From: Escherichia coli
GTDB taxonomy: Bacteria; Pseudomonadota; Gammaproteobacteria; Enterobacterales; Enterobacteriaceae
NCBI RefSeq assembly: GCF_003334335.1
Contig: NZ_QOWQ01000013.1
Strand: one strand, 5' to 3'
Length of the DNA: 64,000 nt
Part shown: piece by piece, positions 1 to 64,000 of the stretch
Position numbering within the stretch: the stretch's first letter is position 1
How the letters are laid out: each line of letters opens with the position of its first letter
Position numbers and translations under genes: made by a program
The notes under the pieces: model-generated
Databases searched by the model: none
Told to the model about the DNA's origin: nothing
Seen by the model: only the letters and a program-made list of their open reading frames with translations

Positions 1-672
1 CATTTTATCAATCGCAAACAGGCTCATCGCTTTTGGGTCCATCGCCTGTTCAATCGCACTCCAGCCGCCAACGTGAACAACGGCGAGAATAGCCATCAAT
101 ATAAAGCCAAAGAACAGAATTAAGGCCTGAATGGTGTCTGTCCACACTACCGCCGAATAACCGCCGATAATAACGTAAATCGCAAAAGCTAAGGCGATAA
201 TTAATTTTGCTACAGTAAGATCAATACCTGTTGCCCAGGCAAGATACATACTGCCACCTAATATATGCGCCCCCAGCCAGCCAATAGAGGCAATAAATAT
301 CATCAGGCCGACAATATTTTTAATTAAATGACTCCCGCCAGTATAATAAGATATTTCTTCACTCATGGTCATAAAACGTAATTTACGTACCGGTGCAAAC
401 AGCCACGCCACCAGTAATATACCTACGGCCCCACCGACGCCATAAAGCATTCCGGCCCAGCCATTGCTGTAGCCAAAGCCCACGGCGCCCATACTGGAAC
501 CCGTGCCAACCATCGTGGCAACGGTTGAGCCCAGCGTCAGAAACAGCGGCAACGAACGCCCGCCCAGCAGAAAATCTTCTCCGCTTTTCTGATTACGAGA
601 CACAAACCAACCAAGCCAAATCATGGCGATGGCATAAATAATAAAGCCGACTAAAAAGATATGACTGTTCAT
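1..672 (-). CDS. Sodium:solute symporter (SSS) family transporter, N-terminal part; C-terminus lies beyond window start
   Basis: Open frame on minus strand from ATG at 672 to window edge; translation MNSHIFLVGFIIYAIAMIWLGWFVSRNQKSGEDFLLGGRS... is hydrophobic with multiple TM-like segments typical of SSS permeases. Confidence 0.65.
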   Translation of the reverse strand, partial: MNSHIFLVGFIIYAIAMIWLGWFVSRNQKSGEDFLLGGRSLPLFLTLGSTVATMVGTGSSMGAVGFGYSNGWAGMLYGVGGAVGILLVAWLFAPVRKLRFMTMSEEISYYTGGSHLIKNIVGLMIFIASIGWLGAHILGGSMYLAWATGIDLTVAKLIIALAFAIYVIIGGYSAVVWTDTIQALILFFGFILMAILAVVHVGGWSAIEQAMDPKAMSLFAIDKM

Positions 673-774
673 AATTCACATCCTGCCAGTAGAGAGAGAA
701 TAAAGTAAGAGTTCCCGGAGTGCTGAATGTATTCAGCACTCAATTGCGGTCTATTTTTTTAATTCTTAAATTTA

Positions 775-1164
775 TTAGCGGGTCGCGTTATAACAGGTCA
801 CATCGACTTCAACTTTACAATCGACAACCAGATCAGCTACACAACAAATACGTGCAGGCGGATTCTCGCCAAAAAATTCTCTGAATACTTTATTAAATGA
901 CTGGAAATAGCGGGCGTCGGTCAGGATCACTTTCACGTGAACCACATCCGCCAGGCTATAACCGGCTTCAGTCATGATGTCGACACAGTTTTGGATCGCC
1001 AGTCGTGACTGTTCAACGATACCGCCTTCTACCACTTCACCGTTTTTCATGGGGGTTTGCCCGGAGACGTACAGCCAGCCGCCCGCCTCAACCGCCCTGG
1101 CAAACGGCAAATGCTGCCCGCCAGTGCCTGTTCCACCTTCCGTACCGTAACGTTTAATACTCAT
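775..1164 (-). CDS. RidA/YjgF-family reactive-intermediate deaminase-like protein
   Basis: ORF track 775..1170; AAGGAG RBS 5 nt upstream of the ATG at 1164; about 129 aa, size and composition typical of the RidA family. Confidence 0.7.
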   Translation of the reverse strand: MSIKRYGTEGGTGTGGQHLPFARAVEAGGWLYVSGQTPMKNGEVVEGGIVEQSRLAIQNCVDIMTEAGYSLADVVHVKVILTDARYFQSFNKVFREFFGENPPARICCVADLVVDCKVEVDVTCYNATR

Positions 1165-1173
1165 ATTCACTCC

Positions 1174-2625
1174 TTAATGTGAGGTCTGGCGGCGCAGGAA
1201 GCGTCCCGCACGGCCTGTAATGTGTTTATCGCGACCATAGCTCATAACGCCGTTCACCATCACCGCCTCAATGCCATCTGCCGGGCGTTTGGGATCAGAA
1301 AAGCTGGCAACATCACGAATGGTTTGTGGATCGAACAACACCAGGTCCGCAAAATAGCCGACTTTCACCAGCCCACGCTGAGGCAGACGAAAACGGCTGG
1401 CAGAAAGCCCGGTCATTTTGTGGATAGCCGTGGTCAGTGGGAATAAGCCTTCATCACGGCAATAGTGACCCAGCACGCGAGGGAAAGCGCCCCATAAACG
1501 CGGATGCGGCATGGGATCATTGGGCAGTCCGTCAGAGCCAATCATACTGACCGGATAACTCAACACTCTGCGGACGTCGCGCTCGTCCATGTTGTAATAG
1601 ATAGCCCCGGCAGGCATCAGCAACTTCGCGGCCTCCAGCATACTCATCTGCCAGTCGATGGCGATTTGTGCCAGTGTTTTCCCGGCCTGCTGCGGATGTG
1701 TTTGTGACCAGGTGATCACAATATCGAATTCGTCGGTGACTTGTTTGAGATCCAGCGTTGAAGAACTGGCCGAGTAAGGGTAGACATCGCAGCCAATTTC
1801 CTGGTGTTGACGCATTTGGTCAAAAAAGGCCAACGTTTCTTTTGTCCGCCCCCAGTTTTTCGCCCCGGCGCATTTATGGTGGGAAACCACGACAGGCACT
1901 TTGCCATGACGCCCAATACGAAACGCCTCATCCAGGGCATCGAGAATCGGTTCAAATTCAGAACGCAGATGGGTGGTATAAACGCCCTTCTCACCGGCTA
2001 ATTCTTCCGCCAGCGCCATGACTTCTTCGGTAGTCGCCTGAAATGCCGTTGCATAGGCCAGCCCGGAACTTAACCCCAGCGCCCCCTGACTCAACGCCAG
2101 ACGTAAGTCGGCACGCATAGCGGCAATTTCATCCACCGTCGCCGGGCGAAACAGGTCGTCCATATGGTTATTACGCAGCGCCGTATGACCAATCAGCGTG
2201 CCAACGTTCAGTGACGGCCTGGCTGCTTCCACTGCCTGGGCATAGCTTTCAACGGTAGGATAAATAAAGTGCTCTGCTTCCCCCAACAGATTCATCGGGT
2301 CAGGAACTTCACCTTTCATTTTCGCCGACGCCGCACTGATCCCGCAGTTACCGACAATCACCGTAGTGATCCCCTGGCTGATCTTTGGCAGATATTCCGG
2401 GATGCGAATAACGTTGATATCGTCATGGGTATGAACGTCGATAAACCCTGGTGCCAGCACCCGCCCTTCCCCGTCAATGACCTGCTGCGCCGTAACGTTA
2501 AGCGCAGGGGCAATATCGACAATCCGATCACCTGTTATTGCCACGTCACCGCGAAATTCAGGGCCGCCGCTACCGTCGATAACGGTCACATTTTTGATTA
2601 ACCAGTCAACCTGCATGTTCGTCAC
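1174..2625 (-). CDS. N-acyl-D-amino-acid deacylase (D-aminoacylase), metal-dependent amidohydrolase
   Basis: 483-aa ORF; N-terminal GFIDVHTHDD metal-binding motif and overall amidohydrolase-like sequence; GGAG RBS upstream. Confidence 0.8.
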   Translation of the reverse strand: MTNMQVDWLIKNVTVIDGSGGPEFRGDVAITGDRIVDIAPALNVTAQQVIDGEGRVLAPGFIDVHTHDDINVIRIPEYLPKISQGITTVIVGNCGISAASAKMKGEVPDPMNLLGEAEHFIYPTVESYAQAVEAARPSLNVGTLIGHTALRNNHMDDLFRPATVDEIAAMRADLRLALSQGALGLSSGLAYATAFQATTEEVMALAEELAGEKGVYTTHLRSEFEPILDALDEAFRIGRHGKVPVVVSHHKCAGAKNWGRTKETLAFFDQMRQHQEIGCDVYPYSASSSTLDLKQVTDEFDIVITWSQTHPQQAGKTLAQIAIDWQMSMLEAAKLLMPAGAIYYNMDERDVRRVLSYPVSMIGSDGLPNDPMPHPRLWGAFPRVLGHYCRDEGLFPLTTAIHKMTGLSASRFRLPQRGLVKVGYFADLVLFDPQTIRDVASFSDPKRPADGIEAVMVNGVMSYGRDKHITGRAGRFLRRQTSH

Positions 2626-2816
2626 TCCATTTCTGCAATGGTGACAAGTTAACCATTTACAAGGACGAAAAACAGTGGAAAACTACGCAAAACCCAGATG
2701 ATTTTATGATACTTTTATTCATAAATAATAAGATAAATAAACTAAATATTTATATTTCATTTAGTTACAAATGATACTCACATCCGATACGGTGAAAAAC
2801 TTAAAAGGTAAATGTT

Positions 2817-4037
2817 ATGAAATACCACTCAGAACCTCTGGTTCCCCATAAATCTGCCCTGATGCAAATGCCCGCAAATCTCCTTGCCGAAGATGTCTGT
2901 TTACCTGCCGCGATCATTAAAAAGCAGGCCCTGGAGAACAACATTACGTGGATGCAACGCTACGCTGACGCGCGCGGCGTTTCACTGGCACCGCACGGTA
3001 AAACCACCATGACGCCGTGGATTTTTCAGGCGCAGCAGGCGGCTGGTGCCTGGGCAATAGGTGTCGGTAGCGCATGGCAGGCTGGTGCGGCAATGGCGAG
3101 CGGTATTCAGCGAGTGCTGATGGTTAACCAGCTGGTCGGCAAGGCGAATATGCAGTTGATTGCCCAGTTGCAACAACATTACCCGACGGTCGATTTTATC
3201 TGCTGTATCGACAGCATTGAGAACGCCCGCGCTTTGTCTGCCTTTTTTGCCAGTCAGCAACAGACACTGAACGTGATGATTGAACTGGGTGTTCCCGGCG
3301 GGCGCTGTGGTTGCCGCTCAACGGATGCCGCACTGGCACTGGCTAAACAGGCAGCCCAATTACCGGGGTTACGCCTGCGGGGGCTTGAGTTATATGAAGG
3401 CGTTTTACACGGTGACGATCCACAACCGCAGGTAGAAGCTCTGCTGCGGGATGCCGCACAACTGGCCTGTGATATGGCAAATCTGGTTGATGGCGAGTTT
3501 ATTCTCACCGGAGCAGGCACGGTCTGGTATGACGTGGTGTGCAATATCTGGCTGGCGGCAGAAAAGCCTGATAACTGCCGCATTGTTATTCGCCCTGGCT
3601 GCTACATCACTCACGACACCGGGATCTACGACGCGGCACAACAACAGTTGCTTGCCCGTGATCCTGTGGCCTGCGATCTGGCAGGCGATCTCACATCTGC
3701 GCTGGAACTGGTCGCCATGGTGCAATCGGTGCCGGAAGCTGATCGTGCGGTGGTAAATTTTGGTAAGCGTGATTGCGCCTTCGACGCCGGACTGCCGCAA
3801 CCAGTCGCCCACTACCGCAACGGCAAATCACTGGCATTTGATCCACAGGCGATTCGCAGTACAGGTATTATGGATCAGCACTGCATGTTGCAACTGTCAG
3901 CTAATAGCGACGTGCAAGTGGGGGATATTCTGGTGTTTGGCACATCGCATCCGTGCCTGACCTTCGACAAATGGAAAACGTTGTTATTGACTGATGACGA
4001 CTACAACGTACTGGCAGAATTAGACACTCTCTTCTAA
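2817..4037 (+). CDS. PLP-dependent alanine-racemase-fold enzyme (DSD1 / D-serine dehydratase-like or D-threonine aldolase-like)
   Basis: 406-aa ORF with putative PLP lysine in APHGKT near N-terminus; divergent from the D-aminoacylase gene; followed by hairpin terminator. Confidence 0.7.
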   Translation: MKYHSEPLVPHKSALMQMPANLLAEDVCLPAAIIKKQALENNITWMQRYADARGVSLAPHGKTTMTPWIFQAQQAAGAWAIGVGSAWQAGAAMASGIQRVLMVNQLVGKANMQLIAQLQQHYPTVDFICCIDSIENARALSAFFASQQQTLNVMIELGVPGGRCGCRSTDAALALAKQAAQLPGLRLRGLELYEGVLHGDDPQPQVEALLRDAAQLACDMANLVDGEFILTGAGTVWYDVVCNIWLAAEKPDNCRIVIRPGCYITHDTGIYDAAQQQLLARDPVACDLAGDLTSALELVAMVQSVPEADRAVVNFGKRDCAFDAGLPQPVAHYRNGKSLAFDPQAIRSTGIMDQHCMLQLSANSDVQVGDILVFGTSHPCLTFDKWKTLLLTDDDYNVLAELDTLF

Positions 4038-4042
4038 GAACG

Positions 4043-4076
4043 CCCCTTCGGTTAATTATCGAAGGGGCATTTTTAT
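4043..4076 (+). terminator. Rho-independent terminator after the DSD1-like gene
   Basis: GC stem ccccttcg / cgaagggg followed by T-run cattttta. Confidence 0.6.
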
Positions 4077-4304
4077 TGTGATCTCAATCACATATCCACC
4101 CGACGAATAATTCTTGCCCAACCGCTCACCGCCATTCCTGACCGCTTACATCCCTAAAATAACCACTCAGTTATTTACCTTACTTTACGCGCGCGTAACT
4201 CTGGCAACATCACTGCAGGATAGCGGTCAATTTACCTCCTCAAACGCAACGCAAACCTAGAACGGCTTCGGCCAACTATTAATCAATACATGCCAGGTTT
4301 TACT

Positions 4305-6455
4305 ATGGATACTAAAAAGATATTCAAGCACATACCCTGGGTGATTCTCGGAATCATCGGTGCATTCTGCCTCGCGGTAGTTGCATTACGTCGGGGGGAG
4401 CACGTCAGTGCCCTGTGGATCGTGGTCGCCTCTGTGTCGGTGTATCTGGTGGCTTATCGCTACTACAGTCTGTACATCGCCCAGAAGGTGATGAAACTCG
4501 ACCCCACGCGCGCGACGCCTGCGGTTATTAACAACGACGGTCTGAACTACGTTCCGACCAACCGTTACGTGTTGTTTGGTCACCACTTCGCCGCTATCGC
4601 CGGTGCTGGTCCGCTGGTTGGTCCGGTTCTCGCCGCGCAGATGGGCTACCTGCCTGGCACGCTGTGGCTGCTGGCGGGGGTAGTGCTGGCCGGTGCAGTA
4701 CAGGACTTTATGGTACTGTTTATCTCCTCTCGCCGTAACGGCGCATCTCTCGGTGAGATGATCAAAGAAGAGATGGGACCAGTACCGGGGACTATCGCGC
4801 TGTTTGGCTGTTTCTTAATCATGATCATCATCCTTGCCGTCCTGGCGCTGATTGTGGTTAAAGCCCTGGCCGAAAGTCCGTGGGGTGTCTTCACCGTTTG
4901 CTCAACCGTACCGATTGCGCTGTTTATGGGTATCTACATGCGCTTTATTCGTCCGGGGCGTGTGGGTGAAGTCTCTGTCATTGGTATCGTGCTGCTGGTT
5001 GCCTCTATCTACTTCGGTGGCGTGATTGCTCACGATCCGTACTGGGGTCCGGCACTGACCTTTAAAGACACCACCATTACCTTCGCGCTGATTGGCTATG
5101 CGTTTGTTTCCGCACTGCTGCCAGTGTGGCTGATCCTCGCACCGCGCGACTATCTGGCAACCTTCCTGAAAATCGGCGTTATCGTCGGCCTGGCGCTGGG
5201 TATCGTGGTGTTGAACCCGGAACTGAAAATGCCTGCGATGACCCAGTACATTGACGGTACTGGCCCGCTGTGGAAAGGCGCTCTGTTCCCGTTCCTGTTC
5301 ATCACCATCGCCTGTGGTGCGGTATCTGGCTTCCACGCGCTGATCTCTTCCGGCACGACACCGAAACTGCTGGCTAACGAAACCGACGCGCGTTTCATTG
5401 GCTACGGCGCAATGCTGATGGAGTCCTTCGTGGCGATTATGGCGCTGGTTGCTGCGTCCATCATCGAACCGGGTCTTTACTTCGCGATGAATACCCCGCC
5501 TGCTGGCCTTGGCATCACCATGCCTAACCTGCATGAAATGGGTGGCGAGAACGCGCCGATCATCATGGCGCAGCTGAAAGACGTTACCGCACACGCGGCA
5601 GCGACCGTCAGCTCCTGGGGCTTCGTGATTTCGCCAGAGCAGATCCTGCAAACAGCGAAAGATATTGGTGAGCCTTCTGTCCTGAACCGTGCAGGTGGTG
5701 CGCCGACGCTGGCGGTAGGTATCGCTCACGTGTTCCACAAAGTGCTGCCGATGGCTGACATGGGCTTCTGGTATCACTTCGGTATTCTGTTCGAAGCCCT
5801 GTTCATCCTGACCGCGCTGGATGCGGGTACCCGTTCTGGCCGCTTTATGCTGCAAGACCTGCTGGGTAACTTCATCCCGTTCCTGAAAAAAACCGACTCT
5901 CTGGTTGCCGGTATCATCGGTACTGCGGGCTGTGTGGGTCTGTGGGGCTACCTGCTGTATCAGGGCGTGGTCGATCCGCTGGGCGGCGTTAAGAGCCTGT
6001 GGCCGCTGTTCGGTATCTCCAACCAGATGCTGGCAGCCGTAGCGCTGGTACTGGGCACCGTTGTGCTGATTAAGATGAAGCGCACCCAATACATCTGGGT
6101 AACTGTTGTTCCGGCTGTATGGCTGCTTATCTGCACCACCTGGGCGCTGGGCCTGAAACTGTTCAGCACCAACCCGCAGATGGAAGGCTTCTTCTACATG
6201 GCAAGCCAGTACAAAGAGAAGATTGCTAACGGTACTGACCTGACGGCACAGCAGATTGCCAACATGAACCACATCGTTGTGAACAACTACACCAACGCGG
6301 GCCTGAGTATTCTGTTCCTGATTGTGGTGTACAGCATCATCTTCTACGGTTTCAAAACCTGGCTGAAGGTGCGTAACAGCGACAAACGTACTGACAAAGA
6401 AACTCCGTACGTTCCAATCCCGGAAGGCGGCGTGAAGATCTCTTCGCACCACTAA
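4305..6455 (+). CDS. btsT: Pyruvate/H+ symporter BtsT (CstA family; YjiY)
   Basis: ORF 4290..6455; recalled K-12 N-terminus MDTKKIFKHIPWVILG gives start 4305 (716 aa); polytopic membrane protein. Confidence 0.93.
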   Translation: MDTKKIFKHIPWVILGIIGAFCLAVVALRRGEHVSALWIVVASVSVYLVAYRYYSLYIAQKVMKLDPTRATPAVINNDGLNYVPTNRYVLFGHHFAAIAGAGPLVGPVLAAQMGYLPGTLWLLAGVVLAGAVQDFMVLFISSRRNGASLGEMIKEEMGPVPGTIALFGCFLIMIIILAVLALIVVKALAESPWGVFTVCSTVPIALFMGIYMRFIRPGRVGEVSVIGIVLLVASIYFGGVIAHDPYWGPALTFKDTTITFALIGYAFVSALLPVWLILAPRDYLATFLKIGVIVGLALGIVVLNPELKMPAMTQYIDGTGPLWKGALFPFLFITIACGAVSGFHALISSGTTPKLLANETDARFIGYGAMLMESFVAIMALVAASIIEPGLYFAMNTPPAGLGITMPNLHEMGGENAPIIMAQLKDVTAHAAATVSSWGFVISPEQILQTAKDIGEPSVLNRAGGAPTLAVGIAHVFHKVLPMADMGFWYHFGILFEALFILTALDAGTRSGRFMLQDLLGNFIPFLKKTDSLVAGIIGTAGCVGLWGYLLYQGVVDPLGGVKSLWPLFGISNQMLAAVALVLGTVVLIKMKRTQYIWVTVVPAVWLLICTTWALGLKLFSTNPQMEGFFYMASQYKEKIANGTDLTAQQIANMNHIVVNNYTNAGLSILFLIVVYSIIFYGFKTWLKVRNSDKRTDKETPYVPIPEGGVKISSHH

Positions 6456-6464
6456 CCGTGTTTA

Positions 6465-6491
6465 GCCCCGCTTCGGCGGGGCTTTGTTCTT
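6465..6491 (+). terminator. Rho-independent terminator after btsT
   Basis: Stem gccccgc / gcggggc with ttcg loop, followed by tttgttctt. Confidence 0.65.
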
Positions 6492-6504
6492 ATCAGAGTG
6501 AACT

Positions 6505-6708
6505 ATGTTTGGTAACTTAGGACAGGCAAAAAAATATCTCGGCCAGGCGGCGAAGATGTTGATTGGCATTCCAGACTACGACAACTACGTCGAGCATATG
6601 AAGACCAACCATCCCGACAAGCCGTACATGAGCTATGAAGAATTCTTCCGCGAACGCCAGAACGCGCGCTACGGCGGCGATGGTAAAGGCGGTATGCGCT
6701 GTTGTTAA
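6505..6708 (+). CDS. yjiX: DUF466 small protein YjiX (CstA-associated)
   Basis: 67-aa ORF immediately downstream of btsT; sequence [33 protein letters not shown]... matches YjiX family. Confidence 0.9.
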
Positions 6709-6718
6709 TGGAGAGAGC

Positions 6719-7675
6719 ATGAACCCGATTGCAGTTACCCTACTCACCGGTTTTTTAGGCGCGGGCAAAACCACCCTGCTGCGCCATATTCTTAATGAAC
6801 AGCACGGCTACAAAATTGCCGTGATTGAAAACGAATTCGGCGAAGTCTCCGTTGATGATCAACTGATTGGCGATCGCGCCACGCAGATCAAAACGCTGAC
6901 CAACGGCTGCATCTGTTGTTCGCGCTCCAACGAGCTGGAGGACGCGCTACTCGACCTGCTGGATAATCTCGACAAGGGCAATATTCAGTTCGACCGTCTG
7001 GTCATTGAATGCACAGGCATGGCCGATCCCGGCCCGATTATTCAGACCTTTTTCTCCCATGAGATTTTATGCCAGCGTTACCTGCTGGACGGCGTGATTG
7101 CGCTGGTGGATGCGGTACATGCCGATGAGCAGATGAACCAGTTCACCATCGCCCAGTCACAGGTTGGCTACGCCGACCGTATTCTGCTGACTAAAACCGA
7201 CGTCGCAGGTGAAGCAGAAAAACTGCGCGAACGCCTGGCACGCATCAACGCCCGCGCACCGGTCTACACCGTCACCCACGGCGACATCGACCTGGGCCTG
7301 CTGTTCAACACCAACGGTTTTATGCTGGAAGAAAACGTCATCAGCACCAAACCGCGTTTCCACTTTATCGCGGATAAACAAAACGATATTTCGTCGATTG
7401 TGGTGGAACTGGATTACCCGGTAGATATCAGCGAAGTTTCCCGCGTGATGGAAAACCTGCTGCTGGAATCGGCAGATAAACTGCTGCGTTACAAAGGGAT
7501 GCTGTGGATTGACGGCGAACCTAACCGCCTGCTGTTCCAGGGCGTCCAGCGCCTCTACAGCGCCGACTGGGACAGGCCGTGGGGCGATGAAAAACCGCAT
7601 AGCACGATGGTGTTTATCGGGATTCAGCTGCCGGAGGAAGAGATTCGGGCTGCGTTTGCGGGGTTGAGGAAGTAA
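6719..7675 (+). CDS. yjiA: CobW/HypB-family GTPase, putative metal chaperone YjiA
   Basis: ORF 6635..7675; P-loop GFLGAGKTTLL; internal start MNPIAVTLL at 6719 gives 318 aa. Confidence 0.92.
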   Translation: MNPIAVTLLTGFLGAGKTTLLRHILNEQHGYKIAVIENEFGEVSVDDQLIGDRATQIKTLTNGCICCSRSNELEDALLDLLDNLDKGNIQFDRLVIECTGMADPGPIIQTFFSHEILCQRYLLDGVIALVDAVHADEQMNQFTIAQSQVGYADRILLTKTDVAGEAEKLRERLARINARAPVYTVTHGDIDLGLLFNTNGFMLEENVISTKPRFHFIADKQNDISSIVVELDYPVDISEVSRVMENLLLESADKLLRYKGMLWIDGEPNRLLFQGVQRLYSADWDRPWGDEKPHSTMVFIGIQLPEEEIRAAFAGLRK

Positions 7676-7685
7676 GGGGTTATGG

Positions 7686-7712
7686 GCCGGATAAGGCGCA
7701 GCCGCATCCGGC
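7686..7712. repeat. REP (repetitive extragenic palindrome) element
   Basis: gccggataaggcgcagccgcatccggc imperfect palindrome between convergent yjiA and mrr. Confidence 0.6.
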
Positions 7713-7720
7713 CTGATATT

Positions 7721-8635
7721 TCACTCAAAATAGTCCATATCCAGTTTCGGCACCTTCAACAAACGTGAAGAAACCCCTACTTCGTTTTCGATCATTAAGT
7801 GCACCAGGCGTTCCCCATCAACCAACACCATACCCTCAACGGATTGGGCAAAGTCACGCGCCTGAGAAGTAAATCCAGAAGTGGTAATAAACACCCCACG
7901 TTTCGCTTTTTGCCCAGCCAGTGCGCCGTAAAATGCCTGTAATTCTGGCCTGCCTACAGTATTCTGCCAACGTTTTGCCTGAACATAAACTTTCTCCAGG
8001 CCAAGTTTATCAAGCGATATCACACCATCGATGCCACCATCTCCAGTACCGCCAACACGCTGCAAATCATCACGGTGGCCGCCATACCCCAGGCGATGCA
8101 AAACATCCAGAACAATGACTTCAAAGCGCGAAGGAGAAACCTGCAATAAGTTTTCCAGAGCCTCATCAGCCACCGCATCACGAAGCTCTTTTAGCGCCTG
8201 ATCTAACCGATCGTCCGGGCTGCTCTTTGCAAGTTCTTCATGATCGGGAGAGTCGGCTTTCGGATCTAAATCGACGGCATCCGGCCGTGACTTAAGTTTG
8301 ACATTCACAAAATCGAAGGCCAGATGGTTCGTCTCCTGCTCCGTCATTGGCTGGGGATGAGACGCAACCCAGTCAAAACCCGCAGGAGTCAGGCACCATT
8401 TGCCACGCGACAAACTTTGCGACAACCCGGCACGTTTTAAACGGTCATGCGCCCAGCCTGCACGATTTTTATAAACAAGTTGTCCGCTGGTAATGACTTT
8501 CGCTCGCTGGCTGTCATCCAGTCCTAATGCATCCGCGGCAGCCTCATGAACATCACGCGCGGCTGCACCTTCCGGTTTTGTCGCCAGATAACGCAGAACA
8601 GGTTCAATAAATTTGTCATAGGTTGGAACCGTCAT
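7721..8635 (-). CDS. mrr: Mrr modification-dependent (Type IV) restriction endonuclease
   Basis: 304-aa ORF; recognised as Mrr by sequence and by position next to hsdR. Confidence 0.93.
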   Translation of the reverse strand: MTVPTYDKFIEPVLRYLATKPEGAAARDVHEAAADALGLDDSQRAKVITSGQLVYKNRAGWAHDRLKRAGLSQSLSRGKWCLTPAGFDWVASHPQPMTEQETNHLAFDFVNVKLKSRPDAVDLDPKADSPDHEELAKSSPDDRLDQALKELRDAVADEALENLLQVSPSRFEVIVLDVLHRLGYGGHRDDLQRVGGTGDGGIDGVISLDKLGLEKVYVQAKRWQNTVGRPELQAFYGALAGQKAKRGVFITTSGFTSQARDFAQSVEGMVLVDGERLVHLMIENEVGVSSRLLKVPKLDMDYFE

Positions 8636-8822
8636 AGTACATCCTTGCAGAATCAGGTAGATGTTTTTCGGCTACTATAACACTACCAAAATAGGCGAAC
8701 ACGTTAGAAATGAGTCAGTTGCTGTGACCGTGGTCATTGCCCGGAAAGGTACAGAAAGCTAAGATGAGATGTTATGGGCCTTAAATATTTGGACAGGCCC
8801 GCACAGCAATGGATTAATAACA

Positions 8823-11800
8823 ATGATGAATAAATCCAATTTTGAATTCCTGAAGGGCGTCAACGACTTCACTTATGCCATCGCCTGTGCGGCGGAAAAT
8901 AACTACCCGGATGATCCCAACACGACGCTGATTAAAATGCGTATGTTTGGCGAAGCCACAGCGAAACATCTTGGTCTGTTACTCAACATCCCCCCTTGTG
9001 AGAATCAACACGATCTCCTGCGCGAACTCGGCAAAATCGCCTTCGTTGATGACAACATCCTCTCTGTATTCCACAAATTACGCCGCATTGGTAACCAGGC
9101 GGTGCACGAATATCATAACGATCTCGACGATGCCCAGATGTGTCTGCGGCTCGGGTTCCGCCTGGCTGTCTGGTACTACCGTCTGGTCACCAAAGATTAT
9201 GACTTCCCGGTGCCGGTGTTTGTGTTGCCGGAACGTGGCAAAAACCTCTATTACCAGGAAGTGCTGACGCTAAAACAACAGCTTGAACAGCAGGCGCGAG
9301 AAAAAGCGCAGACTCAGGCAGAAGTCGAAGCGCAACAGCAGAAGCTGGTTGCCCTGAACGGCTATATCGCCATTCTGGAAGGCAAACAGCAGGAAACAGA
9401 AGCGCAAACCCAGGCTCGCCTTGCGGCGCTGGAAGCACAGCTTGCCGAGAAGAACGCGGAACTGGCAAAACAGACCGAACAGGAACGTAAGGCTTACCAC
9501 AAAGAAATTACCGATCAGGCCATCAAGCGCACACTCAACCTTAGCGAAGAAGAGAGTCGCTTCCTGATTGACGCGCAACTGCGTAAAGCAGGCTGGCAGG
9601 CCGATAGCAAAACCCTGCGCTTCTCCAAAGGCGCGCGCCCGGAACCCGGCGTCAATAAAGCCATTGCCGAATGGCCGACCGGGAAAGATGAAACGGGTAA
9701 TCAGGGCTTTGCGGATTATGTGCTGTTTGTCGGCCTCAAGCCCATCGCGGTGGTAGAGGCGAAACGTAAAAATATCGACGTTCCCGGCAAGCTCAATGAG
9801 TCGTATCGCTACAGCAAATGCTTCGATAATGGCTTCCTGCGGGAAACCTTGCTTGAGCATTACTCGCCGGATGAAGTGCATGAAGCGGTGCCGGAGTATG
9901 AAACCAGCTGGCAGGACACCAGCGGCCAACAACGGTTTAAAATCCCCTTCTGCTACTCGACCAACGGGCGCGAATACCGCGCAGCAATGAAAACTAAAAG
10001 CGGCATCTGGTATCGCGACGTGCGTGATACCCGTAATATGTCGAAAGCCTTACCCGAGTGGCATCGCCCGGAAGAGCTGCTGGAAATGCTCGGCAGTGAA
10101 CCGCAAAAACAGAATCAGTGGTTTGCCGATAACCCTGGCATGAGCGAGCTGGGCCTGCGTTATTATCAGGAAGATGCCGTCCGCGCGGTTGAAAAGGCAA
10201 TCGTCAAGGGTCAACAAGAGATCCTGCTGGCGATGGCGACCGGTACCGGTAAAACCCGTACGGCAATCGCCATGATGTTCCGCCTGATCCAGTCCCAGCG
10301 TTTTAAACGCATTCTCTTCCTTGTCGACCGCCGTTCTCTTGGCGAGCAGGCGCTGGGGGCGTTTGAAGATACGCGTATTAACGGCGACACTTTCAACAGC
10401 ATTTTCGACATTAAAGGGCTGACGGATAAATTCCCCGAAGACAGCACCAAAATTCACGTTGCCACCGTACAGTCGCTGGTGAAACGCACCCTGCAATCAG
10501 ATGAACCGATGCCGGTGGCCCGTTACGACTGTATCGTCGTCGATGAAGCGCATCGCGGCTATATTCTCGATAAAGAGCAGACCGAAGGCGAACTGCAGTT
10601 TCGCAGCCAGCTGGATTATGTCTCTGCCTACCGTCGCATTCTCGATCACTTCGATGCGGTAAAAATCGCCCTCACCGCCACCCCGGCGCTGCATACTGTG
10701 CAGATTTTCGGCGAGCCGGTTTACCGTTATACCTACCGTACCGCGGTTATCGACGGTTTTCTGATCGACCAGGATCCGCCTATTCAGATCATCACCCGCA
10801 ACGCGCAGGAGGGGGTTTATCTCTCCAAAGGCGAGCAGGTAGAGCGCATCAGCCCGCAGGGAGAAGTGATCAACGACACCCTGGAAGACGATCAGGATTT
10901 TGAGGTCGCCGACTTTAACCGTGGCCTGGTGATCCCGGCGTTTAACCGCGCCGTCTGTAACGAACTCACCAATTATCTTGACCCGACCGGGTCACAAAAA
11001 ACGCTGGTCTTCTGCGTCACTAATGCCCATGCCGATATGGTGGTGGAAGAGCTGCGTGCCGCGTTCAAGAAAAAGTATCCGCAACTGGAGCACGACGCGA
11101 TCATCAAGATCACCGGTGATGCCGATAAAGACGCGCGCAAAGTGCAGACCATGATCACCCGCTTCAATAAAGAGCGGTTGCCCAATATCGTGGTGACCGT
11201 CGACCTGCTGACGACCGGCGTCGATATTCCGTCGATCTGTAATATCGTGTTCCTGCGTAAAGTACGCAGCCGCATTCTGTACGAACAGATGAAAGGCCGC
11301 GCCACGCGCTTATGCCCGGAGGTGAATAAAACTAGCTTTAAGATTTTTGACTGTGTCGATATCTACAGCACGCTGGAGAGCGTCGACACCATGCGTCCGG
11401 TGGTGGTGCGCCCGAAGGTGGAACTGCAAACGCTGGTCAACGAAATTACCGATTCAGAAACCTATAAAATCACCGAAGCGGATGGCCGCAGTTTTGCCGA
11501 GCACAGCCATGAACAACTGGTGGCGAAGCTCCAGCGCATCATCGGCCTGGCCACGTTTAACCGTGACCGCAGCGAAACGATAGATAAACAGGTGCGTCGT
11601 CTGGATGAGCTATGCCAGGACGCGGCGGGGGTGAACTTTAACGGCTTCGCCTCGCGTCTGCGGGAAAAAGGACCGCACTGGAGCGCCGAAGTCTTTAACA
11701 AACTGCCTGGCTTTATCGCCCGTCTGGAAAAGCTGAAAACCGATATCAACAATCTGAATGATGCGCCGATCTTCCTCGATATCGACGATGAAGTGGTGAG

Positions 11801-12335
11801 TGTAAAATCGCTGTACGGTGATTACGACACACCGCAGGATTTCCTCGAAGCCTTTGACTCGCTGGTGCAACGTTCCCCGAACGCGCAACCGGCATTGCAG
11901 GCGGTGATCAATCGCCCGCGCGATCTCACCCGTAAAGGGCTGGTCGAGCTACAGGAGTGGTTTGACCGCCAGCACTTTGAGGAATCTTCCCTGCGCAAAG
12001 CATGGAAAGAGACGCGCAATGAAGATATCGCCGCCCGGCTGATTGGTCATATTCGCCGCGCTGCGGTGGGCGATGCGCTGAAACCGTTTGAGGAACGTGT
12101 CGATCACGCGCTGACGCGTATCAAGGGCGAAAACGACTGGAGCAGCGAGCAATTAAGCTGGCTCGATCGTTTAGCGCAGGCGCTGAAAGAGAAAGTGGTG
12201 CTCGACGACGATGTCTTCAAAACCGGCAACTTCCACCGTCGCGGCGGGAAGGCGATGCTGCAAAGAACCTTTGACGATAATCTCGATACCCTGCTGGGCA
12301 AATTCAGCGATTACATCTGGGACGAGCTCGCCTGA
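8823..12335 (+). CDS. hsdR: Type I restriction enzyme R subunit HsdR (EcoKI family, IA)
   Basis: ORF 8769..12335; recalled EcoKI N-terminus MMNKSNFEFLKG gives start 8823 (1170 aa); helicase motifs GTGKT and DEAH visible. Confidence 0.95.
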   Translation: MMNKSNFEFLKGVNDFTYAIACAAENNYPDDPNTTLIKMRMFGEATAKHLGLLLNIPPCENQHDLLRELGKIAFVDDNILSVFHKLRRIGNQAVHEYHNDLDDAQMCLRLGFRLAVWYYRLVTKDYDFPVPVFVLPERGKNLYYQEVLTLKQQLEQQAREKAQTQAEVEAQQQKLVALNGYIAILEGKQQETEAQTQARLAALEAQLAEKNAELAKQTEQERKAYHKEITDQAIKRTLNLSEEESRFLIDAQLRKAGWQADSKTLRFSKGARPEPGVNKAIAEWPTGKDETGNQGFADYVLFVGLKPIAVVEAKRKNIDVPGKLNESYRYSKCFDNGFLRETLLEHYSPDEVHEAVPEYETSWQDTSGQQRFKIPFCYSTNGREYRAAMKTKSGIWYRDVRDTRNMSKALPEWHRPEELLEMLGSEPQKQNQWFADNPGMSELGLRYYQEDAVRAVEKAIVKGQQEILLAMATGTGKTRTAIAMMFRLIQSQRFKRILFLVDRRSLGEQALGAFEDTRINGDTFNSIFDIKGLTDKFPEDSTKIHVATVQSLVKRTLQSDEPMPVARYDCIVVDEAHRGYILDKEQTEGELQFRSQLDYVSAYRRILDHFDAVKIALTATPALHTVQIFGEPVYRYTYRTAVIDGFLIDQDPPIQIITRNAQEGVYLSKGEQVERISPQGEVINDTLEDDQDFEVADFNRGLVIPAFNRAVCNELTNYLDPTGSQKTLVFCVTNAHADMVVEELRAAFKKKYPQLEHDAIIKITGDADKDARKVQTMITRFNKERLPNIVVTVDLLTTGVDIPSICNIVFLRKVRSRILYEQMKGRATRLCPEVNKTSFKIFDCVDIYSTLESVDTMRPVVVRPKVELQTLVNEITDSETYKITEADGRSFAEHSHEQLVAKLQRIIGLATFNRDRSETIDKQVRRLDELCQDAAGVNFNGFASRLREKGPHWSAEVFNKLPGFIARLEKLKTDINNLNDAPIFLDIDDEVVSVKSLYGDYDTPQDFLEAFDSLVQRSPNAQPALQAVINRPRDLTRKGLVELQEWFDRQHFEESSLRKAWKETRNEDIAARLIGHIRRAAVGDALKPFEERVDHALTRIKGENDWSSEQLSWLDRLAQALKEKVVLDDDVFKTGNFHRRGGKAMLQRTFDDNLDTLLGKFSDYIWDELA

Positions 12336-12366
12336 CACGGTATCATTCCCGGCAATTTCTTCTTCT

Positions 12367-12389
12367 GCGGCCCCGAACATGCGGGCCGC
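12367..12389 (+). other. GC-rich hairpin in the hsdR-hsdM intergenic region (possible hsdR terminator or Pmod element)
   Basis: gcggcccc gaacat gcgggccgc inverted repeat; no strong T-run follows. Confidence 0.35.
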
Positions 12390-12411
12390 TGCTTAATTTA
12401 CGGAACTCACA

Positions 12412-14001
12412 ATGAACAATAACGATCTGGTCGCGAAGCTGTGGAAGCTGTGCGACAACCTGCGCGATGGCGGCGTTTCCTATCAAAACTATGTCAATGA
12501 ACTCGCCTCGCTGCTGTTTTTGAAAATGTGTAAAGAGACCGGGCAGGAAGCGGAATACCTGCCGGAAGGCTACCGCTGGGATGACCTGAAATCCCGCATC
12601 GGCCAGGAGCAGTTGCAGTTCTACCGTAACCTGCTGGTACATCTGGGCGCCGACAATCAAAAGCTGGTGCAGGCGGTGTTCCAGAACGTCAACACCACCA
12701 TTACCCAGCCAAAACAGTTGACCGAACTGGTCAGCAATATGGATTCACTGGACTGGTACAACGGTGCGCACGGTAAGTCGCGCGATGACTTCGGCGATAT
12801 GTACGAAGGGTTGTTGCAGAAGAACGCGAACGAAACCAAGTCTGGCGCGGGCCAGTACTTCACCCCGCGTCCGCTGATTAAAACCATTATTCATCTGCTG
12901 AAACCGCAGCCGCGTGAAGTAGTGCAGGACCCGGCAGCAGGTACAGCGGGCTTTTTGATTGAAGCCGACCGCTACGTTAAGTCGCAAACCAATGATCTGG
13001 ACGACCTTGATGGCGACACGCAGGATTTCCAGATCCACCGCGCGTTTATCGGCCTCGAACTGGTGCCTGGCACCCGTCGTCTGGCGCTGATGAACTGCCT
13101 GCTGCACGATATTGAAGGCAACCTCGACCACGGCGGCGCAATCCGTCTGGGCAACACCCTGGGTAGCGATGGTGAAAACCTGCCAAAGGCGCATATTGTC
13201 GCCACTAACCCGCCGTTTGGCAGCGCCGCAGGCACCAACATTACCCGCACCTTTGTCCACCCGACCAGCAACAAACAGTTGTGCTTTATGCAGCATATTA
13301 TCGAAACGCTGCATCCCGGCGGTCGTGCGGCGGTGGTGGTGCCGGATAACGTGCTGTTTGAAGGCGGCAAAGGCACCGACATCCGTCGTGACCTGATGGA
13401 TAAGTGTCATCTGCACACCATTCTGCGTCTGCCGACCGGTATTTTTTACGCGCAGGGCGTGAAAACCAACGTGCTGTTCTTTACCAAAGGGACGGTGGCA
13501 AATCCGCATCAGGATAAGAACTGTACTGATGACGTGTGGGTGTATGACCTGCGGACCAATATGCCGAGCTTCGGCAAGCGCACGCCGTTTACCGACGAGC
13601 ATTTGCAGCCGTTTGAGCGCGTATATGGCGAAAACCCGCACGGCTTAAGCCCGCGCACGGAAGGGGAATGGAGTTTTAACGCCGAAGAGACGGAAGTTGC
13701 CGACAGCGAAGAGAACAAAAATACCGATCAGCATCTGGCTACCAGCCGCTGGCGCAAGTTCAGCCGCGAGTGGATCCGCACCGCGAAATCCGATTCGCTG
13801 GATATCTCCTGGTTAAAAGATAAAGACAGTATTGATGCTGACAGCCTGCCGGAGCCGGATGTATTAACGGCAGAAGCGATGGGCGAGCTGGTACAGGCAT
13901 TGGGTGAACTGGATGCGCTGATGCGTGAACTGGGGGCGAGCGATGAGGCGGATGCGCAGCGTCAATTGCTGGAAGAAGCGTTTGGTGGGGTGAAGGAATG
14001 A
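12412..14001 (+). CDS. hsdM: Type I RM N6-adenine DNA methyltransferase subunit HsdM
   Basis: 529-aa ORF; NPPF catalytic motif (ATNPPFGSAAG) and AdoMet-binding region; 4-nt ATGA overlap with hsdS. Confidence 0.95.
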   Translation: MNNNDLVAKLWKLCDNLRDGGVSYQNYVNELASLLFLKMCKETGQEAEYLPEGYRWDDLKSRIGQEQLQFYRNLLVHLGADNQKLVQAVFQNVNTTITQPKQLTELVSNMDSLDWYNGAHGKSRDDFGDMYEGLLQKNANETKSGAGQYFTPRPLIKTIIHLLKPQPREVVQDPAAGTAGFLIEADRYVKSQTNDLDDLDGDTQDFQIHRAFIGLELVPGTRRLALMNCLLHDIEGNLDHGGAIRLGNTLGSDGENLPKAHIVATNPPFGSAAGTNITRTFVHPTSNKQLCFMQHIIETLHPGGRAAVVVPDNVLFEGGKGTDIRRDLMDKCHLHTILRLPTGIFYAQGVKTNVLFFTKGTVANPHQDKNCTDDVWVYDLRTNMPSFGKRTPFTDEHLQPFERVYGENPHGLSPRTEGEWSFNAEETEVADSEENKNTDQHLATSRWRKFSREWIRTAKSDSLDISWLKDKDSIDADSLPEPDVLTAEAMGELVQALGELDALMRELGASDEADAQRQLLEEAFGGVKE

Positions 14002-15347
14002 GTGCGGGGAAATTGCCGGAGGGGTGGGTTGAAACCTACCTTTCTGAAATATGTAGTAAACCACAATATGGTTATACAACTAAGTCGAGCTTTACAGGTA
14101 ATGTAAAATTTTTAAGAACTACAGATATTACTAAAGGTACTGTGGATTGGTCCACTGTACCTTATTGTTTGCAAAATCCTGATGATATACTTAAATATCA
14201 GCTTCAAGATCGAGATATTGTTATATCCCGGGCTGGTTCCGTAGGTTTTAGTTTTTTAGTAAAAAACCCACCGAATAATGCTGTCTTTGCTTCGTACCTG
14301 ATCAGATTCAAACCTTTTGATAATATTTCAGAGCTTTACTTGAAGCGTTTTTTAGAGTCCGGCAACTATTGGGTTCAGCTTGCCTCTATGTCGGCTGGAA
14401 ATGCATTACAAAATGTAAATGCTCAAAAATTATCCACGCTTATAGTACCAATTCCTCCACTTGCCGAACAAAAAATCATCGCTGAAAAACTCGATACGCT
14501 GCTGGCGCAGGTAGAGAGCACCAAAGCACGTCTTGAGCAAATCCCACAAATCCTGAAACGTTTTCGTCAGGCGGTGCTATCTAGTGCTGTTAGCGGTAAG
14601 TTAATTGACAAAAGCTTCGAAAATAAATTAGAAAAGCTCAATTCGTTTGTATCTATAGATATTGGTAATGCGTTCAAAAGCTCAGAGTTTAGTGATGAAG
14701 GCGTTCCATTACTCCGAGGACAAAATATAGAACCCGGAGCATTACGTTGGGATGACACAAAAAAATTCCCAATAGATAAACTTCAAAAATATTCTCATTT
14801 ATTTATTAATGAGGGCGATATTATATTAGCAATGGATCGCCCAATAATATCAAGCGGGTTAAAAATAGCTAAAGCCAAAAAAAGTGATCTTCCTTGCGTT
14901 CTGGTTCAACGAGTTGCCAGATTTAAAGATTTCGAAAATCTAATTCCTGACTATCTGTATTTGTTATTGAATGATGTGTCTTTTATTAATTATATTCAAC
15001 CAAATCAGACTGGTAGCGACATTCCGCATATCAGTGGAAAACAAATTTTAAACTTTGAGTGTAATGTCCCCTCTATCCCCGAACAACGCGAAATCGTTCG
15101 CCGCGTCGAGCAACTCTTCGCCTACGCCGACACTATAGAAAAACAGGTTAACAACGCCTTAGCCCGCGTCAACAACCTGACGCAATCCATCCTGGCAAAA
15201 GCGTTCCGTGGTGAGCTCACCGCCCAGTGGCGGGCCGAAAACCCGGAATTAATCAGCGGAGAAAACAGCGCCGCCGCGTTGCTGGAGAAAATCAAAGCTG
15301 AATGCGCAGCCAGCGGGGGTAAAAAAGCCTCGAGTAAAAAATCCTGA
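13998..15347 (+). CDS. hsdS: Type I RM specificity subunit HsdS (family IA conserved regions, distinct target-recognition domains)
   Basis: 449-aa ORF; N-terminus MSAGKLPEGW as in the EcoKI family; two AT-rich variable TRDs (about 14040-14460 and 14570-15070) separated by conserved LAEQKIIAEKLD...; conserved C-terminal IPEQREIV... Confidence 0.9.
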   Translation: MSAGKLPEGWVETYLSEICSKPQYGYTTKSSFTGNVKFLRTTDITKGTVDWSTVPYCLQNPDDILKYQLQDRDIVISRAGSVGFSFLVKNPPNNAVFASYLIRFKPFDNISELYLKRFLESGNYWVQLASMSAGNALQNVNAQKLSTLIVPIPPLAEQKIIAEKLDTLLAQVESTKARLEQIPQILKRFRQAVLSSAVSGKLIDKSFENKLEKLNSFVSIDIGNAFKSSEFSDEGVPLLRGQNIEPGALRWDDTKKFPIDKLQKYSHLFINEGDIILAMDRPIISSGLKIAKAKKSDLPCVLVQRVARFKDFENLIPDYLYLLLNDVSFINYIQPNQTGSDIPHISGKQILNFECNVPSIPEQREIVRRVEQLFAYADTIEKQVNNALARVNNLTQSILAKAFRGELTAQWRAENPELISGENSAAALLEKIKAECAASGGKKASSKKS

Positions 15348-15360
15348 TCATTATTTTCTG

Positions 15361-15386
15361 GCGCACCTTTCCGGTGCGCTTTTTAT
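15361..15386 (+). terminator. Rho-independent terminator after hsdS
   Basis: gcgcacc tttcc ggtgcgc stem-loop followed by tttttatt. Confidence 0.7.
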
Positions 15387-15481
15387 TATTTTACACCAAT
15401 CATAACCCACACAAATATATTTAAATCATTCCAGAAATTGCCTATTTTATTCTATTTTTAGCTGGACTTTCCCTGTATTTA

Positions 15482-15497
15482 CTGATGATATATCCAG
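15482..15497 (+). promoter_or_regulatory. Candidate LexA (SOS) box upstream of symE
   Basis: CTG-atgatatatc-CAG fits the CTG-N10-CAG SOS-box core with AT-rich spacer, about 80 bp upstream of the symE start. Confidence 0.45.
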
Positions 15498-15539
15498 GTA
15501 TTTAGCGCGGTGCGGATGTGCGCCAACACACCCGCACCG

Positions 15540-15620
15540 CTAATCACAATCACTATTTATAGGGAATAGCAGTTATGACTGACACGCATTCTATTGCACA
15601 ACCGTTCGAAGCAGAAGTCT
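15540..15620 (-). ncRNA. symR: SymR antisense sRNA (type I antitoxin) overlapping the symE 5' end; coordinates approximate
   Basis: Inferred from the known symE/symR arrangement; exact ends cannot be set from sequence alone. Confidence 0.3.
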
Positions 15621-15916
15621 CCCCGGCAAATAACCGTCAATTAACCGTGAGTTATGCGAGTCGCTACCCGGATTACAGCCGTATTCCCGCCATCACCCTG
15701 AAAGGTCAGTGGCTGGAAACCGCCGGTTTTGCTACCGGCACGGCGGTAGATGTCAAAGTGATGGAAGGCTGTATTGTCCTCACCGCCCAACCACCTGCCG
15801 CCGAAGAGAGCGAACTGATGCAGTCACTGCGCCAGGTGTGCAAACTGTCGGCGCGTAAACAAAAGCAGGTGCAGGAATTTATTGAGGTGATTGCCGGTAA
15901 ACGAAAAGTCGCCTGA
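15575..15916 (+). CDS. symE: SymE SOS-induced toxin-like protein (AbrB/MazE fold, RNA cleavage)
   Basis: 113-aa [37 protein letters not shown]... recognised as SymE. Confidence 0.9.
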
Positions 15917-15924
15917 TACATTGA

Positions 15925-15948
15925 CCCGGTAGCGCCAGTGCTACCGGG
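15925..15948. terminator. Hairpin between convergent symE and the DUF262/DUF1524 gene (probable bidirectional terminator)
   Basis: cccggtag cgccagtg ctaccggg stem-loop with T-rich tract on the plus side. Confidence 0.5.
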
Positions 15949-15962
15949 TATTATTCGCCACG

Positions 15963-18056
15963 TTATACCAACGCGCTCTCCATCTGTTTTTCAAATGCCT
16001 GACGGATTAATCCCATAATGTAAGGAAGTTGTGCGAGGTCGCTGAAACCAATTTCTACATCGCCATTGCCCCAGCGCCCAACATTTGTCACATCTTTGGC
16101 AATACCTTTCGGATCGACCAGTTCATGAAACTGCATATTAAGCGACAATCGCAGTCGGCTTTTTTGCGGCACAACATCAACAAAGTTCGTTTCCGCTTTA
16201 AACGCAATATAGAGCTTCAATACTTCCTGCGTGATCCCTGCGTCCAGGCGCATAACTTCATCGCGAAGATGATCGAATAACTCCCGACTATGCGAACCAT
16301 CAGCAAGAAAAGGAAAATCATTCAGGCTGTAATTGGTTTTGTTTTCAGGCTTCCCCCGATAAACAGCTAAAACCTCTTCAGGAAGAGCAGGCGCTTGCCA
16401 GACCTGAATTGCAAGCTCTGCCAGACGATCGGCTCGGGCGTGAATGGCGGCTTCATCCCATTTTTCGCACTGTCCAAGACCGATATTCAAATAGAGCGGG
16501 CTATGTTTAAAGCCGTCTTCAATATCGCGTTTTTCCGCGAAAGGTCTGTCACTGTAGCGGGAGTTATAGCGCGTTAATGTGAGATTCCCCAACGTATGCA
16601 ACAGTTCTTTATGAATGCGTTGCCAGTCACTTCCCAGCTCTTCACGCCATTTAGCCGACAAATTTTCGTTCTGCGGCATAATATGTTCAATCGTAAACTC
16701 TTCCACGCGCTCTCTGCGTTTATCGTTTTCCAGTCGTCGTAACCAGTAACTGCGACTGCGGAAGTTATAGAGATCGCGAACTTTTAATTCCCGTTTAAAT
16801 TCATCATCGTTGGGGAAACGACGATATGAAGGTAGATTCAGAAAATGTACCTGAATACTTTCCAGATAATTTTCTTTATTAATGACCTTATAAAAAGTAG
16901 CAAACGTCTTGTTAAGAGAATTTGTCGGAATCGCACATACTGCACGGCGGAAAACATAAGATTCAATTAAACGAATTATGTTCAGGAAATCTTCTTGAGA
17001 CAAAACGCCATTTTTATAGTCATGATAAAGCGCCAGTAAGAAAGGATACGCCACATCGACCTTTAACTCGCGCAAATCCTGAAAAGCCGTAGCAAGCGAT
17101 TTGTCACTTTCTTTTCCCAATGCCATTGCACAGTAATACTCCGCGTAGATGTGAATATCTTCAACCAGCCGATCTACGCCTTTTTCAGCAACACTCTGGC
17201 TGCGGGCATGGAGTTTAAATGCCTCATAGACTTCATCTGTCCGAGGGATCTCCCCTGTTTTTACCGTCAGATAATGACGCATAAAACTGTCAAAATATTC
17301 GCTGTAACCTTGCTGACCAAACGCGACTTCCATTGGACGCCAGTGATCTTCATACAACCGGGTTTGATGCTCTGGTTCGAGGCCCATCAGAATAAAATTG
17401 CGCACCAGATCGGCCTGACTTAACGCCTTACCGGTGGAGTTCATACTTTCAAAAATCAGTTGCGGATTATCCTGACCACGATTAAGCGCCACATCGACAA
17501 TTAATAATTTTGCTAACCCACGACATAAGGGAATCAAATCATCCCCGAGTTTGGCAATTTGTTCATCAAAGAAAGTAAAGTTTTCCATTATTCGATGGGA
17601 ATAGTTTTCTGGCATTGGTCTTTGTTTTATTAACGCCAGCAAACTGTCTTTATCAGTCTCGGTCAGCAGTAATTTAAATCCTTTCTCGCCGGACTCATAA
17701 GGATTGAGTAAATAATAATTACGCAATTTCATTGCTGAAAAGCCATCAAAAACTTCGTCTTCGCCAAGATGACGCGATAAAGCCTCAATCAGCAACATTG
17801 CGGTCGTCAGCCTTTGTTGACCATCAATGACCAGTAACGGAGAAATACCAGAAACCTGATACAACCCCTGCTCAATATAAACAACCGAACCGATAAAATG
17901 CGCTGATATATCGTCACGCTTTCCGGCACGAATGATGTCGTCCCAAAGTTGCCGACATTGTTGTTCTGTCCATGAATAAGTCCGTTGATAAATGGGAATA
18001 ACAAACTGCTGCGAACGTTTTAAAAAATCGAGTAGGCGGGCTTCTGTAGCTTTCAT
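15963..18056 (-). CDS. DUF262 (ParB-like NTPase) + DUF1524 (HNH/His-Me finger) fusion protein; GmrSD-like putative Type IV modification-dependent restriction endonuclease
   Basis: 697-aa ORF; N-terminal DGQQR motif (LVIDGQQRLTT) typical of DUF262; C-terminal region with EHIMPQN...LGNLTL His-Me finger-like motif typical of DUF1524; extra about 140-aa C-terminal extension; sits where mcrBC lies in K-12. Confidence 0.75.
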   Translation of the reverse strand: MKATEARLLDFLKRSQQFVIPIYQRTYSWTEQQCRQLWDDIIRAGKRDDISAHFIGSVVYIEQGLYQVSGISPLLVIDGQQRLTTAMLLIEALSRHLGEDEVFDGFSAMKLRNYYLLNPYESGEKGFKLLLTETDKDSLLALIKQRPMPENYSHRIMENFTFFDEQIAKLGDDLIPLCRGLAKLLIVDVALNRGQDNPQLIFESMNSTGKALSQADLVRNFILMGLEPEHQTRLYEDHWRPMEVAFGQQGYSEYFDSFMRHYLTVKTGEIPRTDEVYEAFKLHARSQSVAEKGVDRLVEDIHIYAEYYCAMALGKESDKSLATAFQDLRELKVDVAYPFLLALYHDYKNGVLSQEDFLNIIRLIESYVFRRAVCAIPTNSLNKTFATFYKVINKENYLESIQVHFLNLPSYRRFPNDDEFKRELKVRDLYNFRSRSYWLRRLENDKRRERVEEFTIEHIMPQNENLSAKWREELGSDWQRIHKELLHTLGNLTLTRYNSRYSDRPFAEKRDIEDGFKHSPLYLNIGLGQCEKWDEAAIHARADRLAELAIQVWQAPALPEEVLAVYRGKPENKTNYSLNDFPFLADGSHSRELFDHLRDEVMRLDAGITQEVLKLYIAFKAETNFVDVVPQKSRLRLSLNMQFHELVDPKGIAKDVTNVGRWGNGDVEIGFSDLAQLPYIMGLIRQAFEKQMESALV

Positions 18057-18152
18057 TCTGACGTCTTTCCGTGAAGCGATGATTTCGCAATAATAACCAC
18101 TTCCTTGTGGAGGTTATAGAGAAATCCTGTTTATCCGCGACGAACTGCCCCC

Positions 18153-29136: not shown

Positions 29137-29976
29137 TTGAAAAAGCGCATCACCTTTATCGTTTTTCTTTGCGCCATCGTGGCGGTGAGCCTGTTTTTTG
29201 TGCAATCCTGCGTCCGTAAAAGCCAGCATGTCGCAGGGTTTCAGAATTATCAGGCCACTATCGATGGTAAAGAGATTACAGGAGTAACTAAAAATATCTC
29301 CTCACTGACCTGGTCAGCGCAGAGCAATACCTTATTTAGCACTATCAACAAACCTGCAACCATCGTTGAAATGACGACCGAGGGCGACTTGATCCGCACC
29401 ATTCCGCTCGATTTTGTTAAGGATCTCGAGACGATTGAATACATTGGTGATAATAAATTTGTCATCAGTGATGAACGTGACTACGCCATTTATGTGATTT
29501 CACTTAACGCTGAGTCGGAAGTAAGCATCCTCAAAAAAATTAAAATCCCATTGCAGGAAACACCAACTAACTGTGGCTTTGAAGGGCTGGCTTACTCCTC
29601 TCAGGACCATACCTTCTGGTTTTTTAAAGAGAAAAATCCGATAGAGGTCTACAAAGTAACCGGGCTATTGCGTAGCGATGAGTTGCATATCAGCAAAGAT
29701 AAAGCGTTGCAGCGTCAGTTTACTTTAGACGATGTTTCTGGCGCGGAATTTAACCCACAGAAAAATACGTTGCTGGTGTTGTCACATGAGTCACGCGCCC
29801 TGCAGGAAGTGACCGTGACAGGTGACGTGATCGGCGAAATGTCGTTAACCAAAGGCAAGTATGGCCTTTCACACAACATCAAGCAGGCGGAAGGGATAGC
29901 GATGGATGACAGCGGCAACATTTATATCGTTGGTGAACCGAATCTTTTTTATCGCTTTACGTCGACAAAATCATGA
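29137..29976 (+). CDS. yjiK: SdiA-regulated-domain protein YjiK (beta-propeller-like)
   Basis: 279-aa ORF with TTG start and N-terminal signal/TM segment; recognised as YjiK. Confidence 0.8.
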
Positions 29977-30046
29977 TAACAGTCTGGCAGGTTCTCCTTT
30001 TTTGTTATTAACTTGTTAACTCAAAATAATACAAACTAGGCAGAAC

Positions 30047-31225
30047 ATGAATTCGACATCGCATCCCGTAGAACGTTTTTCTTTCAGCACCGCGTTATTC
30101 GGGATGCTGGTTCTGACCTTAGGTATGGGTTTAGGCCGCTTTCTCTATACGCCGATGCTGCCAGTCATGCTGGCGGAAGGCGAGTTTTCCTTTAGCGAAC
30201 TCTCATGGATCGCCAGCGGTAACTATGCCGGGTATCTGGCGGGGAGCCTGCTGTTTTCATTCGGCGCGTTTCATTTACCCTCACGCCTGCGCCCGTTCTT
30301 GTTAGCTTCCGCTCTCGCAACCGGATTATTAATCCTCGCGATGGCGTGGCTGCCGCCGTTTCTTCTGGTTTTCATCATTCGCTTTCTGGCGGGAGTCGCC
30401 AGCGCCGGGATGTTGATTTTCGGCTCAACGCTCATCATGCAGCATACTCGTCATCCCTTTGTCCTTGCGGCGCTATTTTCTGGTGTTGGCGTCGGCATCG
30501 CTCTGGGCAATGAATATGTGCTGGCAGGCCTGCATTTTGCCCTCTCTTCACAAACGTTGTGGCAAGGTGCCGGAGCACTTTCTGCCATTATATTGCTTGC
30601 TCTGGCGCTGCTCATCCCGTCGAATAAACACGTTATCCCGCCAGCGCCATTGGCAAAAATCGCGCAACAACCCATGAGCTGGTGGTTACTGGCGATTTTG
30701 TATGGTCTGGCGGGTTTTGGTTATATCATCGTCGCCACCTACCTGCCGCTCATGGCGAAAGACGCGGGCCAGCCTGTGCTGACGGCTCACCTTTGGACAC
30801 TGGTTGGCTTGTCGATTGTCCCTGGTTGCTTTGGCTGGCTGTGGGCAGCCAAACGGTGGGGAGCATTACCTTGCCTGACCGCGAATTTGCTGGTGCAGGC
30901 GATCTGCGTGCTGTTAACCCTCGCCAGCAGCTCTCCTTTATTACTCATCATCAGCAGTATTGGTTTTGGCGGCACCTTTATGGGGACGACCTCGCTGGTG
31001 ATGACCATCGCCCGCCAGCTTAGCGTGCCGGGAAATCTCAACCTTTTGGGCTTTGTGACACTCATTTATGGTATCGGGCAAATTCTTGGCCCGGCGCTGA
31101 CCAGCATGCTCGGCAACGGAACGTCGGCCCTCGCCAGTGCCACGCTCTGCGGCGCGGCGGCGCTATTTATCGCAGCATTAATCTGCGGGATGCAAATATT
31201 CAAATTGCATACGAATGATTCTTAA
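30047..31225 (+). CDS. yjiJ: MFS-family transporter YjiJ
   Basis: 392-aa hydrophobic ORF, about 12 TM segments. Confidence 0.85.
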
Positions 31226-31435
31226 GTAATTTAACGAATTTAACTTTTCAGTACATCACGTAAAATAATTAAAACATCCTTTTTCTTTGGAGGTACTCAA
31301 CCACCGCCGTTATTAATCCTGGTTTAGCAATTCCACGGCTAACTCATTATTTCTGGTCATATTATAGTCAGGATCGCATTATATCTCCGTGCTAGAAAAA
31401 ACAAGTTTAATTCTGTTTTTTCACGGAAGGTCACT

Positions 31436-34400
31436 ATGGCTTCAACAAATGCGCATCAAATAAAAAATAATGATCAAAACTCTTTATGTGGTCTGGGTGA
31501 CAAAATACGCCGCCTGACCGCCGGAGTTTGTTTATTTACACAAATTTTTTTCCCCGTCATGGCGACGGCACAAAATGTGGTACACGCTAAGCCTCAGACG
31601 ACAGTTTCATCTCCGTCCCCTCTAATAGAAAATAATACTGTGCCTTACACGCTTGGTGCGCTGGAATCAGCGCAAAGCGTTGCTGATCGATTCGGTATTT
31701 CACTGGAGGAGCTTCGTCGTCTTAATCAGTTCCGTACTTTTGCTCGCGGCTTTGATAACGTGCGCCAGGGTGAAGAGCTGGATGTTCCGGCAACAACCTT
31801 GCAGAAAAGTCATGAGCAACAAAATGCCGTACCGCCTGCGAATGGCGAAAACACGCTGGAGAATCAAATAGCCAGCACTTCGCAGCGAGTTGGCACCCTG
31901 CTTTCACAAGATATGAATAGTGAGCAGGCCAGCGGCATGGCGCGTGGTTGGGCGTCTTCAGAAGCCTCAGGCGCGATGACTGATTGGTTAAATAACTTTG
32001 GCACTGCGAAAATCTCTCTGGGTGTGGATGAAGATTTCAGCCTGAAAAATTCGCAATTCGACTTCCTGCATCCGTGGTATGACACACCCGATTATCTGCT
32101 CTTCAGCCAGCATACCCTTCACCGAACAGACGATCGTACCCAGATCAACACCGGTTTGGGCTGGCGTCATTTCACCCCCAGCTGGATGTCAGGCATCAAC
32201 CTGTTTTTTGACCACGACCTGAGCCGCTATCACTCCCGCGCGGGGCTTGGCGCAGAATACTGGCGTGATTATCTGAAGTTGAGCAGCAACGCTTATATCG
32301 GCCTGACCGGCTGGCGTAGCGCACCGGAATTGGATAATGACTACGAAGCCCGCCCGGCCAACGGCTGGGATTTACGCGCGGAAGGCTGGTTACCAGCCTG
32401 GCCACAACTGGGTGGAAAACTGGTCTATGAACAATACTATGGTGATGAAGTGGCGCTGTTTGACAAGAATGATCGCCAAAGTAATCCCCATGCTATTACC
32501 GCGGGCCTCAACTATACCCCCTTCCCGCTTCTGACTCTCAGTGCAGAACAGCGTCAGGGGAAGCAAGGTGAAAATGACACACGTTTTGCCGTTGATCTGA
32601 CCTGGCAACCCAGCAGTTCAATGCAGAAACAGCTTAACCCGGACGAAGTGGCCGGACGGCGCAGTCTGGCCGGTAGTCGTTATGACCTGATTGATCGCAA
32701 CAACAACATCGTTCTGGAATATCGCAAGAAAGAGCTGATTCGCCTGAGTCTGCTGGATCCGGTGAAAGGAAAGTCTGGAGAAATAAAACCGCTGGTTTCC
32801 TCGATACAGACCAAATATGCCCTGAAAGGCTATAACATCGAAGCCGCTGCGCTGGAAGCTGCCGGAGGTAAAGTCAGCACGTCTGGAAAAGATATCACGG
32901 TCACGCTGCCAGGTTACCGCTTCACTAACACTCCAGAAACCGATAATACATGGTCGATAGACGTTACCGCCGAGGATGTAAAAGGGAACCTGTCACGTCA
33001 TGAACAAAGCATGGTCGTCATTCAGGCTCCGACATTAAGCCAGAAAGATTCTCTGTTATCCGTTAATCCGCTAACCGTAGCTGCAGATAAAAAATCGACG
33101 ACCACATTGACCGTTACTGCGCACGATTCCGACGGAACTCCGGTGCCGGGGCTGGCGCTGCAAACCCGCAGTGAAGGCGTTCAGGATATCACCCTGTCTG
33201 ACTGGACAGATAACGGTGATGGTAGTTACACACAGATGCTGACCGCCGGAACGACATCAGGTTCAGTAACACTGACGCCGCAAATTAACGGTGAGAGTGC
33301 GGTAAAAGAATCCATTGTCGTTAATATCGTCCCTGTTGTCTCATCCCGCGACCATTCATCAATAACAATAGATAACGTATCGTATTATGCCGGAGACGAC
33401 ATCAAGGTTAGGGTGGAACTGAAAGACGACAGCAATCAACCGGTTGCATATCAAAAAGAGGAATTGGTAAAAGCCGTTACTGTCGAAAACAGCAAACCTG
33501 GCGCCACGATTGTCTGGCACGAAGAGCAGCCTGGCGTTTATACCGCGAATTATCCGGCCCATAAGCAAGGGACAGCACTAAGGGCACAACTTAGCCTTCA
33601 CAACTGGAATGCTCCACTGCAATCGCATATTTATAACATTGAGGCAAACCAGAATAAGGCTCGCGTCGCCACATTATCAGCGACGAATAATGACGTTTAC
33701 GCCGATAAAAAGACATTTAATACCCTCACGATCAACATCACTGATGAGAGTGATAATCCCCTGACAAATCATCAGGTCACCTTTAAGAATGAAAAAGGAA
33801 GCGCGGAGTTTGTCGAACCGCCGCAGCAAAATACGGATGCATATGGTGTTGCCACAATCAACATGGTAAGTCAGGTTGCGGAAGAAAATACGATTAGCGC
33901 CACGCTGCCAAATGGTTTCTCACAACGGATAATTGCGAAATTCGTTAGCGATTCGAGTACGCCAAAATTCAAACAACTGGTTGCCGATCCAGATACCATT
34001 ATTGCTGGCAACAGCCAGGGCAGTACTCTGACCGCCACCGTCACAGACTTTCATAACAACCCATTAAAAGATATGAAAGTGAATTTTGTGGCACCTGGTG
34101 GTTCGCAACTGGACAACACGACCGCCACAACAGACCAGTCCGGTATTGTGCGAGTGCACCTGACCAGTTCAAAAGCTGGTAGCTATTCCGTCGATGCCTC
34201 GCTTGAGGCGGATAAAAATATTCACCAGTCGGTCACGATCACCGTGGTCCCAAACAGGGAACAATCGGTAATGACCTTAAATGCCGGGTCAGGCAGTGCG
34301 ATCGCTAACAATACAAATACCGTTATCCTGACAGCCAGTGTGAAAGATGTTTATGGACACCCGTTGCCGGATGAGGATGTGAAATTTACCTTGCTAGCCT

Positions 34401-36676
34401 CTATGACCGGGAACTTCACGCTAAGTAGTGAAAGCGCCCGCACCGATGCAAACGGCGATGCCGTGGTCACATTGCGTGGCACAAAAGCGGGTGAGTTTAC
34501 AGTTACGGCGACGCTGACCAGAAATAATACCGTTGCTCATCAGCAAGTCACTTTTATTGGGGATACAAACAGCGCGCAGCTCCAGCCGCTGACTGCCTCA
34601 TTAAATACCATTGTTGCGGGTAACAGTACGGGGAGTACCCTGACTGCAACGATCCTGGACGCTTACCAAAATCCGCTTAAAGACCAGCTGGTCACTTTCC
34701 AGAGTAACGATGTCACTCTAAGTGGAACAGAAGTCACCACCAATACACTGGGTCAGGCGACGGTAACAATGACCAGCAATATTGCCGGGCAACATAACGT
34801 CGTGGTGAGCCGGAAAGCGCAAGCCTCCGATAATAAAACGTTTAGTTTATCAGTGCTGCCGGATGAAAGTTCGGCGAAGGTAATAAGTATAACCGGAGCC
34901 GAAAAAACGATAACGGTTGGCGAAAACATCACGCTACGGATACTCGTCCAGGACGCGTTTAACAATGTAATAGCGGGTCAACGCGTCAGATTAAGTGCGC
35001 AGCCAACAGCTAACATTACGATAGGCGATACGGCTTACACTGATAATAACGGTTACGCGTACGTTAACCTTCTCAGCACCCAGCCTGGGGTTTATCAGGT
35101 GACGGCAACGCTGGACAATAACAGTAGTAGTAAGGTTGACGTGAATGTGGCAAATGGCAAGCTCGAGTTAACATCATCGAAGCCAGAAACCACGGTCCAT
35201 AACAGTGAAGGTATTACGCTGACCGCAACGGCGAGAAATGCTCGGGATGAATTAATGCCTGGACAAATTATCACCTTTAGCGTAACGCCTGAAGGTGCAA
35301 CGCTAAGCAATACAGGGGAAGTCCTTACTGACCAGTATGGTCAGGCCAAAGTGACGCTGACCAGTGACAAAGTGAATGTCTATACCGTTACGGCCACAAT
35401 GGGCAAAGATGTTCCCGTTCAGAGCCAGGTAACGGTTGCGGTTAAGGCAGATGCTAAAACGGCACATGTTGTGAGCGTCGTGGCCTCTCCTGACACCATC
35501 ACCGCCGACGGCGTTGATAGCAGCACCATCACTTCACGAGTAGAAGATGATTACGGATTCCCGGTTGAAGGTGTCGATGTTCGTTACGCCTTAGACACCA
35601 AAGGTCGCCCGGTAGTTAATATTCCAACTACGCGTACCGATCAGTCCGGGCAAGTCACGGCGACAATAACCAGTACATTGGCAGAAACCTTAACGGTCAA
35701 TGTGCAAGTTCCTGGTACAGCCAACCAATCCGCAACCATTACCTTGATTGCCGACACGGCGGATGAAAGTAAGTCAATTTTGAAATCCGACGTTGGCACT
35801 CTGATGGCTGACTACCAGCATAGCGCGAAACTTACGCTAACATTGCAAGACAAGTACGGTAACCCGATAGTGACGTCTGATCATCTGGAATTTGTCCAGT
35901 CAGGTCCCTTCGTGAACTTTCTCAAGTTGAGTGATATTGATTACAGCCAAAGAAATTATGGCGAGTACACCGTGACTGTCACTGGCGGAAAAGAGGGAAC
36001 AGCGACTCTCATTCCCATGCTGAACGGGGTTCATCAGGCAAACTTAAGCGTATCGCTGAATCTCATCCGCTCGATAAAAGAAATGTCCGGTCATGTCACT
36101 GCAAACAACCATACCTTCTCCACGGCTAAATTCCCGAGCGAAGGTTTTGCAGGAGCGTATTACACACTCAACAATGATAACTTTGAAGCGGGTAAAACCG
36201 TTGATGATTATATGTTTTCAAGTTCACAGAGTTGGGTGTCGGTCGATGCTTCAGGTAAGGTTTCTTTCGCAAATATCGGCGATCAAACGTCAGTCACAAT
36301 AAGCGCTGTTCCCCGACAAGGAGGTACAACCTACCAGACCTTAATTAAGCTGAAAGGCTGGTGGGTAAATAATGGAAATCAAACCAATATTTGGCTAGCT
36401 GCCAATGCGCTCTGTCATGCGAAAAATGATGGATATAATCTTCCTGGCATCACACATTTGACGTCTGGCGAAAACCAACGCACGCAGGGATCTCTCTATG
36501 GTGAATGGGGGAACGTTGGAGCGTTTTCCAGTAATTCGCAATTTACACAAGGTGCTTACTGGACAAATGAATCTGATGATTACAATAGGCATTACTATGT
36601 GCAGATGCTAACCGGTATGACCGGAAGCGACGCTGATTCCAGCCCCCAACTGACCGCCTGCCGTAAATCACTTTAA
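31436..36676 (+). CDS. Inverse autotransporter adhesin of the intimin/invasin family (LysM, beta-barrel, multiple Big domains, C-terminal lectin-like domain)
   Basis: 1746-aa ORF; N-terminal LysM-like YTLGALESAQSVADRFGISLEELRRLNQF; intimin-type beta-domain (GLGWRHF...AEYW...GLNYTP); many Ig-like repeats of about 95-100 aa (TLTATV, VTVTAT patterns); Cys-containing C-terminal domain. Confidence 0.8.
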   Translation: MASTNAHQIKNNDQNSLCGLGDKIRRLTAGVCLFTQIFFPVMATAQNVVHAKPQTTVSSPSPLIENNTVPYTLGALESAQSVADRFGISLEELRRLNQFRTFARGFDNVRQGEELDVPATTLQKSHEQQNAVPPANGENTLENQIASTSQRVGTLLSQDMNSEQASGMARGWASSEASGAMTDWLNNFGTAKISLGVDEDFSLKNSQFDFLHPWYDTPDYLLFSQHTLHRTDDRTQINTGLGWRHFTPSWMSGINLFFDHDLSRYHSRAGLGAEYWRDYLKLSSNAYIGLTGWRSAPELDNDYEARPANGWDLRAEGWLPAWPQLGGKLVYEQYYGDEVALFDKNDRQSNPHAITAGLNYTPFPLLTLSAEQRQGKQGENDTRFAVDLTWQPSSSMQKQLNPDEVAGRRSLAGSRYDLIDRNNNIVLEYRKKELIRLSLLDPVKGKSGEIKPLVSSIQTKYALKGYNIEAAALEAAGGKVSTSGKDITVTLPGYRFTNTPETDNTWSIDVTAEDVKGNLSRHEQSMVVIQAPTLSQKDSLLSVNPLTVAADKKSTTTLTVTAHDSDGTPVPGLALQTRSEGVQDITLSDWTDNGDGSYTQMLTAGTTSGSVTLTPQINGESAVKESIVVNIVPVVSSRDHSSITIDNVSYYAGDDIKVRVELKDDSNQPVAYQKEELVKAVTVENSKPGATIVWHEEQPGVYTANYPAHKQGTALRAQLSLHNWNAPLQSHIYNIEANQNKARVATLSATNNDVYADKKTFNTLTINITDESDNPLTNHQVTFKNEKGSAEFVEPPQQNTDAYGVATINMVSQVAEENTISATLPNGFSQRIIAKFVSDSSTPKFKQLVADPDTIIAGNSQGSTLTATVTDFHNNPLKDMKVNFVAPGGSQLDNTTATTDQSGIVRVHLTSSKAGSYSVDASLEADKNIHQSVTITVVPNREQSVMTLNAGSGSAIANNTNTVILTASVKDVYGHPLPDEDVKFTLLASMTGNFTLSSESARTDANGDAVVTLRGTKAGEFTVTATLTRNNTVAHQQVTFIGDTNSAQLQPLTASLNTIVAGNSTGSTLTATILDAYQNPLKDQLVTFQSNDVTLSGTEVTTNTLGQATVTMTSNIAGQHNVVVSRKAQASDNKTFSLSVLPDESSAKVISITGAEKTITVGENITLRILVQDAFNNVIAGQRVRLSAQPTANITIGDTAYTDNNGYAYVNLLSTQPGVYQVTATLDNNSSSKVDVNVANGKLELTSSKPETTVHNSEGITLTATARNARDELMPGQIITFSVTPEGATLSNTGEVLTDQYGQAKVTLTSDKVNVYTVTATMGKDVPVQSQVTVAVKADAKTAHVVSVVASPDTITADGVDSSTITSRVEDDYGFPVEGVDVRYALDTKGRPVVNIPTTRTDQSGQVTATITSTLAETLTVNVQVPGTANQSATITLIADTADESKSILKSDVGTLMADYQHSAKLTLTLQDKYGNPIVTSDHLEFVQSGPFVNFLKLSDIDYSQRNYGEYTVTVTGGKEGTATLIPMLNGVHQANLSVSLNLIRSIKEMSGHVTANNHTFSTAKFPSEGFAGAYYTLNNDNFEAGKTVDDYMFSSSQSWVSVDASGKVSFANIGDQTSVTISAVPRQGGTTYQTLIKLKGWWVNNGNQTNIWLAANALCHAKNDGYNLPGITHLTSGENQRTQGSLYGEWGNVGAFSSNSQFTQGAYWTNESDDYNRHYYVQMLTGMTGSDADSSPQLTACRKSL

Positions 36677-36745
36677 TTTTAGTAGGTTATTAAGGATACC
36701 CTTGTGCGAGGGTATCCTTTCAGACTGATAACAAACGCTACATTA

Positions 36746-36768
36746 CCTGATGCGCTGCGCTTATCAGG
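36746..36768. repeat. REP element
   Basis: cctgatgcgctgcgcttatcagg palindrome. Confidence 0.55.
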
Positions 36769-36796
36769 CCTATATAACCCCTGCAATATATTGAAT

Positions 36797-37381
36797 TTAT
36801 TGTTTTTGTACCCCAGCCGGCATGAACGGCCACTCAAGAAACTCAACAGCAACCGTTGATGTCAGCCAGACCCCGTTTTCCGCTTGCCAGAAAGGGATGC
36901 CTCGTTTCGCCATTTCCTGTGCTTTGACGGTTAAGATAACCGGCGATCCGTGTCTTGCTCCCACTTTGCGTGCCGTTGCTTCATCAGCAGAGAGATGTAC
37001 GTAGTGACGCTCACCTGCAATCAGCCCCTGTTTTTTTATCTCGTCAAGGAAACGGCTTGCCGTACCGTGGTAGAGAAACTGTGGCGGTGTTTTTTCGGCA
37101 AAGGAAATAGCGACCTGCGAAGTCGAATGCCCCTGAACCGCGCGGATGCACCTACCATCACTGGAATAACTAAAACGCTTTTTATCGCTGGTGGCAACCA
37201 CAGTATCCAGCAATGCACGGGTTAACCGCTTGCCCGCTTTTTGGGCACAAAGTATGAGCTTATCGATATCCGCCCATCCTTCACGGTCCAGTACGATACC
37301 AATCGCCTCCGGTTTGTGTCGGAGGACAAAACTTAAAAACTTGCTCGTATCCGCCAGCTCTTTTTCGTTGTACTTTGCCAT
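36797..37381 (-). CDS. kptA: RNA 2'-phosphotransferase KptA (Tpt1 family)
   Basis: ORF 36797..37483; start [25 protein letters not shown] at 37381 chosen by recalled homology. Confidence 0.85.
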
Positions 37382-37630
37382 CGCGTTTTCGTCCCTGGAT
37401 TTTCTGTTTTTATTTACTGATGTCATTGTCACTGGGTTTATGAATTTACTGCAACTCAATCCTGCGCAGAACCTTTTCCCCATAGCGTAATTTTTCCGCT
37501 ATGCAAAAAACGCATAGCCAGAAACATACTTGCATTTTCCCCATACCCACATGGCTGATAAGGTTTTTCAGCTCCAGGAATTTTCCTGGCTCAAGCAACA
37601 CACAAACACAAAAAAACAATGGGGATTGTT

Positions 37631-38314
37631 ATGACACAACAAGGGGATGCTGTAGCCGGGGAGCTGGCGACAGAAAAAGTGGGCATTAAAGGGTATCTGG
37701 CTTTTTTTCTCACCATAATCTTTTTCTCCGGTGTTTTTTCCGGGACAGACAGTTGGTGGCGCGTTTTTGATTTTTCCGTGCTGAACGGATCGTTTGGGCA
37801 ACTGCCTGGTGCGAACGGAGCCACCACCTCGTTTCGCGGCGCGGGTGGCGCGGGGGCTAAAGATGGCTTTCTCTTTGCGCTGGAGCTGGCACCGTCAGTC
37901 ATTCTCTCTCTGGGGATTATTTCAATTACCGATGGTCTTGGCGGATTACGCGCCGCGCAGCAGTTAATGACGCCAGTGCTAAAACCGTTGTTGGGCATTC
38001 CAGGGATCTGCTCGCTGGCGCTGATCGCTAACCTGCAAAACACCGATGCCGCCGCCGGTATGACCAAAGAGCTGGCGCAGGAAGGTGAAATTACCGAACG
38101 CGATAAAGTGATTTTCGCCGCATATCAAACCAGCGGTAGCGCCATTATCACCAACTACTTCTCTTCCGGCGTCGCGGTGTTTGCCTTTCTGGGCACGTCC
38201 GTAATCGTACCTTTAGCAGTCATCCTGGTGTTTAAATTTGTCGGAGCCAACATTTTGCGCGTCTGGCTTAACTTCGAAGAACGTCGCAACCCAACGCAAG
38301 GAGCGCAAGCATGA
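37631..38314 (+). CDS. yjiH: Nucleoside-recognition-domain inner-membrane protein YjiH
   Basis: ORF 37619..38314; start MTQQGDAV at 37631 gives 227 aa. Confidence 0.85.
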   Translation: MTQQGDAVAGELATEKVGIKGYLAFFLTIIFFSGVFSGTDSWWRVFDFSVLNGSFGQLPGANGATTSFRGAGGAGAKDGFLFALELAPSVILSLGIISITDGLGGLRAAQQLMTPVLKPLLGIPGICSLALIANLQNTDAAAGMTKELAQEGEITERDKVIFAAYQTSGSAIITNYFSSGVAVFAFLGTSVIVPLAVILVFKFVGANILRVWLNFEERRNPTQGAQA

Positions 38315-38772
38315 CAACTCAGGTCCGCAAAAACGTCATGGATATGTTTATCGATGGCGCGCGCCGTGGCTTTACTATCGCCACCACCAACCTGCTGCCA
38401 AACGTGGTGATGGCGTTTGTCATCATTCAGGCGCTGAAAATTACCGGCCTGCTCGACTGGGTGGGGCATATCTGTGAACCGGTAATGGCGCTGTGGGGAT
38501 TGCCAGGTGAAGCGGCAACCGTCCTTTTAGCCGCATTAATGAGTATGGGCGGCGCAGTCGGTGTTGCCGCCAGTCTGGCAACCGCTGGCGCATTAACCGG
38601 TCACGATGTCACCGTTTTACTGCCCGCGATGTATTTAATGGGCAACCCGGTGCAAAATGTCGGTCGCTGCCTGGGGACAGCCGAAGTGAATGCCAAATAT
38701 TACCCGCATATCATTACGGTCTGCGTGATTAACGCATTGCTGTCGATCTGGGTTATGCAGCTTATTGTTTAA
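38311..38772 (+). CDS. yjiG: Inner-membrane protein YjiG (SpmB-like)
   Basis: 153-aa ORF overlapping the yjiH stop by 4 nt. Confidence 0.85.
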   Translation: MTTQVRKNVMDMFIDGARRGFTIATTNLLPNVVMAFVIIQALKITGLLDWVGHICEPVMALWGLPGEAATVLLAALMSMGGAVGVAASLATAGALTGHDVTVLLPAMYLMGNPVQNVGRCLGTAEVNAKYYPHIITVCVINALLSIWVMQLIV

Positions 38773-38784
38773 CAAGGAGTTACC

Positions 38785-39957
38785 ATGATTGATTATACCG
38801 CAGCCGGTTTTACCCTGCTGCAGGGAGCGCATTTGTATGCGCCGGAAGATCGGGGAGTTTGCGATGTCCTCGTCGCTAACGGCAAAATTATCGCCGTTGC
38901 CAGTAATATCCCTTCTGACATTGTACCGGACTGCACGGTTGTCGATCTCAGCGGGCAGATCCTCTGCCCAGGTTTTATTGATCAACACGTTCATTTGATT
39001 GGCGGTGGCGGTGAAGCAGGTCCCACGACGCGCACGCCGGAAGTGGCGTTAAGTCCTCTGACGGAAGCGGGCGTCACGTCAGTGGTTGGTCTGCTGGGCA
39101 CTGACTCTATCTCTCGCCACCCGGAATCCCTGCTCGCCAAGACCCGTGCGCTCAATGAAGAAGGTATCAGCGCCTGGATGCTGACCGGCGCTTATCATGT
39201 CCCTTCCCGCACTATTACGGGTTCCGTGGAAAAAGACGTGGCGATTATCGATCGCGTGATTGGTGTGAAATGCGCCATCTCTGATCACCGTTCTGCCGCA
39301 CCGGACGTTTATCACCTGGCTAATATGGCGGCGGAATCCCGCGTTGGCGGTTTGCTCGGCGGCAAACCTGGCGTCACCGTGTTCCACATGGGCGACAGCA
39401 AAAAGGCGTTACAGCCTGTCTATGACCTGCTGGAAAACAGCGATGTGCCGATCAGCAAGCTGCTGCCGACCCACGTTAACCGCAACGTTCCGTTGTTTGA
39501 GCAGGCGCTTGAGTTTGCGCACAAAGGCGGCACTATCGACATCACCAGCAGCATTGACGAACCGGTCGCCCCTGCCGAAGGTATTGCCCGCGCCGTTCAG
39601 GCCGGTATTCCGCTGGCACGCGTCACCCTCAGCTCCGACGGCAACGGTAGCCAGCCGTTCTTCGATGACGAAGGGAATTTAACCCATATCGGTGTTGCAG
39701 GTTTTGAAACGTTGCTGGAAACCGTGCAGGTGCTGGTTAAAGACTATGATTTCAGTATCAGCGATGCCCTGCGCCCGCTCACCAGTAGCGTAGCCGGTTT
39801 CCTTAACCTGACCGGGAAAGGCGAAATTCTGCCTGGCAATGACGCAGACTTACTGGTCATGACGCCAGAATTGCGCATTGAGCAGGTATACGCTCGCGGC
39901 AAACTGATGGTCAAAGACGGCAAAGCCTGCGTGAAAGGAACGTTTGAAACGGCATAA
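38785..39957 (+). CDS. iadA: Isoaspartyl dipeptidase IadA
   Basis: 390-aa ORF; amidohydrolase HxH motif (DQHVHLIGGGGE). Confidence 0.92.
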   Translation: MIDYTAAGFTLLQGAHLYAPEDRGVCDVLVANGKIIAVASNIPSDIVPDCTVVDLSGQILCPGFIDQHVHLIGGGGEAGPTTRTPEVALSPLTEAGVTSVVGLLGTDSISRHPESLLAKTRALNEEGISAWMLTGAYHVPSRTITGSVEKDVAIIDRVIGVKCAISDHRSAAPDVYHLANMAAESRVGGLLGGKPGVTVFHMGDSKKALQPVYDLLENSDVPISKLLPTHVNRNVPLFEQALEFAHKGGTIDITSSIDEPVAPAEGIARAVQAGIPLARVTLSSDGNGSQPFFDDEGNLTHIGVAGFETLLETVQVLVKDYDFSISDALRPLTSSVAGFLNLTGKGEILPGNDADLLVMTPELRIEQVYARGKLMVKDGKACVKGTFETA

Positions 39958-40021
39958 ACGGTTGTCAGCCGCCCGAATGGACGTAGAATGCCCGCAAGGG
40001 CGGCTGACAGAGTAAAACGTA

Positions 40022-40933
40022 ATGGATGACTGTGGTGCGGTTTTGCATAATATTGAAACCAAATGGCTTTATGATTTTCTGACCCTGGAAAAATGCCGCA
40101 ACTTTTCCCAGGCGGCAGTCAGTCGCAACGTCTCGCAACCGGCATTCAGCCGCCGCATCCGTGCACTGGAACAGGCGATTGGCGTTGAATTGTTTAACCG
40201 CCAGGTGACGCCGCTGCAACTCTCGGAACAAGGGAAAATCTTCCATTCGCAGATCCGCCATCTGTTGCAACAGTTAGAAAGCAACCTTGCAGAACTCCGT
40301 GGCGGCAGCGATTACGCGCAACGTAAAATCAAGATAGCCGCTGCACACTCTCTTTCCCTCGGTCTGTTACCGTCCATTATCAGCCAGATGCCGCCGCTCT
40401 TTACCTGGGCGATTGAAGCCATTGATGTTGATGAAGCGGTCGATAAACTGCGTGAAGGGCAAAGTGACTGTATTTTTTCCTTTCACGACGAAGATTTGCT
40501 GGAAGCGCCGTTTGACCACATTCGCTTATTTGAATCTCAATTGTTCCCCGTCTGCGCAAGTGACGAACACGGAGAAGCACTGTTTACCCTCGCGCAGCCA
40601 CACTTTCCGTTACTGAATTACAGCCGCAACTCCTACATGGGGCGATTGATTAATCGCACCCTGACGCGCCACAGTGAGTTAAGTTTCAGCACCTTTTTTG
40701 TCTCTTCGATGAGCGAGCTTTTAAAGCAGGTTGCCCTCGACGGCTGTGGGATTGCCTGGCTGCCGGAGTACGCCATCCAACAAGAAATTCGCAGCGGGCA
40801 GCTCGTTGTACTGAATCGGGAAGAACTGGTGATCCCGATTCAGGCCTACGCATACCGGATGAATACCCGCATGAATCCAGTTGCCGAACGCTTCTGGCGT
40901 GAACTGCGCGAGCTGGAGATTGTGCTTAGCTGA
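40022..40933 (+). CDS. hypT: LysR-family transcriptional regulator HypT (YjiE)
   Basis: 303-aa ORF; N-terminal LysR-type HTH. Confidence 0.9.
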
Positions 40934-41318
40934 CATTCTCCAGCGTCGCACTACGCCAACCGCCATTATCCCAGACCAGATCAAACGTTAGCGGTTCATC
41001 GTCGTGGTACAGCATTATCTCAAGGCTGATCGCCAGCGTGTGGCTGTACGCTTCTTTCAAATTGACCTGCAACGCCGCAATCCGTGGCTCATGAAATAAC
41101 AGTGCAGAACGTAGCTGACGGCAATACCAGCTCTGAAGATGTTTGTCGCTCTGGTTATGCACTTGCCACTCGGGCATGCCTGAAACAAGTAATGACGGTA
41201 ATGCCGAATGAGGAGAATTAAAAAGAGTGAGGAGATCGCTGCATACCGATTTACGCAGCAATGACGTTTTATTGCCTGAAATTTCAGGTAAAACAGCCTG
41301 AAGTGATTGGCGCATCAT
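40926..41318 (-). CDS. iraD: Anti-adaptor protein IraD (RpoS stabiliser)
   Basis: ORF 40926..41327; convergent with hypT and overlapping it by 8 bp; start chosen at [15 protein letters not shown]. Confidence 0.85.
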
Positions 41319-41989
41319 TTTGCGCACTCCTGACGTTTAGCAACATATGCGGCTTGCCCTGAACACCGGGCACCACTGTATTGATGCTCATTTTCCATAG
41401 CCATTCCCTTTTGTTCATTACATCCATGTCAGTCTGAGACAGGCCTGAATCCTGTCAGCAAAGTATAAAACCTTACTTGCCTATGAATATCTACTGACTT
41501 TTCAGGAAAAAAGTCATGATTTGATAAAAATCATCAAACTCAAAAAAAAACCGCTAGTATATTCTGAATATTCCGAATAGTTACGTAGATGAAAATACTT
41601 GTCACCGCCGCTACTTAATTCCGGTGGGAAATTATTTATTTCCGCATAATCAGCCATGCATTATTTGAAACAATTAGTTTGTAAATAATATAAATTGATA
41701 ACATATCAAATACATCAAAAATACCATTCACAGGCATTATTAATATAGACATCAATATAGCAACATCAAATTCCAATTAGTAATAAGATATGCTTTTAAA
41801 TTGCATGCAAATAATTTTAAATGAGCGTTTTTTGATACTTTAGAGTGTTTCCCACCCTTTAATATCACCGTGTAGAGTTGATATCACTACAACAGAAACA
41901 TGCATGTCATTTGTTTACTTCTCTTTTTACTACAGAAAAATTTATCTATTTTTCTAAACATCAGTGAAATACTCATAAAGGTAACTATT

Positions 41990-42820
41990 ATGTCTATGCC
42001 ATTAAGCAATGCCCTTCAGAGTCAAATTATTACAGATGATCACTTCCTTCATCATCCAAAAGTCGACAATAAGTTAACATGTGAATATGAATATGCACGC
42101 ATGGATACGGAAAATATCTATCTTCTGCCTCTTACTCGTGGCAATAACCATAATTACGATGGAAAAAGCGTTGTCGAAATTAGAAAACTTGATATTAGTA
42201 AAGAGTCCTGGCCATTTAATTATGTGACAGAAACATGCAGAGAATCCGATGGTATTACAACAACAGGACGTATGCTCTATCGAAACTTGAAAATCACCTC
42301 AGCTTTAGACGAAATATATGGTGGTATATGTAAAAAGGCGCATGCTGCCACAGAGTTAGCAGAAGGATTACAACTAAATTTATTTATGAAGAGCCCTTTC
42401 GATCCTGTTGAGGACTATACAGTTCATGAAATAACATTAGGCCCTGGTTGCAATGTTCCTGGTTATGCCGGAACCACAATAGGATATATTTCAACCCTTC
42501 CAGCTTCTCAGGCAAAAAGATGGACCAATGAGCAGCCAAGGATTGATATCTATATTGATCAGATAATGACGGTAACAGGGGTAGCAAATTCTTCCGGATT
42601 CGCCCTTGCCGCATTACTTAATGCTAATATTGGGATGGGAAATGACCCAATAATTGGTATAGAAGCCTATCCAGGTACCGCGGAGATCCATGCAAAAATG
42701 GGATATAAAGTTATCCCCGGTGATGAAGATGCAAAACTCAAACGTATGACTCTGCAACCGTCATCTCTTCCAGAGCTATTTGAATTAAAAAATGGTGAAT
42801 GGAATTATATTGGTAAATAA
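41990..42820 (+). CDS. yjiC: Uncharacterised protein YjiC
   Basis: ORF 41900..42820; internal start MSMPLSNALQSQ at 41990 gives 276 aa; AT-rich gene. Confidence 0.8.
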   Translation: MSMPLSNALQSQIITDDHFLHHPKVDNKLTCEYEYARMDTENIYLLPLTRGNNHNYDGKSVVEIRKLDISKESWPFNYVTETCRESDGITTTGRMLYRNLKITSALDEIYGGICKKAHAATELAEGLQLNLFMKSPFDPVEDYTVHEITLGPGCNVPGYAGTTIGYISTLPASQAKRWTNEQPRIDIYIDQIMTVTGVANSSGFALAALLNANIGMGNDPIIGIEAYPGTAEIHAKMGYKVIPGDEDAKLKRMTLQPSSLPELFELKNGEWNYIGK

Positions 42821-42960
42821 CCACTGAGAAGAATGAGTACTAATATTCAGGTTATACAGATATTTAAACAATACCCTGTAATTTACAAAGTAATACTCAT
42901 TGCGACTTCTTAATTTAAGAAAGCGCAAGGAACGTTTACCCTTGCGCTTATCATAATAAG

Positions 42961-43734
42961 TCAGGCGTCGACTTTATCCAGCGGCCATGAATCAAACAGA
43001 TAGCCGTCAAAATAAATATCGTCAACGTTCGAGAATTCCAGCAAACGTTGTTTAACGTTTTCCAGATGCTGCCACATTGCCAGCTTCGCCGCTCGGGCAT
43101 CTTTTTTGATTAACGCGGCGAGGATCTGTTTGTGATCGCCCAACCACTCTTTGCGATACAGGCTGTCATCCAGATGGCTGTGCAACTGGATCCACATCGG
43201 ATTGTTTTCCCGCCACTGCCAGGACTGACGGAATAGCTCCACCAGCATGCTGTTATGCGTCGCTTCGGCAATGGCGAGATGAAACTGCATGTCACCACTT
43301 TCGCTGCTGCCCGGTGCGCTGGAAGCCAGTTCACGCTCTTCCAGTTGTAATGCCTGGCGCATTTTGACGATATCTTCGCGGGTAGCCTGCAGGGCGGCAA
43401 ATTCCGCGATGTTACTTTCCAGTAACTGACGCGCCTGTAACAGCTCAAAAGGACCCGCATCATTGCAGACGTTGGCATCCGGACCGTCTGTGTTCTGGCT
43501 GCCTGAGCTATCAAGAACATAGATACCGGCACCCCGACGCACTTCCACCAGCCCTTTGATCTCCAGCATGATCAGCGCTTCACGTACCACCGTCCGCGTG
43601 ACATCAAGCATTTCTGCAATTTCACGCTCCGGCGGCAGCCGTTCGCCAGGATTGTACGGCGTCTTTATGATCAGATCGCGGATCATCGCCCCGACTTCCT
43701 GGTAAGGTCTTTGCGCAGAGGTGGCAGATTTCAT
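42961..43734 (-). CDS. uxuR: GntR/FadR-family repressor UxuR
   Basis: 257-aa ORF with GntR HTH, adjacent to uxuBA. Confidence 0.92.
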   Translation of the reverse strand: MKSATSAQRPYQEVGAMIRDLIIKTPYNPGERLPPEREIAEMLDVTRTVVREALIMLEIKGLVEVRRGAGIYVLDSSGSQNTDGPDANVCNDAGPFELLQARQLLESNIAEFAALQATREDIVKMRQALQLEERELASSAPGSSESGDMQFHLAIAEATHNSMLVELFRQSWQWRENNPMWIQLHSHLDDSLYRKEWLGDHKQILAALIKKDARAAKLAMWQHLENVKQRLLEFSNVDDIYFDGYLFDSWPLDKVDA

Positions 43735-43771
43735 GGTGTTGTGTCCGTTAGATGCGGTTAATCAAATTTTT

Positions 43772-43806
43772 GCCGGATGCGGCGTGAATGCCTTATACGG
43801 CCTACA
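43772..43806. repeat. REP element
   Basis: gccggatgcggcgtgaatgccttatacggcctac. Confidence 0.55.
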
Positions 43807-43948
43807 ACGGGCAATTTTACGGCACCCGTTAATCTCAAACTATACCATTAGCACTGGAAGTTGGCACGTACAGGTGGGCAAAAAAACGAAAACTGGTCAA
43901 CCAAATATGCGTTTGATTGACCAGTAAGTCTGTAGGGTAATCAGTTAG

Positions 43949-45409
43949 TTACAGCGCAGCCACACACTCGCGCGCACCGCGTTCGCACAGCTGCTGATAT
44001 GCCGTCGTCACCGCGCCAACAAAGTCGGCATTCTGCGGCAGATCATCGGCAAAGATACCACTCAGGCCCAGCAGCGCTTTCACGCGGTCTGCGCCCTGAT
44101 ACTGCGCGTTGATCTTCTGGAACTCCGCCAGCATCGGGTCGACCACGTCAATAGCTTTACCCTGCTCATCCACGCCCTGGGTGTAACGCATCCAGCCAGC
44201 CACGCCCAGCGCCAGATGACGCCAGCTACCGCCGTTTTGCAGGTGCAGACGCACCGGATCCAGCAGACGCTGGGGTAACTTCTGGCTGCCGTCCATTGCA
44301 ATCTGCCAGGTACGGTGACGCAGAGACGGGTTGCTGAAACGCTCGATCAGCAGCGTCGCATAGGCGTTCAGGTCTGTACCTTCCGGCATCGACAGCGTTG
44401 GCGCTTGTTCCTGCATCATCAGGGCAAAGGCCGCTTTGCGATAATCCGGGTTAGTCATGGTGTCGGCAATAGTTTCATAGCCGCCGAGGTAACCGAGGTA
44501 CGCCAGGAAAGAGTGGCTGCCGTTCAGCATACGCAGCTTCATCATTTCGAACGGCACAACGTCTGCAACAAACTGTGCGCCCACTTTATCCCAGTCCGGG
44601 CGACCATTAACGAAGTTATCTTCAATTACCCACTGACGGAACGGTTCGCAGGCAATGGCGCACGGGTCGTAAACACCCAGCTGGTCAGCAATTTCCTGTA
44701 AGGTTTCTGGCGTCGCCGCCGGAACGATGCGGTCAACCATGGTGCACGGGAAGGTGACGTTCTCTTCAATCCATGCCGCCAGCTGTGGATCACGCGCCTG
44801 AGCCAGCCCCAGAACCGCGACCTTCGCCACATGACCGTTTTCACGCACGTTGTCGCAGGACATCACCGTAAACGCTTTCAGCCCTTTTTCACGACGCAGG
44901 CGCAAGGCTTCGACGATGTAACCAATCGCGGACTTCGGCGCAGTCGGGTTTTCCAGATCGTGCTTGATCAGCGGGTTATTGAGATCCAGCTGACCGCTTG
45001 CCGCATCGGCGCAATAACCTTTTTCCGTGACCGTCAGGGAGGCAATCGCCGTCTGCGGACGCGCCATCGCGTTGAGAATACCTTCACAACCGTCGATTTC
45101 CGGATGCAGGGCTTCTTTCATCGAACCGATAATTTTCAGCTCGGTGCTTTCTGCGCCTTTTTCCGCCACGGTGTATAGCAGTTGCTGTTTTTTCAGGTTT
45201 TCGATCAGCACGCGGTCGTTACCTGGCATCAGGTTAACTTCGCAGATACCCCAGTCGCTGTCGGTGCTTTCCAGCAGATGATGGGTGTACAGCGCCTGGT
45301 GCGCGCGGTGAAACGCCCCGCAACCGAGATGCACAATGCGTGATTCCAGACGAGAATGATCCCATGACGGGCGGGCAACCGGCAGATTGCTGTCAACAAT
45401 AGTAGTCAT
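43949..45409 (-). CDS. uxuB: D-mannonate oxidoreductase (fructuronate reductase) UxuB
   Basis: 486-aa ORF; Rossmann motif near N-terminus (HLGCGAFHRAHQ). Confidence 0.92.
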   Translation of the reverse strand: MTTIVDSNLPVARPSWDHSRLESRIVHLGCGAFHRAHQALYTHHLLESTDSDWGICEVNLMPGNDRVLIENLKKQQLLYTVAEKGAESTELKIIGSMKEALHPEIDGCEGILNAMARPQTAIASLTVTEKGYCADAASGQLDLNNPLIKHDLENPTAPKSAIGYIVEALRLRREKGLKAFTVMSCDNVRENGHVAKVAVLGLAQARDPQLAAWIEENVTFPCTMVDRIVPAATPETLQEIADQLGVYDPCAIACEPFRQWVIEDNFVNGRPDWDKVGAQFVADVVPFEMMKLRMLNGSHSFLAYLGYLGGYETIADTMTNPDYRKAAFALMMQEQAPTLSMPEGTDLNAYATLLIERFSNPSLRHRTWQIAMDGSQKLPQRLLDPVRLHLQNGGSWRHLALGVAGWMRYTQGVDEQGKAIDVVDPMLAEFQKINAQYQGADRVKALLGLSGIFADDLPQNADFVGAVTTAYQQLCERGARECVAAL

Positions 45410-45489
45410 CGTAAACTCCAGAATCCGTCTTCAGAGAGTGACGGCAAGGAAGAAGGAACCGGCACGGCGCGCAGCCATGCCGGTGGATA

Positions 45490-46674
45490 TTAACGGCTAA
45501 AGAAAGCGCGCTGGATCGCCAGTTCGACACCGCGAACTTCGGCCAGGCCTTTCAGACGACCAATTGCGGAGTAACCTGGGTTGGTTTTCTTCTTCAGGTC
45601 GTCCAGCATCTGATGACCGTGGTCCGGACGCATCGGGATCAGGTCTTCTTTGCCTTCCGCTTTACGACGGTGTTCTTCTTCAACAATCGCTTTCACCACT
45701 TCGTACATATCAACGTCACCGTTCAGGTGCGCCGCTTCGTGGAAGGTTTTCGGGTTATCTTCACGCATGGTGGAGCGCAGATGGGTGAAGTAAATACGCG
45801 GACCAAACTGCTTGATCATATCAACCAGATCGTTGTCAGCACGCACGCCGTAGGAACCGGTGCACATGGTAAAACCGTTCGCCATGCTGTTTACGGTATC
45901 AACCATCCACTGCATATCTTCAATGGTGGAAACAATGCGCGGCAGGCCGAGGATCGGGCGCGGCGGATCGTCCGGGTGAACAGCCATACGCACGCCAACT
46001 TCTTCGGCAACCGGAATAATGGCTTTCAGGAAGACAGCAAAGTTTTCGCGCAGTTTGGCTTTGTCGATATCTTTGTACAGCTCCAGGTGCTTACGGAACT
46101 GGTCGAGGGTGTAGCCTTCTTCCGCGCCCGGCAGACCGGCAATGATGTTACGGGTCAGACGCGCTTTGTCTTCGTCGCTCATAGTAGCGAAGCGAACAGC
46201 AGCCTGAGCAATTTCTTCTTCGGTGTAATCCGCTTCCGCGCCTGGACGCTTCAGGATATGCATTTCGAATGCAGCGAATTCGATCTGGTCGAAGCGCAGC
46301 GCTTTGGAGCCGTCCGGCAGCACGTATTCGAGGTCAGTACGGGTCCAGTCGAGCACCGGCATGAAGTTGTAGCACACGGTGCGAATGCCGCACTGCGCCA
46401 GGTTGCGCAGGGTCTGCTGATAGTTAGCGATCCACTGCTCGTAGTTGCCAGTGTGGGTTTTGATATCTTCGTGAATTGGCACGCTTTCTACGACAGACCA
46501 CACCAGGCCTGCGTCTTCAACGATCGCCTTGCGTTTGAGGATCTCTTCTACGGACCATACTTCGCCGTTCGGGATATGGTGCAGCGCGGTAACCACGCCA
46601 GTTGCGCCCGCCTGACGGACATCAGCTAAAGAAACCGGATCGTTTGGGCCGTACCAGCGCCAGGTCTGTTCCAT
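45490..46674 (-). CDS. uxuA: D-mannonate dehydratase UxuA
   Basis: ORF 45490..46710; start [16 protein letters not shown] at 46674 gives 394 aa. Confidence 0.92.
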
Positions 46675-47013
46675 GATTTTTCCTCTTTCACATAGTGGGT
46701 TCCACAGCAAAGAGACGCGGAACCCCGGAGTTGTTTAGGTATCCGGATGAACAACCAGACCGCAGCCGTGGCGTTGCATCGGATGAGATGGCGTATAAGT
46801 TCTACCTTTTGGTAAGACATGTCAACCCGAAATCTGAAATTGGTTAACCACATCACAAGAATTTTACTCTCACGGTTGTTGCTGCAAATTGCAGCAAAGG
46901 GTAATCGATGGTTATTGATCAGAGGATGTGACATTCATCGCAATAATGGTTGACCAATTTACATAACATGTCGCCCAAAATAACAACGGTTCAACCAGGT
47001 AAGGTAAAACGTT

Positions 47014-48357
47014 ATGCATGTGCTTAACATTCTCTGGGTGGTATTCGGCATTGGCCTGATGCTGGTACTGAATTTGAAGTTCAAAATCAATTCAATGGTG
47101 GCTTTGCTAGTGGCGGCGCTGTCCGTCGGGATGCTGGCGGGCATGGATTTGATGTCGCTGCTGCACACCATGAAAGCGGGCTTCGGCAACACGCTGGGGG
47201 AACTGGCGATCATCGTGGTGTTCGGTGCGGTCATCGGTAAATTGATGGTCGACTCCGGCGCGGCGCACCAGATAGCGCATACGCTGCTGGCGCGTCTCGG
47301 TCTGCGCTATGTACAGCTGTCGGTAATTATCATCGGCCTGATTTTCGGTCTGGCGATGTTCTATGAAGTGGCCTTTATCATGTTAGCGCCGCTGGTTATC
47401 GTGATTGCCGCCGAAGCTAAAATCCCGTTCCTGAAACTGGCGATCCCGGCAGTAGCAGCAGCCACTACCGCACATTCACTGTTCCCACCGCAGCCGGGTC
47501 CGGTGGCGCTGGTGAATGCTTATGGCGCAGATATGGGGATGGTTTATATCTATGGCGTCCTGGTGACGATCCCAAGTGTCATCTGCGCAGGTCTGATCCT
47601 GCCGAAGTTCCTCGGCAATCTTGAGCGCCCAACGCCATCATTCCTGAAAGCAGATCAACCGGTAGATATGAATAATCTGCCCTCTTTCGGCGTTTCGATT
47701 CTGGTGCCGCTGATCCCGGCGATCATTATGATCTCCACCACCATCGCCAATATCTGGCTGGTAAAAGATACCCCTGCGTGGGAAGTGGTTAACTTTATCG
47801 GTTCCTCGCCGATTGCAATGTTTATTGCGATGGTGGTTGCATTCGTACTCTTTGGTACCGCGCGTGGTCATGACATGCAGTGGGTGATGAACGCTTTTGA
47901 AAGCGCGGTGAAGAGCATTGCAATGGTGATTCTGATCATCGGTGCGGGTGGCGTGCTGAAGCAGACCATCATCGACACCGGCATTGGTGACACCATCGGC
48001 ATGTTGATGTCCCACGGCAATATCTCGCCCTACATCATGGCATGGCTGATCACCGTACTGATTCGTCTGGCGACGGGTCAGGGTGTGGTTTCGGCGATGA
48101 CCGCTGCCGGGATTATCAGTGCAGCAATCCTTGATCCAGCAACTGGTCAGCTGGTTGGCGTGAATCCGGCGCTGCTGGTACTGGCGACGGCTGCGGGTTC
48201 CAACACCCTCACCCACATTAACGATGCCTCATTCTGGTTGTTCAAAGGTTACTTTGACCTGTCAGTAAAAGACACGTTGAAAACCTGGGGTCTGCTGGAG
48301 CTGGTCAACTCCGTGGTTGGGCTGATTATTGTTTTGATTATCAGCATGGTAGCGTAA
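47014..48357 (+). CDS. gntP: Gluconate/fructuronate transporter GntP
   Basis: 447-aa GntP-family permease ORF divergent from uxuA. Confidence 0.92.
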
Positions 48358-48367
48358 AAGAGCACCT

Positions 48368-48395
48368 GAGCCTGCCATTGGCAGGCTCTGTTCGG
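48368..48395 (+). terminator. Hairpin terminator after gntP, followed by a REP element (about 48423..48458)
   Basis: agcctgcc attg gcaggct stem-loop; downstream gccagatgcgacgctgacgcgtcttatctggcctac REP. Confidence 0.5.
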
Positions 48396-48530
48396 ATTGT
48401 CGACAAAGTGCGCTTTGTTTATGCCAGATGCGACGCTGACGCGTCTTATCTGGCCTACAGAGGGCTAACGTGCAGTTTTTTAGCTTCAGGCAATATTGCG
48501 TACCAGCATTAGCAATGCCCTGTAATTTTT

Positions 48531-49433
48531 TTATTGATAAACAAAAGTCACGCCAATAATCGATTGCACATTCCCTGCAGTCACCTGCCCTCCGGTACGT
48601 GCGTAATTTGCCGTTAATCCCAGACTTACCGCCGAAGTCCCTACTGCTCCTAACGATACCGTGTTATTCGCTGGAATAATCGTACCGTTGCGCGTCAACT
48701 GTACGCCGACGCCCTGCGCTGGTGAAAACGACGCGGTATTGGTGAAAATCGAGTTGCCCGCATCTGCGGTTGTGCCGGAGAGGTAAAACCCCAGGTTTTG
48801 GCTTTTCGCACAATAAACGGTAAGAGGAATCGGCACCGAACCGGGATAGTCCGGCAGAGTAACGGTGACATCACGAGCAGAAACATCGCAGCCGCCAGTA
48901 GGCACCACCACATCATTATTGGCGTAAATATTCCACACAAACTGGAAATCATCGCTGTTATAGTTGTTGGTCTGTCGCAAAATAAGCACGGCAATTAATG
49001 AGCCAGCTTTAATCGCCACCCCGCCCGCACTGCTCACAGGCGTCAAATAAAGCGCCACCGGCCACGGCTTATCCGTTCTCGAATTATAAACAACGCGCGG
49101 CGTTTCGCTGGTGGTAGGAAATGGATAGCTACTGCCACTATATTTTACGGTCCCGGAAAAATTAGATAACACGCCGCCATAAGCAGAGCCTCGTTGCAGT
49201 GTGACATAGTCTGTAATGGTTTCCGGGTAATCGTTATGGCAAAAGATTTGCGTCGAAAGATCTACGACCAGGTTTTGCCCCACATTCACGGCGGGCGCAA
49301 GGTTTACATAAACATTGGCGCTGCCACCGCCAATAGGGATAGCGGTGCCATTGGCGGTTTTACAGGCGAATGACCAGGCATTTACCGACCAGCCCATCAG
49401 CAGTGCAGCAAACAGGTTAATAACTCGTTTCAT
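48531..49433 (-). CDS. fimH: Type 1 fimbrial adhesin FimH (mannose-binding)
   Basis: ORF 48531..49442; start MKRVINLFAALLMGWSVNAWS gives 300 aa; FACKTANGTAIPIGGGSANVYVNLAP lectin-domain start. Confidence 0.95.
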   Translation of the reverse strand: MKRVINLFAALLMGWSVNAWSFACKTANGTAIPIGGGSANVYVNLAPAVNVGQNLVVDLSTQIFCHNDYPETITDYVTLQRGSAYGGVLSNFSGTVKYSGSSYPFPTTSETPRVVYNSRTDKPWPVALYLTPVSSAGGVAIKAGSLIAVLILRQTNNYNSDDFQFVWNIYANNDVVVPTGGCDVSARDVTVTLPDYPGSVPIPLTVYCAKSQNLGFYLSGTTADAGNSIFTNTASFSPAQGVGVQLTRNGTIIPANNTVSLGAVGTSAVSLGLTANYARTGGQVTAGNVQSIIGVTFVYQ

Positions 49434-49452
49434 TACAATCATCTCTTCGGCT

Positions 49453-49956
49453 TCAGCTGTAGGTATAGGTGATGCTAATCACTGCCTGAATGGTTCCCTG
49501 AGTGGCTCCGCCATTTACCGTCAATGCTCTGACCTGTAACGGGAAGTGCGCTGATTGTGAGGAATCATCCACCTGAACTGTTTTGGTTGCGCCAGTATTC
49601 AATGTGTTGCCACTGTCATCCTGTAGCTCTAACTGGATGTTTTGCGCGGTCCCTTGGTTTTTATAATATCCGGTACTGTCGGCTGCCCCGCTGAAGCTGG
49701 CGGTGACCCTCGACGTTCCCACCGGACAATTAGTCAACTCAAGCGCAACATCATGCCAGGCCGATGCCGCCCCGGCAGACATCAGACTGAAAGAATAAAG
49801 ATCGCCGCGATCTACCGTGGCATTGGTGGTGGAAACCGTGCACGGTTTGGCGACGACCTTACCGTTCACCGTGATGGTGACATCGGCTGCCTGTATCGTC
49901 GCACTTGCGAGCGCCAATATTGCCGCCAATACATACCCACGTTTGCACCATTTCAT
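49453..49956 (-). CDS. fimG: Type 1 fimbrial minor subunit FimG
   Basis: 167-aa pilin-like ORF within the fim operon. Confidence 0.92.
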   Translation of the reverse strand: MKWCKRGYVLAAILALASATIQAADVTITVNGKVVAKPCTVSTTNATVDRGDLYSFSLMSAGAASAWHDVALELTNCPVGTSRVTASFSGAADSTGYYKNQGTAQNIQLELQDDSGNTLNTGATKTVQVDDSSQSAHFPLQVRALTVNGGATQGTIQAVISITYTYS

Positions 49957-49968
49957 GAGCATCTCCAG

Positions 49969-50499
49969 TTACTGATATTCAAGAGTGAAGGTAGCCGTGG
50001 CATTGATATGCCCCGCAGTGACAGGCACCTGTGTCGCCATTAGCCGGGCGTAAAAATTCAGCGTATTTGGTTTACCCGGCGTCAGGGTCGTCCACGAAAT
50101 CGCGGACGATGGGGCATTAATGGGTATCTGATTTTGTTGCTCATTCAGAAGCTGTATTCCCAGTCCCGCAGCCGCTGACACCGTATTTTCAAGTGCAAGC
50201 AGGTTGGCATTGTGGCTATCTGCAACACCGGTAAACCCAACTTTTACGGCAGAAACGGCATTACCACAGGGTGACAGCAAAATACGAAATGGAACGACAG
50301 GAGTCGTCGCGCCAATGTTGTTAAATTGCTTCGCCGCGTTTTCCATCAGATCAACAGTAAAATTGGTTGATTCAGCGGCCACACTACAGCCGTTATCTCT
50401 GACATAGCCGCGGATAGTAATCGTGCTATCCGCAGCCAAAGCGTGACTTACCGCCAGCCACAAAAAAGCGCACAGAAGATAAAAAGGTTTGTTTCTCAT
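49969..50499 (-). CDS. fimF: Type 1 fimbrial minor subunit FimF
   Basis: 176-aa pilin-like ORF. Confidence 0.92.
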
Positions 50500-50508
50500 C
50501 ACGCCCCC

Positions 50509-53145
50509 TTAACGACATTCAGCTGATAGCTGGGTTAATAACTGCTGCTGACTCTCTGGTGGCAGTTGATAATTGGCGACACAGTGAGCATTTTCCTCTT
50601 CTCCCCATTTCACCTGAACTTTTCCCGCTAAAGGCATTCCGCTGAGGTAAACCTGACCATTATCCGCAACAATGCCGCTACTCTGGCTACTCTCTGATGT
50701 CACCATCGCCCCAAACGGCAGCGGCTTATTATTGTGGGTTAGCGTCATGAGCAGTTTTATCCCAACGCGCGCTTTAAACTCTGCTCGCACGATCGCCCCA
50801 CGGGTGGGAACAACGTTAGCGACCGCGTTATCTAAATCGACGTTATCAGCCAGGGTATTGGTATCCAGCGCTACTCTGTTCTCCCGATATTCAGTGGCAT
50901 AAGGCAGCACGGCATAACCGCGCCAGTCGGTACGCACCCCCGTCTGGTTTTCGACTTTTGCATCTTTTGCGCCAGGCGCTTTAACAAGCACCACCGTATC
51001 GTTTAACGGCTGCCCCAGCGTTACGCCATTGGCATGAGCCAGTACCCCACCGCTGACTCCGTAATAGGGCTGCTTAATATCATCGCTATGGCTGTAACCG
51101 ATGTTGGCATTGCCGTAACCACCGCGATAATTCAGCGTGGCGTAGCCTGTACTTCCGCTATTACCATCACCTCCCCCGGCGTAACCGGTTTGCACGCTAT
51201 AGCTGAGGTTGTTGTCTTCCAGCAACGTACCGTATACACCGACCAGATTGGTCATCCGACCGTTGAGATCGTGTGACATGCTGTAACTGGCACTGGCATG
51301 TCGCCACTGAGATTTACTGTCAGAACGCAGCCAGTGGCTGAAAGGAATATTGACGTTAAGCGCTAACATCTGATCCCGTCCTTTTTGCCAGGCGTTTTTC
51401 GTCAGGCTATAGCTGAGCGTCCAGTTGATATCTTCGAATGCAGTATTTAAACCAGCCTGGAATTGCTCATCGACATTACTCGTTCCCCAATAAGTTTGAT
51501 GGCTACCACTCAAATACAGTGTTGATGTGCGCCCGAGTTGCTGAGTAACGGTGAGTTGTAATTTCCCGCGTTTGTTATAAGCGAGATTGTAATAGTCGGT
51601 GAATTTCGGCTTAACCTGAATAACACCATCCTGTGTTTCGATGTTGTAGCCATTCATTCGACTGTATGTTGTATCAGCGAAATTAAAATATCCGCTGGTC
51701 GAATAACGGTAACCCACTAACTGAATATTCGTGCCTGATTCATTGAGCGATTTGTTATAGAGAAAACGCACCGATTGTCCGTCATGCTGACTGTCATCGG
51801 GAAGTGTGGAATTAGCCTGCGTCATATCCACAGACAGAGCGCCCAGTGCCCCCATGTTTTTCCCGATACCGAAATTAAACGCACGATAACGATCCGACAG
51901 TTGCGTTCCACCATATATTGTCCAGCCAGCCGGAAGGCCGTGGAGTAATGTACTCTGGAAAAAGCGGGGTTTTTCCTGCTGCGCATTTCCACTACGGTAT
52001 TCTCCTGCCGTAATGGAATAACGAGTATGCCCTTCACGTTGCAAAAGCGGGACTGACGAATAGGGTACGGTAAAGATCTGCGTGCTGCCGTCAGCCTCTT
52101 TAATCGTTACCTGCAAGTCACCACTATTACCTGCGGCATAGATATCGTTGATGGTAAAAGGCCCCGGCGGCACCGTACTATTATAAATGTCATACCCATT
52201 TTGTTTAATAGTGACCTGTGCAGTACCACGAGCAATACCGTGGATCACCGGGGCAAATCCTCTTTGGCTATCGGGTAACATATTGTCATCTGAGGCCAAT
52301 TGTGCGCCGCGAAAGTTAATACCATCGAAAATATCGCCCTGGGTATAACCATCACCCAGCGTCAGCCGGGAACGTAACGGAATTATGTCTCGCTCAAGCC
52401 AGGTATTGATATGCTGCCATTTATTTTTGCTACCTGATGAACTGTCGCTACTGTTATAACTCCAGGTGGTATTGTCGCGTAAACGCCACGCACCAATATT
52501 TAACCCACTCTGTAGGTTTAAATATGCATAATGGCTGTTACCCCCAATCCGATTCTGTACACTATTTCCGCTGAAATTATAATTGAGCAATCCGGCATTA
52601 ATACCAGGATCCCATAACTCAGGAGGAATATAACCACGCGCGCGATTACTCATAAATGCCTGAGGGATCGTCAGGTTGAGTCGCTGCTGACCAACATCCA
52701 GATGCGCAGTAGCGTCATGGATCATTGAGGTTAATGGCACGCAGGCATCATCCGCCAGCAGATTCATACCGGAGACAGAAGCCGTATTCAGCCCCATACT
52801 TGCAAGTTGCGCGCGTGTCAGGCAGGGAACAATCCCTTGTTCACTGTCGCCCGTATTAAATGTGACATCACGCGTTGCCATATAACCATTATTCAAATAG
52901 ATATCGACACGATACGTCCCTGGCGGTAATTCTTGCCCATTTTCAAAACGCGATAAATCGGCCACAGCCTGGGGATCATCCGCTAAAAAGCGCGGATTAA
53001 AATAGAGTTCGGCAGATGACAAAGGTGCCTGTGCGGCAAAAGCACAGGCGACAAAGAGCCGGACAAAAAAACCAGCCAAACGATGCTTACGAATATGCAA
53101 GCATTGTGTGTTTCGCTGGTAAAGTCTTAAATTCAGATATGACAT
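50509..53145 (-). CDS. fimD: Type 1 fimbrial outer-membrane usher FimD
   Basis: 878-aa usher ORF. Confidence 0.95.
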   Translation of the reverse strand: MSYLNLRLYQRNTQCLHIRKHRLAGFFVRLFVACAFAAQAPLSSAELYFNPRFLADDPQAVADLSRFENGQELPPGTYRVDIYLNNGYMATRDVTFNTGDSEQGIVPCLTRAQLASMGLNTASVSGMNLLADDACVPLTSMIHDATAHLDVGQQRLNLTIPQAFMSNRARGYIPPELWDPGINAGLLNYNFSGNSVQNRIGGNSHYAYLNLQSGLNIGAWRLRDNTTWSYNSSDSSSGSKNKWQHINTWLERDIIPLRSRLTLGDGYTQGDIFDGINFRGAQLASDDNMLPDSQRGFAPVIHGIARGTAQVTIKQNGYDIYNSTVPPGPFTINDIYAAGNSGDLQVTIKEADGSTQIFTVPYSSVPLLQREGHTRYSITAGEYRSGNAQQEKPRFFQSTLLHGLPAGWTIYGGTQLSDRYRAFNFGIGKNMGALGALSVDMTQANSTLPDDSQHDGQSVRFLYNKSLNESGTNIQLVGYRYSTSGYFNFADTTYSRMNGYNIETQDGVIQVKPKFTDYYNLAYNKRGKLQLTVTQQLGRTSTLYLSGSHQTYWGTSNVDEQFQAGLNTAFEDINWTLSYSLTKNAWQKGRDQMLALNVNIPFSHWLRSDSKSQWRHASASYSMSHDLNGRMTNLVGVYGTLLEDNNLSYSVQTGYAGGGDGNSGSTGYATLNYRGGYGNANIGYSHSDDIKQPYYGVSGGVLAHANGVTLGQPLNDTVVLVKAPGAKDAKVENQTGVRTDWRGYAVLPYATEYRENRVALDTNTLADNVDLDNAVANVVPTRGAIVRAEFKARVGIKLLMTLTHNNKPLPFGAMVTSESSQSSGIVADNGQVYLSGMPLAGKVQVKWGEEENAHCVANYQLPPESQQQLLTQLSAECR

Positions 53146-53211
53146 TATTCCTCCGGTTTAAAATCACCTGGCAGTCAATTCTTTTTATTCAGGCGAAAAA
53201 TTCCCCCTGCG

Positions 53212-53937
53212 TTATTCCATTACGCCCGTCATTTTGGGGGTAAGTGCGCCATAATCATTTATTGTTCGGTAAGTAATATTGCTTCCTGCATCAGAAGGCA
53301 ATTTAACCGTGCTTTCGCCCATTGGAGGCACCAATGCATTTTCAAGAACCCGGGTTCCGGCATTCAACTCTGTTACCGTCAGGTAATAGGGTGTCGGGTT
53401 AATCAGAGTCAGAGAATTCGCGCTACGACGAAATCTTAATTTTTCTGCGGCCTGATCGGGTGGCAACGCTAATTTAGCCGGGCGATAGTACAGTTTAATG
53501 CGGCTGATAATTGCGAGCTGTAGCGTATTCTCAGTCAATTTTGATTTATCCATTGACGGAATCGCTTTAACGTTCATCCAGAATAAACTTTCCCGATCCT
53601 GTGGCAATTGGTTATTTGTTGCATCAAGAATACGTAAGGTATTCTCTTTTTTTCCCTTCATCGCAAACAGAGGTGGCGTCACGATAAAACGACCATCCTT
53701 TACACCATCGGCATTTTCCACCCATGATTGAATTAAATAGGTGCTATTTTCATCATTATTTGTCACGGCAAGTTGCACTTGTTTTTGCCCTGCCGGATAA
53801 ATTACGCGAGTCGCACCTAAGGCCACTCCCGCTTCGGCGCGTCCGGCAACCATCATTGCCATGAACATCAGGATACCTGCCAGCAAGCAGAATGTTATTT
53901 CCTGCGATTTCCTTACATTGACGTTTTTATTACTCAC
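53212..53937 (-). CDS. fimC: Type 1 fimbrial periplasmic chaperone FimC
   Basis: 241-aa PapD-like chaperone ORF. Confidence 0.95.
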   Translation of the reverse strand: MSNKNVNVRKSQEITFCLLAGILMFMAMMVAGRAEAGVALGATRVIYPAGQKQVQLAVTNNDENSTYLIQSWVENADGVKDGRFIVTPPLFAMKGKKENTLRILDATNNQLPQDRESLFWMNVKAIPSMDKSKLTENTLQLAIISRIKLYYRPAKLALPPDQAAEKLRFRRSANSLTLINPTPYYLTVTELNAGTRVLENALVPPMGESTVKLPSDAGSNITYRTINDYGALTPKMTGVME

Positions 53938-53973
53938 TGTCCTGTTCCTGTTATCACATTATCTGCTGAACAA

Positions 53974-54513
53974 TTACTGATAGGTTAAAGAGAACCAGGC
54001 CTGGGCATTGGCGATGCCGCCAGTAACCCGACGCCCGGTAGCACGATATTTGGCGATGAAATGTAGCGAAGTAGAGCCTGAGTAAAGCCGTTTCCAGTTT
54101 GCTGGAGGACGATTAATCGGTACGAGGTTTCCTTCATCATCAAACAACGCTACGCCAATATTGGTGGCTATCCCTGGCCCCTCTCCCACGGAAAGCACAT
54201 CCGGATTTTTACCATCCGCGACACCGTGAAACGCCACACCCACACGTTCACTCACCACCGTGCTACATTCCCGTAAATGAATAACAAAAGGCACCGGTGC
54301 GCTATCTTCCCCTACCGCATGAAACCGGTTACTGCTGATTTGCCCCATATTGACCGTCATTTGTTTATCACCGGCTTCAATCCGGCAAGTTTCCGCAATA
54401 ATGACGCCCTGAAATTGCATATTTCCGCCGGGCAGCGTGGTGTTCCATTTATTTCCGGCCAGAGCAAACATTGGCAGCAACGACGCTAATAGAAATAATC
54501 TCTTCCTTTTCAT
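53974..54513 (-). CDS. fimI: Type 1 fimbrial protein FimI
   Basis: ORF 53974..54645; start [19 protein letters not shown] at 54513 gives 179 aa. Confidence 0.88.
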
Positions 54514-54577
54514 CGTTATTTTTATCGCACAAGGGTGGGCATCCCTGCCCGTAATGACGTCCCTGAACCTGGGTAGG

Positions 54578-55132
54578 TTATTGATACTGAACCTTGAAGG
54601 TCGCATCCGCATTAGCAGCACCCGGGGTTGCCTCGCCGATTGCATAATAACGCGCCTGGAACGGAATGGTGTTGGTACCGTTATTCAGGGTTGTTTGTGC
54701 ACTAAATGTCGCACCGTCCAGCGTCAGCTCATTTCCTGTTCTGTCCAGTATCTGCACACCAACATTTGTTGCGCTACCCGCAGCTGAACTCTGCAGAGCC
54801 AGTACTTTAGGATGAGCACTGTCAATCGCAGTCCCCAAGAAGGCAACAGCGGCTTTTGTGGCAACACTGGTATCGCAATCATTCAGCTGAATGTTAAAAC
54901 CGACAGCAGAGCTGGTTGCTCCAGTCTGCTTCAGACTAGCGGTACGAACCTGGCCCAACTGAACGGTTTGATCAACAGAGCCTGCATCAACTGCGCAAGC
55001 GGCGTTAACAACTTCCCCTTTAAAGTGAACGGTCCCACCATTTACCGTCGTGGGTGTAGTTTCAGCCAGAGCCGCTGTAGAACTCAGGGACAGAGCCGAC
55101 AGAACAACAATTGCCAGAGTTTTAATTTTCAT
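54578..55132 (-). CDS. fimA: Type 1 fimbrial major subunit FimA
   Basis: 184-aa pilin [26 protein letters not shown]... Confidence 0.95.
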
Positions 55133-55251
55133 ACTGCTTTCCTTTCAAAAAACTATTTCTAAATCGACATGGGCAGTCGTTCCGTACACTTTGTTTTGTC
55201 AACGAGTTTGACTGCCAACACTGCACAGTTTCCCCCCAAAAGATGAAACAT

Positions 55252-55566
55252 TTGGGGCCAAAACTGTCCATATCATAAATAAGTTACGTATTTTTTCTCA
55301 AGCATAAAAATATTATAAAACGACAAAAAGCATCTAACTGTTTGATATATAAATCATTTCTCTTGTAAATTAATTTCACATCACCTCCGCTAAATGTAAA
55401 GCTAACGTTTCTGTGTCTCGAAGCAACTTCCTCATTCTTCTCTCCAAAAACCACCTCATGCAATATAAAAATCTATAAATAAAGATAACAATAGAATATC
55501 AAGCCAACAAATAAACTGAAAAAGTTTGTGCGCGATGCTTTCCTCTATGAGTCAAAATGGCCCCAA
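55252..55566. promoter_or_regulatory. fimS: fimS invertible phase-variation switch carrying the fimA promoter; appears to be in the ON orientation
   Basis: 9-bp inverted repeats ttggggcca (55252-55260) and tggccccaa (55558-55566); minus-strand TTGAGA-N18-TATGAT promoter-like hexamers near the fimA-proximal repeat, pointing toward fimA. Confidence 0.8.
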
Positions 55567-55613
55567 TTGTCTTGTATTTATTTGTTTTTTACCTTTACTA
55601 TCAATAAGTTAAA

Positions 55614-56210
55614 TTAAACCTCTTCTCTTTTTAATTTTTCGTTTATGAGATTATTTCTTTCCCATAATCCGGCAAAACGAGCAGCATTACTGGCGGTATA
55701 ACGCACAGTATGGCGAATATTTCGATGCCCGAGATAATCCTGAATTAAACGGGTATCTGCACCACGCTCCGCCAGTTCATAACCGCAAGCATGCCTTAAC
55801 ATATGAGGATGAGTCTGCGTTACGGTTCCAGCTTCAATACCGGCATCGCGAATAATGCGATAGGCCTGCTGGCGAGAAAGCCGACTCCCGCGGCGAGAAA
55901 TAAATATAGCGTCGGTCCGGTCAGCGCCTTTCCAGTTAGCACGTTCCTGGGTCCAGCGTTCCACGGCTTCACGCTCATCAAAACGTAACGGGTGAACGGT
56001 AGAAAATCCGTTCTTCAGTCGGCGAATATTTATTCGACCTTCATTAAGGTCAAGGTCCTGATAATGCAGATCAAGCAGTTCACTAATACGCATCCCATGC
56101 CGATATGCCAACAGAATAAGACAATAATCTCTGGCTCCCGTTGCCCCGTAACAAACCGCCTGCATCATGGCCTGAACTTCTTTACCGGTAAGATAACGAC
56201 GTTTACTCAC
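55614..56210 (-). CDS. fimE: Tyrosine recombinase FimE (switch ON-to-OFF)
   Basis: 198-aa ORF with tyrosine-recombinase C-terminal motifs (HMLRHACGY...LGHRNIRHTVRYT). Confidence 0.93.
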   Translation of the reverse strand: MSKRRYLTGKEVQAMMQAVCYGATGARDYCLILLAYRHGMRISELLDLHYQDLDLNEGRINIRRLKNGFSTVHPLRFDEREAVERWTQERANWKGADRTDAIFISRRGSRLSRQQAYRIIRDAGIEAGTVTQTHPHMLRHACGYELAERGADTRLIQDYLGHRNIRHTVRYTASNAARFAGLWERNNLINEKLKREEV

Positions 56211-56686
56211 AATAGTAGTACTCCTGACTGAGATATATTTGAATGAATACCTATAGGAAACCTCAATCGGTCAAAATTAGCCCAATAGATAAAAAGATAA
56301 CCACACACGAAGTGATGTGGCTATCAGTCAATTACATTAAATATCATACAAAAATAAAATATCACTGATGTGATAACATCTATTTTCATTGATTTGATTC
56401 AATATAACAATAGATTGCAGTGGATTAACTTCCAGTTGCTTAAAAAATAAAGAAAAAATGTGAAAACAGATGAATTTAAGTGATGTGTAAATTTATGAAT
56501 GATTTTGTTTATTTATTTTGAAGAACATAAACCATTGTATTTTGTATGGATGTGGTTAACTTAATGTTTATTATTATAATTAAGAATCACACTTACAATA
56601 ACATCAATTAATAAATGGTTAATCATTTTTGATATATCGTAAGAATAATGTAGTTTTTAACACCATCCCTGGTATCTCAACTATCT

Positions 56687-57289
56687 CTATAAAACAGCGT
56701 GACGCTGTCGTCCTCTGGCCCTATCCCAGATGCCGTAAAAACGCCCTGCATTGCTGGCGGTATACCAGACAGTATGACGAATATTGCGATGCCCAAGATA
56801 ATCCTGGATAAGTCGCGTATCTATTCCCATATTCGCCAAAGCAAAACCACACGAATGGCGTAACATGTGCGGATGAATCTCCAGTGACAACCCGGCATTA
56901 CCACCGGAAGTCGAGATAATATGGTAAAACTGTTGCCGAGAAAGCGGATTCCCCTTACGCGATAAAAATACCCATTCGCTCTCAGCATGCGGGTACGAAG
57001 TACGGATACTCAACCAGTTTTTTAAAGCCTGAACTTCTTTGTTCAATAGCGGGTGCGTTGTTGAAAAGCCTTTTTTTAATCGATGGATATAGATACACTT
57101 TGCCTTAAGATCAATATCCGAAATCCTCAATCGACAAATTTCACTCGCCCGGAAACCATGAATAAAACAAAGCAAAGTCAGACAATAATTACGTGCTGCA
57201 TGAGGCCCGGTATTTGCTGCTTTAAGGAGTGATTCGATTTCACTATGGGTCAGGAAGTTCCTTTTTTTGTTATCAGCCTTATTCTTCAT
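56687..57289 (-). CDS. fimB: Tyrosine recombinase FimB (bidirectional switching)
   Basis: 200-aa FimE paralogue with HMLRHSCGF...LGHRNIRHTVWYT. Confidence 0.93.
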   Translation of the reverse strand: MKNKADNKKRNFLTHSEIESLLKAANTGPHAARNYCLTLLCFIHGFRASEICRLRISDIDLKAKCIYIHRLKKGFSTTHPLLNKEVQALKNWLSIRTSYPHAESEWVFLSRKGNPLSRQQFYHIISTSGGNAGLSLEIHPHMLRHSCGFALANMGIDTRLIQDYLGHRNIRHTVWYTASNAGRFYGIWDRARGRQRHAVL

Positions 57290-58302
57290 CGTTTTCCCTT
57301 ATAATTACAGACGCGCACTAGCTGTGCTGGGTTAGCAATAATCCAACATTTTAATCCTGATTATGTTTATAAAAGCGAACGTTTGCTTAATAACTAACGT
57401 AAGTGGACCAGTTCTTCTGAGTGAACTTAAATGGAGTAGCGATAGTTACTTATAATAACTTTGCCATACAAACGCCATGCTCTTGCATGCTATGTACCTT
57501 TATATATTTATAAATCTGATACGAATCGAATAATAACCCTCATCATTAATGCAACTAATCTTATCTATATATCATGTGATATGTTCTGTAACAAGTAAAA
57601 TCAACATAAAAAATTCAGCAAAATTTAATATTCGTTCAACTAGCCGTCTCACATATGACATTATTAGTCAACTGCATTTGCCACAAAATGGCTATTTCAT
57701 GGAACGCAGTAATTTCTTAGTGGCTATTATCATGCTAATTCTTAGATCCCTAGCGATTATTCCTGCCTGGTTCGTCAGCTTAGGCCATGAGATTGTTACA
57801 TTCCCTTTTATCCTGGAGATATGGGGGAACGCAGGCGACGCTTTTTCATCTACATCCGTTGGTAACTATGGCTTTGGTCACTACGACTTAAACCTTCCTC
57901 AATCACAGCTATTCGCCGGGCGATACGGCAAACAAACTAAGTGAAACATCATCCTGAAAACACCAACATCAACAAGCCTCTCCAGATCGACATCAGGAGT
58001 GACCAGTTACAAGCCACAAACCAAGAAACATATTTCATGATGAGAATTATACTCAGCCTGATGGCGGGTAAACACTTATTTTCACCAAGCTCACTGAGTT
58101 AGCTTGCAAAGCTTTCTTTGTTTAGATTCTTAATAAATTATTTACAAAACAGATTGTTAAAAGAAAACCTTTAGTTTTTGAAGACCAATGCAAGTGTTCG
58201 TCTGGCTTCACATGGCATCTGCTTCTTAGGAAAAGATCGACATATTTTGTGACACGAATTGCAAATCTGGTTTTGTTGTATGGATTGCGTGATTTTTGAT
58301 CT

Positions 58303-58322
58303 GGTATAACAGGTATAAAGGT
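58303..58322. promoter_or_regulatory. NanR operator-like GGTATA repeats in the nanC promoter region
   Basis: ggtataacaggtataaaggt: two exact GGTATA hexamers and a third degenerate copy. Confidence 0.55.
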
Positions 58323-58742
58323 GCACCACGATAGTCAATGAGACTGGGCATCTCGTAATCTATGGCAAACATCACTTCAGTTCTTTCTCATCGGGTGATG
58401 AAAACGCACTTCAGTCTGAAAGGAATATGAAAATGAGATCAACAGACACTCTATTTTATGACTCTGGGTAAAATGGATTGAGTAAGCGATATAGCTTACG
58501 AAAATTCAAATCAATTAAACATCAGCAGAGATTTTATACTCAGGTATTTAATCTGGCCCTCTGTTTATTTAAATAATGTGGAAAGAGATTTTTCACAGGA
58601 GATATTATACAAAAAATATAAAATACAGCTACCGGTTGCCAAAGACACTATAAGCCTGGCAAAAAAATATTACACAACATAAATGCTAATTGTTTATGCG
58701 GGCTTTGTATTGCTTTCTGTATCCTACAAATGAGTGAAATTT

Positions 58743-59459
58743 ATGAAAAAGGCTAAAATACTTTCTAGCGTATTATTACTGTGCTTTTCGTCCCCATTAA
58801 TTTCTCAGGCTGCGACACTGGACGTACGTGGTGGATATCGTAGTGGAAGCCACGCCTATGAGACTCGACTCAAAGTCAGTGAGGGATGGCAAAATGGATG
58901 GTGGGCAAGCATGGAAAGTAATACCTGGAATACCATTCATGATAATAAAAAGGAAAATGCCGCACTCAATGATGTTCAGGTTGAAGTTAATTACGCGATT
59001 AAACTTGATGATCAATGGACGGTGCGCCCGGGAATGTTAACGCATTTTAGCAGCAATGGCACACGCTACGGACCCTACGTAAAACTGTCCTGGGACGCGA
59101 CAAAAGATCTTAATTTTGGCATTCGCTATCGTTACGACTGGAAAGCTTACCGACAACAAGACTTATCTGGTGATATGTCTCGTGATAACGTTCATCGTTG
59201 GGATGGATATGTCACTTACCATATTAATAGTGATTTCACCTTCGCATGGCAAACGACGCTATACAGTAAACAGAACGATTATCGCTATGCAAACCATAAG
59301 AAATGGGCGACGGAAAATGCATTTGTTCTACAATACCATATGACGCCCGATATTACGCCATACATAGAATATGACTACCTTGACCGTCAGGGTGTTTACA
59401 ACGGCAGAGATAATTTATCGGAAAACAGTTATCGCATTGGTGTGTCATTTAAACTGTAG
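58743..59459 (+). CDS. nanC: N-acetylneuraminic acid outer-membrane channel NanC (KdgM family)
   Basis: ORF 58734..59459; start MKKAKILSSVLLLCFSSPLISQA at 58743 gives 238 aa; ends in typical beta-barrel C-terminal residues. Confidence 0.9.
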   Translation: MKKAKILSSVLLLCFSSPLISQAATLDVRGGYRSGSHAYETRLKVSEGWQNGWWASMESNTWNTIHDNKKENAALNDVQVEVNYAIKLDDQWTVRPGMLTHFSSNGTRYGPYVKLSWDATKDLNFGIRYRYDWKAYRQQDLSGDMSRDNVHRWDGYVTYHINSDFTFAWQTTLYSKQNDYRYANHKKWATENAFVLQYHMTPDITPYIEYDYLDRQGVYNGRDNLSENSYRIGVSFKL

Positions 59460-59478
59460 TAGACAGGAGACAGTCACA

Positions 59479-60585
59479 ATGAATAAAACAATAACGGCGC
59501 TTACTATCATAATGGCTTCATTTGCCGCAAACGCGTCTGTATTACCGGAAACTCCTGTGCCATTTAAAAGTGGTACCGGAGCAATTGATAACGACACTGT
59601 CTACATTGGTTTAGGTAGCGCAGGTACGGCATGGTACAAGCTGGATACACAGGCCAAAGATAAAAGATGGACAGCGTTAGCTGCATTCCCTGGCGGACCG
59701 AGAGATCAAGCAACCTCTGCATTTATTGATGGCAATCTGTATGTGTTTGGCGGCATTGGCAAAAACAGCGAGGGCTTGACTCAGGTATTTAATGACGTAC
59801 ACAAATACAACCCCAAAACCAATAGCTGGGTTAAATTGATGTCGCACGCGCCGATGGGCATGGCGGGCCATGTGACTTTTGTACACAACGGCAAGGCTTA
59901 TGTTACTGGCGGTGTTAACCAGAATATCTTCAATGGCTATTTTGAAGATATCAACGAAGCTGGAAAAGATTCAACCGCTATAGATAAAATCAACGCCTAC
60001 TATTTTGACAAAAAAGCAGAAGATTATTTCTTCAATAAGTTTCTGTTGTCTTTTGATCCCTCAACACAGCAATGGAGTTACGCTGGCGAATCTCCCTGGT
60101 ACGGAACGGCTGGTGCGGCGGTTGTGAAGAAAGGTGATAAAACCTGGCTTATTAATGGCGAAGCCAAACCAGGATTGCGAACGGATGCCGTATTTGAACT
60201 TGACTTCACCGGTGATAATTTAAAATGGAATAAGCTTGATCCCGTCTCATCACCAGATGGCGTCGCTGGCGGTTTTGCGGGGATAAGCAATGATTCTCTT
60301 ATATTTGCTGGAGGGGCCGGATTCAAAGGTTCACGAGAAAATTACCAGAACGGTAAGAACTATGCGCATGAAGGCCTGAAAAAATCATATAGCGCTGATA
60401 TTCATCTTTGGTATAACGGGAAATGGGATAAATCGGGTGAATTATCGCAAGGTCGGGCCTACGGAGTATCATTGCCCTGGAATAATAGTTTATTAATTAT
60501 TGGCGGTGAAACTGCAGGCGGCAAAGCAGTGATGGATTCAGTTTTAATTTCTGTGAAGGATAATAAAGTCACAGTACAAAACTAA
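59479..60585 (+). CDS. nanM: N-acetylneuraminate mutarotase NanM (Kelch beta-propeller)
   Basis: ORF 59371..60585; start MNKTITALTIIMASFAANA at 59479 after AGGAGA RBS gives 368 aa. Confidence 0.9.
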   Translation: MNKTITALTIIMASFAANASVLPETPVPFKSGTGAIDNDTVYIGLGSAGTAWYKLDTQAKDKRWTALAAFPGGPRDQATSAFIDGNLYVFGGIGKNSEGLTQVFNDVHKYNPKTNSWVKLMSHAPMGMAGHVTFVHNGKAYVTGGVNQNIFNGYFEDINEAGKDSTAIDKINAYYFDKKAEDYFFNKFLLSFDPSTQQWSYAGESPWYGTAGAAVVKKGDKTWLINGEAKPGLRTDAVFELDFTGDNLKWNKLDPVSSPDGVAGGFAGISNDSLIFAGGAGFKGSRENYQNGKNYAHEGLKKSYSADIHLWYNGKWDKSGELSQGRAYGVSLPWNNSLLIIGGETAGGKAVMDSVLISVKDNKVTVQN

Positions 60586-60590
60586 CGCTT

Positions 60591-60614
60591 CAGGGCCCCG
60601 GTAAAGGGGCCCTG
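60591..60614 (+). terminator. GC-rich hairpin after nanM (weak terminator)
   Basis: cagggcccc ggtaaa ggggccctg stem-loop; no strong T-run. Confidence 0.4.
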
Positions 60615-60649
60615 CTATCAATTTGTCATTTCAATTACGCGAAATTTAT

Positions 60650-61630
60650 ATGAACGCAATAATATCGCCTGATTATTACTATATTCTTACCGTTGCTGGT
60701 CAGTCTAATGCCATGGCGTATGGCGAAGGACTGCCATTACCGGACAGGGAAGATGCGCCTCATCCCAGAATTAAACAATTAGCGAGATTTGCGCATACGC
60801 ATCCCGGAGGCCCGTCATGTCACTTTAACGACATTATTCCACTGACTCACTGCCCACACGATGTTCAGGATATGCAGGGTTATCACCATCCTCTGGCAAC
60901 GAATCATCAAACACAGTACGGCACCGTTGGCCAGGCACTGCATATAGCACGGAAATTACTGCCCTTTATTCCTGATAATGCAGGGGTTCTCATCGTTCCG
61001 TGTTGCCGTGGCGGATCGGCTTTTACCGCGGGCAGCGAAGGGACATATTCAGAACGGCACGGAGCCAGCCATGATGCTTGTCGTTGGGGAACGGATACTC
61101 CGCTATACCAGGATTTAGTCAGCAGAACGCGAGCCGCACTGGCAAAAAATCCGCATAACAAATTCCTCGGCGTATGCTGGATGCAAGGCGAATTTGACTT
61201 AATGACCAGTGACTACGCGTCACACCCTCAACACTTTAATCATATGGTTGAAGCCTTTCGTAGGGATCTAAAACAATACCATTCTCAGCTTAATAATATT
61301 ACTGACGCACCGTGGTTTTGCGGCGATACCACCTGGTACTGGAAAGAAAATTTCCCTCATGCGTATGAAGTTATTTATGGCAATTATCAAAATAATGTTT
61401 TAGCCAATATTATTTTCGTCGACTTCCAGCAACAAGGTGAAAGAGGACTGACGAACGCGCCTGATGAAGACCCGGACGATTTAAGCACGGGATATTACGG
61501 TTCAGCGTACCGGTCACCGGAGAACTGGACGACGGCACTGCGAAGCAGTCATTTCAGCACGGCAGCCCGTCGGGGGATTATTTCTGACAAGTTTGTAGAA
61601 GCAATTTTGCAGTTTTGGCGCGAAAGGTGA
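60650..61630 (+). CDS. nanS: 9-O-acetyl-N-acetylneuraminate esterase NanS (YjhS)
   Basis: ORF 60623..61630; start MNAIISPDYYYILTVAGQSNAMAYG at 60650 gives 326 aa. Confidence 0.88.
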   Translation: MNAIISPDYYYILTVAGQSNAMAYGEGLPLPDREDAPHPRIKQLARFAHTHPGGPSCHFNDIIPLTHCPHDVQDMQGYHHPLATNHQTQYGTVGQALHIARKLLPFIPDNAGVLIVPCCRGGSAFTAGSEGTYSERHGASHDACRWGTDTPLYQDLVSRTRAALAKNPHNKFLGVCWMQGEFDLMTSDYASHPQHFNHMVEAFRRDLKQYHSQLNNITDAPWFCGDTTWYWKENFPHAYEVIYGNYQNNVLANIIFVDFQQQGERGLTNAPDEDPDDLSTGYYGSAYRSPENWTTALRSSHFSTAARRGIISDKFVEAILQFWRER

Positions 61631-61637
61631 GCGTTCA

Positions 61638-64000: not shown

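Follow-up and report, generated by a model that had tools for sequence, protein, structure and literature searches.

The overlapping coding ends of hypT and iraD at the GimA locus of Escherichia coli: a probable lineage-specific scar with a hairpin common to both genes

Tail-to-tail overlap of coding sequences is an ordinary arrangement in E. coli: the reference genome contains 75 convergent overlapping pairs (PMC4161906), against a total of some 704 pairs that converge (preprint 10.64898/2026.03.23.713779). Among tail-to-tail pairs with overlapping 3' transcripts, which in some species include the coding ends, antisense regulation has been demonstrated for mscL-arfA (PMC10070815). This pair and kptA-yjiJ, a neighbour of the locus described here, belong to the list of MG1655 convergent excludons (PMC12288877). 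Two kinds of hairpin without the features of an intrinsic terminator have been described at 3' ends. Bidirectional terminators, reported by Ju et al. 2019 and presented in passages by Wang et al. (preprint 10.1101/2022.10.23.513370), are non-intrinsic hairpins at convergent gene boundaries, and the published list is cited in part of a later preprint (10.64898/2026.03.23.713779) as holding 306. The protective 3' stem-loop of a Rho-dependent transcript is a stable stem-loop with no U-rich sequence after it (PMC6061677); the steady-state 3' end of such an RNA is expected just past the stem, and bicyclomycin-sensitive termination further on.

The junction between hypT (yjiE) and iraD (yjiD) is the GimA locus, for which three patterns were published by Homeier et al. 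2010 (PMC2878320). According to the relevant passages of that study, GimA has a G+C content of 46.2% and was originally described as a genomic island, no mobility genes were found near it, and its phylogeny tracks the core genome. On the other side of iraD, the leader peptide IdlP mediates CsrA control of iraD translation (PMC5574718).

The window (the whole stretch of DNA analysed, 64,000 nt of an E. coli contig) contains this junction. The initial annotation had reported a convergent 8-bp overlap of the two coding ends under these gene names, and both the overlap and the names were confirmed. In the window sequence hypT ends in ...GAG ATT GTG CTT AGC TGA (stop codon 40931-40933) and, on the other strand, iraD ends in ...GAG AAT GTC AGC TAA (stop codon 40928-40926), with TTAGCTGA in common (Table 1). 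Hits of a 1,601-nt query over the locus carry hypT, iraD, idlP and iadA annotation. The overlap is annotated at exactly the window coordinates in the nearly identical strain NY1601, and the K-12 MG1655 RefSeq record has the identical 8 bp (iraD, 4556993..4557385, +; hypT, 4557378..4558289, -). The NY1601 annotation was rejected as a guide to the entire window, as the two are collinear only from roughly 16 kb to 44 kb. Both members of the pair are genuine genes, with proteins that have solved structures or close solved homologues: HypT matches PDB 5YDW across residues 1-301 (E = 3e-166), and IraD matches PDB 6OD1 chain B through ...ATLENVS. A chance test has little meaning for an overlap of two fixed stop codons. 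The overlap is already known, being in the reference annotation; added here are its connection to the states of the GimA locus and the hairpin formed by both coding tails.

Table 1. Features at and around the hypT-iraD junction (window coordinates).
Feature	Position	Strand	Basis
hypT (yjiE/qseD) CDS, 303 aa, LysR-type regulator, intact, W15 present	40022..40933	+	ORF; RefSeq of strain NY1601
Second inverted repeat, within hypT CDS, perfect 11-bp core CTGAATCGGGA / TCCCGATTCAG	40804..40850		repeat search
Hairpin left arm GCGAGCTGGAGATTGT = hypT coding (..R E L E I V)	40908..40923		repeat search + minimum-free-energy fold
Hairpin loop GCTTAGCTG, 9 nt: iraD stop + first two bases of hypT stop	40924..40932		repeat search + fold
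Hairpin right arm ACATTCTCCAGCGTCGC, G40945 bulged = iraD coding, - strand (..A T L E N V)	40933..40949		repeat search + fold
Convergent CDS overlap TTAGCTGA	40926..40933	both strands	iraD stop (40926-40928, - strand) through hypT stop (40931-40933)
iraD (yjiD) CDS, 130 aa, K-12-type allele	40926..41318	-	ORF + RefSeq annotation
Candidate rut region, hypT transcript, antisense to iraD 3' coding sequence	40934..41013	+	composition only
Divergent haplotype block, from hypT stop (+4 nt) to uxuR stop	40938..42960		identity + G+C profile
idlP, iraD leader peptide (ORF27); 4-nt overlap with iraD start	41315..41398	-	annotation

The 1,601-nt query matched 5,396 of 5,426 complete E. coli genomes, and the 8-bp-overlap junction was found in 4,881 of the 5,426 (about 90%). 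A non-overlapping iraD tail with its own hairpin was present in 512 genomes, and 247 of these carry a hypT-GimA junction. In the non-overlap state either the 20-kb GimA island or a pptE remnant of ~0.4 kb lies between the genes, iraD has 127 codons and a TAA stop of its own, and a separate stem-loop follows each gene. The window has the GimA-negative pattern, with iraD and hypT adjacent and no GimA-derived sequence between them; the GimA+ (20 kb) and remnant patterns of Homeier et al. were also recovered here, from complete genomes and at the same chromosomal site. The passages of that study that were searched make no mention of a coding overlap, a changed IraD C-terminus or a hairpin (PMC2878320).

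The two iraD alleles are equal in length to codon 127, where the B2 type ends; the K-12 type continues with AAT GTC AGC TAA. Their C-termini are ...TMPQ and ...TLENVS, respectively. In the window these three sense codons and the stop (40937..40926) are the antisense of hypT-side DNA, and TTAGCTGACATT adjoins hypT in a GimA+ strain too, where iraD is 20 kb away. Elsewhere in the genus, E. albertii has a full-length pptE adjoining a 127-aa iraD without overlap, the stop codons are about 430 bp apart in Escherichia sp. E1V33, and E. whittamii has a different fusion, with an iraD of 134 aa and a 21-bp overlap. Citrobacter 'IraD' homologues (about 52% identity) were rejected as an outgroup: they are TssE proteins in complete type VI secretion clusters and do not lie beside hypT. 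The comparison favours genes separated by GimA or by its remnant as the ancestral Escherichia arrangement.

The change in sequence at the junction is abrupt. Identity between the window and B2-type strains is 97-98% up to 40922/40937 and 77-78% over 40955-41582, with a sharp break at the hypT stop; no match was found over 41583-42960, and identity returns to 96-97% from 42961 on. The divergent block contains the K-12-type iraD, idlP, ytiD, ytiC and yjiC, and G+C content is ~30% at 41450-42050 and at most 0.42 up to about 43100. K-12-type and B2-type iraD have ~82% nucleotide identity, and the B2 type has 87% with E. albertii. A simple deletion does not explain this divergence of the K-12-type allele; either the K-12 and B2 haplotypes are old, or one of them was imported. 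No exact breakpoint can be assigned. The imperfect short repeats that flank GimA (CATTATTCTGCAG and CATTTACTGCGG) are statistically uncompelling (by our own estimate, the two junction zones would yield ~0.14 matches as good as these by chance).

An inverted repeat that the initial annotation did not mention is centred on the overlap (arms 40912-40923 and 40933-40944, extending to 40908-40949) and exceeds chance. The hairpin folds with -24.3 kcal/mol on the + strand (z -4.3) and -26.8 kcal/mol on the - strand (z -5.5), and none of 200 shuffles was as good. Of all 51-nt windows across the 64 kb it ranks within the top 0.1%, and only three loci, this one included, have both strands at or below -24 kcal/mol. 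The stem is G+C-rich and 15-16 bp long, formed by hypT and iraD coding tails that are nearly reverse-complementary, and both stop codons lie in the loop or at its edge. A REP element or mobile-element end was rejected as the source of the palindrome: the arms are in-frame coding sequence of both genes, and there is a single copy per genome (median 1).

The stem varies among natural strains. The 47-nt hairpin segment (40905-40951) has five variable sites in 15 sampled genomes, two of which break stem pairs; no compensatory pairs were found in the stem among these genomes, and the structure is confined to one E. coli haplotype. G40924A, a common polymorphism in the loop, leaves the folding energy unchanged. 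Natural strains have C, A or G at position 40941, each of them synonymous in iraD; the non-C alleles lose a G-C pair without compensation at 40915, and their hairpins fold with -17.7 to -20.3 kcal/mol. The GimA+, remnant and E. whittamii junctions do not have the junction hairpin: at the GimA+/remnant-type junctions each gene has a hairpin of its own (-21 and -22 kcal/mol), and the 21-bp overlap of E. whittamii has none. The B2-type iraD tail reads CTGCGG, the hypT-side sequence CTGCAG and the K-12 type CTCCAG, and both differences in the K-12 motif raise its complementarity to the CTGGAG of hypT.

A scan for intrinsic terminators over 39800-42000 on both strands returned 0 terminator-like sites. 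The junction has the G+C-rich stem-loop of such a terminator but not the U-tract directly after it: the tails that follow the stem are ACUACGCCAACC (+ strand) and GCAGUUCACGCC (- strand), and no run of at least 4 T occurs within 300 nt. The second inverted repeat in hypT (-20.2 and -22.4 kcal/mol, z -2.5 and -3.2), which on the iraD transcript lies ~60 nt downstream of the junction hairpin, has no U-tract after it either. The 80 nt after the hypT stop contain C at 0.35, G at 0.20 and 15 YC dinucleotides, and the C-minus-G excess past hypT is at the 97th percentile of 80-nt windows when measured from the stop and the 88th when measured from the hairpin end. On the iraD transcript, C is not enriched in the 80 nt beyond the hairpin (29th percentile), and by composition a release by Rho would be less obvious on that side. 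The Term-seq (PMC7815308) and SMRT-Cappable-seq (PMC6131387) tables have no entries for iraD or hypT 3' ends. An Rfam 15 covariance-model search of 38000-44000 (E <= 1) gave no match at the junction, the sole hit being a sub-threshold naRNA4 at 43757-43802.

The junction stem-loop resembles the protective 3' stem-loops of Rho-dependent transcripts (PMC6061677) in being stable and without a U-tract, and on the hypT transcript a C-rich stretch lies directly downstream, where that study placed rut sites. It differs from them in that it is made of two coding sequences, contains both stop codons, would serve both strands and has no obvious C-rich tract on the iraD side. With the bidirectional terminators that Ju et al. 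2019 reported, in the account given by passages of preprint 10.1101/2022.10.23.513370, it shares the position of a non-intrinsic hairpin at a convergent boundary; those are defined by mapped 3' ends of both transcripts, with termination that depends on collision and not on Rho, and are described as lying between genes, whereas the junction hairpin, identified here in genomic sequence, lies inside both coding sequences and its stem is not conserved.

Taken together, the overlap is probably, though with considerable room for doubt, a lineage-specific structural scar between two functional genes, capped by a passive hairpin, and not an evolved regulatory device. The DNA between the genes is absent from the haplotype of K-12 and the window, in which the iraD frame would have lost its native stop; the frame runs three codons (N-V-S) into the antisense of the last codons of hypT and reaches a TAA, producing the 8-bp overlap. 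As the overlap is lineage-specific and an apparent by-product of structural change, evolved regulatory coupling is argued against. At the level of RNA, neither transcript would stop at an intrinsic terminator, and each polymerase would read through the hairpin into the partner gene and be released further on, plausibly by Rho; for hypT the C-rich tract follows directly. Exonucleases would next shorten the RNA as far as the hairpin, a passive cap that the two mRNAs would share at their 3' ends. The stable overlap would thus be short (about 45 nt) and intramolecularly paired, so that sense-antisense pairing would be limited and not promoted, and interference between the two weakly expressed genes would be expected to be small. 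A passive 3'-end structure is the most likely role of the hairpin in this model; synonymous variants in natural strains disrupt a stem pair, and no second change offsets them.

Other accounts of the overlap and of its origin were weighed against this one. That one of the proteins truly stops earlier, so that no genuine coding overlap exists, has a negligible chance of being right: no support for it was found, and it was raised only since short C-terminal extensions are sometimes mis-called. The stop codons are unambiguous, the sequence has no earlier in-frame stop, the same ends stand in the K-12 annotation and in all the annotations examined of GimA-negative strains (K-12-type junction), and the IraD chain in the crystal extends to ...ENVS. 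The polarity of the change could also be the reverse, with the overlap ancestral and GimA, later cut to the remnant, inserted at the junction and giving iraD a new stop. The lower G+C content of GimA and its first description as a genomic island, in the passages of PMC2878320 cited above, would agree with an insertion, as would the short imperfect direct repeats that flank it, and the K-12-type iraD, as the most divergent allele, could represent the older lineage. We regard this order of events as quite improbable, since the outgroup E. albertii has pptE beside a 127-aa iraD, the non-overlapping iraD end is common to E. albertii, E. sp. E1V33 and B2-group E. coli while the fused states differ (8 and 21 bp), and the same passages report for GimA no nearby mobility genes and a phylogeny like that of the core genome.

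The remaining accounts give the junction a function. The initial annotation had suggested mutual interference between a hypochlorite-response regulator and an RpoS anti-adaptor, to be doubted if both transcripts terminated efficiently ahead of the overlap. Since each full-length mRNA includes its own stop codon, the two transcripts necessarily overlap, and termination ahead of the overlap can therefore never occur. The geometry on which the suggestion was built thus stands, as does the lack of an intrinsic terminator over 39800-42000; the interference itself is physically possible and unsupported, the pair being missing from the MG1655 excludon list and from the dsRNA and 3'-end tables searched. 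In its full form, as an excludon, convergent transcription would bring about mutual repression through polymerase collision, RNase III cleavage of the duplex or both, and would tie RpoS stabilisation to the response to hypochlorite. E. coli has many convergent excludons, which tend to short intergenic distances; mscL-arfA shows that an overlap of a 3' coding end with a 3' UTR can be regulatory (PMC10070815), and the published work consulted on iraD regulation used 5' fusions, which would miss a 3' effect (PMC5574718). Yet the 165 convergent excludons detected in 50% or more of 58 MG1655 transcriptomes (PMC12288877), a list that does hold mscL-arfA, do not include iraD-hypT. No hits to iraD, hypT, yjiD or yjiE occur in the p19 dsRNA capture supplements (PMC7373196), from a method that captures few 3'-UTR duplexes. 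These absences, and those from the 3'-end tables, carry little weight, given the poor expression of both genes, which may hide an overlap, and the chance that some of the supplementary tables are incomplete. A full-text literature search for iraD/yjiD and hypT/yjiE as a convergent pair or with a terminator returned only a strain-deletion table. The iraD mRNA is so scarce that the reporter-fusion transcript from the iraD promoters was undetectable by Northern blot in wild type (PMC5574718), and head-on polymerase encounters should consequently be rare. The arrangement is moreover absent from the 512 non-overlap E. coli genomes and from other Escherichia species, hence not a conserved design, and the intramolecular hairpin competes with intermolecular pairing; we find an excludon here hard to credit. 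Somewhat less improbable, though still unlikely, is a selected bidirectional terminator that would pause converging polymerases, which head-on or trailing collisions would then release, and that formed, or was refined, once the loss of GimA had taken both 3' hairpins with it. The junction has one feature of the SEnd-seq class, a strong symmetric stem-loop exactly at a convergent gene boundary and unlike an intrinsic terminator, in keeping with the published description (preprint 10.1101/2022.10.23.513370); the hairpin occurs only in the haplotype that lost both separate hairpins, and the K-12 CTCCAG differences increase pairing with hypT. Against such selection, the synonymous C/A/G variation at 40941 weakens the stem and is uncompensated, E. 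whittamii tolerates its overlap with no hairpin, and collision-driven release needs frequent transcription from both sides, which these genes are unlikely to provide. A more elaborate history, which we hold to be rather doubtful, is that after the loss of GimA and of both 3' hairpins a weak quasi-palindrome was perfected, perhaps by replication template-switching (CTGCAG or CTGCGG to CTCCAG, plus loss of ATT), into a de novo stem-loop of two coding sequences with both stops in its loop, now a shared bidirectional terminator and 3'-end protector; if true, a terminator would have been rebuilt from two coding sequences.

The overlap itself carries little weight for biology: it stands in the reference annotation, E. 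coli has about 75 overlaps of this kind, and nothing found links it to regulation. Read as a structural scar with a passive cap, the junction is a worked example of how a convergent coding overlap may come about from the mere loss of intergenic DNA, with a stop codon borrowed from the antisense of the neighbour. Because the stop of iraD is borrowed from hypT-side antisense, the C-terminus of IraD differs among E. coli lineages. Published studies of iraD regulation, built on 5' fusions, would not have detected effects at the 3' end. In K-12-type strains the last codons and a strong hairpin are common to both genes, so that a clean deletion of one changes the 3' end of the other.

The DNA around the junction was searched with a 1,601-nt query, which matched 5,396 of 5,426 complete E. 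coli genomes and was 99.8% identical to strain NY1601, where the matched annotation comprised iadA, hypT, iraD and idlP: the window is E. coli chromosome. Collinearity with NY1601, the best genome match, extended only from ~16 kb to 44 kb. Position-by-position identity was at random levels in 1-16000 and 44000-64000, pointing to indels or rearrangements on both sides.

An 8-bp overlap of the convergent hypT (yjiE) and iraD (yjiD) coding ends had been reported in the initial annotation, and was borne out by the stop codons of the window (...GTG CTT AGC TGA for hypT, ...AAT GTC AGC TAA for iraD) and by the RefSeq annotation of K-12 MG1655, which carries the identical overlap (iraD 4556993..4557385, hypT 4557378..4558289). 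The overlap is already in the reference annotation. As a class it is ordinary, since 75 convergent overlapping pairs are counted in the E. coli reference genome (PMC4161906) against a total of ~704 convergent pairs (preprint 10.64898/2026.03.23.713779). The features are listed in the table below; the ORF listing stretches iraD to an upstream GTG at 41327. The same 8-bp overlap was found in a 605-bp contig labelled Bacillus coahuilensis m4-4 (NZ_ABFU01000118.1), which carries iraD and the hypT 3' end; the encoded proteins are 98-100% identical to those of E. coli, and the contig is almost certainly E. coli contamination of that assembly.

Features of the hypT/iraD junction (window coordinates)
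Feature	Position	Strand or location	Description
hypT	40022..40933	+	ORF, 303 aa
iraD	40926..41318	-	ORF, 130 aa
hypT/iraD CDS overlap	40926-40933	both strands	8 bp, TTAGCTGA
Inverted-repeat arms	40912-40923 / 40933-40944		12 nt, 92% complementary, 9 nt apart
Left hairpin arm		hypT coding sequence	residues R-E-L-E-I-V
Right hairpin arm		iraD coding sequence	residues A-T-L-E-N-V
Second inverted repeat	40804-40850	inside hypT CDS	perfect 11-bp stem CTGAATCGGGA / TCCCGATTCAG, 11-nt loop
Divergent haplotype cassette	40938-42960	hypT stop to uxuR stop	delimited by identity to B2-type strains

A strong inverted repeat, unremarked in the initial annotation, holds the overlap in its loop; allowing one mismatch and one bulge, it can be extended to 40908-40949. 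Within the 9-nt loop are the stop codon of iraD and two bases of that of hypT. This junction hairpin is real: the calculated RNA folding energy is -24.3 kcal/mol (z -4.3) for the hypT strand and -26.8 kcal/mol (z -5.5) for the iraD strand, 0/200 shuffles were as stable in either case, and on both strands it ranks in the top 0.1% of 51-nt windows across the full 64 kb. As no U-tract follows the stem on either strand, the hairpin does not qualify as a canonical intrinsic terminator. Terminator-like sites in 39800-42000 numbered 0 on both strands (mean of 2.2 in shuffled sequence), and no Rfam family matched at the junction.

Only three loci in the 64-kb window have folding energies of at most -24 kcal/mol on both strands, including the junction hairpin and the iadA-hypT intergenic hairpin. 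The latter (39958-40012, -30.8 kcal/mol, z -5.5) fills the space between the two genes and contains the best promoter-like site of the region, TTGTCA-16-TAGAAT (39962-39989), which would place iadA termination and hypT initiation in the same 60 nt. The only other such locus in a non-terminator context is 15485-15560 (GCGGUGCGGAUGUG…CACACCCGCACCGC); its counterpart in NY1601 lies between hsdS and symE, a tentative assignment given that the window is non-collinear with NY1601 there.

The site between yjiD and yjiE is described in PMC2878320 as the GimA locus, with three states: the full 20.3-kb GimA, a 342-bp pptE remnant, or empty. All three were recovered here. Strain FDAARGOS_1299 carries 20 kb between hypT and iraD, with ibeA, nhaC, dhaR, gcl, hyi, dhaKL and ptsP/pptE, and strain 2014C-3338 carries a ~0.4-kb 'PEP-binding protein' fragment. 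With junction-specific queries, the overlapping (K-12-type, GimA-negative) junction was found in 4,881/5,426 genomes and an alternative iraD end in 512, 247 of which have the hypT-GimA junction. In the alternative state, iraD encodes 127 aa, ending in …WHRTMPQ*; each gene has a hairpin of its own behind it (-22 kcal/mol for iraD, -21 kcal/mol for hypT), and the hypT-stop region is unfolded (-9 kcal/mol, z +0.5). In FDAARGOS_1299, codon 15 of hypT is a stop (W15*; 419-520 of the compared sequence), and the annotated gene begins at an internal start (284 aa, N-terminal 19 residues removed); the hypT of the O157 strain 180-PT54 is annotated at the same shorter length (855 nt). The window hypT is intact, unlike this W15* allele.

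Past the last hypT codons, the string TTAGCTGACATT is present in the window and also in the GimA+ strain, whose iraD is 20 kb off. K-12-type and B2-type iraD (the 127-aa allele with its own stop) are colinear through codon 127, past which the B2 type has TAA and the K-12 type AAT GTC AGC TAA, the reverse complement of TTAGCTGACATT. The K-12-type tail is therefore antisense of the hypT-side string: iraD lost its own stop and borrowed three codons and a stop from the hypT tail. Comparison of relatives favours loss of intervening DNA between the two genes as the polarity of the change: full-length pptE adjoins a 127-aa iraD in E. albertii, ~430 bp separate the two stop codons in Escherichia sp. 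E1V33, E. whittamii has another fusion (iraD of 134 aa, 21-bp overlap with a different hypT tail, …EPG*, no hairpin), and strain E69 keeps a K-12-like iraD tail (…KVS*) with hypT since lost. GimA is flanked by short imperfect direct repeats, CATTATTCTGCAG 3' of the hypT stop and CATTTACTGCGG spanning the iraD stop. Recurrent deletion could have occurred between them, but they are statistically not compelling and do not pin down the breakpoint. In E69 (CP089930.1, 3390-3470), hypT is reduced to a diverged ~25-nt remnant of its 3' end, and iraD converges straight on iadA and its terminator hairpin.

Identity to B2-type strains is 97-98% as far as 40922/40937, falls to 77-78% over iraD and its leader, and is back to 96-97% from the uxuR stop at 42961; the AT-rich ytiD-ytiC-yjiC segment (G+C minimum ~30%) has no match in B2-type strains. 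At the nucleotide level, K-12-type and B2-type iraD share ~82% identity, a greater distance than that between the B2 type and E. albertii (87%); the E. whittamii and E1V33 genes match the B2 type at 96-97%. The yjiC protein is only 62% identical to its E. albertii counterpart. This pattern indicates that the overlap is more than a recent deletion, being the left boundary of a cassette that is old, evolves fast or was exchanged. The closest non-Escherichia relatives of IraD (Citrobacter contigs, gene 4001-4372; ~52% identity, some source-named 'IraD') are the TssE baseplate gene of complete type VI secretion clusters (VipA, VipB, Hcp, TssE, TssF, TssG, ClpV), which makes iraD look like an orphan member of the TssE/gp25 family that is restricted to Escherichia.

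The junction hairpin was found only in the haplotype that lacks the two separate hairpins, and where other types have CTGCGG or CTGCAG, the K-12 type has CTCCAG, both differences raising pairing with hypT CTGGAG. This would be consistent with selection or with a quasi-palindrome perfected from a template. Other observations speak against selection: about half of the 4,881 genomes have one or two differences from the window in the 47-nt hairpin segment; the commonest change in 15 sampled genomes, G40924A, is in the loop; and E. whittamii tolerates an overlap with no hairpin. Position 40941 is C, A or G in the same sample, all synonymous in an iraD Leu codon; the non-C alleles break a G-C pair, lowering the stem to -17.7 to -20.3 kcal/mol, and none of the 15 genomes had a compensating change. 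The hairpin is thus not demonstrably selected. It is unlikely that a terminator was rebuilt from two coding tails after the original ones were lost.

The hairpin is probably consequential for RNA ends. Steady-state 3' ends of E. coli Rho-dependent transcripts lie just past stable stem-loops with no U-tract, which shield the RNA from 3'-5' exonucleases, with rut sites immediately beyond (PMC6061677). The hypT transcript resembles these, its hairpin being followed by a C-rich, G-poor stretch (C/G 1.75 in the first 80 nt past the stop, 97th percentile in the window; 88th when counted from the hairpin end), whereas on the iraD transcript the 80 nt after the same hairpin are not C-rich (29th percentile). 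The second inverted repeat, which folds at -20 to -22 kcal/mol on either strand and is also present with small changes in E. whittamii, lies ~60 nt further along the iraD transcript. The most likely mechanism would be that both polymerases read through the junction and are released further downstream, and that both RNAs are trimmed back to the common hairpin. Collision-driven termination at a pausing hairpin, already described for convergent pairs (preprint 10.1101/2022.10.23.513370), would be anatomically compatible with the junction, but requires frequent transcription from both sides, and Northern blots of the wild type gave no signal even for a reporter fusion transcribed from the iraD promoters (PMC5574718).

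The initial annotation had also proposed mutual interference between the two regulators. Its genes and geometry were right, and transcript overlap is unavoidable, so interference is physically possible; the overlapping pair mscL-arfA is comparable (PMC10070815). Nothing positive favours a regulatory hypT/iraD link, however, and the arrangement is not conserved, even inside E. coli. A list of 165 convergent excludons, each present in half or more of 58 MG1655 transcriptomes, contains mscL-arfA and the nearby kptA-yjiJ but not this pair (PMC12288877), and neither gene has an entry in the published dsRNA or 3'-end tables searched; these negatives are weak, because both genes are lowly expressed. 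Published work on iraD regulation relied on 5' fusions (PMC5574718), which places 3' effects outside its reach. In sum, hypT and iraD form a convergent overlap of an ordinary kind at the GimA locus, which is already known; added here are the borrowed iraD C-terminus and a hairpin, formed by two coding sequences, that holds both stop codons.

Follow-up and report, generated by a model that had tools for sequence, protein, structure and literature searches.

IraD is an anti-adaptor that stabilizes RpoS, the master stress sigma factor, and the DNA upstream of its gene therefore decides when Escherichia coli turns on the general stress response after DNA damage or starvation. The transcription starts of iraD were reportedly mapped by Merrikh in 2009. 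They are located at positions -417 (P1) and -137 (P2) relative to the start codon (bioRxiv 10.1101/2021.05.20.444958; PMC5574718), in a 672-bp intergenic region that Sass et al. termed "unusually large" in their preprint (bioRxiv 10.1101/2021.05.20.444958). According to published work, P2 is active in all growth phases and P1 is induced in late log phase, and both promoters are reported to respond to ppGpp and to replication stress imposed by AZT; the AZT response of both is described as independent of LexA (bioRxiv 10.1101/2021.05.20.444958). Upon AZT treatment, ytiC was reported as the most induced transcript of the genome (260-fold), and values of 33-fold, 18-fold, 14-fold, and 11-fold were given for ytiD, idlP, iraD, and yjiC, respectively (Sass and Lovett 2024, PMC11228462).

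The leader of iraD was dissected by Park et al. (2017, PMC5574718), who described the promoters P1 and P2, three leader ORFs (ORF23, ORF47, and ORF27), all of which are translated, four CsrA sites, and a structure that sequesters the Shine-Dalgarno (SD) sequence. Transcripts from both promoters carry idlP (ORF27), and those from P1 have an extra leader of 280 nt with two more small ORFs, ytiC and ytiD, which are translated although they can be dispensed with. Both were translated from reporter fusions, and mutation of the ORF23 and ORF47 start codons left iraD expression unchanged (PMC5574718). CsrA represses the translation of ORF27 and the half-life of the mRNA is shortened, and because the idlP stop overlaps the iraD start, iraD is repressed as well (PMC5574718). 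In the published mechanism, the ribosome-binding site of iraD is locked in a hairpin, such that iraD translation needs ribosomes arriving via idlP, and CsrA on the GGA sites around the idlP ribosome-binding site blocks idlP translation, turns iraD off, and destabilizes the mRNA. The locus is the founding example of this CsrA/coupled-uORF mechanism, for which a GGA on the SD sequence of the uORF, a uORF stop on the downstream start, and a downstream SD sequence in a hairpin are characteristic.

Several further regulators have been connected with iraD. DnaA-ATP is reported to repress the gene, partly via a box, TTTTCCATA, at -81, on the basis of mutational and EMSA evidence (Sass et al. preprint, bioRxiv 10.1101/2021.05.20.444958); a DnaA ChIP-seq study reports no binding at iraD (PMC11317965). 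DnaA control of iraD is thus reported but disputed. Control by SspA is described as complex (bioRxiv 10.1101/2021.05.20.444958), and a HusR (YnfL) site, CAGAATATACTAGCGG, is listed for idlP-iraD by genomic SELEX (PMC12844172); SspA and HusR are thereby reported to act or bind at the iraD region as well. Inhibition of iraD expression by H-NS has been reported as well (Battesti 2012, via PMC6064147). Panyukov & Ozoline (2013) include the yjiC/iraD region among their 78 "promoter islands", associate it with foreign genes, and give it the mark "K", i.e., H-NS-bound in two ChIP data sets, those of Kahramanoglou and Oshima (PMC3661553).

The locus in the window

The DNA analyzed here, referred to as the window, is a stretch of 64,000 nucleotides from E. 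coli. Its ORF list and the RefSeq annotation of a 99.8%-identical E. coli genome give the gene order iadA, hypT, iraD (minus strand), yjiC (plus strand), uxuR, and uxuB. The plus-strand gene hypT converges with iraD, and the 3' ends of the two share 8 nt (40926-40933) with overlapping stop regions. RefSeq annotation of near-identical genomes places the yjiC start at the ATG at 41990 and the iraD start at the ATG at 41318, not at the GTG at 41327. An initial annotation made from the sequence had given the gap as 41328-41989; its location between iraD and yjiC holds, its iraD-side edge does not, and the intergenic region extends from 41319 to 41989, with a length of 671 bp here as compared to 672 bp in K-12.

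The same annotation had described the interval as very AT-rich with A-tracts, and both statements are borne out by the numbers. The GC content of 41328-41989 amounts to 32.3% vs. 48.8% for the window, which is in the lowest 1.7% of all segments of 662 bp, and eight A/T tracts of at least 5 nt are present vs. 3.8 expected from shuffles (2.6% of the shuffles reach eight). AT-richness is uneven: the iraD-proximal 138 nt, corresponding to the P2 leader, have 48.6% GC, and low GC content sets in near 41460 and persists through yjiC (38.7% GC) to about 42960. In 41480-41989, a GC content of 28% vs. 49% for the window is far below background, as in horizontally acquired AT-rich DNA. Two further parts of the window, 26000-28500 and 54500-58500, also fall below 36% GC in 662-bp segments; their GC content is comparable or lower and they may be further AT-rich islands.

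The interval was matched with 95-100% identity in 4904 of 5426 complete E. coli genomes, where idlP, ytiD, and ytiC (or a "hypothetical protein" in the place of ytiC) are annotated under the match. In K-12 MG1655, these genes are b4722, b4721, and b4720, respectively, and the upstream region of iraD (ytiC-ytiD-idlP-iraD; K-12 4556321-4556992) has the same neighbors, yjiC and iraD, and the same length within 1 nt. Alignment of the intergenic regions revealed five substitutions and one 1-nt indel. When position -n relative to the iraD start was converted to 41318 + n in the window, all published regulatory sequence elements were found at the expected offsets (Table 1). K-12 and the window are identical in the hexamers of P1 and P2, in the idlP frame with its stop overlapping the iraD start, in all four CsrA GGA motifs, in the DnaA box, and in the HusR site. 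The differences comprise a SNP at 41751 in the P1 spacer, a single residue exchanged in YtiC and another in YtiD, and the loss of 1 nt in the window shortly before the yjiC start, and none of them is located within mapped regulatory elements. Function was carried over from K-12 through this near-identity of sequence. We regard it as highly probable that the interval is the E. coli iraD regulatory region, arranged back-to-back with yjiC, with its published control elements and a composite origin. The feature is real and already known, and it is among the better-characterized regulatory regions of E. coli.

Table 1. Positions of genes, promoters, and regulatory elements of the iraD-yjiC region in the window (offsets refer to the iraD start)
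Feature	Position	Strand	Basis and remarks
iraD coding sequence	40926..41318	-	130 aa; RefSeq annotation of 99.8%-identical genome and K-12; ORF list
Predicted SD-sequestering hairpin	41300..41330	-	Minimum-energy fold of P2 leader
idlP (ORF27)	41315..41398	-	27-codon iraD leader peptide; RefSeq; function PMC5574718
Putative DnaA box TTTTCCATA ("box -81")	41391..41399 (-81 to -73)	+	Exact motif; overlaps idlP start codon
CsrA BS4 (sequence match)	GGA 41394-96	-	-78
CsrA BS3 (sequence match)	GGA 41405-07	-	-89; overlaps idlP SD sequence
CsrA BS2 (sequence match)	GGA 41423-25	-	-107
CsrA BS1 (sequence match)	GGA 41450-52	-	-134
Promoter P2	41455..41490	-	Start 41455 (-137, literature); putative -10 TATACT 41462-41467 (read from sequence); -35 match weak
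ytiD (ORF47)	41514..41657	-	47 codons; P1-specific leader; RefSeq; PMC5574718
HusR (YnfL) gSELEX site CAGAATATACTAGCGG	41551..41566 (-248 to -233)	-	Exact match; inside 3' part of ytiD
ytiC	41636..41737	-	33 codons as annotated in K-12; K-12 annotation and alignment; fusion end-points PMC5574718
Low-GC segment of long allele only, ~1.3 kb	41651..42960		DNA downstream of uxuR, yjiC, yjiC-side DNA, P1, ytiC; boundaries approximate
Promoter P1	41735..41769	-	Start 41735 (-417, literature); putative -10 TATATT 41742-41747 and -35 TTGATG 41764-41769 (consensus scan)
yjiC-proximal part	41770..41989		About 27% GC; DNA upstream of P1, yjiC promoter and 5' UTR
yjiC	41990..42820	+	DUF2686 family, 276 aa; RefSeq; 38.7% GC; divergent from iraD, part of low-GC segment

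Promoters and the promoter island

A consensus scan revealed a sigma-70-like sequence, TTGATG-16-TATATT, upstream of the P1 start, and TATATT and the TATACT assigned to P2 are each positioned 7 nt upstream of the respective published start. We infer the -10 and -35 elements of both promoters from their placement relative to these starts. The -10 region of P2 is kept across Escherichia, and alignment showed that the P1 -10 is not kept in E. albertii. With the simple consensus scan, four promoter-like sites were counted vs. 4.6 expected from shuffles of the same region, a number to be read with the reservation that the published definition of promoter islands uses a different scoring program. 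The possibility of multiple promoters raised in the initial annotation is supported by the two mapped iraD starts (bioRxiv 10.1101/2021.05.20.444958; PMC5574718), its description of iraD as a regulated stress gene proved correct, and its suggestion of H-NS binding agrees with the reported inhibition of iraD (Battesti 2012 via PMC6064147) and with the H-NS-bound mark in the promoter-island list (PMC3661553). The high-affinity H-NS motif TCGATAAATT is represented by a single 9-of-10 match in the region (41939-41948), and no enrichment was detected window-wide.

Promoter islands are AT-rich, H-NS-bound, and located beside horizontally acquired genes. The yjiC/iraD region is listed as such and, by the independent comparison reported below, is part of a segment with a presence/absence distribution. 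It deviates from the class in one respect: promoter islands are described as transcriptionally almost silent, whereas P1, within the island between yjiC and iraD, is regulated and productive and supplies transcripts of a conserved stress gene.

The translated leader

Reading from 41398 to 41315, the idlP frame ends with a UGA stop that overlaps the iraD AUG (AAAUGAUG), by which the translation of the two is coupled. The positions of the candidate CsrA sites, assigned here by sequence match, agree with the published CsrA footprints at -112 to -103, -90 to -84, and -78/-77 (PMC5574718). In the predicted fold, the hairpin pairs the SD sequence GGAGU with ACUUC in codons 5-6 of iraD and leaves the AUG in the loop. 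The folding energy of the P2 leader overall is no better than that of shuffled sequences (z = 0.10), and the support for the hairpin thus comes from the published structure mapping and not from energy statistics. No difference from the idlP-iraD mechanism of Park et al. (2017) became apparent.

The 27-codon idlP frame and the stop/start overlap are intact in every Escherichia allele examined, the GGA motifs at -107 and -89 are conserved genus-wide among these alleles, and a block of 29 nt around the SD sequence and start of iraD is invariant in six Escherichia lineages. As judged from these alignments, the idlP-CsrA arrangement is common to every iraD allele examined from Escherichia, and the divergent short allele described below is no exception. 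BS1 and the DnaA box are less conserved, and the middle of the IdlP peptide varies freely among alleles, a variability that fits a function of the translation process and not of its product.

Park's "ORF23" is the 3' part of ytiC and starts with the ATG at 41704; by our count it has 22 codons, not 23. Through the SNP at 41751, where the window has T and K-12 has G, an in-frame ATG arises at 41752 and ytiC is extended to 38 codons in this strain. As a consequence, a 38-aa "hypothetical protein" takes the place of ytiC in the pipeline annotation of the closest relatives. The annotated ytiC ATG (41735-41737; -419 to -417; K-12 4556574-4556576) coincides with the P1 start at -417. P1 transcripts therefore either do not contain that AUG, in which case the translated ORF would be "ORF23" from 41704, or have it at their very 5' end, by which ytiC would become leaderless.

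ORF length is not informative: an ATG ORF of at least 47 codons occurs in 35% of shuffles of the region, and the lengths of the small ORFs are not distinguishable from chance by sequence alone. Both ytiC and ytiD are intact in a 7%-divergent E. coli. The codon changes between this strain and the window are one synonymous and six non-synonymous for ytiD, and two and three, respectively, for ytiC. Counterparts of either ORF were not found in E. albertii despite the shared locus, and no NCBIfam family exists for IdlP, YtiD, YtiC, or YjiC. The initial annotation had called the region untranslated and had seen no convincing ORF in it. The former statement must be abandoned, as most of the region is transcribed iraD leader, and idlP, ytiD, and ytiC are annotated and all translated (Park et al. 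2017, PMC5574718). The latter is justified statistically, given the frequency of 47-codon ORFs in shuffles, but fails in view of three annotated minus-strand genes with experimentally shown translation.

Search for hidden RNAs and structures

A hidden regulatory RNA had also been raised as a possibility for regions of this kind, and no free-standing one was found. At a permissive threshold, the search of 40500-43200 against Rfam returned only a eukaryotic snoRNA model at chance level (20.8 bits vs. a threshold of 50, E = 0.66), and no intrinsic terminator, i.e., no GC-rich hairpin followed by a U-run, was detected on either strand of 41200-42100. The 280-nt segment between P1 and P2 (41456-41735) folds with -74.1 kcal/mol vs. 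-52.1 kcal/mol for shuffled sequences (z = -5.2). We did not accept this value as a sign of strand-specific RNA structure, since the complementary strand folds nearly as well (z = -4.5). That both strands fold well points to inverted repeats at the DNA level as the origin of the signal, which singles out no RNA. Apart from one 20-nt palindrome (41560-41579), the repeat search recovered just weak repeats of short length. The palindrome adjoins the HusR site, and a further hairpin is predicted just past the ytiD stop (about 41497-41520).

Two iraD alleles in Escherichia

In a scan of contigs from species-representative genomes, IraD relatives were retrieved from Escherichia only, with the exception of one 605-bp contig recorded under Bacillus coahuilensis. 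This contig (NZ_ABFU01000118.1, strain m4-4) encodes an IraD 98% identical to that of E. coli and has 98-99% DNA identity to the window over the leader, iraD, and the end of hypT. Most likely, it represents E. coli contamination of the B. coahuilensis assembly.

The general picture within E. coli is that of two alleles. Among the 5426 complete genomes, 4904 have the long allele present in the window and 492 (9%) a short one with only 413 bp, and the two do not cross-match at megablast sensitivity. The short allele lacks the low-GC segment of about 1.3 kb and has approximately 80 bp of unrelated sequence in its place; fine alignment set the boundaries of the segment near 41650 on the iraD side and at the uxuR stop on the other. 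The comparison drew on two short-allele loci (L011 and L012) and four further loci (L006 and L008-L010). The flanking genes uxuR and hypT of short-allele E. coli are 96-97% identical to those in the window, the short-allele iraD shares only about 80% identity with that of the majority of E. coli, and its intergenic region together with iraD has 94-97% identity to E. whittamii and Escherichia sp. E1V33. Four lineages without yjiC, namely E. whittamii, Escherichia sp. E1V33, and two records labeled E. coli (about 78% IraD identity), have uxuR only 407-417 bp upstream of iraD, and in these, BLAST alignment with the window is confined to the 270-280 nt closest to iraD. In E. albertii, yjiC is present (72% identity) and the gap is long, its distal part being very diverged. 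The low-GC segment is thus subject to a presence/absence polymorphism, as 492 E. coli genomes and four Escherichia lineages lack it.

In the short allele, the idlP ORF is intact (MEYEHQPSGVRQPGQDTDATKRQECAK) and accompanied by an SD sequence and CsrA GGA sites (L011, 2522-2605; L012, 2849-2932). In every short-allele genome listed, idlP is unannotated.

Sequence comparison thus leads us to infer that the module of P2, idlP, and CsrA sites is ancestral to Escherichia and that P1, ytiC, the yjiC-side DNA, and yjiC belong to a low-GC accessory segment. Such a composite origin would explain why the intergenic region is unusually long and AT-rich. Gain, loss, and introgression are all compatible with the present data as histories of the two alleles.

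Possible contributions of the accessory segment

A tentative reading, to which we give less than even weight, is that the low-GC accessory segment supplied the stress-inducible promoter P1 and ytiC to an ancestral iraD, that an H-NS-bound promoter island was thereby co-opted as a working promoter, and that the 9% of E. coli with the short allele control IraD via P2 alone. If this were true, short-allele E. coli, whose allele is shared with cryptic-clade Escherichia, would constitute a natural regulatory polymorphism in the general stress response, and the short allele would set RpoS stability after DNA damage or at stationary-phase entry without P1. A smaller side possibility concerns the P1 transcripts, which, with their start at the annotated AUG, may represent a leaderless ytiC mRNA or a separate damage-induced RNA. 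The same DNA could also be regarded as a xenogeneic, H-NS-silenced spacer that came with yjiC, i.e., as a promoter island in which P1, ytiC, and ytiD are by-products of composition without a selected role. We consider this doubtful. In line with it are the patchy distribution of the segment, the listing of the region in a class with little or no transcriptional output (PMC3661553), ORFs of a size expected by chance, the ratio of one synonymous to six non-synonymous changes in ytiD, the failure of E. albertii to keep ytiC, ytiD, and the P1 -10, and the unchanged iraD expression upon loss of ytiC or ytiD translation (PMC5574718). The properties of P1, which is mapped, regulated, and AZT-inducible and drives the late-log rise of iraD (bioRxiv 10.1101/2021.05.20.444958), speak against it, as does the ytiC RNA, the induction of which by AZT is the strongest in the genome (PMC11228462); moreover, it is silent on the conserved, functional proximal third with P2, idlP, and the CsrA sites.

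Two other explanations assign a role of their own to the products of the P1-specific leader, and we judge both to be improbable. An independent regulatory RNA, either a DNA-damage-induced small RNA from the ytiC transcript or the P1-P2 leader acting as an attenuator or riboswitch-like element, would be in keeping with the folding of the P1-P2 segment far beyond that of shuffles and with the steep fall of AZT induction along the leader from ytiC via ytiD to idlP. The former signal has no strand specificity, the Rfam match was a chance match and a terminator-like site was not found, and covariation is untestable because the segment is absent or unalignable in other species. The drop in induction to idlP and iraD is accounted for by constitutive P2, which raises the baseline downstream of -137, an argument that does not cover the drop from ytiC to ytiD. 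Marginally less probable still is that the products of ytiC and/or ytiD function as micro-proteins in their own right, induced together with IraD by replication stress; of these, the hydrophobic YtiC could be a small membrane protein. Translation of both from reporter fusions (PMC5574718), their strong induction by AZT (PMC11228462), and their intactness in the 7%-divergent E. coli would suit such a function; purifying selection was not seen in the comparison with that strain (synonymous to non-synonymous changes of 1:6 for ytiD and 2:3 for ytiC), homologous ORFs are absent from the shared locus in E. albertii, neither protein has an NCBIfam family, the annotated ytiC start codon falls on the P1 transcription start, and the ORF lengths meet chance expectation.

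Irrespective of the role of the accessory segment, the region teaches that in E. coli a long, AT-rich gap that looks "empty" can turn out to be a leader, transcribed in full and translated in part. What is new here are the two deeply diverged iraD alleles with P1 and yjiC on only one of them, a modest lead for strain differences in stress regulation.

The yjiC-proximal DNA

The 220 bp between P1 and yjiC (41770-41989) are the least characterized stretch of the region, and the literature examined holds no description of the yjiC promoter. Amid very diverged DNA, a block of 15 nt, AAATGAGCGTTTTTT (plus strand, 41819-41833), is kept in E. albertii. It precedes the P1 start by about 85-100 bp and the yjiC ATG by about 160 bp, and may serve as a site for a regulator or belong to the yjiC promoter.

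In one genome (L002), yjiC is frameshifted. Insertion of IS1 into the interval is recurrent (L003, NZ_AP023286.1, and hits H29, H32, and H59). In one genome, a pair of IS1 copies has taken the place of all DNA between uxuR and a point just upstream of idlP, with the loss of the DNA upstream of P2, of P1, and of yjiC, and other genomes carry a single IS1 insertion.

Follow-up and report, generated by a model that had tools for sequence, protein, structure and literature searches.

Inverted repeats bounding a short intergenic segment between a recombinase gene and a fimbrial subunit gene raise three questions about a locus: whether the segment is a phase switch, which way round it was assembled, and whether it still turns. 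These questions were asked of the segment between fimE and fimA in the window, the whole 64-kb stretch of Escherichia coli DNA that was analysed. The fimS switch of type 1 fimbriae is a textbook system and already known. The published element is 314 bp long with 9-bp flanking repeats of sequence 5'-TTGGGGCCA (PMC8777976), and the 314-bp invertible element of K-12 is credited to Abraham et al. 1985 and Klemm 1986 in the citing passages of PMC9096935 and PMC8777976. The tyrosine integrases FimB and FimE cleave and rejoin DNA inside the 9-bp repeats, making contact with four flanking half-sites; two IHF sites are required for inversion, and Lrp and Fis set the directionality of the reaction (PMC9993118). 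The promoter of the fim operon is placed inside fimS, as is a Rho-dependent terminator that inversion attaches to or detaches from fimE, and FimE strongly prefers the ON substrate, which biases populations to OFF (PMC9993118). The internal promoter, the ON-to-OFF bias of FimE and the detachable fimE terminator are covered in PMC8777976, PMC9096935 and PMC9993118.

Results

The segment between fimE and fimA is fimS

The 9-mer TTGGGGCCA occurs exactly twice in the window, as an inverted pair with no other copy. At least two copies were also present in 13 of 100 shuffles of the window, and the 9-mer pair alone is unremarkable against chance. The fimS call is significant because the pair is placed between fimE and fimA and because 303 of 315 aligned columns (96%) are identical to the fimS of K-12 MG1655 after inversion of the window segment. 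The uninverted alignment of the two elements has a negative global score. The original prediction described 9-bp repeats bounding a segment of about 314 bp between fimE and fimA; the repeats and their position were borne out, whereas the length was not, the element here being one base longer. The coordinates of the element, its repeats and the surrounding features are collected in Table 1.

Table 1. Features of the fim locus in the window. Coordinates are positions in the window; a dot marks a feature to which no strand applies.
Feature	Position	Strand	Remarks
fimS invertible element, both repeats included	55252..55566	-	315 bp; ON relative to fimE and fimA
fimA-proximal 9-bp inverted repeat (IRR)	55252..55260	+	exact match to TTGGGGCCA
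fimE-proximal 9-bp inverted repeat (IRL)	55558..55566	-	exact match; TTGGGGCCA on the minus strand
fimA promoter (predicted)	55272..55301	-	-35 TTGAGA 55301-55296, 18-nt spacer, -10 TATGAT 55277-55272; reads toward fimA
5'-terminal hairpin of the ON-state fimA leader (predicted)	55222..55270	-	inverted repeat; RNA fold -22.8 kcal/mol, z = -3.3
IHF consensus match inside fimS	55335..55347	-	TATCAAACAGTTA; exact match to WATCAANNNNTTR
IHF consensus match outside fimS, between the fimE stop and IRL	55599..55611	+	TATCAATAAGTTA; exact consensus
HinfI site GAGTC	55549..55553	.	asymmetric ON/OFF assay marker; at the fimE-proximal end here
BstUI site CGCG	55531..55534	.	asymmetric OL4/OL20 assay marker; 293 and 435 bp in the in-silico digest
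fimB	56687..57289	-	tyrosine recombinase, inverts in both directions; 200-aa ORF, 100% identical to K-12 FimB
fimE	55614..56210	-	tyrosine recombinase biased ON-to-OFF; 198-aa ORF, 100% identical to K-12 FimE
fimA	54578..55132	-	major fimbrial subunit, first switch-driven gene; 184-aa ORF, 89.7% identical to K-12 FimA
fimI	53974-54513	-	
fimC	53212-53937	-	
fimD	50509-53145	-	
fimF	49969-50499	-	
fimG	49453-49956	-	
fimH	48531-49433	-	

The genes lie on the minus strand in the order fimB-fimE-fimS-fimA-fimI-fimC-fimD-fimF-fimG-fimH, the same as in annotated MG1655 and other genomes. The six genes from fimI to fimH (48531..54513) are full-length ORFs without internal stops and encode products 98.3-100% identical to those of K-12. 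FimA has 184 residues compared with 182 in K-12 and contains no internal stops. Antigenic variation of this major subunit is known, and the lower FimA identity fits it. The K-12 and window loci have in common the TTGGGGCCA repeats, the position of the element between fimE and fimA, the promoter hexamers with their spacer, both IHF consensus matches, and identical FimB and FimE. The internal IHF match is unchanged in sequence in K-12 and sits there on the other strand with respect to fimE, as inversion predicts; the outer match (55599..55611) lies on the same strand relative to fimE in both.

The two elements differ in orientation, the window fimS being ON and the MG1655 reference OFF, and in sequence. 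The MG1655 fimS is 314 bp long compared with 315 bp in the window, and the differences amount to 11 substitutions, none of them in the promoter, plus one extra A. The extra A falls in the run at 55260-55263, which adjoins the promoter-proximal repeat on its inner side. The segment is almost certainly the E. coli fimS type 1 fimbrial phase switch in the ON orientation in the present assembly, and nothing contradicts this identification.

Other elements of the locus were also compared. MG1655 is annotated with a 35-nt sRNA, fimR2, between fimA and fimI; the window has the identical sequence at 54533-54567 on the minus strand, and the entire fimA-fimI spacer is identical as well. A terminator-like hairpin followed by a T-run lies at 56296-56325 on the minus strand, in the spacer separating fimB from fimE, roughly 90 nt upstream of the start of fimE; it is the one such site in 55100-56700, and shuffled sequences give no fewer. 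Rfam and tRNA scans of the window returned no match at the fim locus, the only match being symR at 15504-15580.

The promoter and two digestion assays read ON

The original prediction took the switch to be phase-ON from minus-strand TTGAGA and TATGAT hexamers, about 18 bp apart and directed toward fimA. Both hexamers were found as described with an 18-nt spacer, and they point toward fimA, not toward fimE. The -10 hexamer ends 11 nt from the fimA-proximal repeat on the fimA strand. The TTGAGA-18-TATGAT site scores 10 of 12 against the sigma-70 consensus; it is the best promoter-like site in 55100-56700 and the sole strong one within the element. This interval holds 6 promoter-like sites compared with 6.6 expected from shuffles, and a consensus match on its own is weak evidence in such an AT-rich region. 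A full-text literature search found no published statement of the TTGAGA/TATGAT hexamers for fimA. The same hexamers in MG1655 read toward fimE. Alignment to a reference fimS, which the original prediction had proposed as a check, matches the OFF element of MG1655 only once the window sequence is inverted.

Two published orientation assays were carried out in silico, each of which depends on an asymmetric restriction site within the element. Amplification with Phase_L/Phase_R and HinfI digestion gives a 489-bp band for ON and a 359-bp band for OFF (PMC4349694); the predicted fragments were 485 and 75 bp for the window (ON) and 359 and 201 bp for MG1655 (OFF). Amplification with OL4/OL20 and BstUI digestion gives 433 and 293 bp for ON and 539 and 187 bp for OFF (PMC9993118); the predicted fragments were 435 and 293 bp for the window and isolate 0H26 (ON) and 540 and 188 bp for MG1655 and isolate 0H25 (OFF). 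The offsets of a few bp from the published bands are counting conventions and small indels. The phase-ON reading is thus supported by the direction of the promoter, the inverted alignment to MG1655 and both in-silico assays.

The 315-bp allele inverts

The 315-bp fimS is base-for-base identical in 0H26 (CP081782, ON), 0H25 (CP081690, OFF) and EC416 (AP027404, OFF). The 0H26 allele has the same sequence and the same ON orientation as the window, whereas 0H25 and EC416 carry the allele OFF. Over the 3.8 kb fetched, the only difference between the two fim loci, that of 0H26 and that of 0H25, is the exact inversion of the 315-bp element. The element is a working switch and not a locked one, because 0H26 and 0H25 carry the one allele in opposite orientations, ON and OFF respectively, within otherwise identical 3.8-kb loci; the inversion is observed between these two isolates, which are other than the source strain of the window.

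The 315-bp allele is linked to two changes outside the element. One is an A-to-G change at about 55233, in the G-run outside IRR. The other is the A-run between the fimE stop and IRL (55585-55590), which is one base shorter in the 315-bp haplotype, so that standard PCR amplicons keep their K-12 length.

The ON orientation is a minority form among assemblies

The survey set consisted of 5,426 complete RefSeq E. coli genomes, 4,723 of them with the locus. The query was either the window's 801-bp ON configuration or a synthetic OFF version of it, and a genome was scored as collinear with a query when at least 80% of it was covered in one place. On this measure the ON form was collinear in 249 of the 4,723 genomes with the locus and the synthetic OFF form in 4,459, an ON share of 5.3%, or roughly one complete E. 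coli genome in 19. Queries of 80 bp spanning the junctions gave 245 ON and 4,446 OFF. The window's own junction haplotype was found as an exact ON junction in 22 genomes and as an OFF junction at 99% identity or more in about 350-375, which corresponds to roughly 6% ON, an approximate value, since partial matches may be counted in the identity bin. Nothing suggests that ON is favoured by the 315-bp allele.

Wild-type broth cultures have been measured at about 2.5% ON (PMC11421799), and the ON share of the assemblies fits the published behaviour of the switch. The ON orientation is a minority but unremarkable outcome. One assembly of DH5alpha (NZ_CP026085.1), a K-12 derivative, has fimS ON compared with OFF in the MG1655 reference, a further sign that the reference orientation is no lineage trait. 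In several relatives (NZ_CM134208.1, NZ_CP062853.1 and others), IS1A has inserted into the 801 bp that run from fimE through fimS to fimA, and the switch occurs in both orientations among them.

Alternative readings of the orientation

The ON call would be wrong if the functional fimA promoter lay elsewhere in the element and pointed toward fimE in the present assembly, the switch then really being OFF. Weak promoter-like matches do occur on both strands of the element, TTGATA-18-TAAATT at 55342-55371 (+) and TTGTTA-18-TATATT at 55491-55462 (-), and such matches are equally common in shuffled sequence. The HinfI and BstUI assays are independent of promoter prediction, and they give ON sizes for the window and OFF sizes for MG1655, which makes a true OFF state exceedingly improbable. 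A second reading accepts the ON orientation and attributes it to locking of the element by defective repeats, recombinases or half-sites, the extra A beside IRR being an example. The element is indeed 315 bp and not 314 bp, and the additional base sits just inside the promoter-proximal repeat, where half-sites flank the repeats (PMC9993118). Both repeats are exact, however, FimB and FimE are 100% identical to their K-12 counterparts, 0H26 carries the identical allele ON and 0H25 and EC416 carry it OFF, and the junction haplotype has the same ON fraction as the overall 5.2-5.3%. A locked element is very unlikely and was dropped as an explanation given the K-12-identical recombinases, the exact repeats, the occurrence of both orientations and the normal ON fraction.

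Within the reading of a working switch assembled ON, the orientation may be that of the culture majority or may have been picked by the assembler out of cells that were mixed or mostly OFF. The latter has a real though lesser chance of being correct. The switch turns within cultures, of which wild-type examples in broth were measured at about 2.5% ON (PMC11421799), 0H26 and 0H25 were assembled in opposite orientations with fim loci that are otherwise identical, and a 315-bp inversion between 9-bp repeats is resolved only by spanning reads. Against this, consensus assemblers normally follow the majority of the spanning reads. The ON share of about 5% among 4,708 assemblies is compatible with either. 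A single assembly gives the assembled orientation only, not the ON:OFF ratio of the culture, and the question does not affect the identification of fimS. The orientation is not to be read as a strain trait, because about 5% of assemblies are ON and because fim loci that are otherwise identical differ in it.

A hairpin is predicted at the start of the ON-state leader

We infer that transcription starts at about 55265-55267 and that the fimA leader is about 133 nt long. The leader is predicted to begin with a strong hairpin (Table 1). Its 5' arm is supplied by fimS sequence plus IRR, and its 3' arm lies in the fixed DNA beyond the element. The arms straddle the edge of the element, and so the full stem would form only in ON transcripts. 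The hairpin is retained in the 314- and 315-bp alleles sampled, and both the extra A of the 315-bp allele and the linked A-to-G change outside the element fall within it. Its variation consists of two sequence types and one single-nucleotide variant, too few for covariation. Extensive secondary structure in the fimA 5' UTR has already been mentioned (PMC11421799). The fold raises the speculative and rather doubtful idea that inversion may affect something besides the promoter, in that a chimeric ON-only leader hairpin of about 45 nt could stabilise or regulate the fim mRNA.

The wider window

The 24 kb at 40000-64000 of the window has its best matches among complete RefSeq E. coli genomes at 98.8-99.0% identity. 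The DNA of the close relative 102651 that matches 60650-64000 contains prophage-remnant fragments together with a gene for an HNH endonuclease and a truncated gene for a sialate O-acetylesterase. The hsdR/hsdM region in the left part of the window (1-25000) varies in structure, with at least 80% coverage in only 42 of the 5,426 genomes; its best matches are 97.1% identical and lie in 6-7 pieces over about 35-36 kb compared with 25 kb here. The Rfam model of the SymR antitoxin RNA is matched over its full length at 15504-15580 (minus strand, 94.3 bits), which places a symER/hsd immigration-control region in this part.

Discussion

The arrangement of the locus suggests how the switch would operate. 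FimB and FimE, encoded just upstream, would exchange strands within the 9-bp repeats and thereby flip the segment of about 314 bp, in a reaction that IHF, Lrp and Fis would shape. The sigma-70 fimA promoter lies near one end of the segment; here the predicted promoter adjoins the fimA-proximal repeat and would read across it into fimAICDFGH, so cells in the ON configuration would be expected to transcribe the fim operon. FimE, with its preference for the ON substrate, returns the switch to OFF. The ON form is therefore less stable and makes up the minority in most cultures, and the assembly consequently records the orientation of its consensus reads and not a lasting character of the strain.

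Salmonella (hin/hix) and Klebsiella (fimS) also have promoter inversion switches operated by recombinases. These share with the window an invertible segment, an outward promoter, short inverted repeats and an adjacent recombinase gene. Hin is a serine recombinase encoded inside its segment, whereas the two recombinases here are tyrosine recombinases encoded outside.

The ON finding adds nothing to the understanding of the fimS system, and the survey figure of about 5% ON is the one by-product of some use. The presence of the ON form in this assembly is useful for annotation, read mapping and the design of phase assays on the strain. Type 1 fimbriae are a major factor in colonisation and urinary-tract virulence, and whether a cell makes them is decided by the orientation of fimS.

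Follow-up and report, generated by a model that had tools for sequence, protein, structure and literature searches.

The intergenic region between fimB and nanC (yjhA) of Escherichia coli K-12 is reportedly the subject of El-Labany 2003, Sohanpal 2004 and 2007, Condemine 2005 and McVicker 2011. Sohanpal 2004 is said to have found that the GATC beside the NagC operator ONC1 is protected by NagC in K-12. Sohanpal 2007 reportedly gave a distance of 212 bp between the two NagC sites, ONC1 and ONC2, placed the binding of IHF midway between them and found that K-12 can do without much of the sequence that separates the fimB promoter from the distal operators.

[quoted passage not shown] The NanR operator with its GGTATA repeats has been described by Horne 2021 (PMC8012715) and Vimr 2013 (PMC3658417). 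NanR binds two-repeat (GGTATA)2 DNA with a KD of 25 nM, similar to that for the three-repeat nanA operator, and only two complexes form (PMC8012715, Horne 2021). In genomic SELEX the nanC/fimB spacer was bound by NanR (PMC5934670), which has also been placed within 5 bp of GATC sites at nanA, nanC and yjhB (PMC5155068). Two RpoD-holoenzyme peaks and H-NS binding were reported within the fimB-nanC spacer; divergent spacers of the csgD-csgB type resemble it in being long and AT-rich, with two RNA polymerase peaks, H-NS and many transcription factor sites (PMC3946193). The csgD-csgB spacer differs in its regulators and physiological inputs and has roughly half the length of the fimB-nanC spacer, which has been termed “one of the largest intergenic regions in E. 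coli.” The fimB-nanC region is a textbook example of activation across several hundred base pairs in bacteria. Through it, two host-derived signals of inflammation, GlcNAc and sialic acid, bear on whether type 1 fimbriae, a major factor in colonisation and urinary-tract virulence, are made.

We analysed a 64-kb stretch of E. coli DNA (the window) in which a first-pass annotation, made by a reader who had the sequence only, had pointed to this region. With a probability of roughly 93%, we consider the locus to be the intergenic region that controls fimB and nanC (yjhA) in E. coli, represented by an allele that shares about 96% identity with K-12. The region is already known and nothing reported here changes its current understanding; the comparative data locate the published sites on this allele to the base and separate the constrained from the unconstrained parts. 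As that reader both located and interpreted the region correctly, the case also serves as a positive control. Two GWAS/biomarker papers that mention the spacer contain nothing bearing on mechanism.

Boundaries, composition and annotation of the spacer

The spacer and the two divergent genes that delimit it are positioned as follows:

56687–57289, minus strand: coding sequence of fimB (recombinase of the type 1 fimbria switch), a 200-aa ORF; RefSeq has fimB at the corresponding place in both K-12 and strain WP7-S17-ESBL-04
57290–58742: fimB-nanC spacer, 1453 bp
58743–59459, plus strand: nanC coding sequence (sialic acid outer-membrane channel), a 238-aa ORF with its ATG at 58743, as annotated by RefSeq in near-identical records

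The first-pass annotation had described about 1.4 kb of non-coding DNA between divergent fimB and nanC, and its coordinates proved exact. RefSeq annotates no feature inside the spacer in either the K-12 record or that of the 99.9%-identical strain, both inspected in full, and no annotated feature lies beneath the spacer match among the matches listed for complete E. coli genomes. In the K-12 record and in the best-match record, the RefSeq neighbours are fimB, fimE and fimA on one side and nanC, nanM and nanS on the other. The fim switch in the window is in the ON orientation.

Among the 5426 complete E. coli genomes that we searched with megablast, 5021 carry the spacer over at least 80% of its length. 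The closest of these is strain WP7-S17-ESBL-04 (99.9% identity), and the identity with K-12 MG1655 equals 95.9%. K-12 has the same flanking genes in the same orientation and a spacer of the same length (1455 bp in its record, 1453 bp here). The differences cluster within 57740–58240; 1-bp indels occur at 57291, 57765, 57840 and 58610. For a wider comparison, ten lineages were aligned, comprising the window, K-12, WP7-S17-ESBL-04 and seven spread matches (94.6–100% identity).

The spacer had also been called AT-rich, which holds for the region overall (36.3% GC, compared with 48.8% for the whole window) but not uniformly, since the fast-evolving centre at 57740–58028 reaches 46% GC and interrupts a remainder of 31–35%. 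No Rfam family matched the spacer at E <= 1. A generic promoter and terminator scan of the spacer returned no more sites than were obtained with shuffled sequences and recovered neither of the two promoters.

NanR and NagC operators and the nanC promoter side

The elements recognized on the nanC side and towards the centre of the spacer are:

58029–58051, minus strand: NagC operator ONC2 (“fimB2”), 22/23 to CATAATTCTCATCATGAAATATG (FITBAR Table 1, PMC3098098)
58132–58159, no strand assigned: approximate candidate region for the IHF site between the NagC operators, defined by consensus matches around the ONC1-ONC2 midpoint at 58146
58235–58238, no strand assigned: GATC (Dam site) adjoining ONC1, lost in 2 of 10 lineages
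58241–58263, minus strand: NagC operator ONC1 (“fimB1”), TGCAATTCGTGTCACAAAATATG, an exact 23/23 match to the FITBAR Table 1 site (PMC3098098)
58298–58301, no strand assigned: GATC (Dam site), a single base ahead of the NanR operator
58303–58322, plus strand: NanR operator ONR, GGTATA-ACA-GGTATA-AAG-GT(GCA), GGTATAACAGGTATAAAGGT
58323–58742, plus strand: conserved segment that precedes nanC and probably forms its long leader

The string that the first-pass annotation had quoted as a GGTATA-repeat operator of NanR, ggtataacaggtataaaggt, is located at 58303–58322. It does match the published operator and is identical in K-12, as in all ten lineages compared, and an exact 15-mer from it, GGTATAACAGGTATA, occurs once in the 64-kb window where about 1e-4 occurrences are expected by chance. 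Yet only two of its repeats are perfect (GGTATA-ACA-GGTATA, 58303–58317), and the third is degenerate (GGTGCA), also in K-12. The site contains at least two GGTATA hexamers 2–3 nt apart, agrees with the (GGTATA)3 form at 21 of 23 positions and lacks the three full repeats of the canonical nanA operator. Because the third repeat is degenerate and two-repeat DNA forms only two complexes, no more than two NanR dimers are expected to occupy ONR, compared with three at nanA.

As for NagC, both operators were recovered at their published spacing, with centres at 58252 and 58040 and thus 212 bp apart. ONC1 is invariant in all ten lineages. Embedded in it is a CRP-like box (TGTGAcacgaaTTGCA, 58248–58263), and in alignments the operator falls in register with the TGTGA-like box found in nanA promoters of other enterobacteria. 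The core of ONC2 (58029–58050) forms an invariant island amid a variable neighbourhood, and its single mismatch, at 58051, falls on a position where T, C and G all occur among known NagC sites (PMC3098098). The IHF site proved less tractable: the consensus scan fixed no single site, the best match being AATAAATTATTTA at 58132–58144 with 1 mismatch, followed by 2-mismatch matches on both strands at 58147–58159, all in a variable stretch.

We found that some genomes carry a second match to the spacer, namely the region upstream of nanXY (yjhBC), which is 83% identical over 77 bp to 58246–58322. The nanC module aligns without gaps and in register with those of E. coli nanX and of nanA in Citrobacter, Enterobacter and Pseudocitrobacter. 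It shares with the nanXY (yjhBC) and nanATEK-yhcH operators the arrangement GATC-T-GGTATA-ACA-GGTATA-AAG-GT, which follows a TGTGA-type box at a fixed distance; GATC is present in most, not all, of the aligned modules. These alignments indicate that the nanC module is paralogous to the nanX and nanA control modules. A scan of 298 Gb of contigs with GGTATAACAGGTATA, for which hundreds of chance matches are expected, provided 9 usable enterobacterial nanA operators among the matches listed, and among these listed matches there was no locus from a non-coli Escherichia. The third repeat reads GGTGCA at nanC, whereas nanX and nearly all nanA sites have GGTAT(A/G), two nanA sites carrying GGTACA instead. 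Moreover, in contrast to nanX and nanA, the box of the nanC module doubles as a NagC site and the nanC operator acts on a second promoter as well, at a distance of 0.75 kb.

The three modules also differ in their distance from the gene. In the Citrobacter, Enterobacter and Pseudocitrobacter sequences nanA begins 58 bp after the start of the operator, so the nanA promoter must lie in or just upstream of it, whereas the corresponding distance is 440 bp at nanC. Since the nanC module is homologous to the nanA promoters, the nanC promoter probably lies at about 58264–58320 and the leader is probably around 420–440 nt long. If nanC is indeed transcribed from beside the operator, 58323–58742 constitutes a long conserved leader. 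At nanX, too, a long gap of about 430 bp follows the operator.

Within E. coli, 58323–58742 is about as conserved as the neighbouring coding sequence, it has no Rfam match, and the folding energy of the nanC-proximal 461 nt (z = −0.21) points to no unusual structure. We regard it as unlikely that such a leader harbours an undescribed post-transcriptional control element or, alternatively, that the spacer centre with its 46% GC is what remains of an old gene.

The fimB promoter side, sequence constraint and regulation

Three further elements were mapped on the fimB side:

57290–57559, minus strand: putative fimB 5′ untranslated leader of ~270 nt, with its start near 57559 deduced from the distances to the SlyA sites
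57727–57738, minus strand: SlyA operator OSA1 (TTAGCATGATAA), overlapping an H-NS site, 12/12 to the published K-12 sequence (PMC3173223)
57742–57753, minus strand: SlyA operator OSA2, CTAGGGATCTAA here and CTAGGGACCTAA in K-12, 11/12

Relative to the fimB start, OSA1 extends from −179 to −168 and OSA2 from −194 to −183 (PMC3173223, McVicker 2011). The positions of the two operators agree with each other and place the fimB +1 at 57559. At canonical spacing from it, the minus strand carries a candidate promoter, TTGTTA-17-TATATA (57594–57566), which matches the consensus at 8 of 12 positions and was missed by the generic promoter scan. Only 1 column is variable across 57540–57639 in the ten lineages. 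The folding energy of the fimB leader (z = +0.47) points to no unusual structure. From this start, ONR lies at −744 to −763, ONC1 at −682 to −704 and ONC2 at −470 to −492, so that the published operator-to-fimB distances are reproduced to the base in the allele of the window. ONR, ONC1 and OSA1 do not differ from K-12 in sequence, nor do the spacing of ONC1 and ONC2 and the operator positions relative to the fimB start; apart from the IHF site, every cis element was recovered at its published spacing. OSA2 and ONC2 each carry a single-base change.

Sequence variation among the ten lineages is distributed unevenly along the spacer and its flanks:

fimB coding flank: 15 variable columns in 300
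57290–57739, fimB leader and promoter side: 26 in 450
57740–58239, spacer centre: 114 in 500, including the fast-evolving, GC-richer segment 57740–58028
58340–58739, nanC side: 28 in 400
nanC coding flank: 12 in 300

Variable columns thus make up 22.8% of the centre as against 5.8–7% of its flanks, an approximately fourfold difference, and 4–5% of the adjacent coding sequence. A single variable column was found in 58240–58289. The 91-bp module that contains ONC1, the putative nanC promoter and ONR (58235–58325) has a 100% identical copy in 4028 of 5100 genomes, whereas 99% identity or more over the full spacer is reached in only 263. Strong constraint acts on the distal NanR/NagC module and on the elements closest to each promoter, and the spacer centre is largely unconstrained filler. 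The variability of the centre fits the reported dispensability of the intervening DNA in K-12.

Lying together in the 91-bp module are two GATC sites, ONC1 with its CRP-like box, the NanR operator and, probably, the nanC promoter. According to the K-12 model, NanR bound to the two GGTATA repeats would repress nanCMS, and Neu5Ac would lift this repression. The same bound NanR would activate the fimB promoter about 0.5–0.76 kb away, acting jointly with NagC at ONC1 and at ONC2, of which ONC2 lies nearer to fimB by 212 bp; IHF would bend the DNA that separates the two NagC sites. Sialic acid and GlcNAc would remove the activators, leading to less FimB and disfavouring the switching-on of type 1 fimbriae. 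In the vicinity of fimB, SlyA at OSA1 and OSA2 would counter the silencing of AT-rich DNA by H-NS. The view of the first-pass annotation that sialic-acid and GlcNAc signals feed into fimB expression agrees with the K-12 literature (PMC3173223) and with the operator distances reproduced here. We infer that the allele of the window behaves like that of K-12, from the literature on which protein binding and regulatory outcome are taken.

It could be argued that in this lineage the module controls nanC only, its long-range activation of fimB having been lost or altered by allele-specific changes. Indeed, among the ten lineages the changes in ONC2 (58051) and OSA2 (57746) are shared only with the 99.9%-identical relative, the latter creating a GATC (57745–57748) absent from 8 of the 10, and the centre departs from K-12 in many places, the surroundings of the presumed IHF site among them. 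However, ONR and ONC1 are untouched, the 212-bp spacing of the NagC centres is kept, and much of the intervening DNA is said to be dispensable in K-12. Moreover, the change in ONC2 falls on a position that varies among known NagC sites, and the altered base of OSA2 fits the SlyA consensus in neither allele (consensus from PMC3173223). A loss or alteration of fimB control is accordingly very improbable, and we retain K-12-like regulation as the expected behaviour of this allele.

The 131-aa open reading frame and the GC-richer centre

The one open reading frame that draws attention within the spacer spans the fimB promoter side and part of the variable centre:

57549–57944, plus strand: 131-aa ORF (ORF131), judged not to be a gene from truncations, indels and its substitution pattern

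The first-pass annotation had considered this ORF unlikely to be real, and the frame failed every coding test that we ran (frame conservation, substitutions, domains, homologues). Its length is unusual for the local composition: an ORF of at least 131 aa arises in 0.45% of mononucleotide shuffles and in 0.85% of block shuffles (P about 0.005–0.009). The frame is intact in 4 of the 10 lineages, while in the remaining 6, K-12 among them, it is cut to 73, 88 or 105 aa. A −1 indel at 57765 and a compensating +1 indel at 57840 re-frame about 25 of its central codons, and the shifted frame is open too in some strains, which gives other “intact” versions an unrelated middle sequence; one lineage carries a 12-bp insertion. 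Variable sites are distributed over the three codon positions as 10:15:17, without the third-position bias of nanC (2:1:8) and fimB (2:0:10), and nonsynonymous codon changes exceed synonymous ones (7:3 and 9:3).

We found no match of the ORF131 product to NCBIfam and none to Pfam, even at E <= 10. All 93 matches in a search of 5.8 billion proteins, 79 to 207 aa in length, represent the same E. coli locus. An exhaustive phmmer search likewise gave this locus, together with repeat-inflated matches that we attribute to chance. The ATG lies at +11 of the opposite-strand fimB transcript, as counted from the start placed above, so that the frame overlaps the fimB promoter in antisense. No Shine-Dalgarno sequence precedes this ATG, and RefSeq PGAP calls no gene here in the K-12 and best-match records.

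A different origin for the GC-richer centre was suggested by a phmmer match (E = 4.3e-11) between ORF131 and a 545-aa protein (P0099) with FG-GAP-like repeats and an aerolysin/ETX domain. Residues 88–131 align to each of the near-identical repeats of this protein (best single alignment, 17/39 identities), and an HMM of these repeats scores 22.0 bits at 57816–57938 against a null maximum of 7.1. The centre could then be a decayed old gene with one beta-propeller blade still visible, which would suit its higher GC content and its evolution at about the neutral rate. However, the E-value sums six near-identical and non-independent repeats, and the best single alignment, at 36.6 bits, lies about 8 bits under database-wide significance. 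A profile built from 249 repeats of 120 other family members yields only 9.7 bits, as expected of a match selected from a very large database. Furthermore, no second collinear repeat was found in any frame, Pfam is silent on ORF131, and the FG-GAP-like family of P0099 is mainly fungal. The summed repeats, the low score of the wider profile and the missing second repeat led us to judge the similarity a selected chance match, and we hold the decayed-gene origin of the centre to be highly unlikely.

The least tenable alternative, that ORF131 is a real, lineage-restricted protein-coding gene, may appeal to the unusual length, to the full-length frame of four lineages and to a “hypothetical protein” label in some automated annotations, but given the truncations, swapped central residues, substitution pattern, lack of domains and of homologues from elsewhere, and unfavourable start listed above, we find it barely credible. 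ORF131 is, judging from these comparisons, a fortuitous open frame running antisense across the fimB promoter. Its 195-aa database versions stem from a TGA stop read as Trp.

Orientation of the fim switch

We found that the fim switch lies in the window in the orientation opposite to that of K-12 MG1655 and of the closely related strain WP7-S17-ESBL-04, and it also differs in this respect from two contigs of metagenomic or other origin. Two features define its state:

55252-55566, fimS (the fim switch), bounded by 9-bp inverted repeats TTGGGGCCA
55301..55272, minus strand, promoter TTGAGA-18-TATGAT, directed at fimA

We take the latter to be the fimA promoter. Since fimS is inverted relative to these sequences and this promoter is directed at fimA, assembly GCF_003334335.1 has therefore captured the switch in its phase-ON orientation.

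Variation in the operators of the fimB-nanC spacer

Two allele-specific changes affect known operators of the spacer. In the SlyA operator OSA2 (57742-57753), which overlaps an H-NS site, a G-to-A change at 57746 creates a new Dam site (GATC, 57745-57748); among the 10 aligned lineages, it is common only to the window and the strain 99.9% identical to it. At 58051, the final base of the NagC operator ONC2, the window carries A, while G is found in 8 of the 10 lineages. As the base at this position is not fixed among known NagC sites, the change is probably neutral.

The GATC adjoining the other NagC operator, ONC1, is reportedly methylation-protected in K-12. Its counterpart (homologous to 58235-58238) is lost in two lineages, being replaced by TACC in L130 and by TATC in L131. 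In L131, nanC also contains an internal stop and has been annotated as a pseudogene.

Larger rearrangements of the spacer were detected at three loci of other strains (junctions in window numbering). At L004, an IS1 element is positioned at the fimB transcription start (junction ~57552), and the genes fimB and fimE are deleted together with the greater part of the fim operon. At L132, the spacer centre is broken by an IS5-family insertion (junction ~57941) and the nanC side is replaced, while at L133 a 70-bp deletion (57722-57791 absent) takes out both SlyA operators, OSA1 and OSA2.

The nanC-proximal stretch and candidate inward-facing promoters

Upstream of nanXY/yjhBC (L003:2977-3053) lies a paralogue of the module at 58246-58322, which comprises a NagC-like box, a GATC and a NanR operator. 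The likeness extends to the spacing, as the NanR operator lies ~430 bp from the start codon at nanX and 420 bp from nanC (58323-58742). Within E. coli, conservation of the latter stretch is close to, though slightly under, that of coding sequence (28 variable columns per 400 bp in the 10 lineages). For 58323-58742, no Rfam match was found, the fold energy is not unusual and a long ORF is absent.

Two consensus-like candidate promoters face inward across the spacer:

58642..58615, minus strand, TTGGCA-16-TATATT, directed toward fimB
57601-57629, plus strand, TCAACA-17-TTTAAT, directed toward nanC

Both agree with the motifs given for this spacer by Shimada (2014).

Protein entries placed on the spacer

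The last 44 residues of the spurious ORF131 (57816-57938, plus strand) resemble an FG-GAP-like repeat of P0099, a fungal-type aerolysin-family protein. We judged this a chance match, because the score is repeat-inflated and falls with the family profile. Metagenome gene callers have placed "proteins" of 194-199 aa (P0001, P0002, P0010 and P0048) on the non-coding spacer, which result from translating the TGA stop (57942-57944) as tryptophan. These entries, the clusters of which hold up to 1076 member sequences, are database noise.
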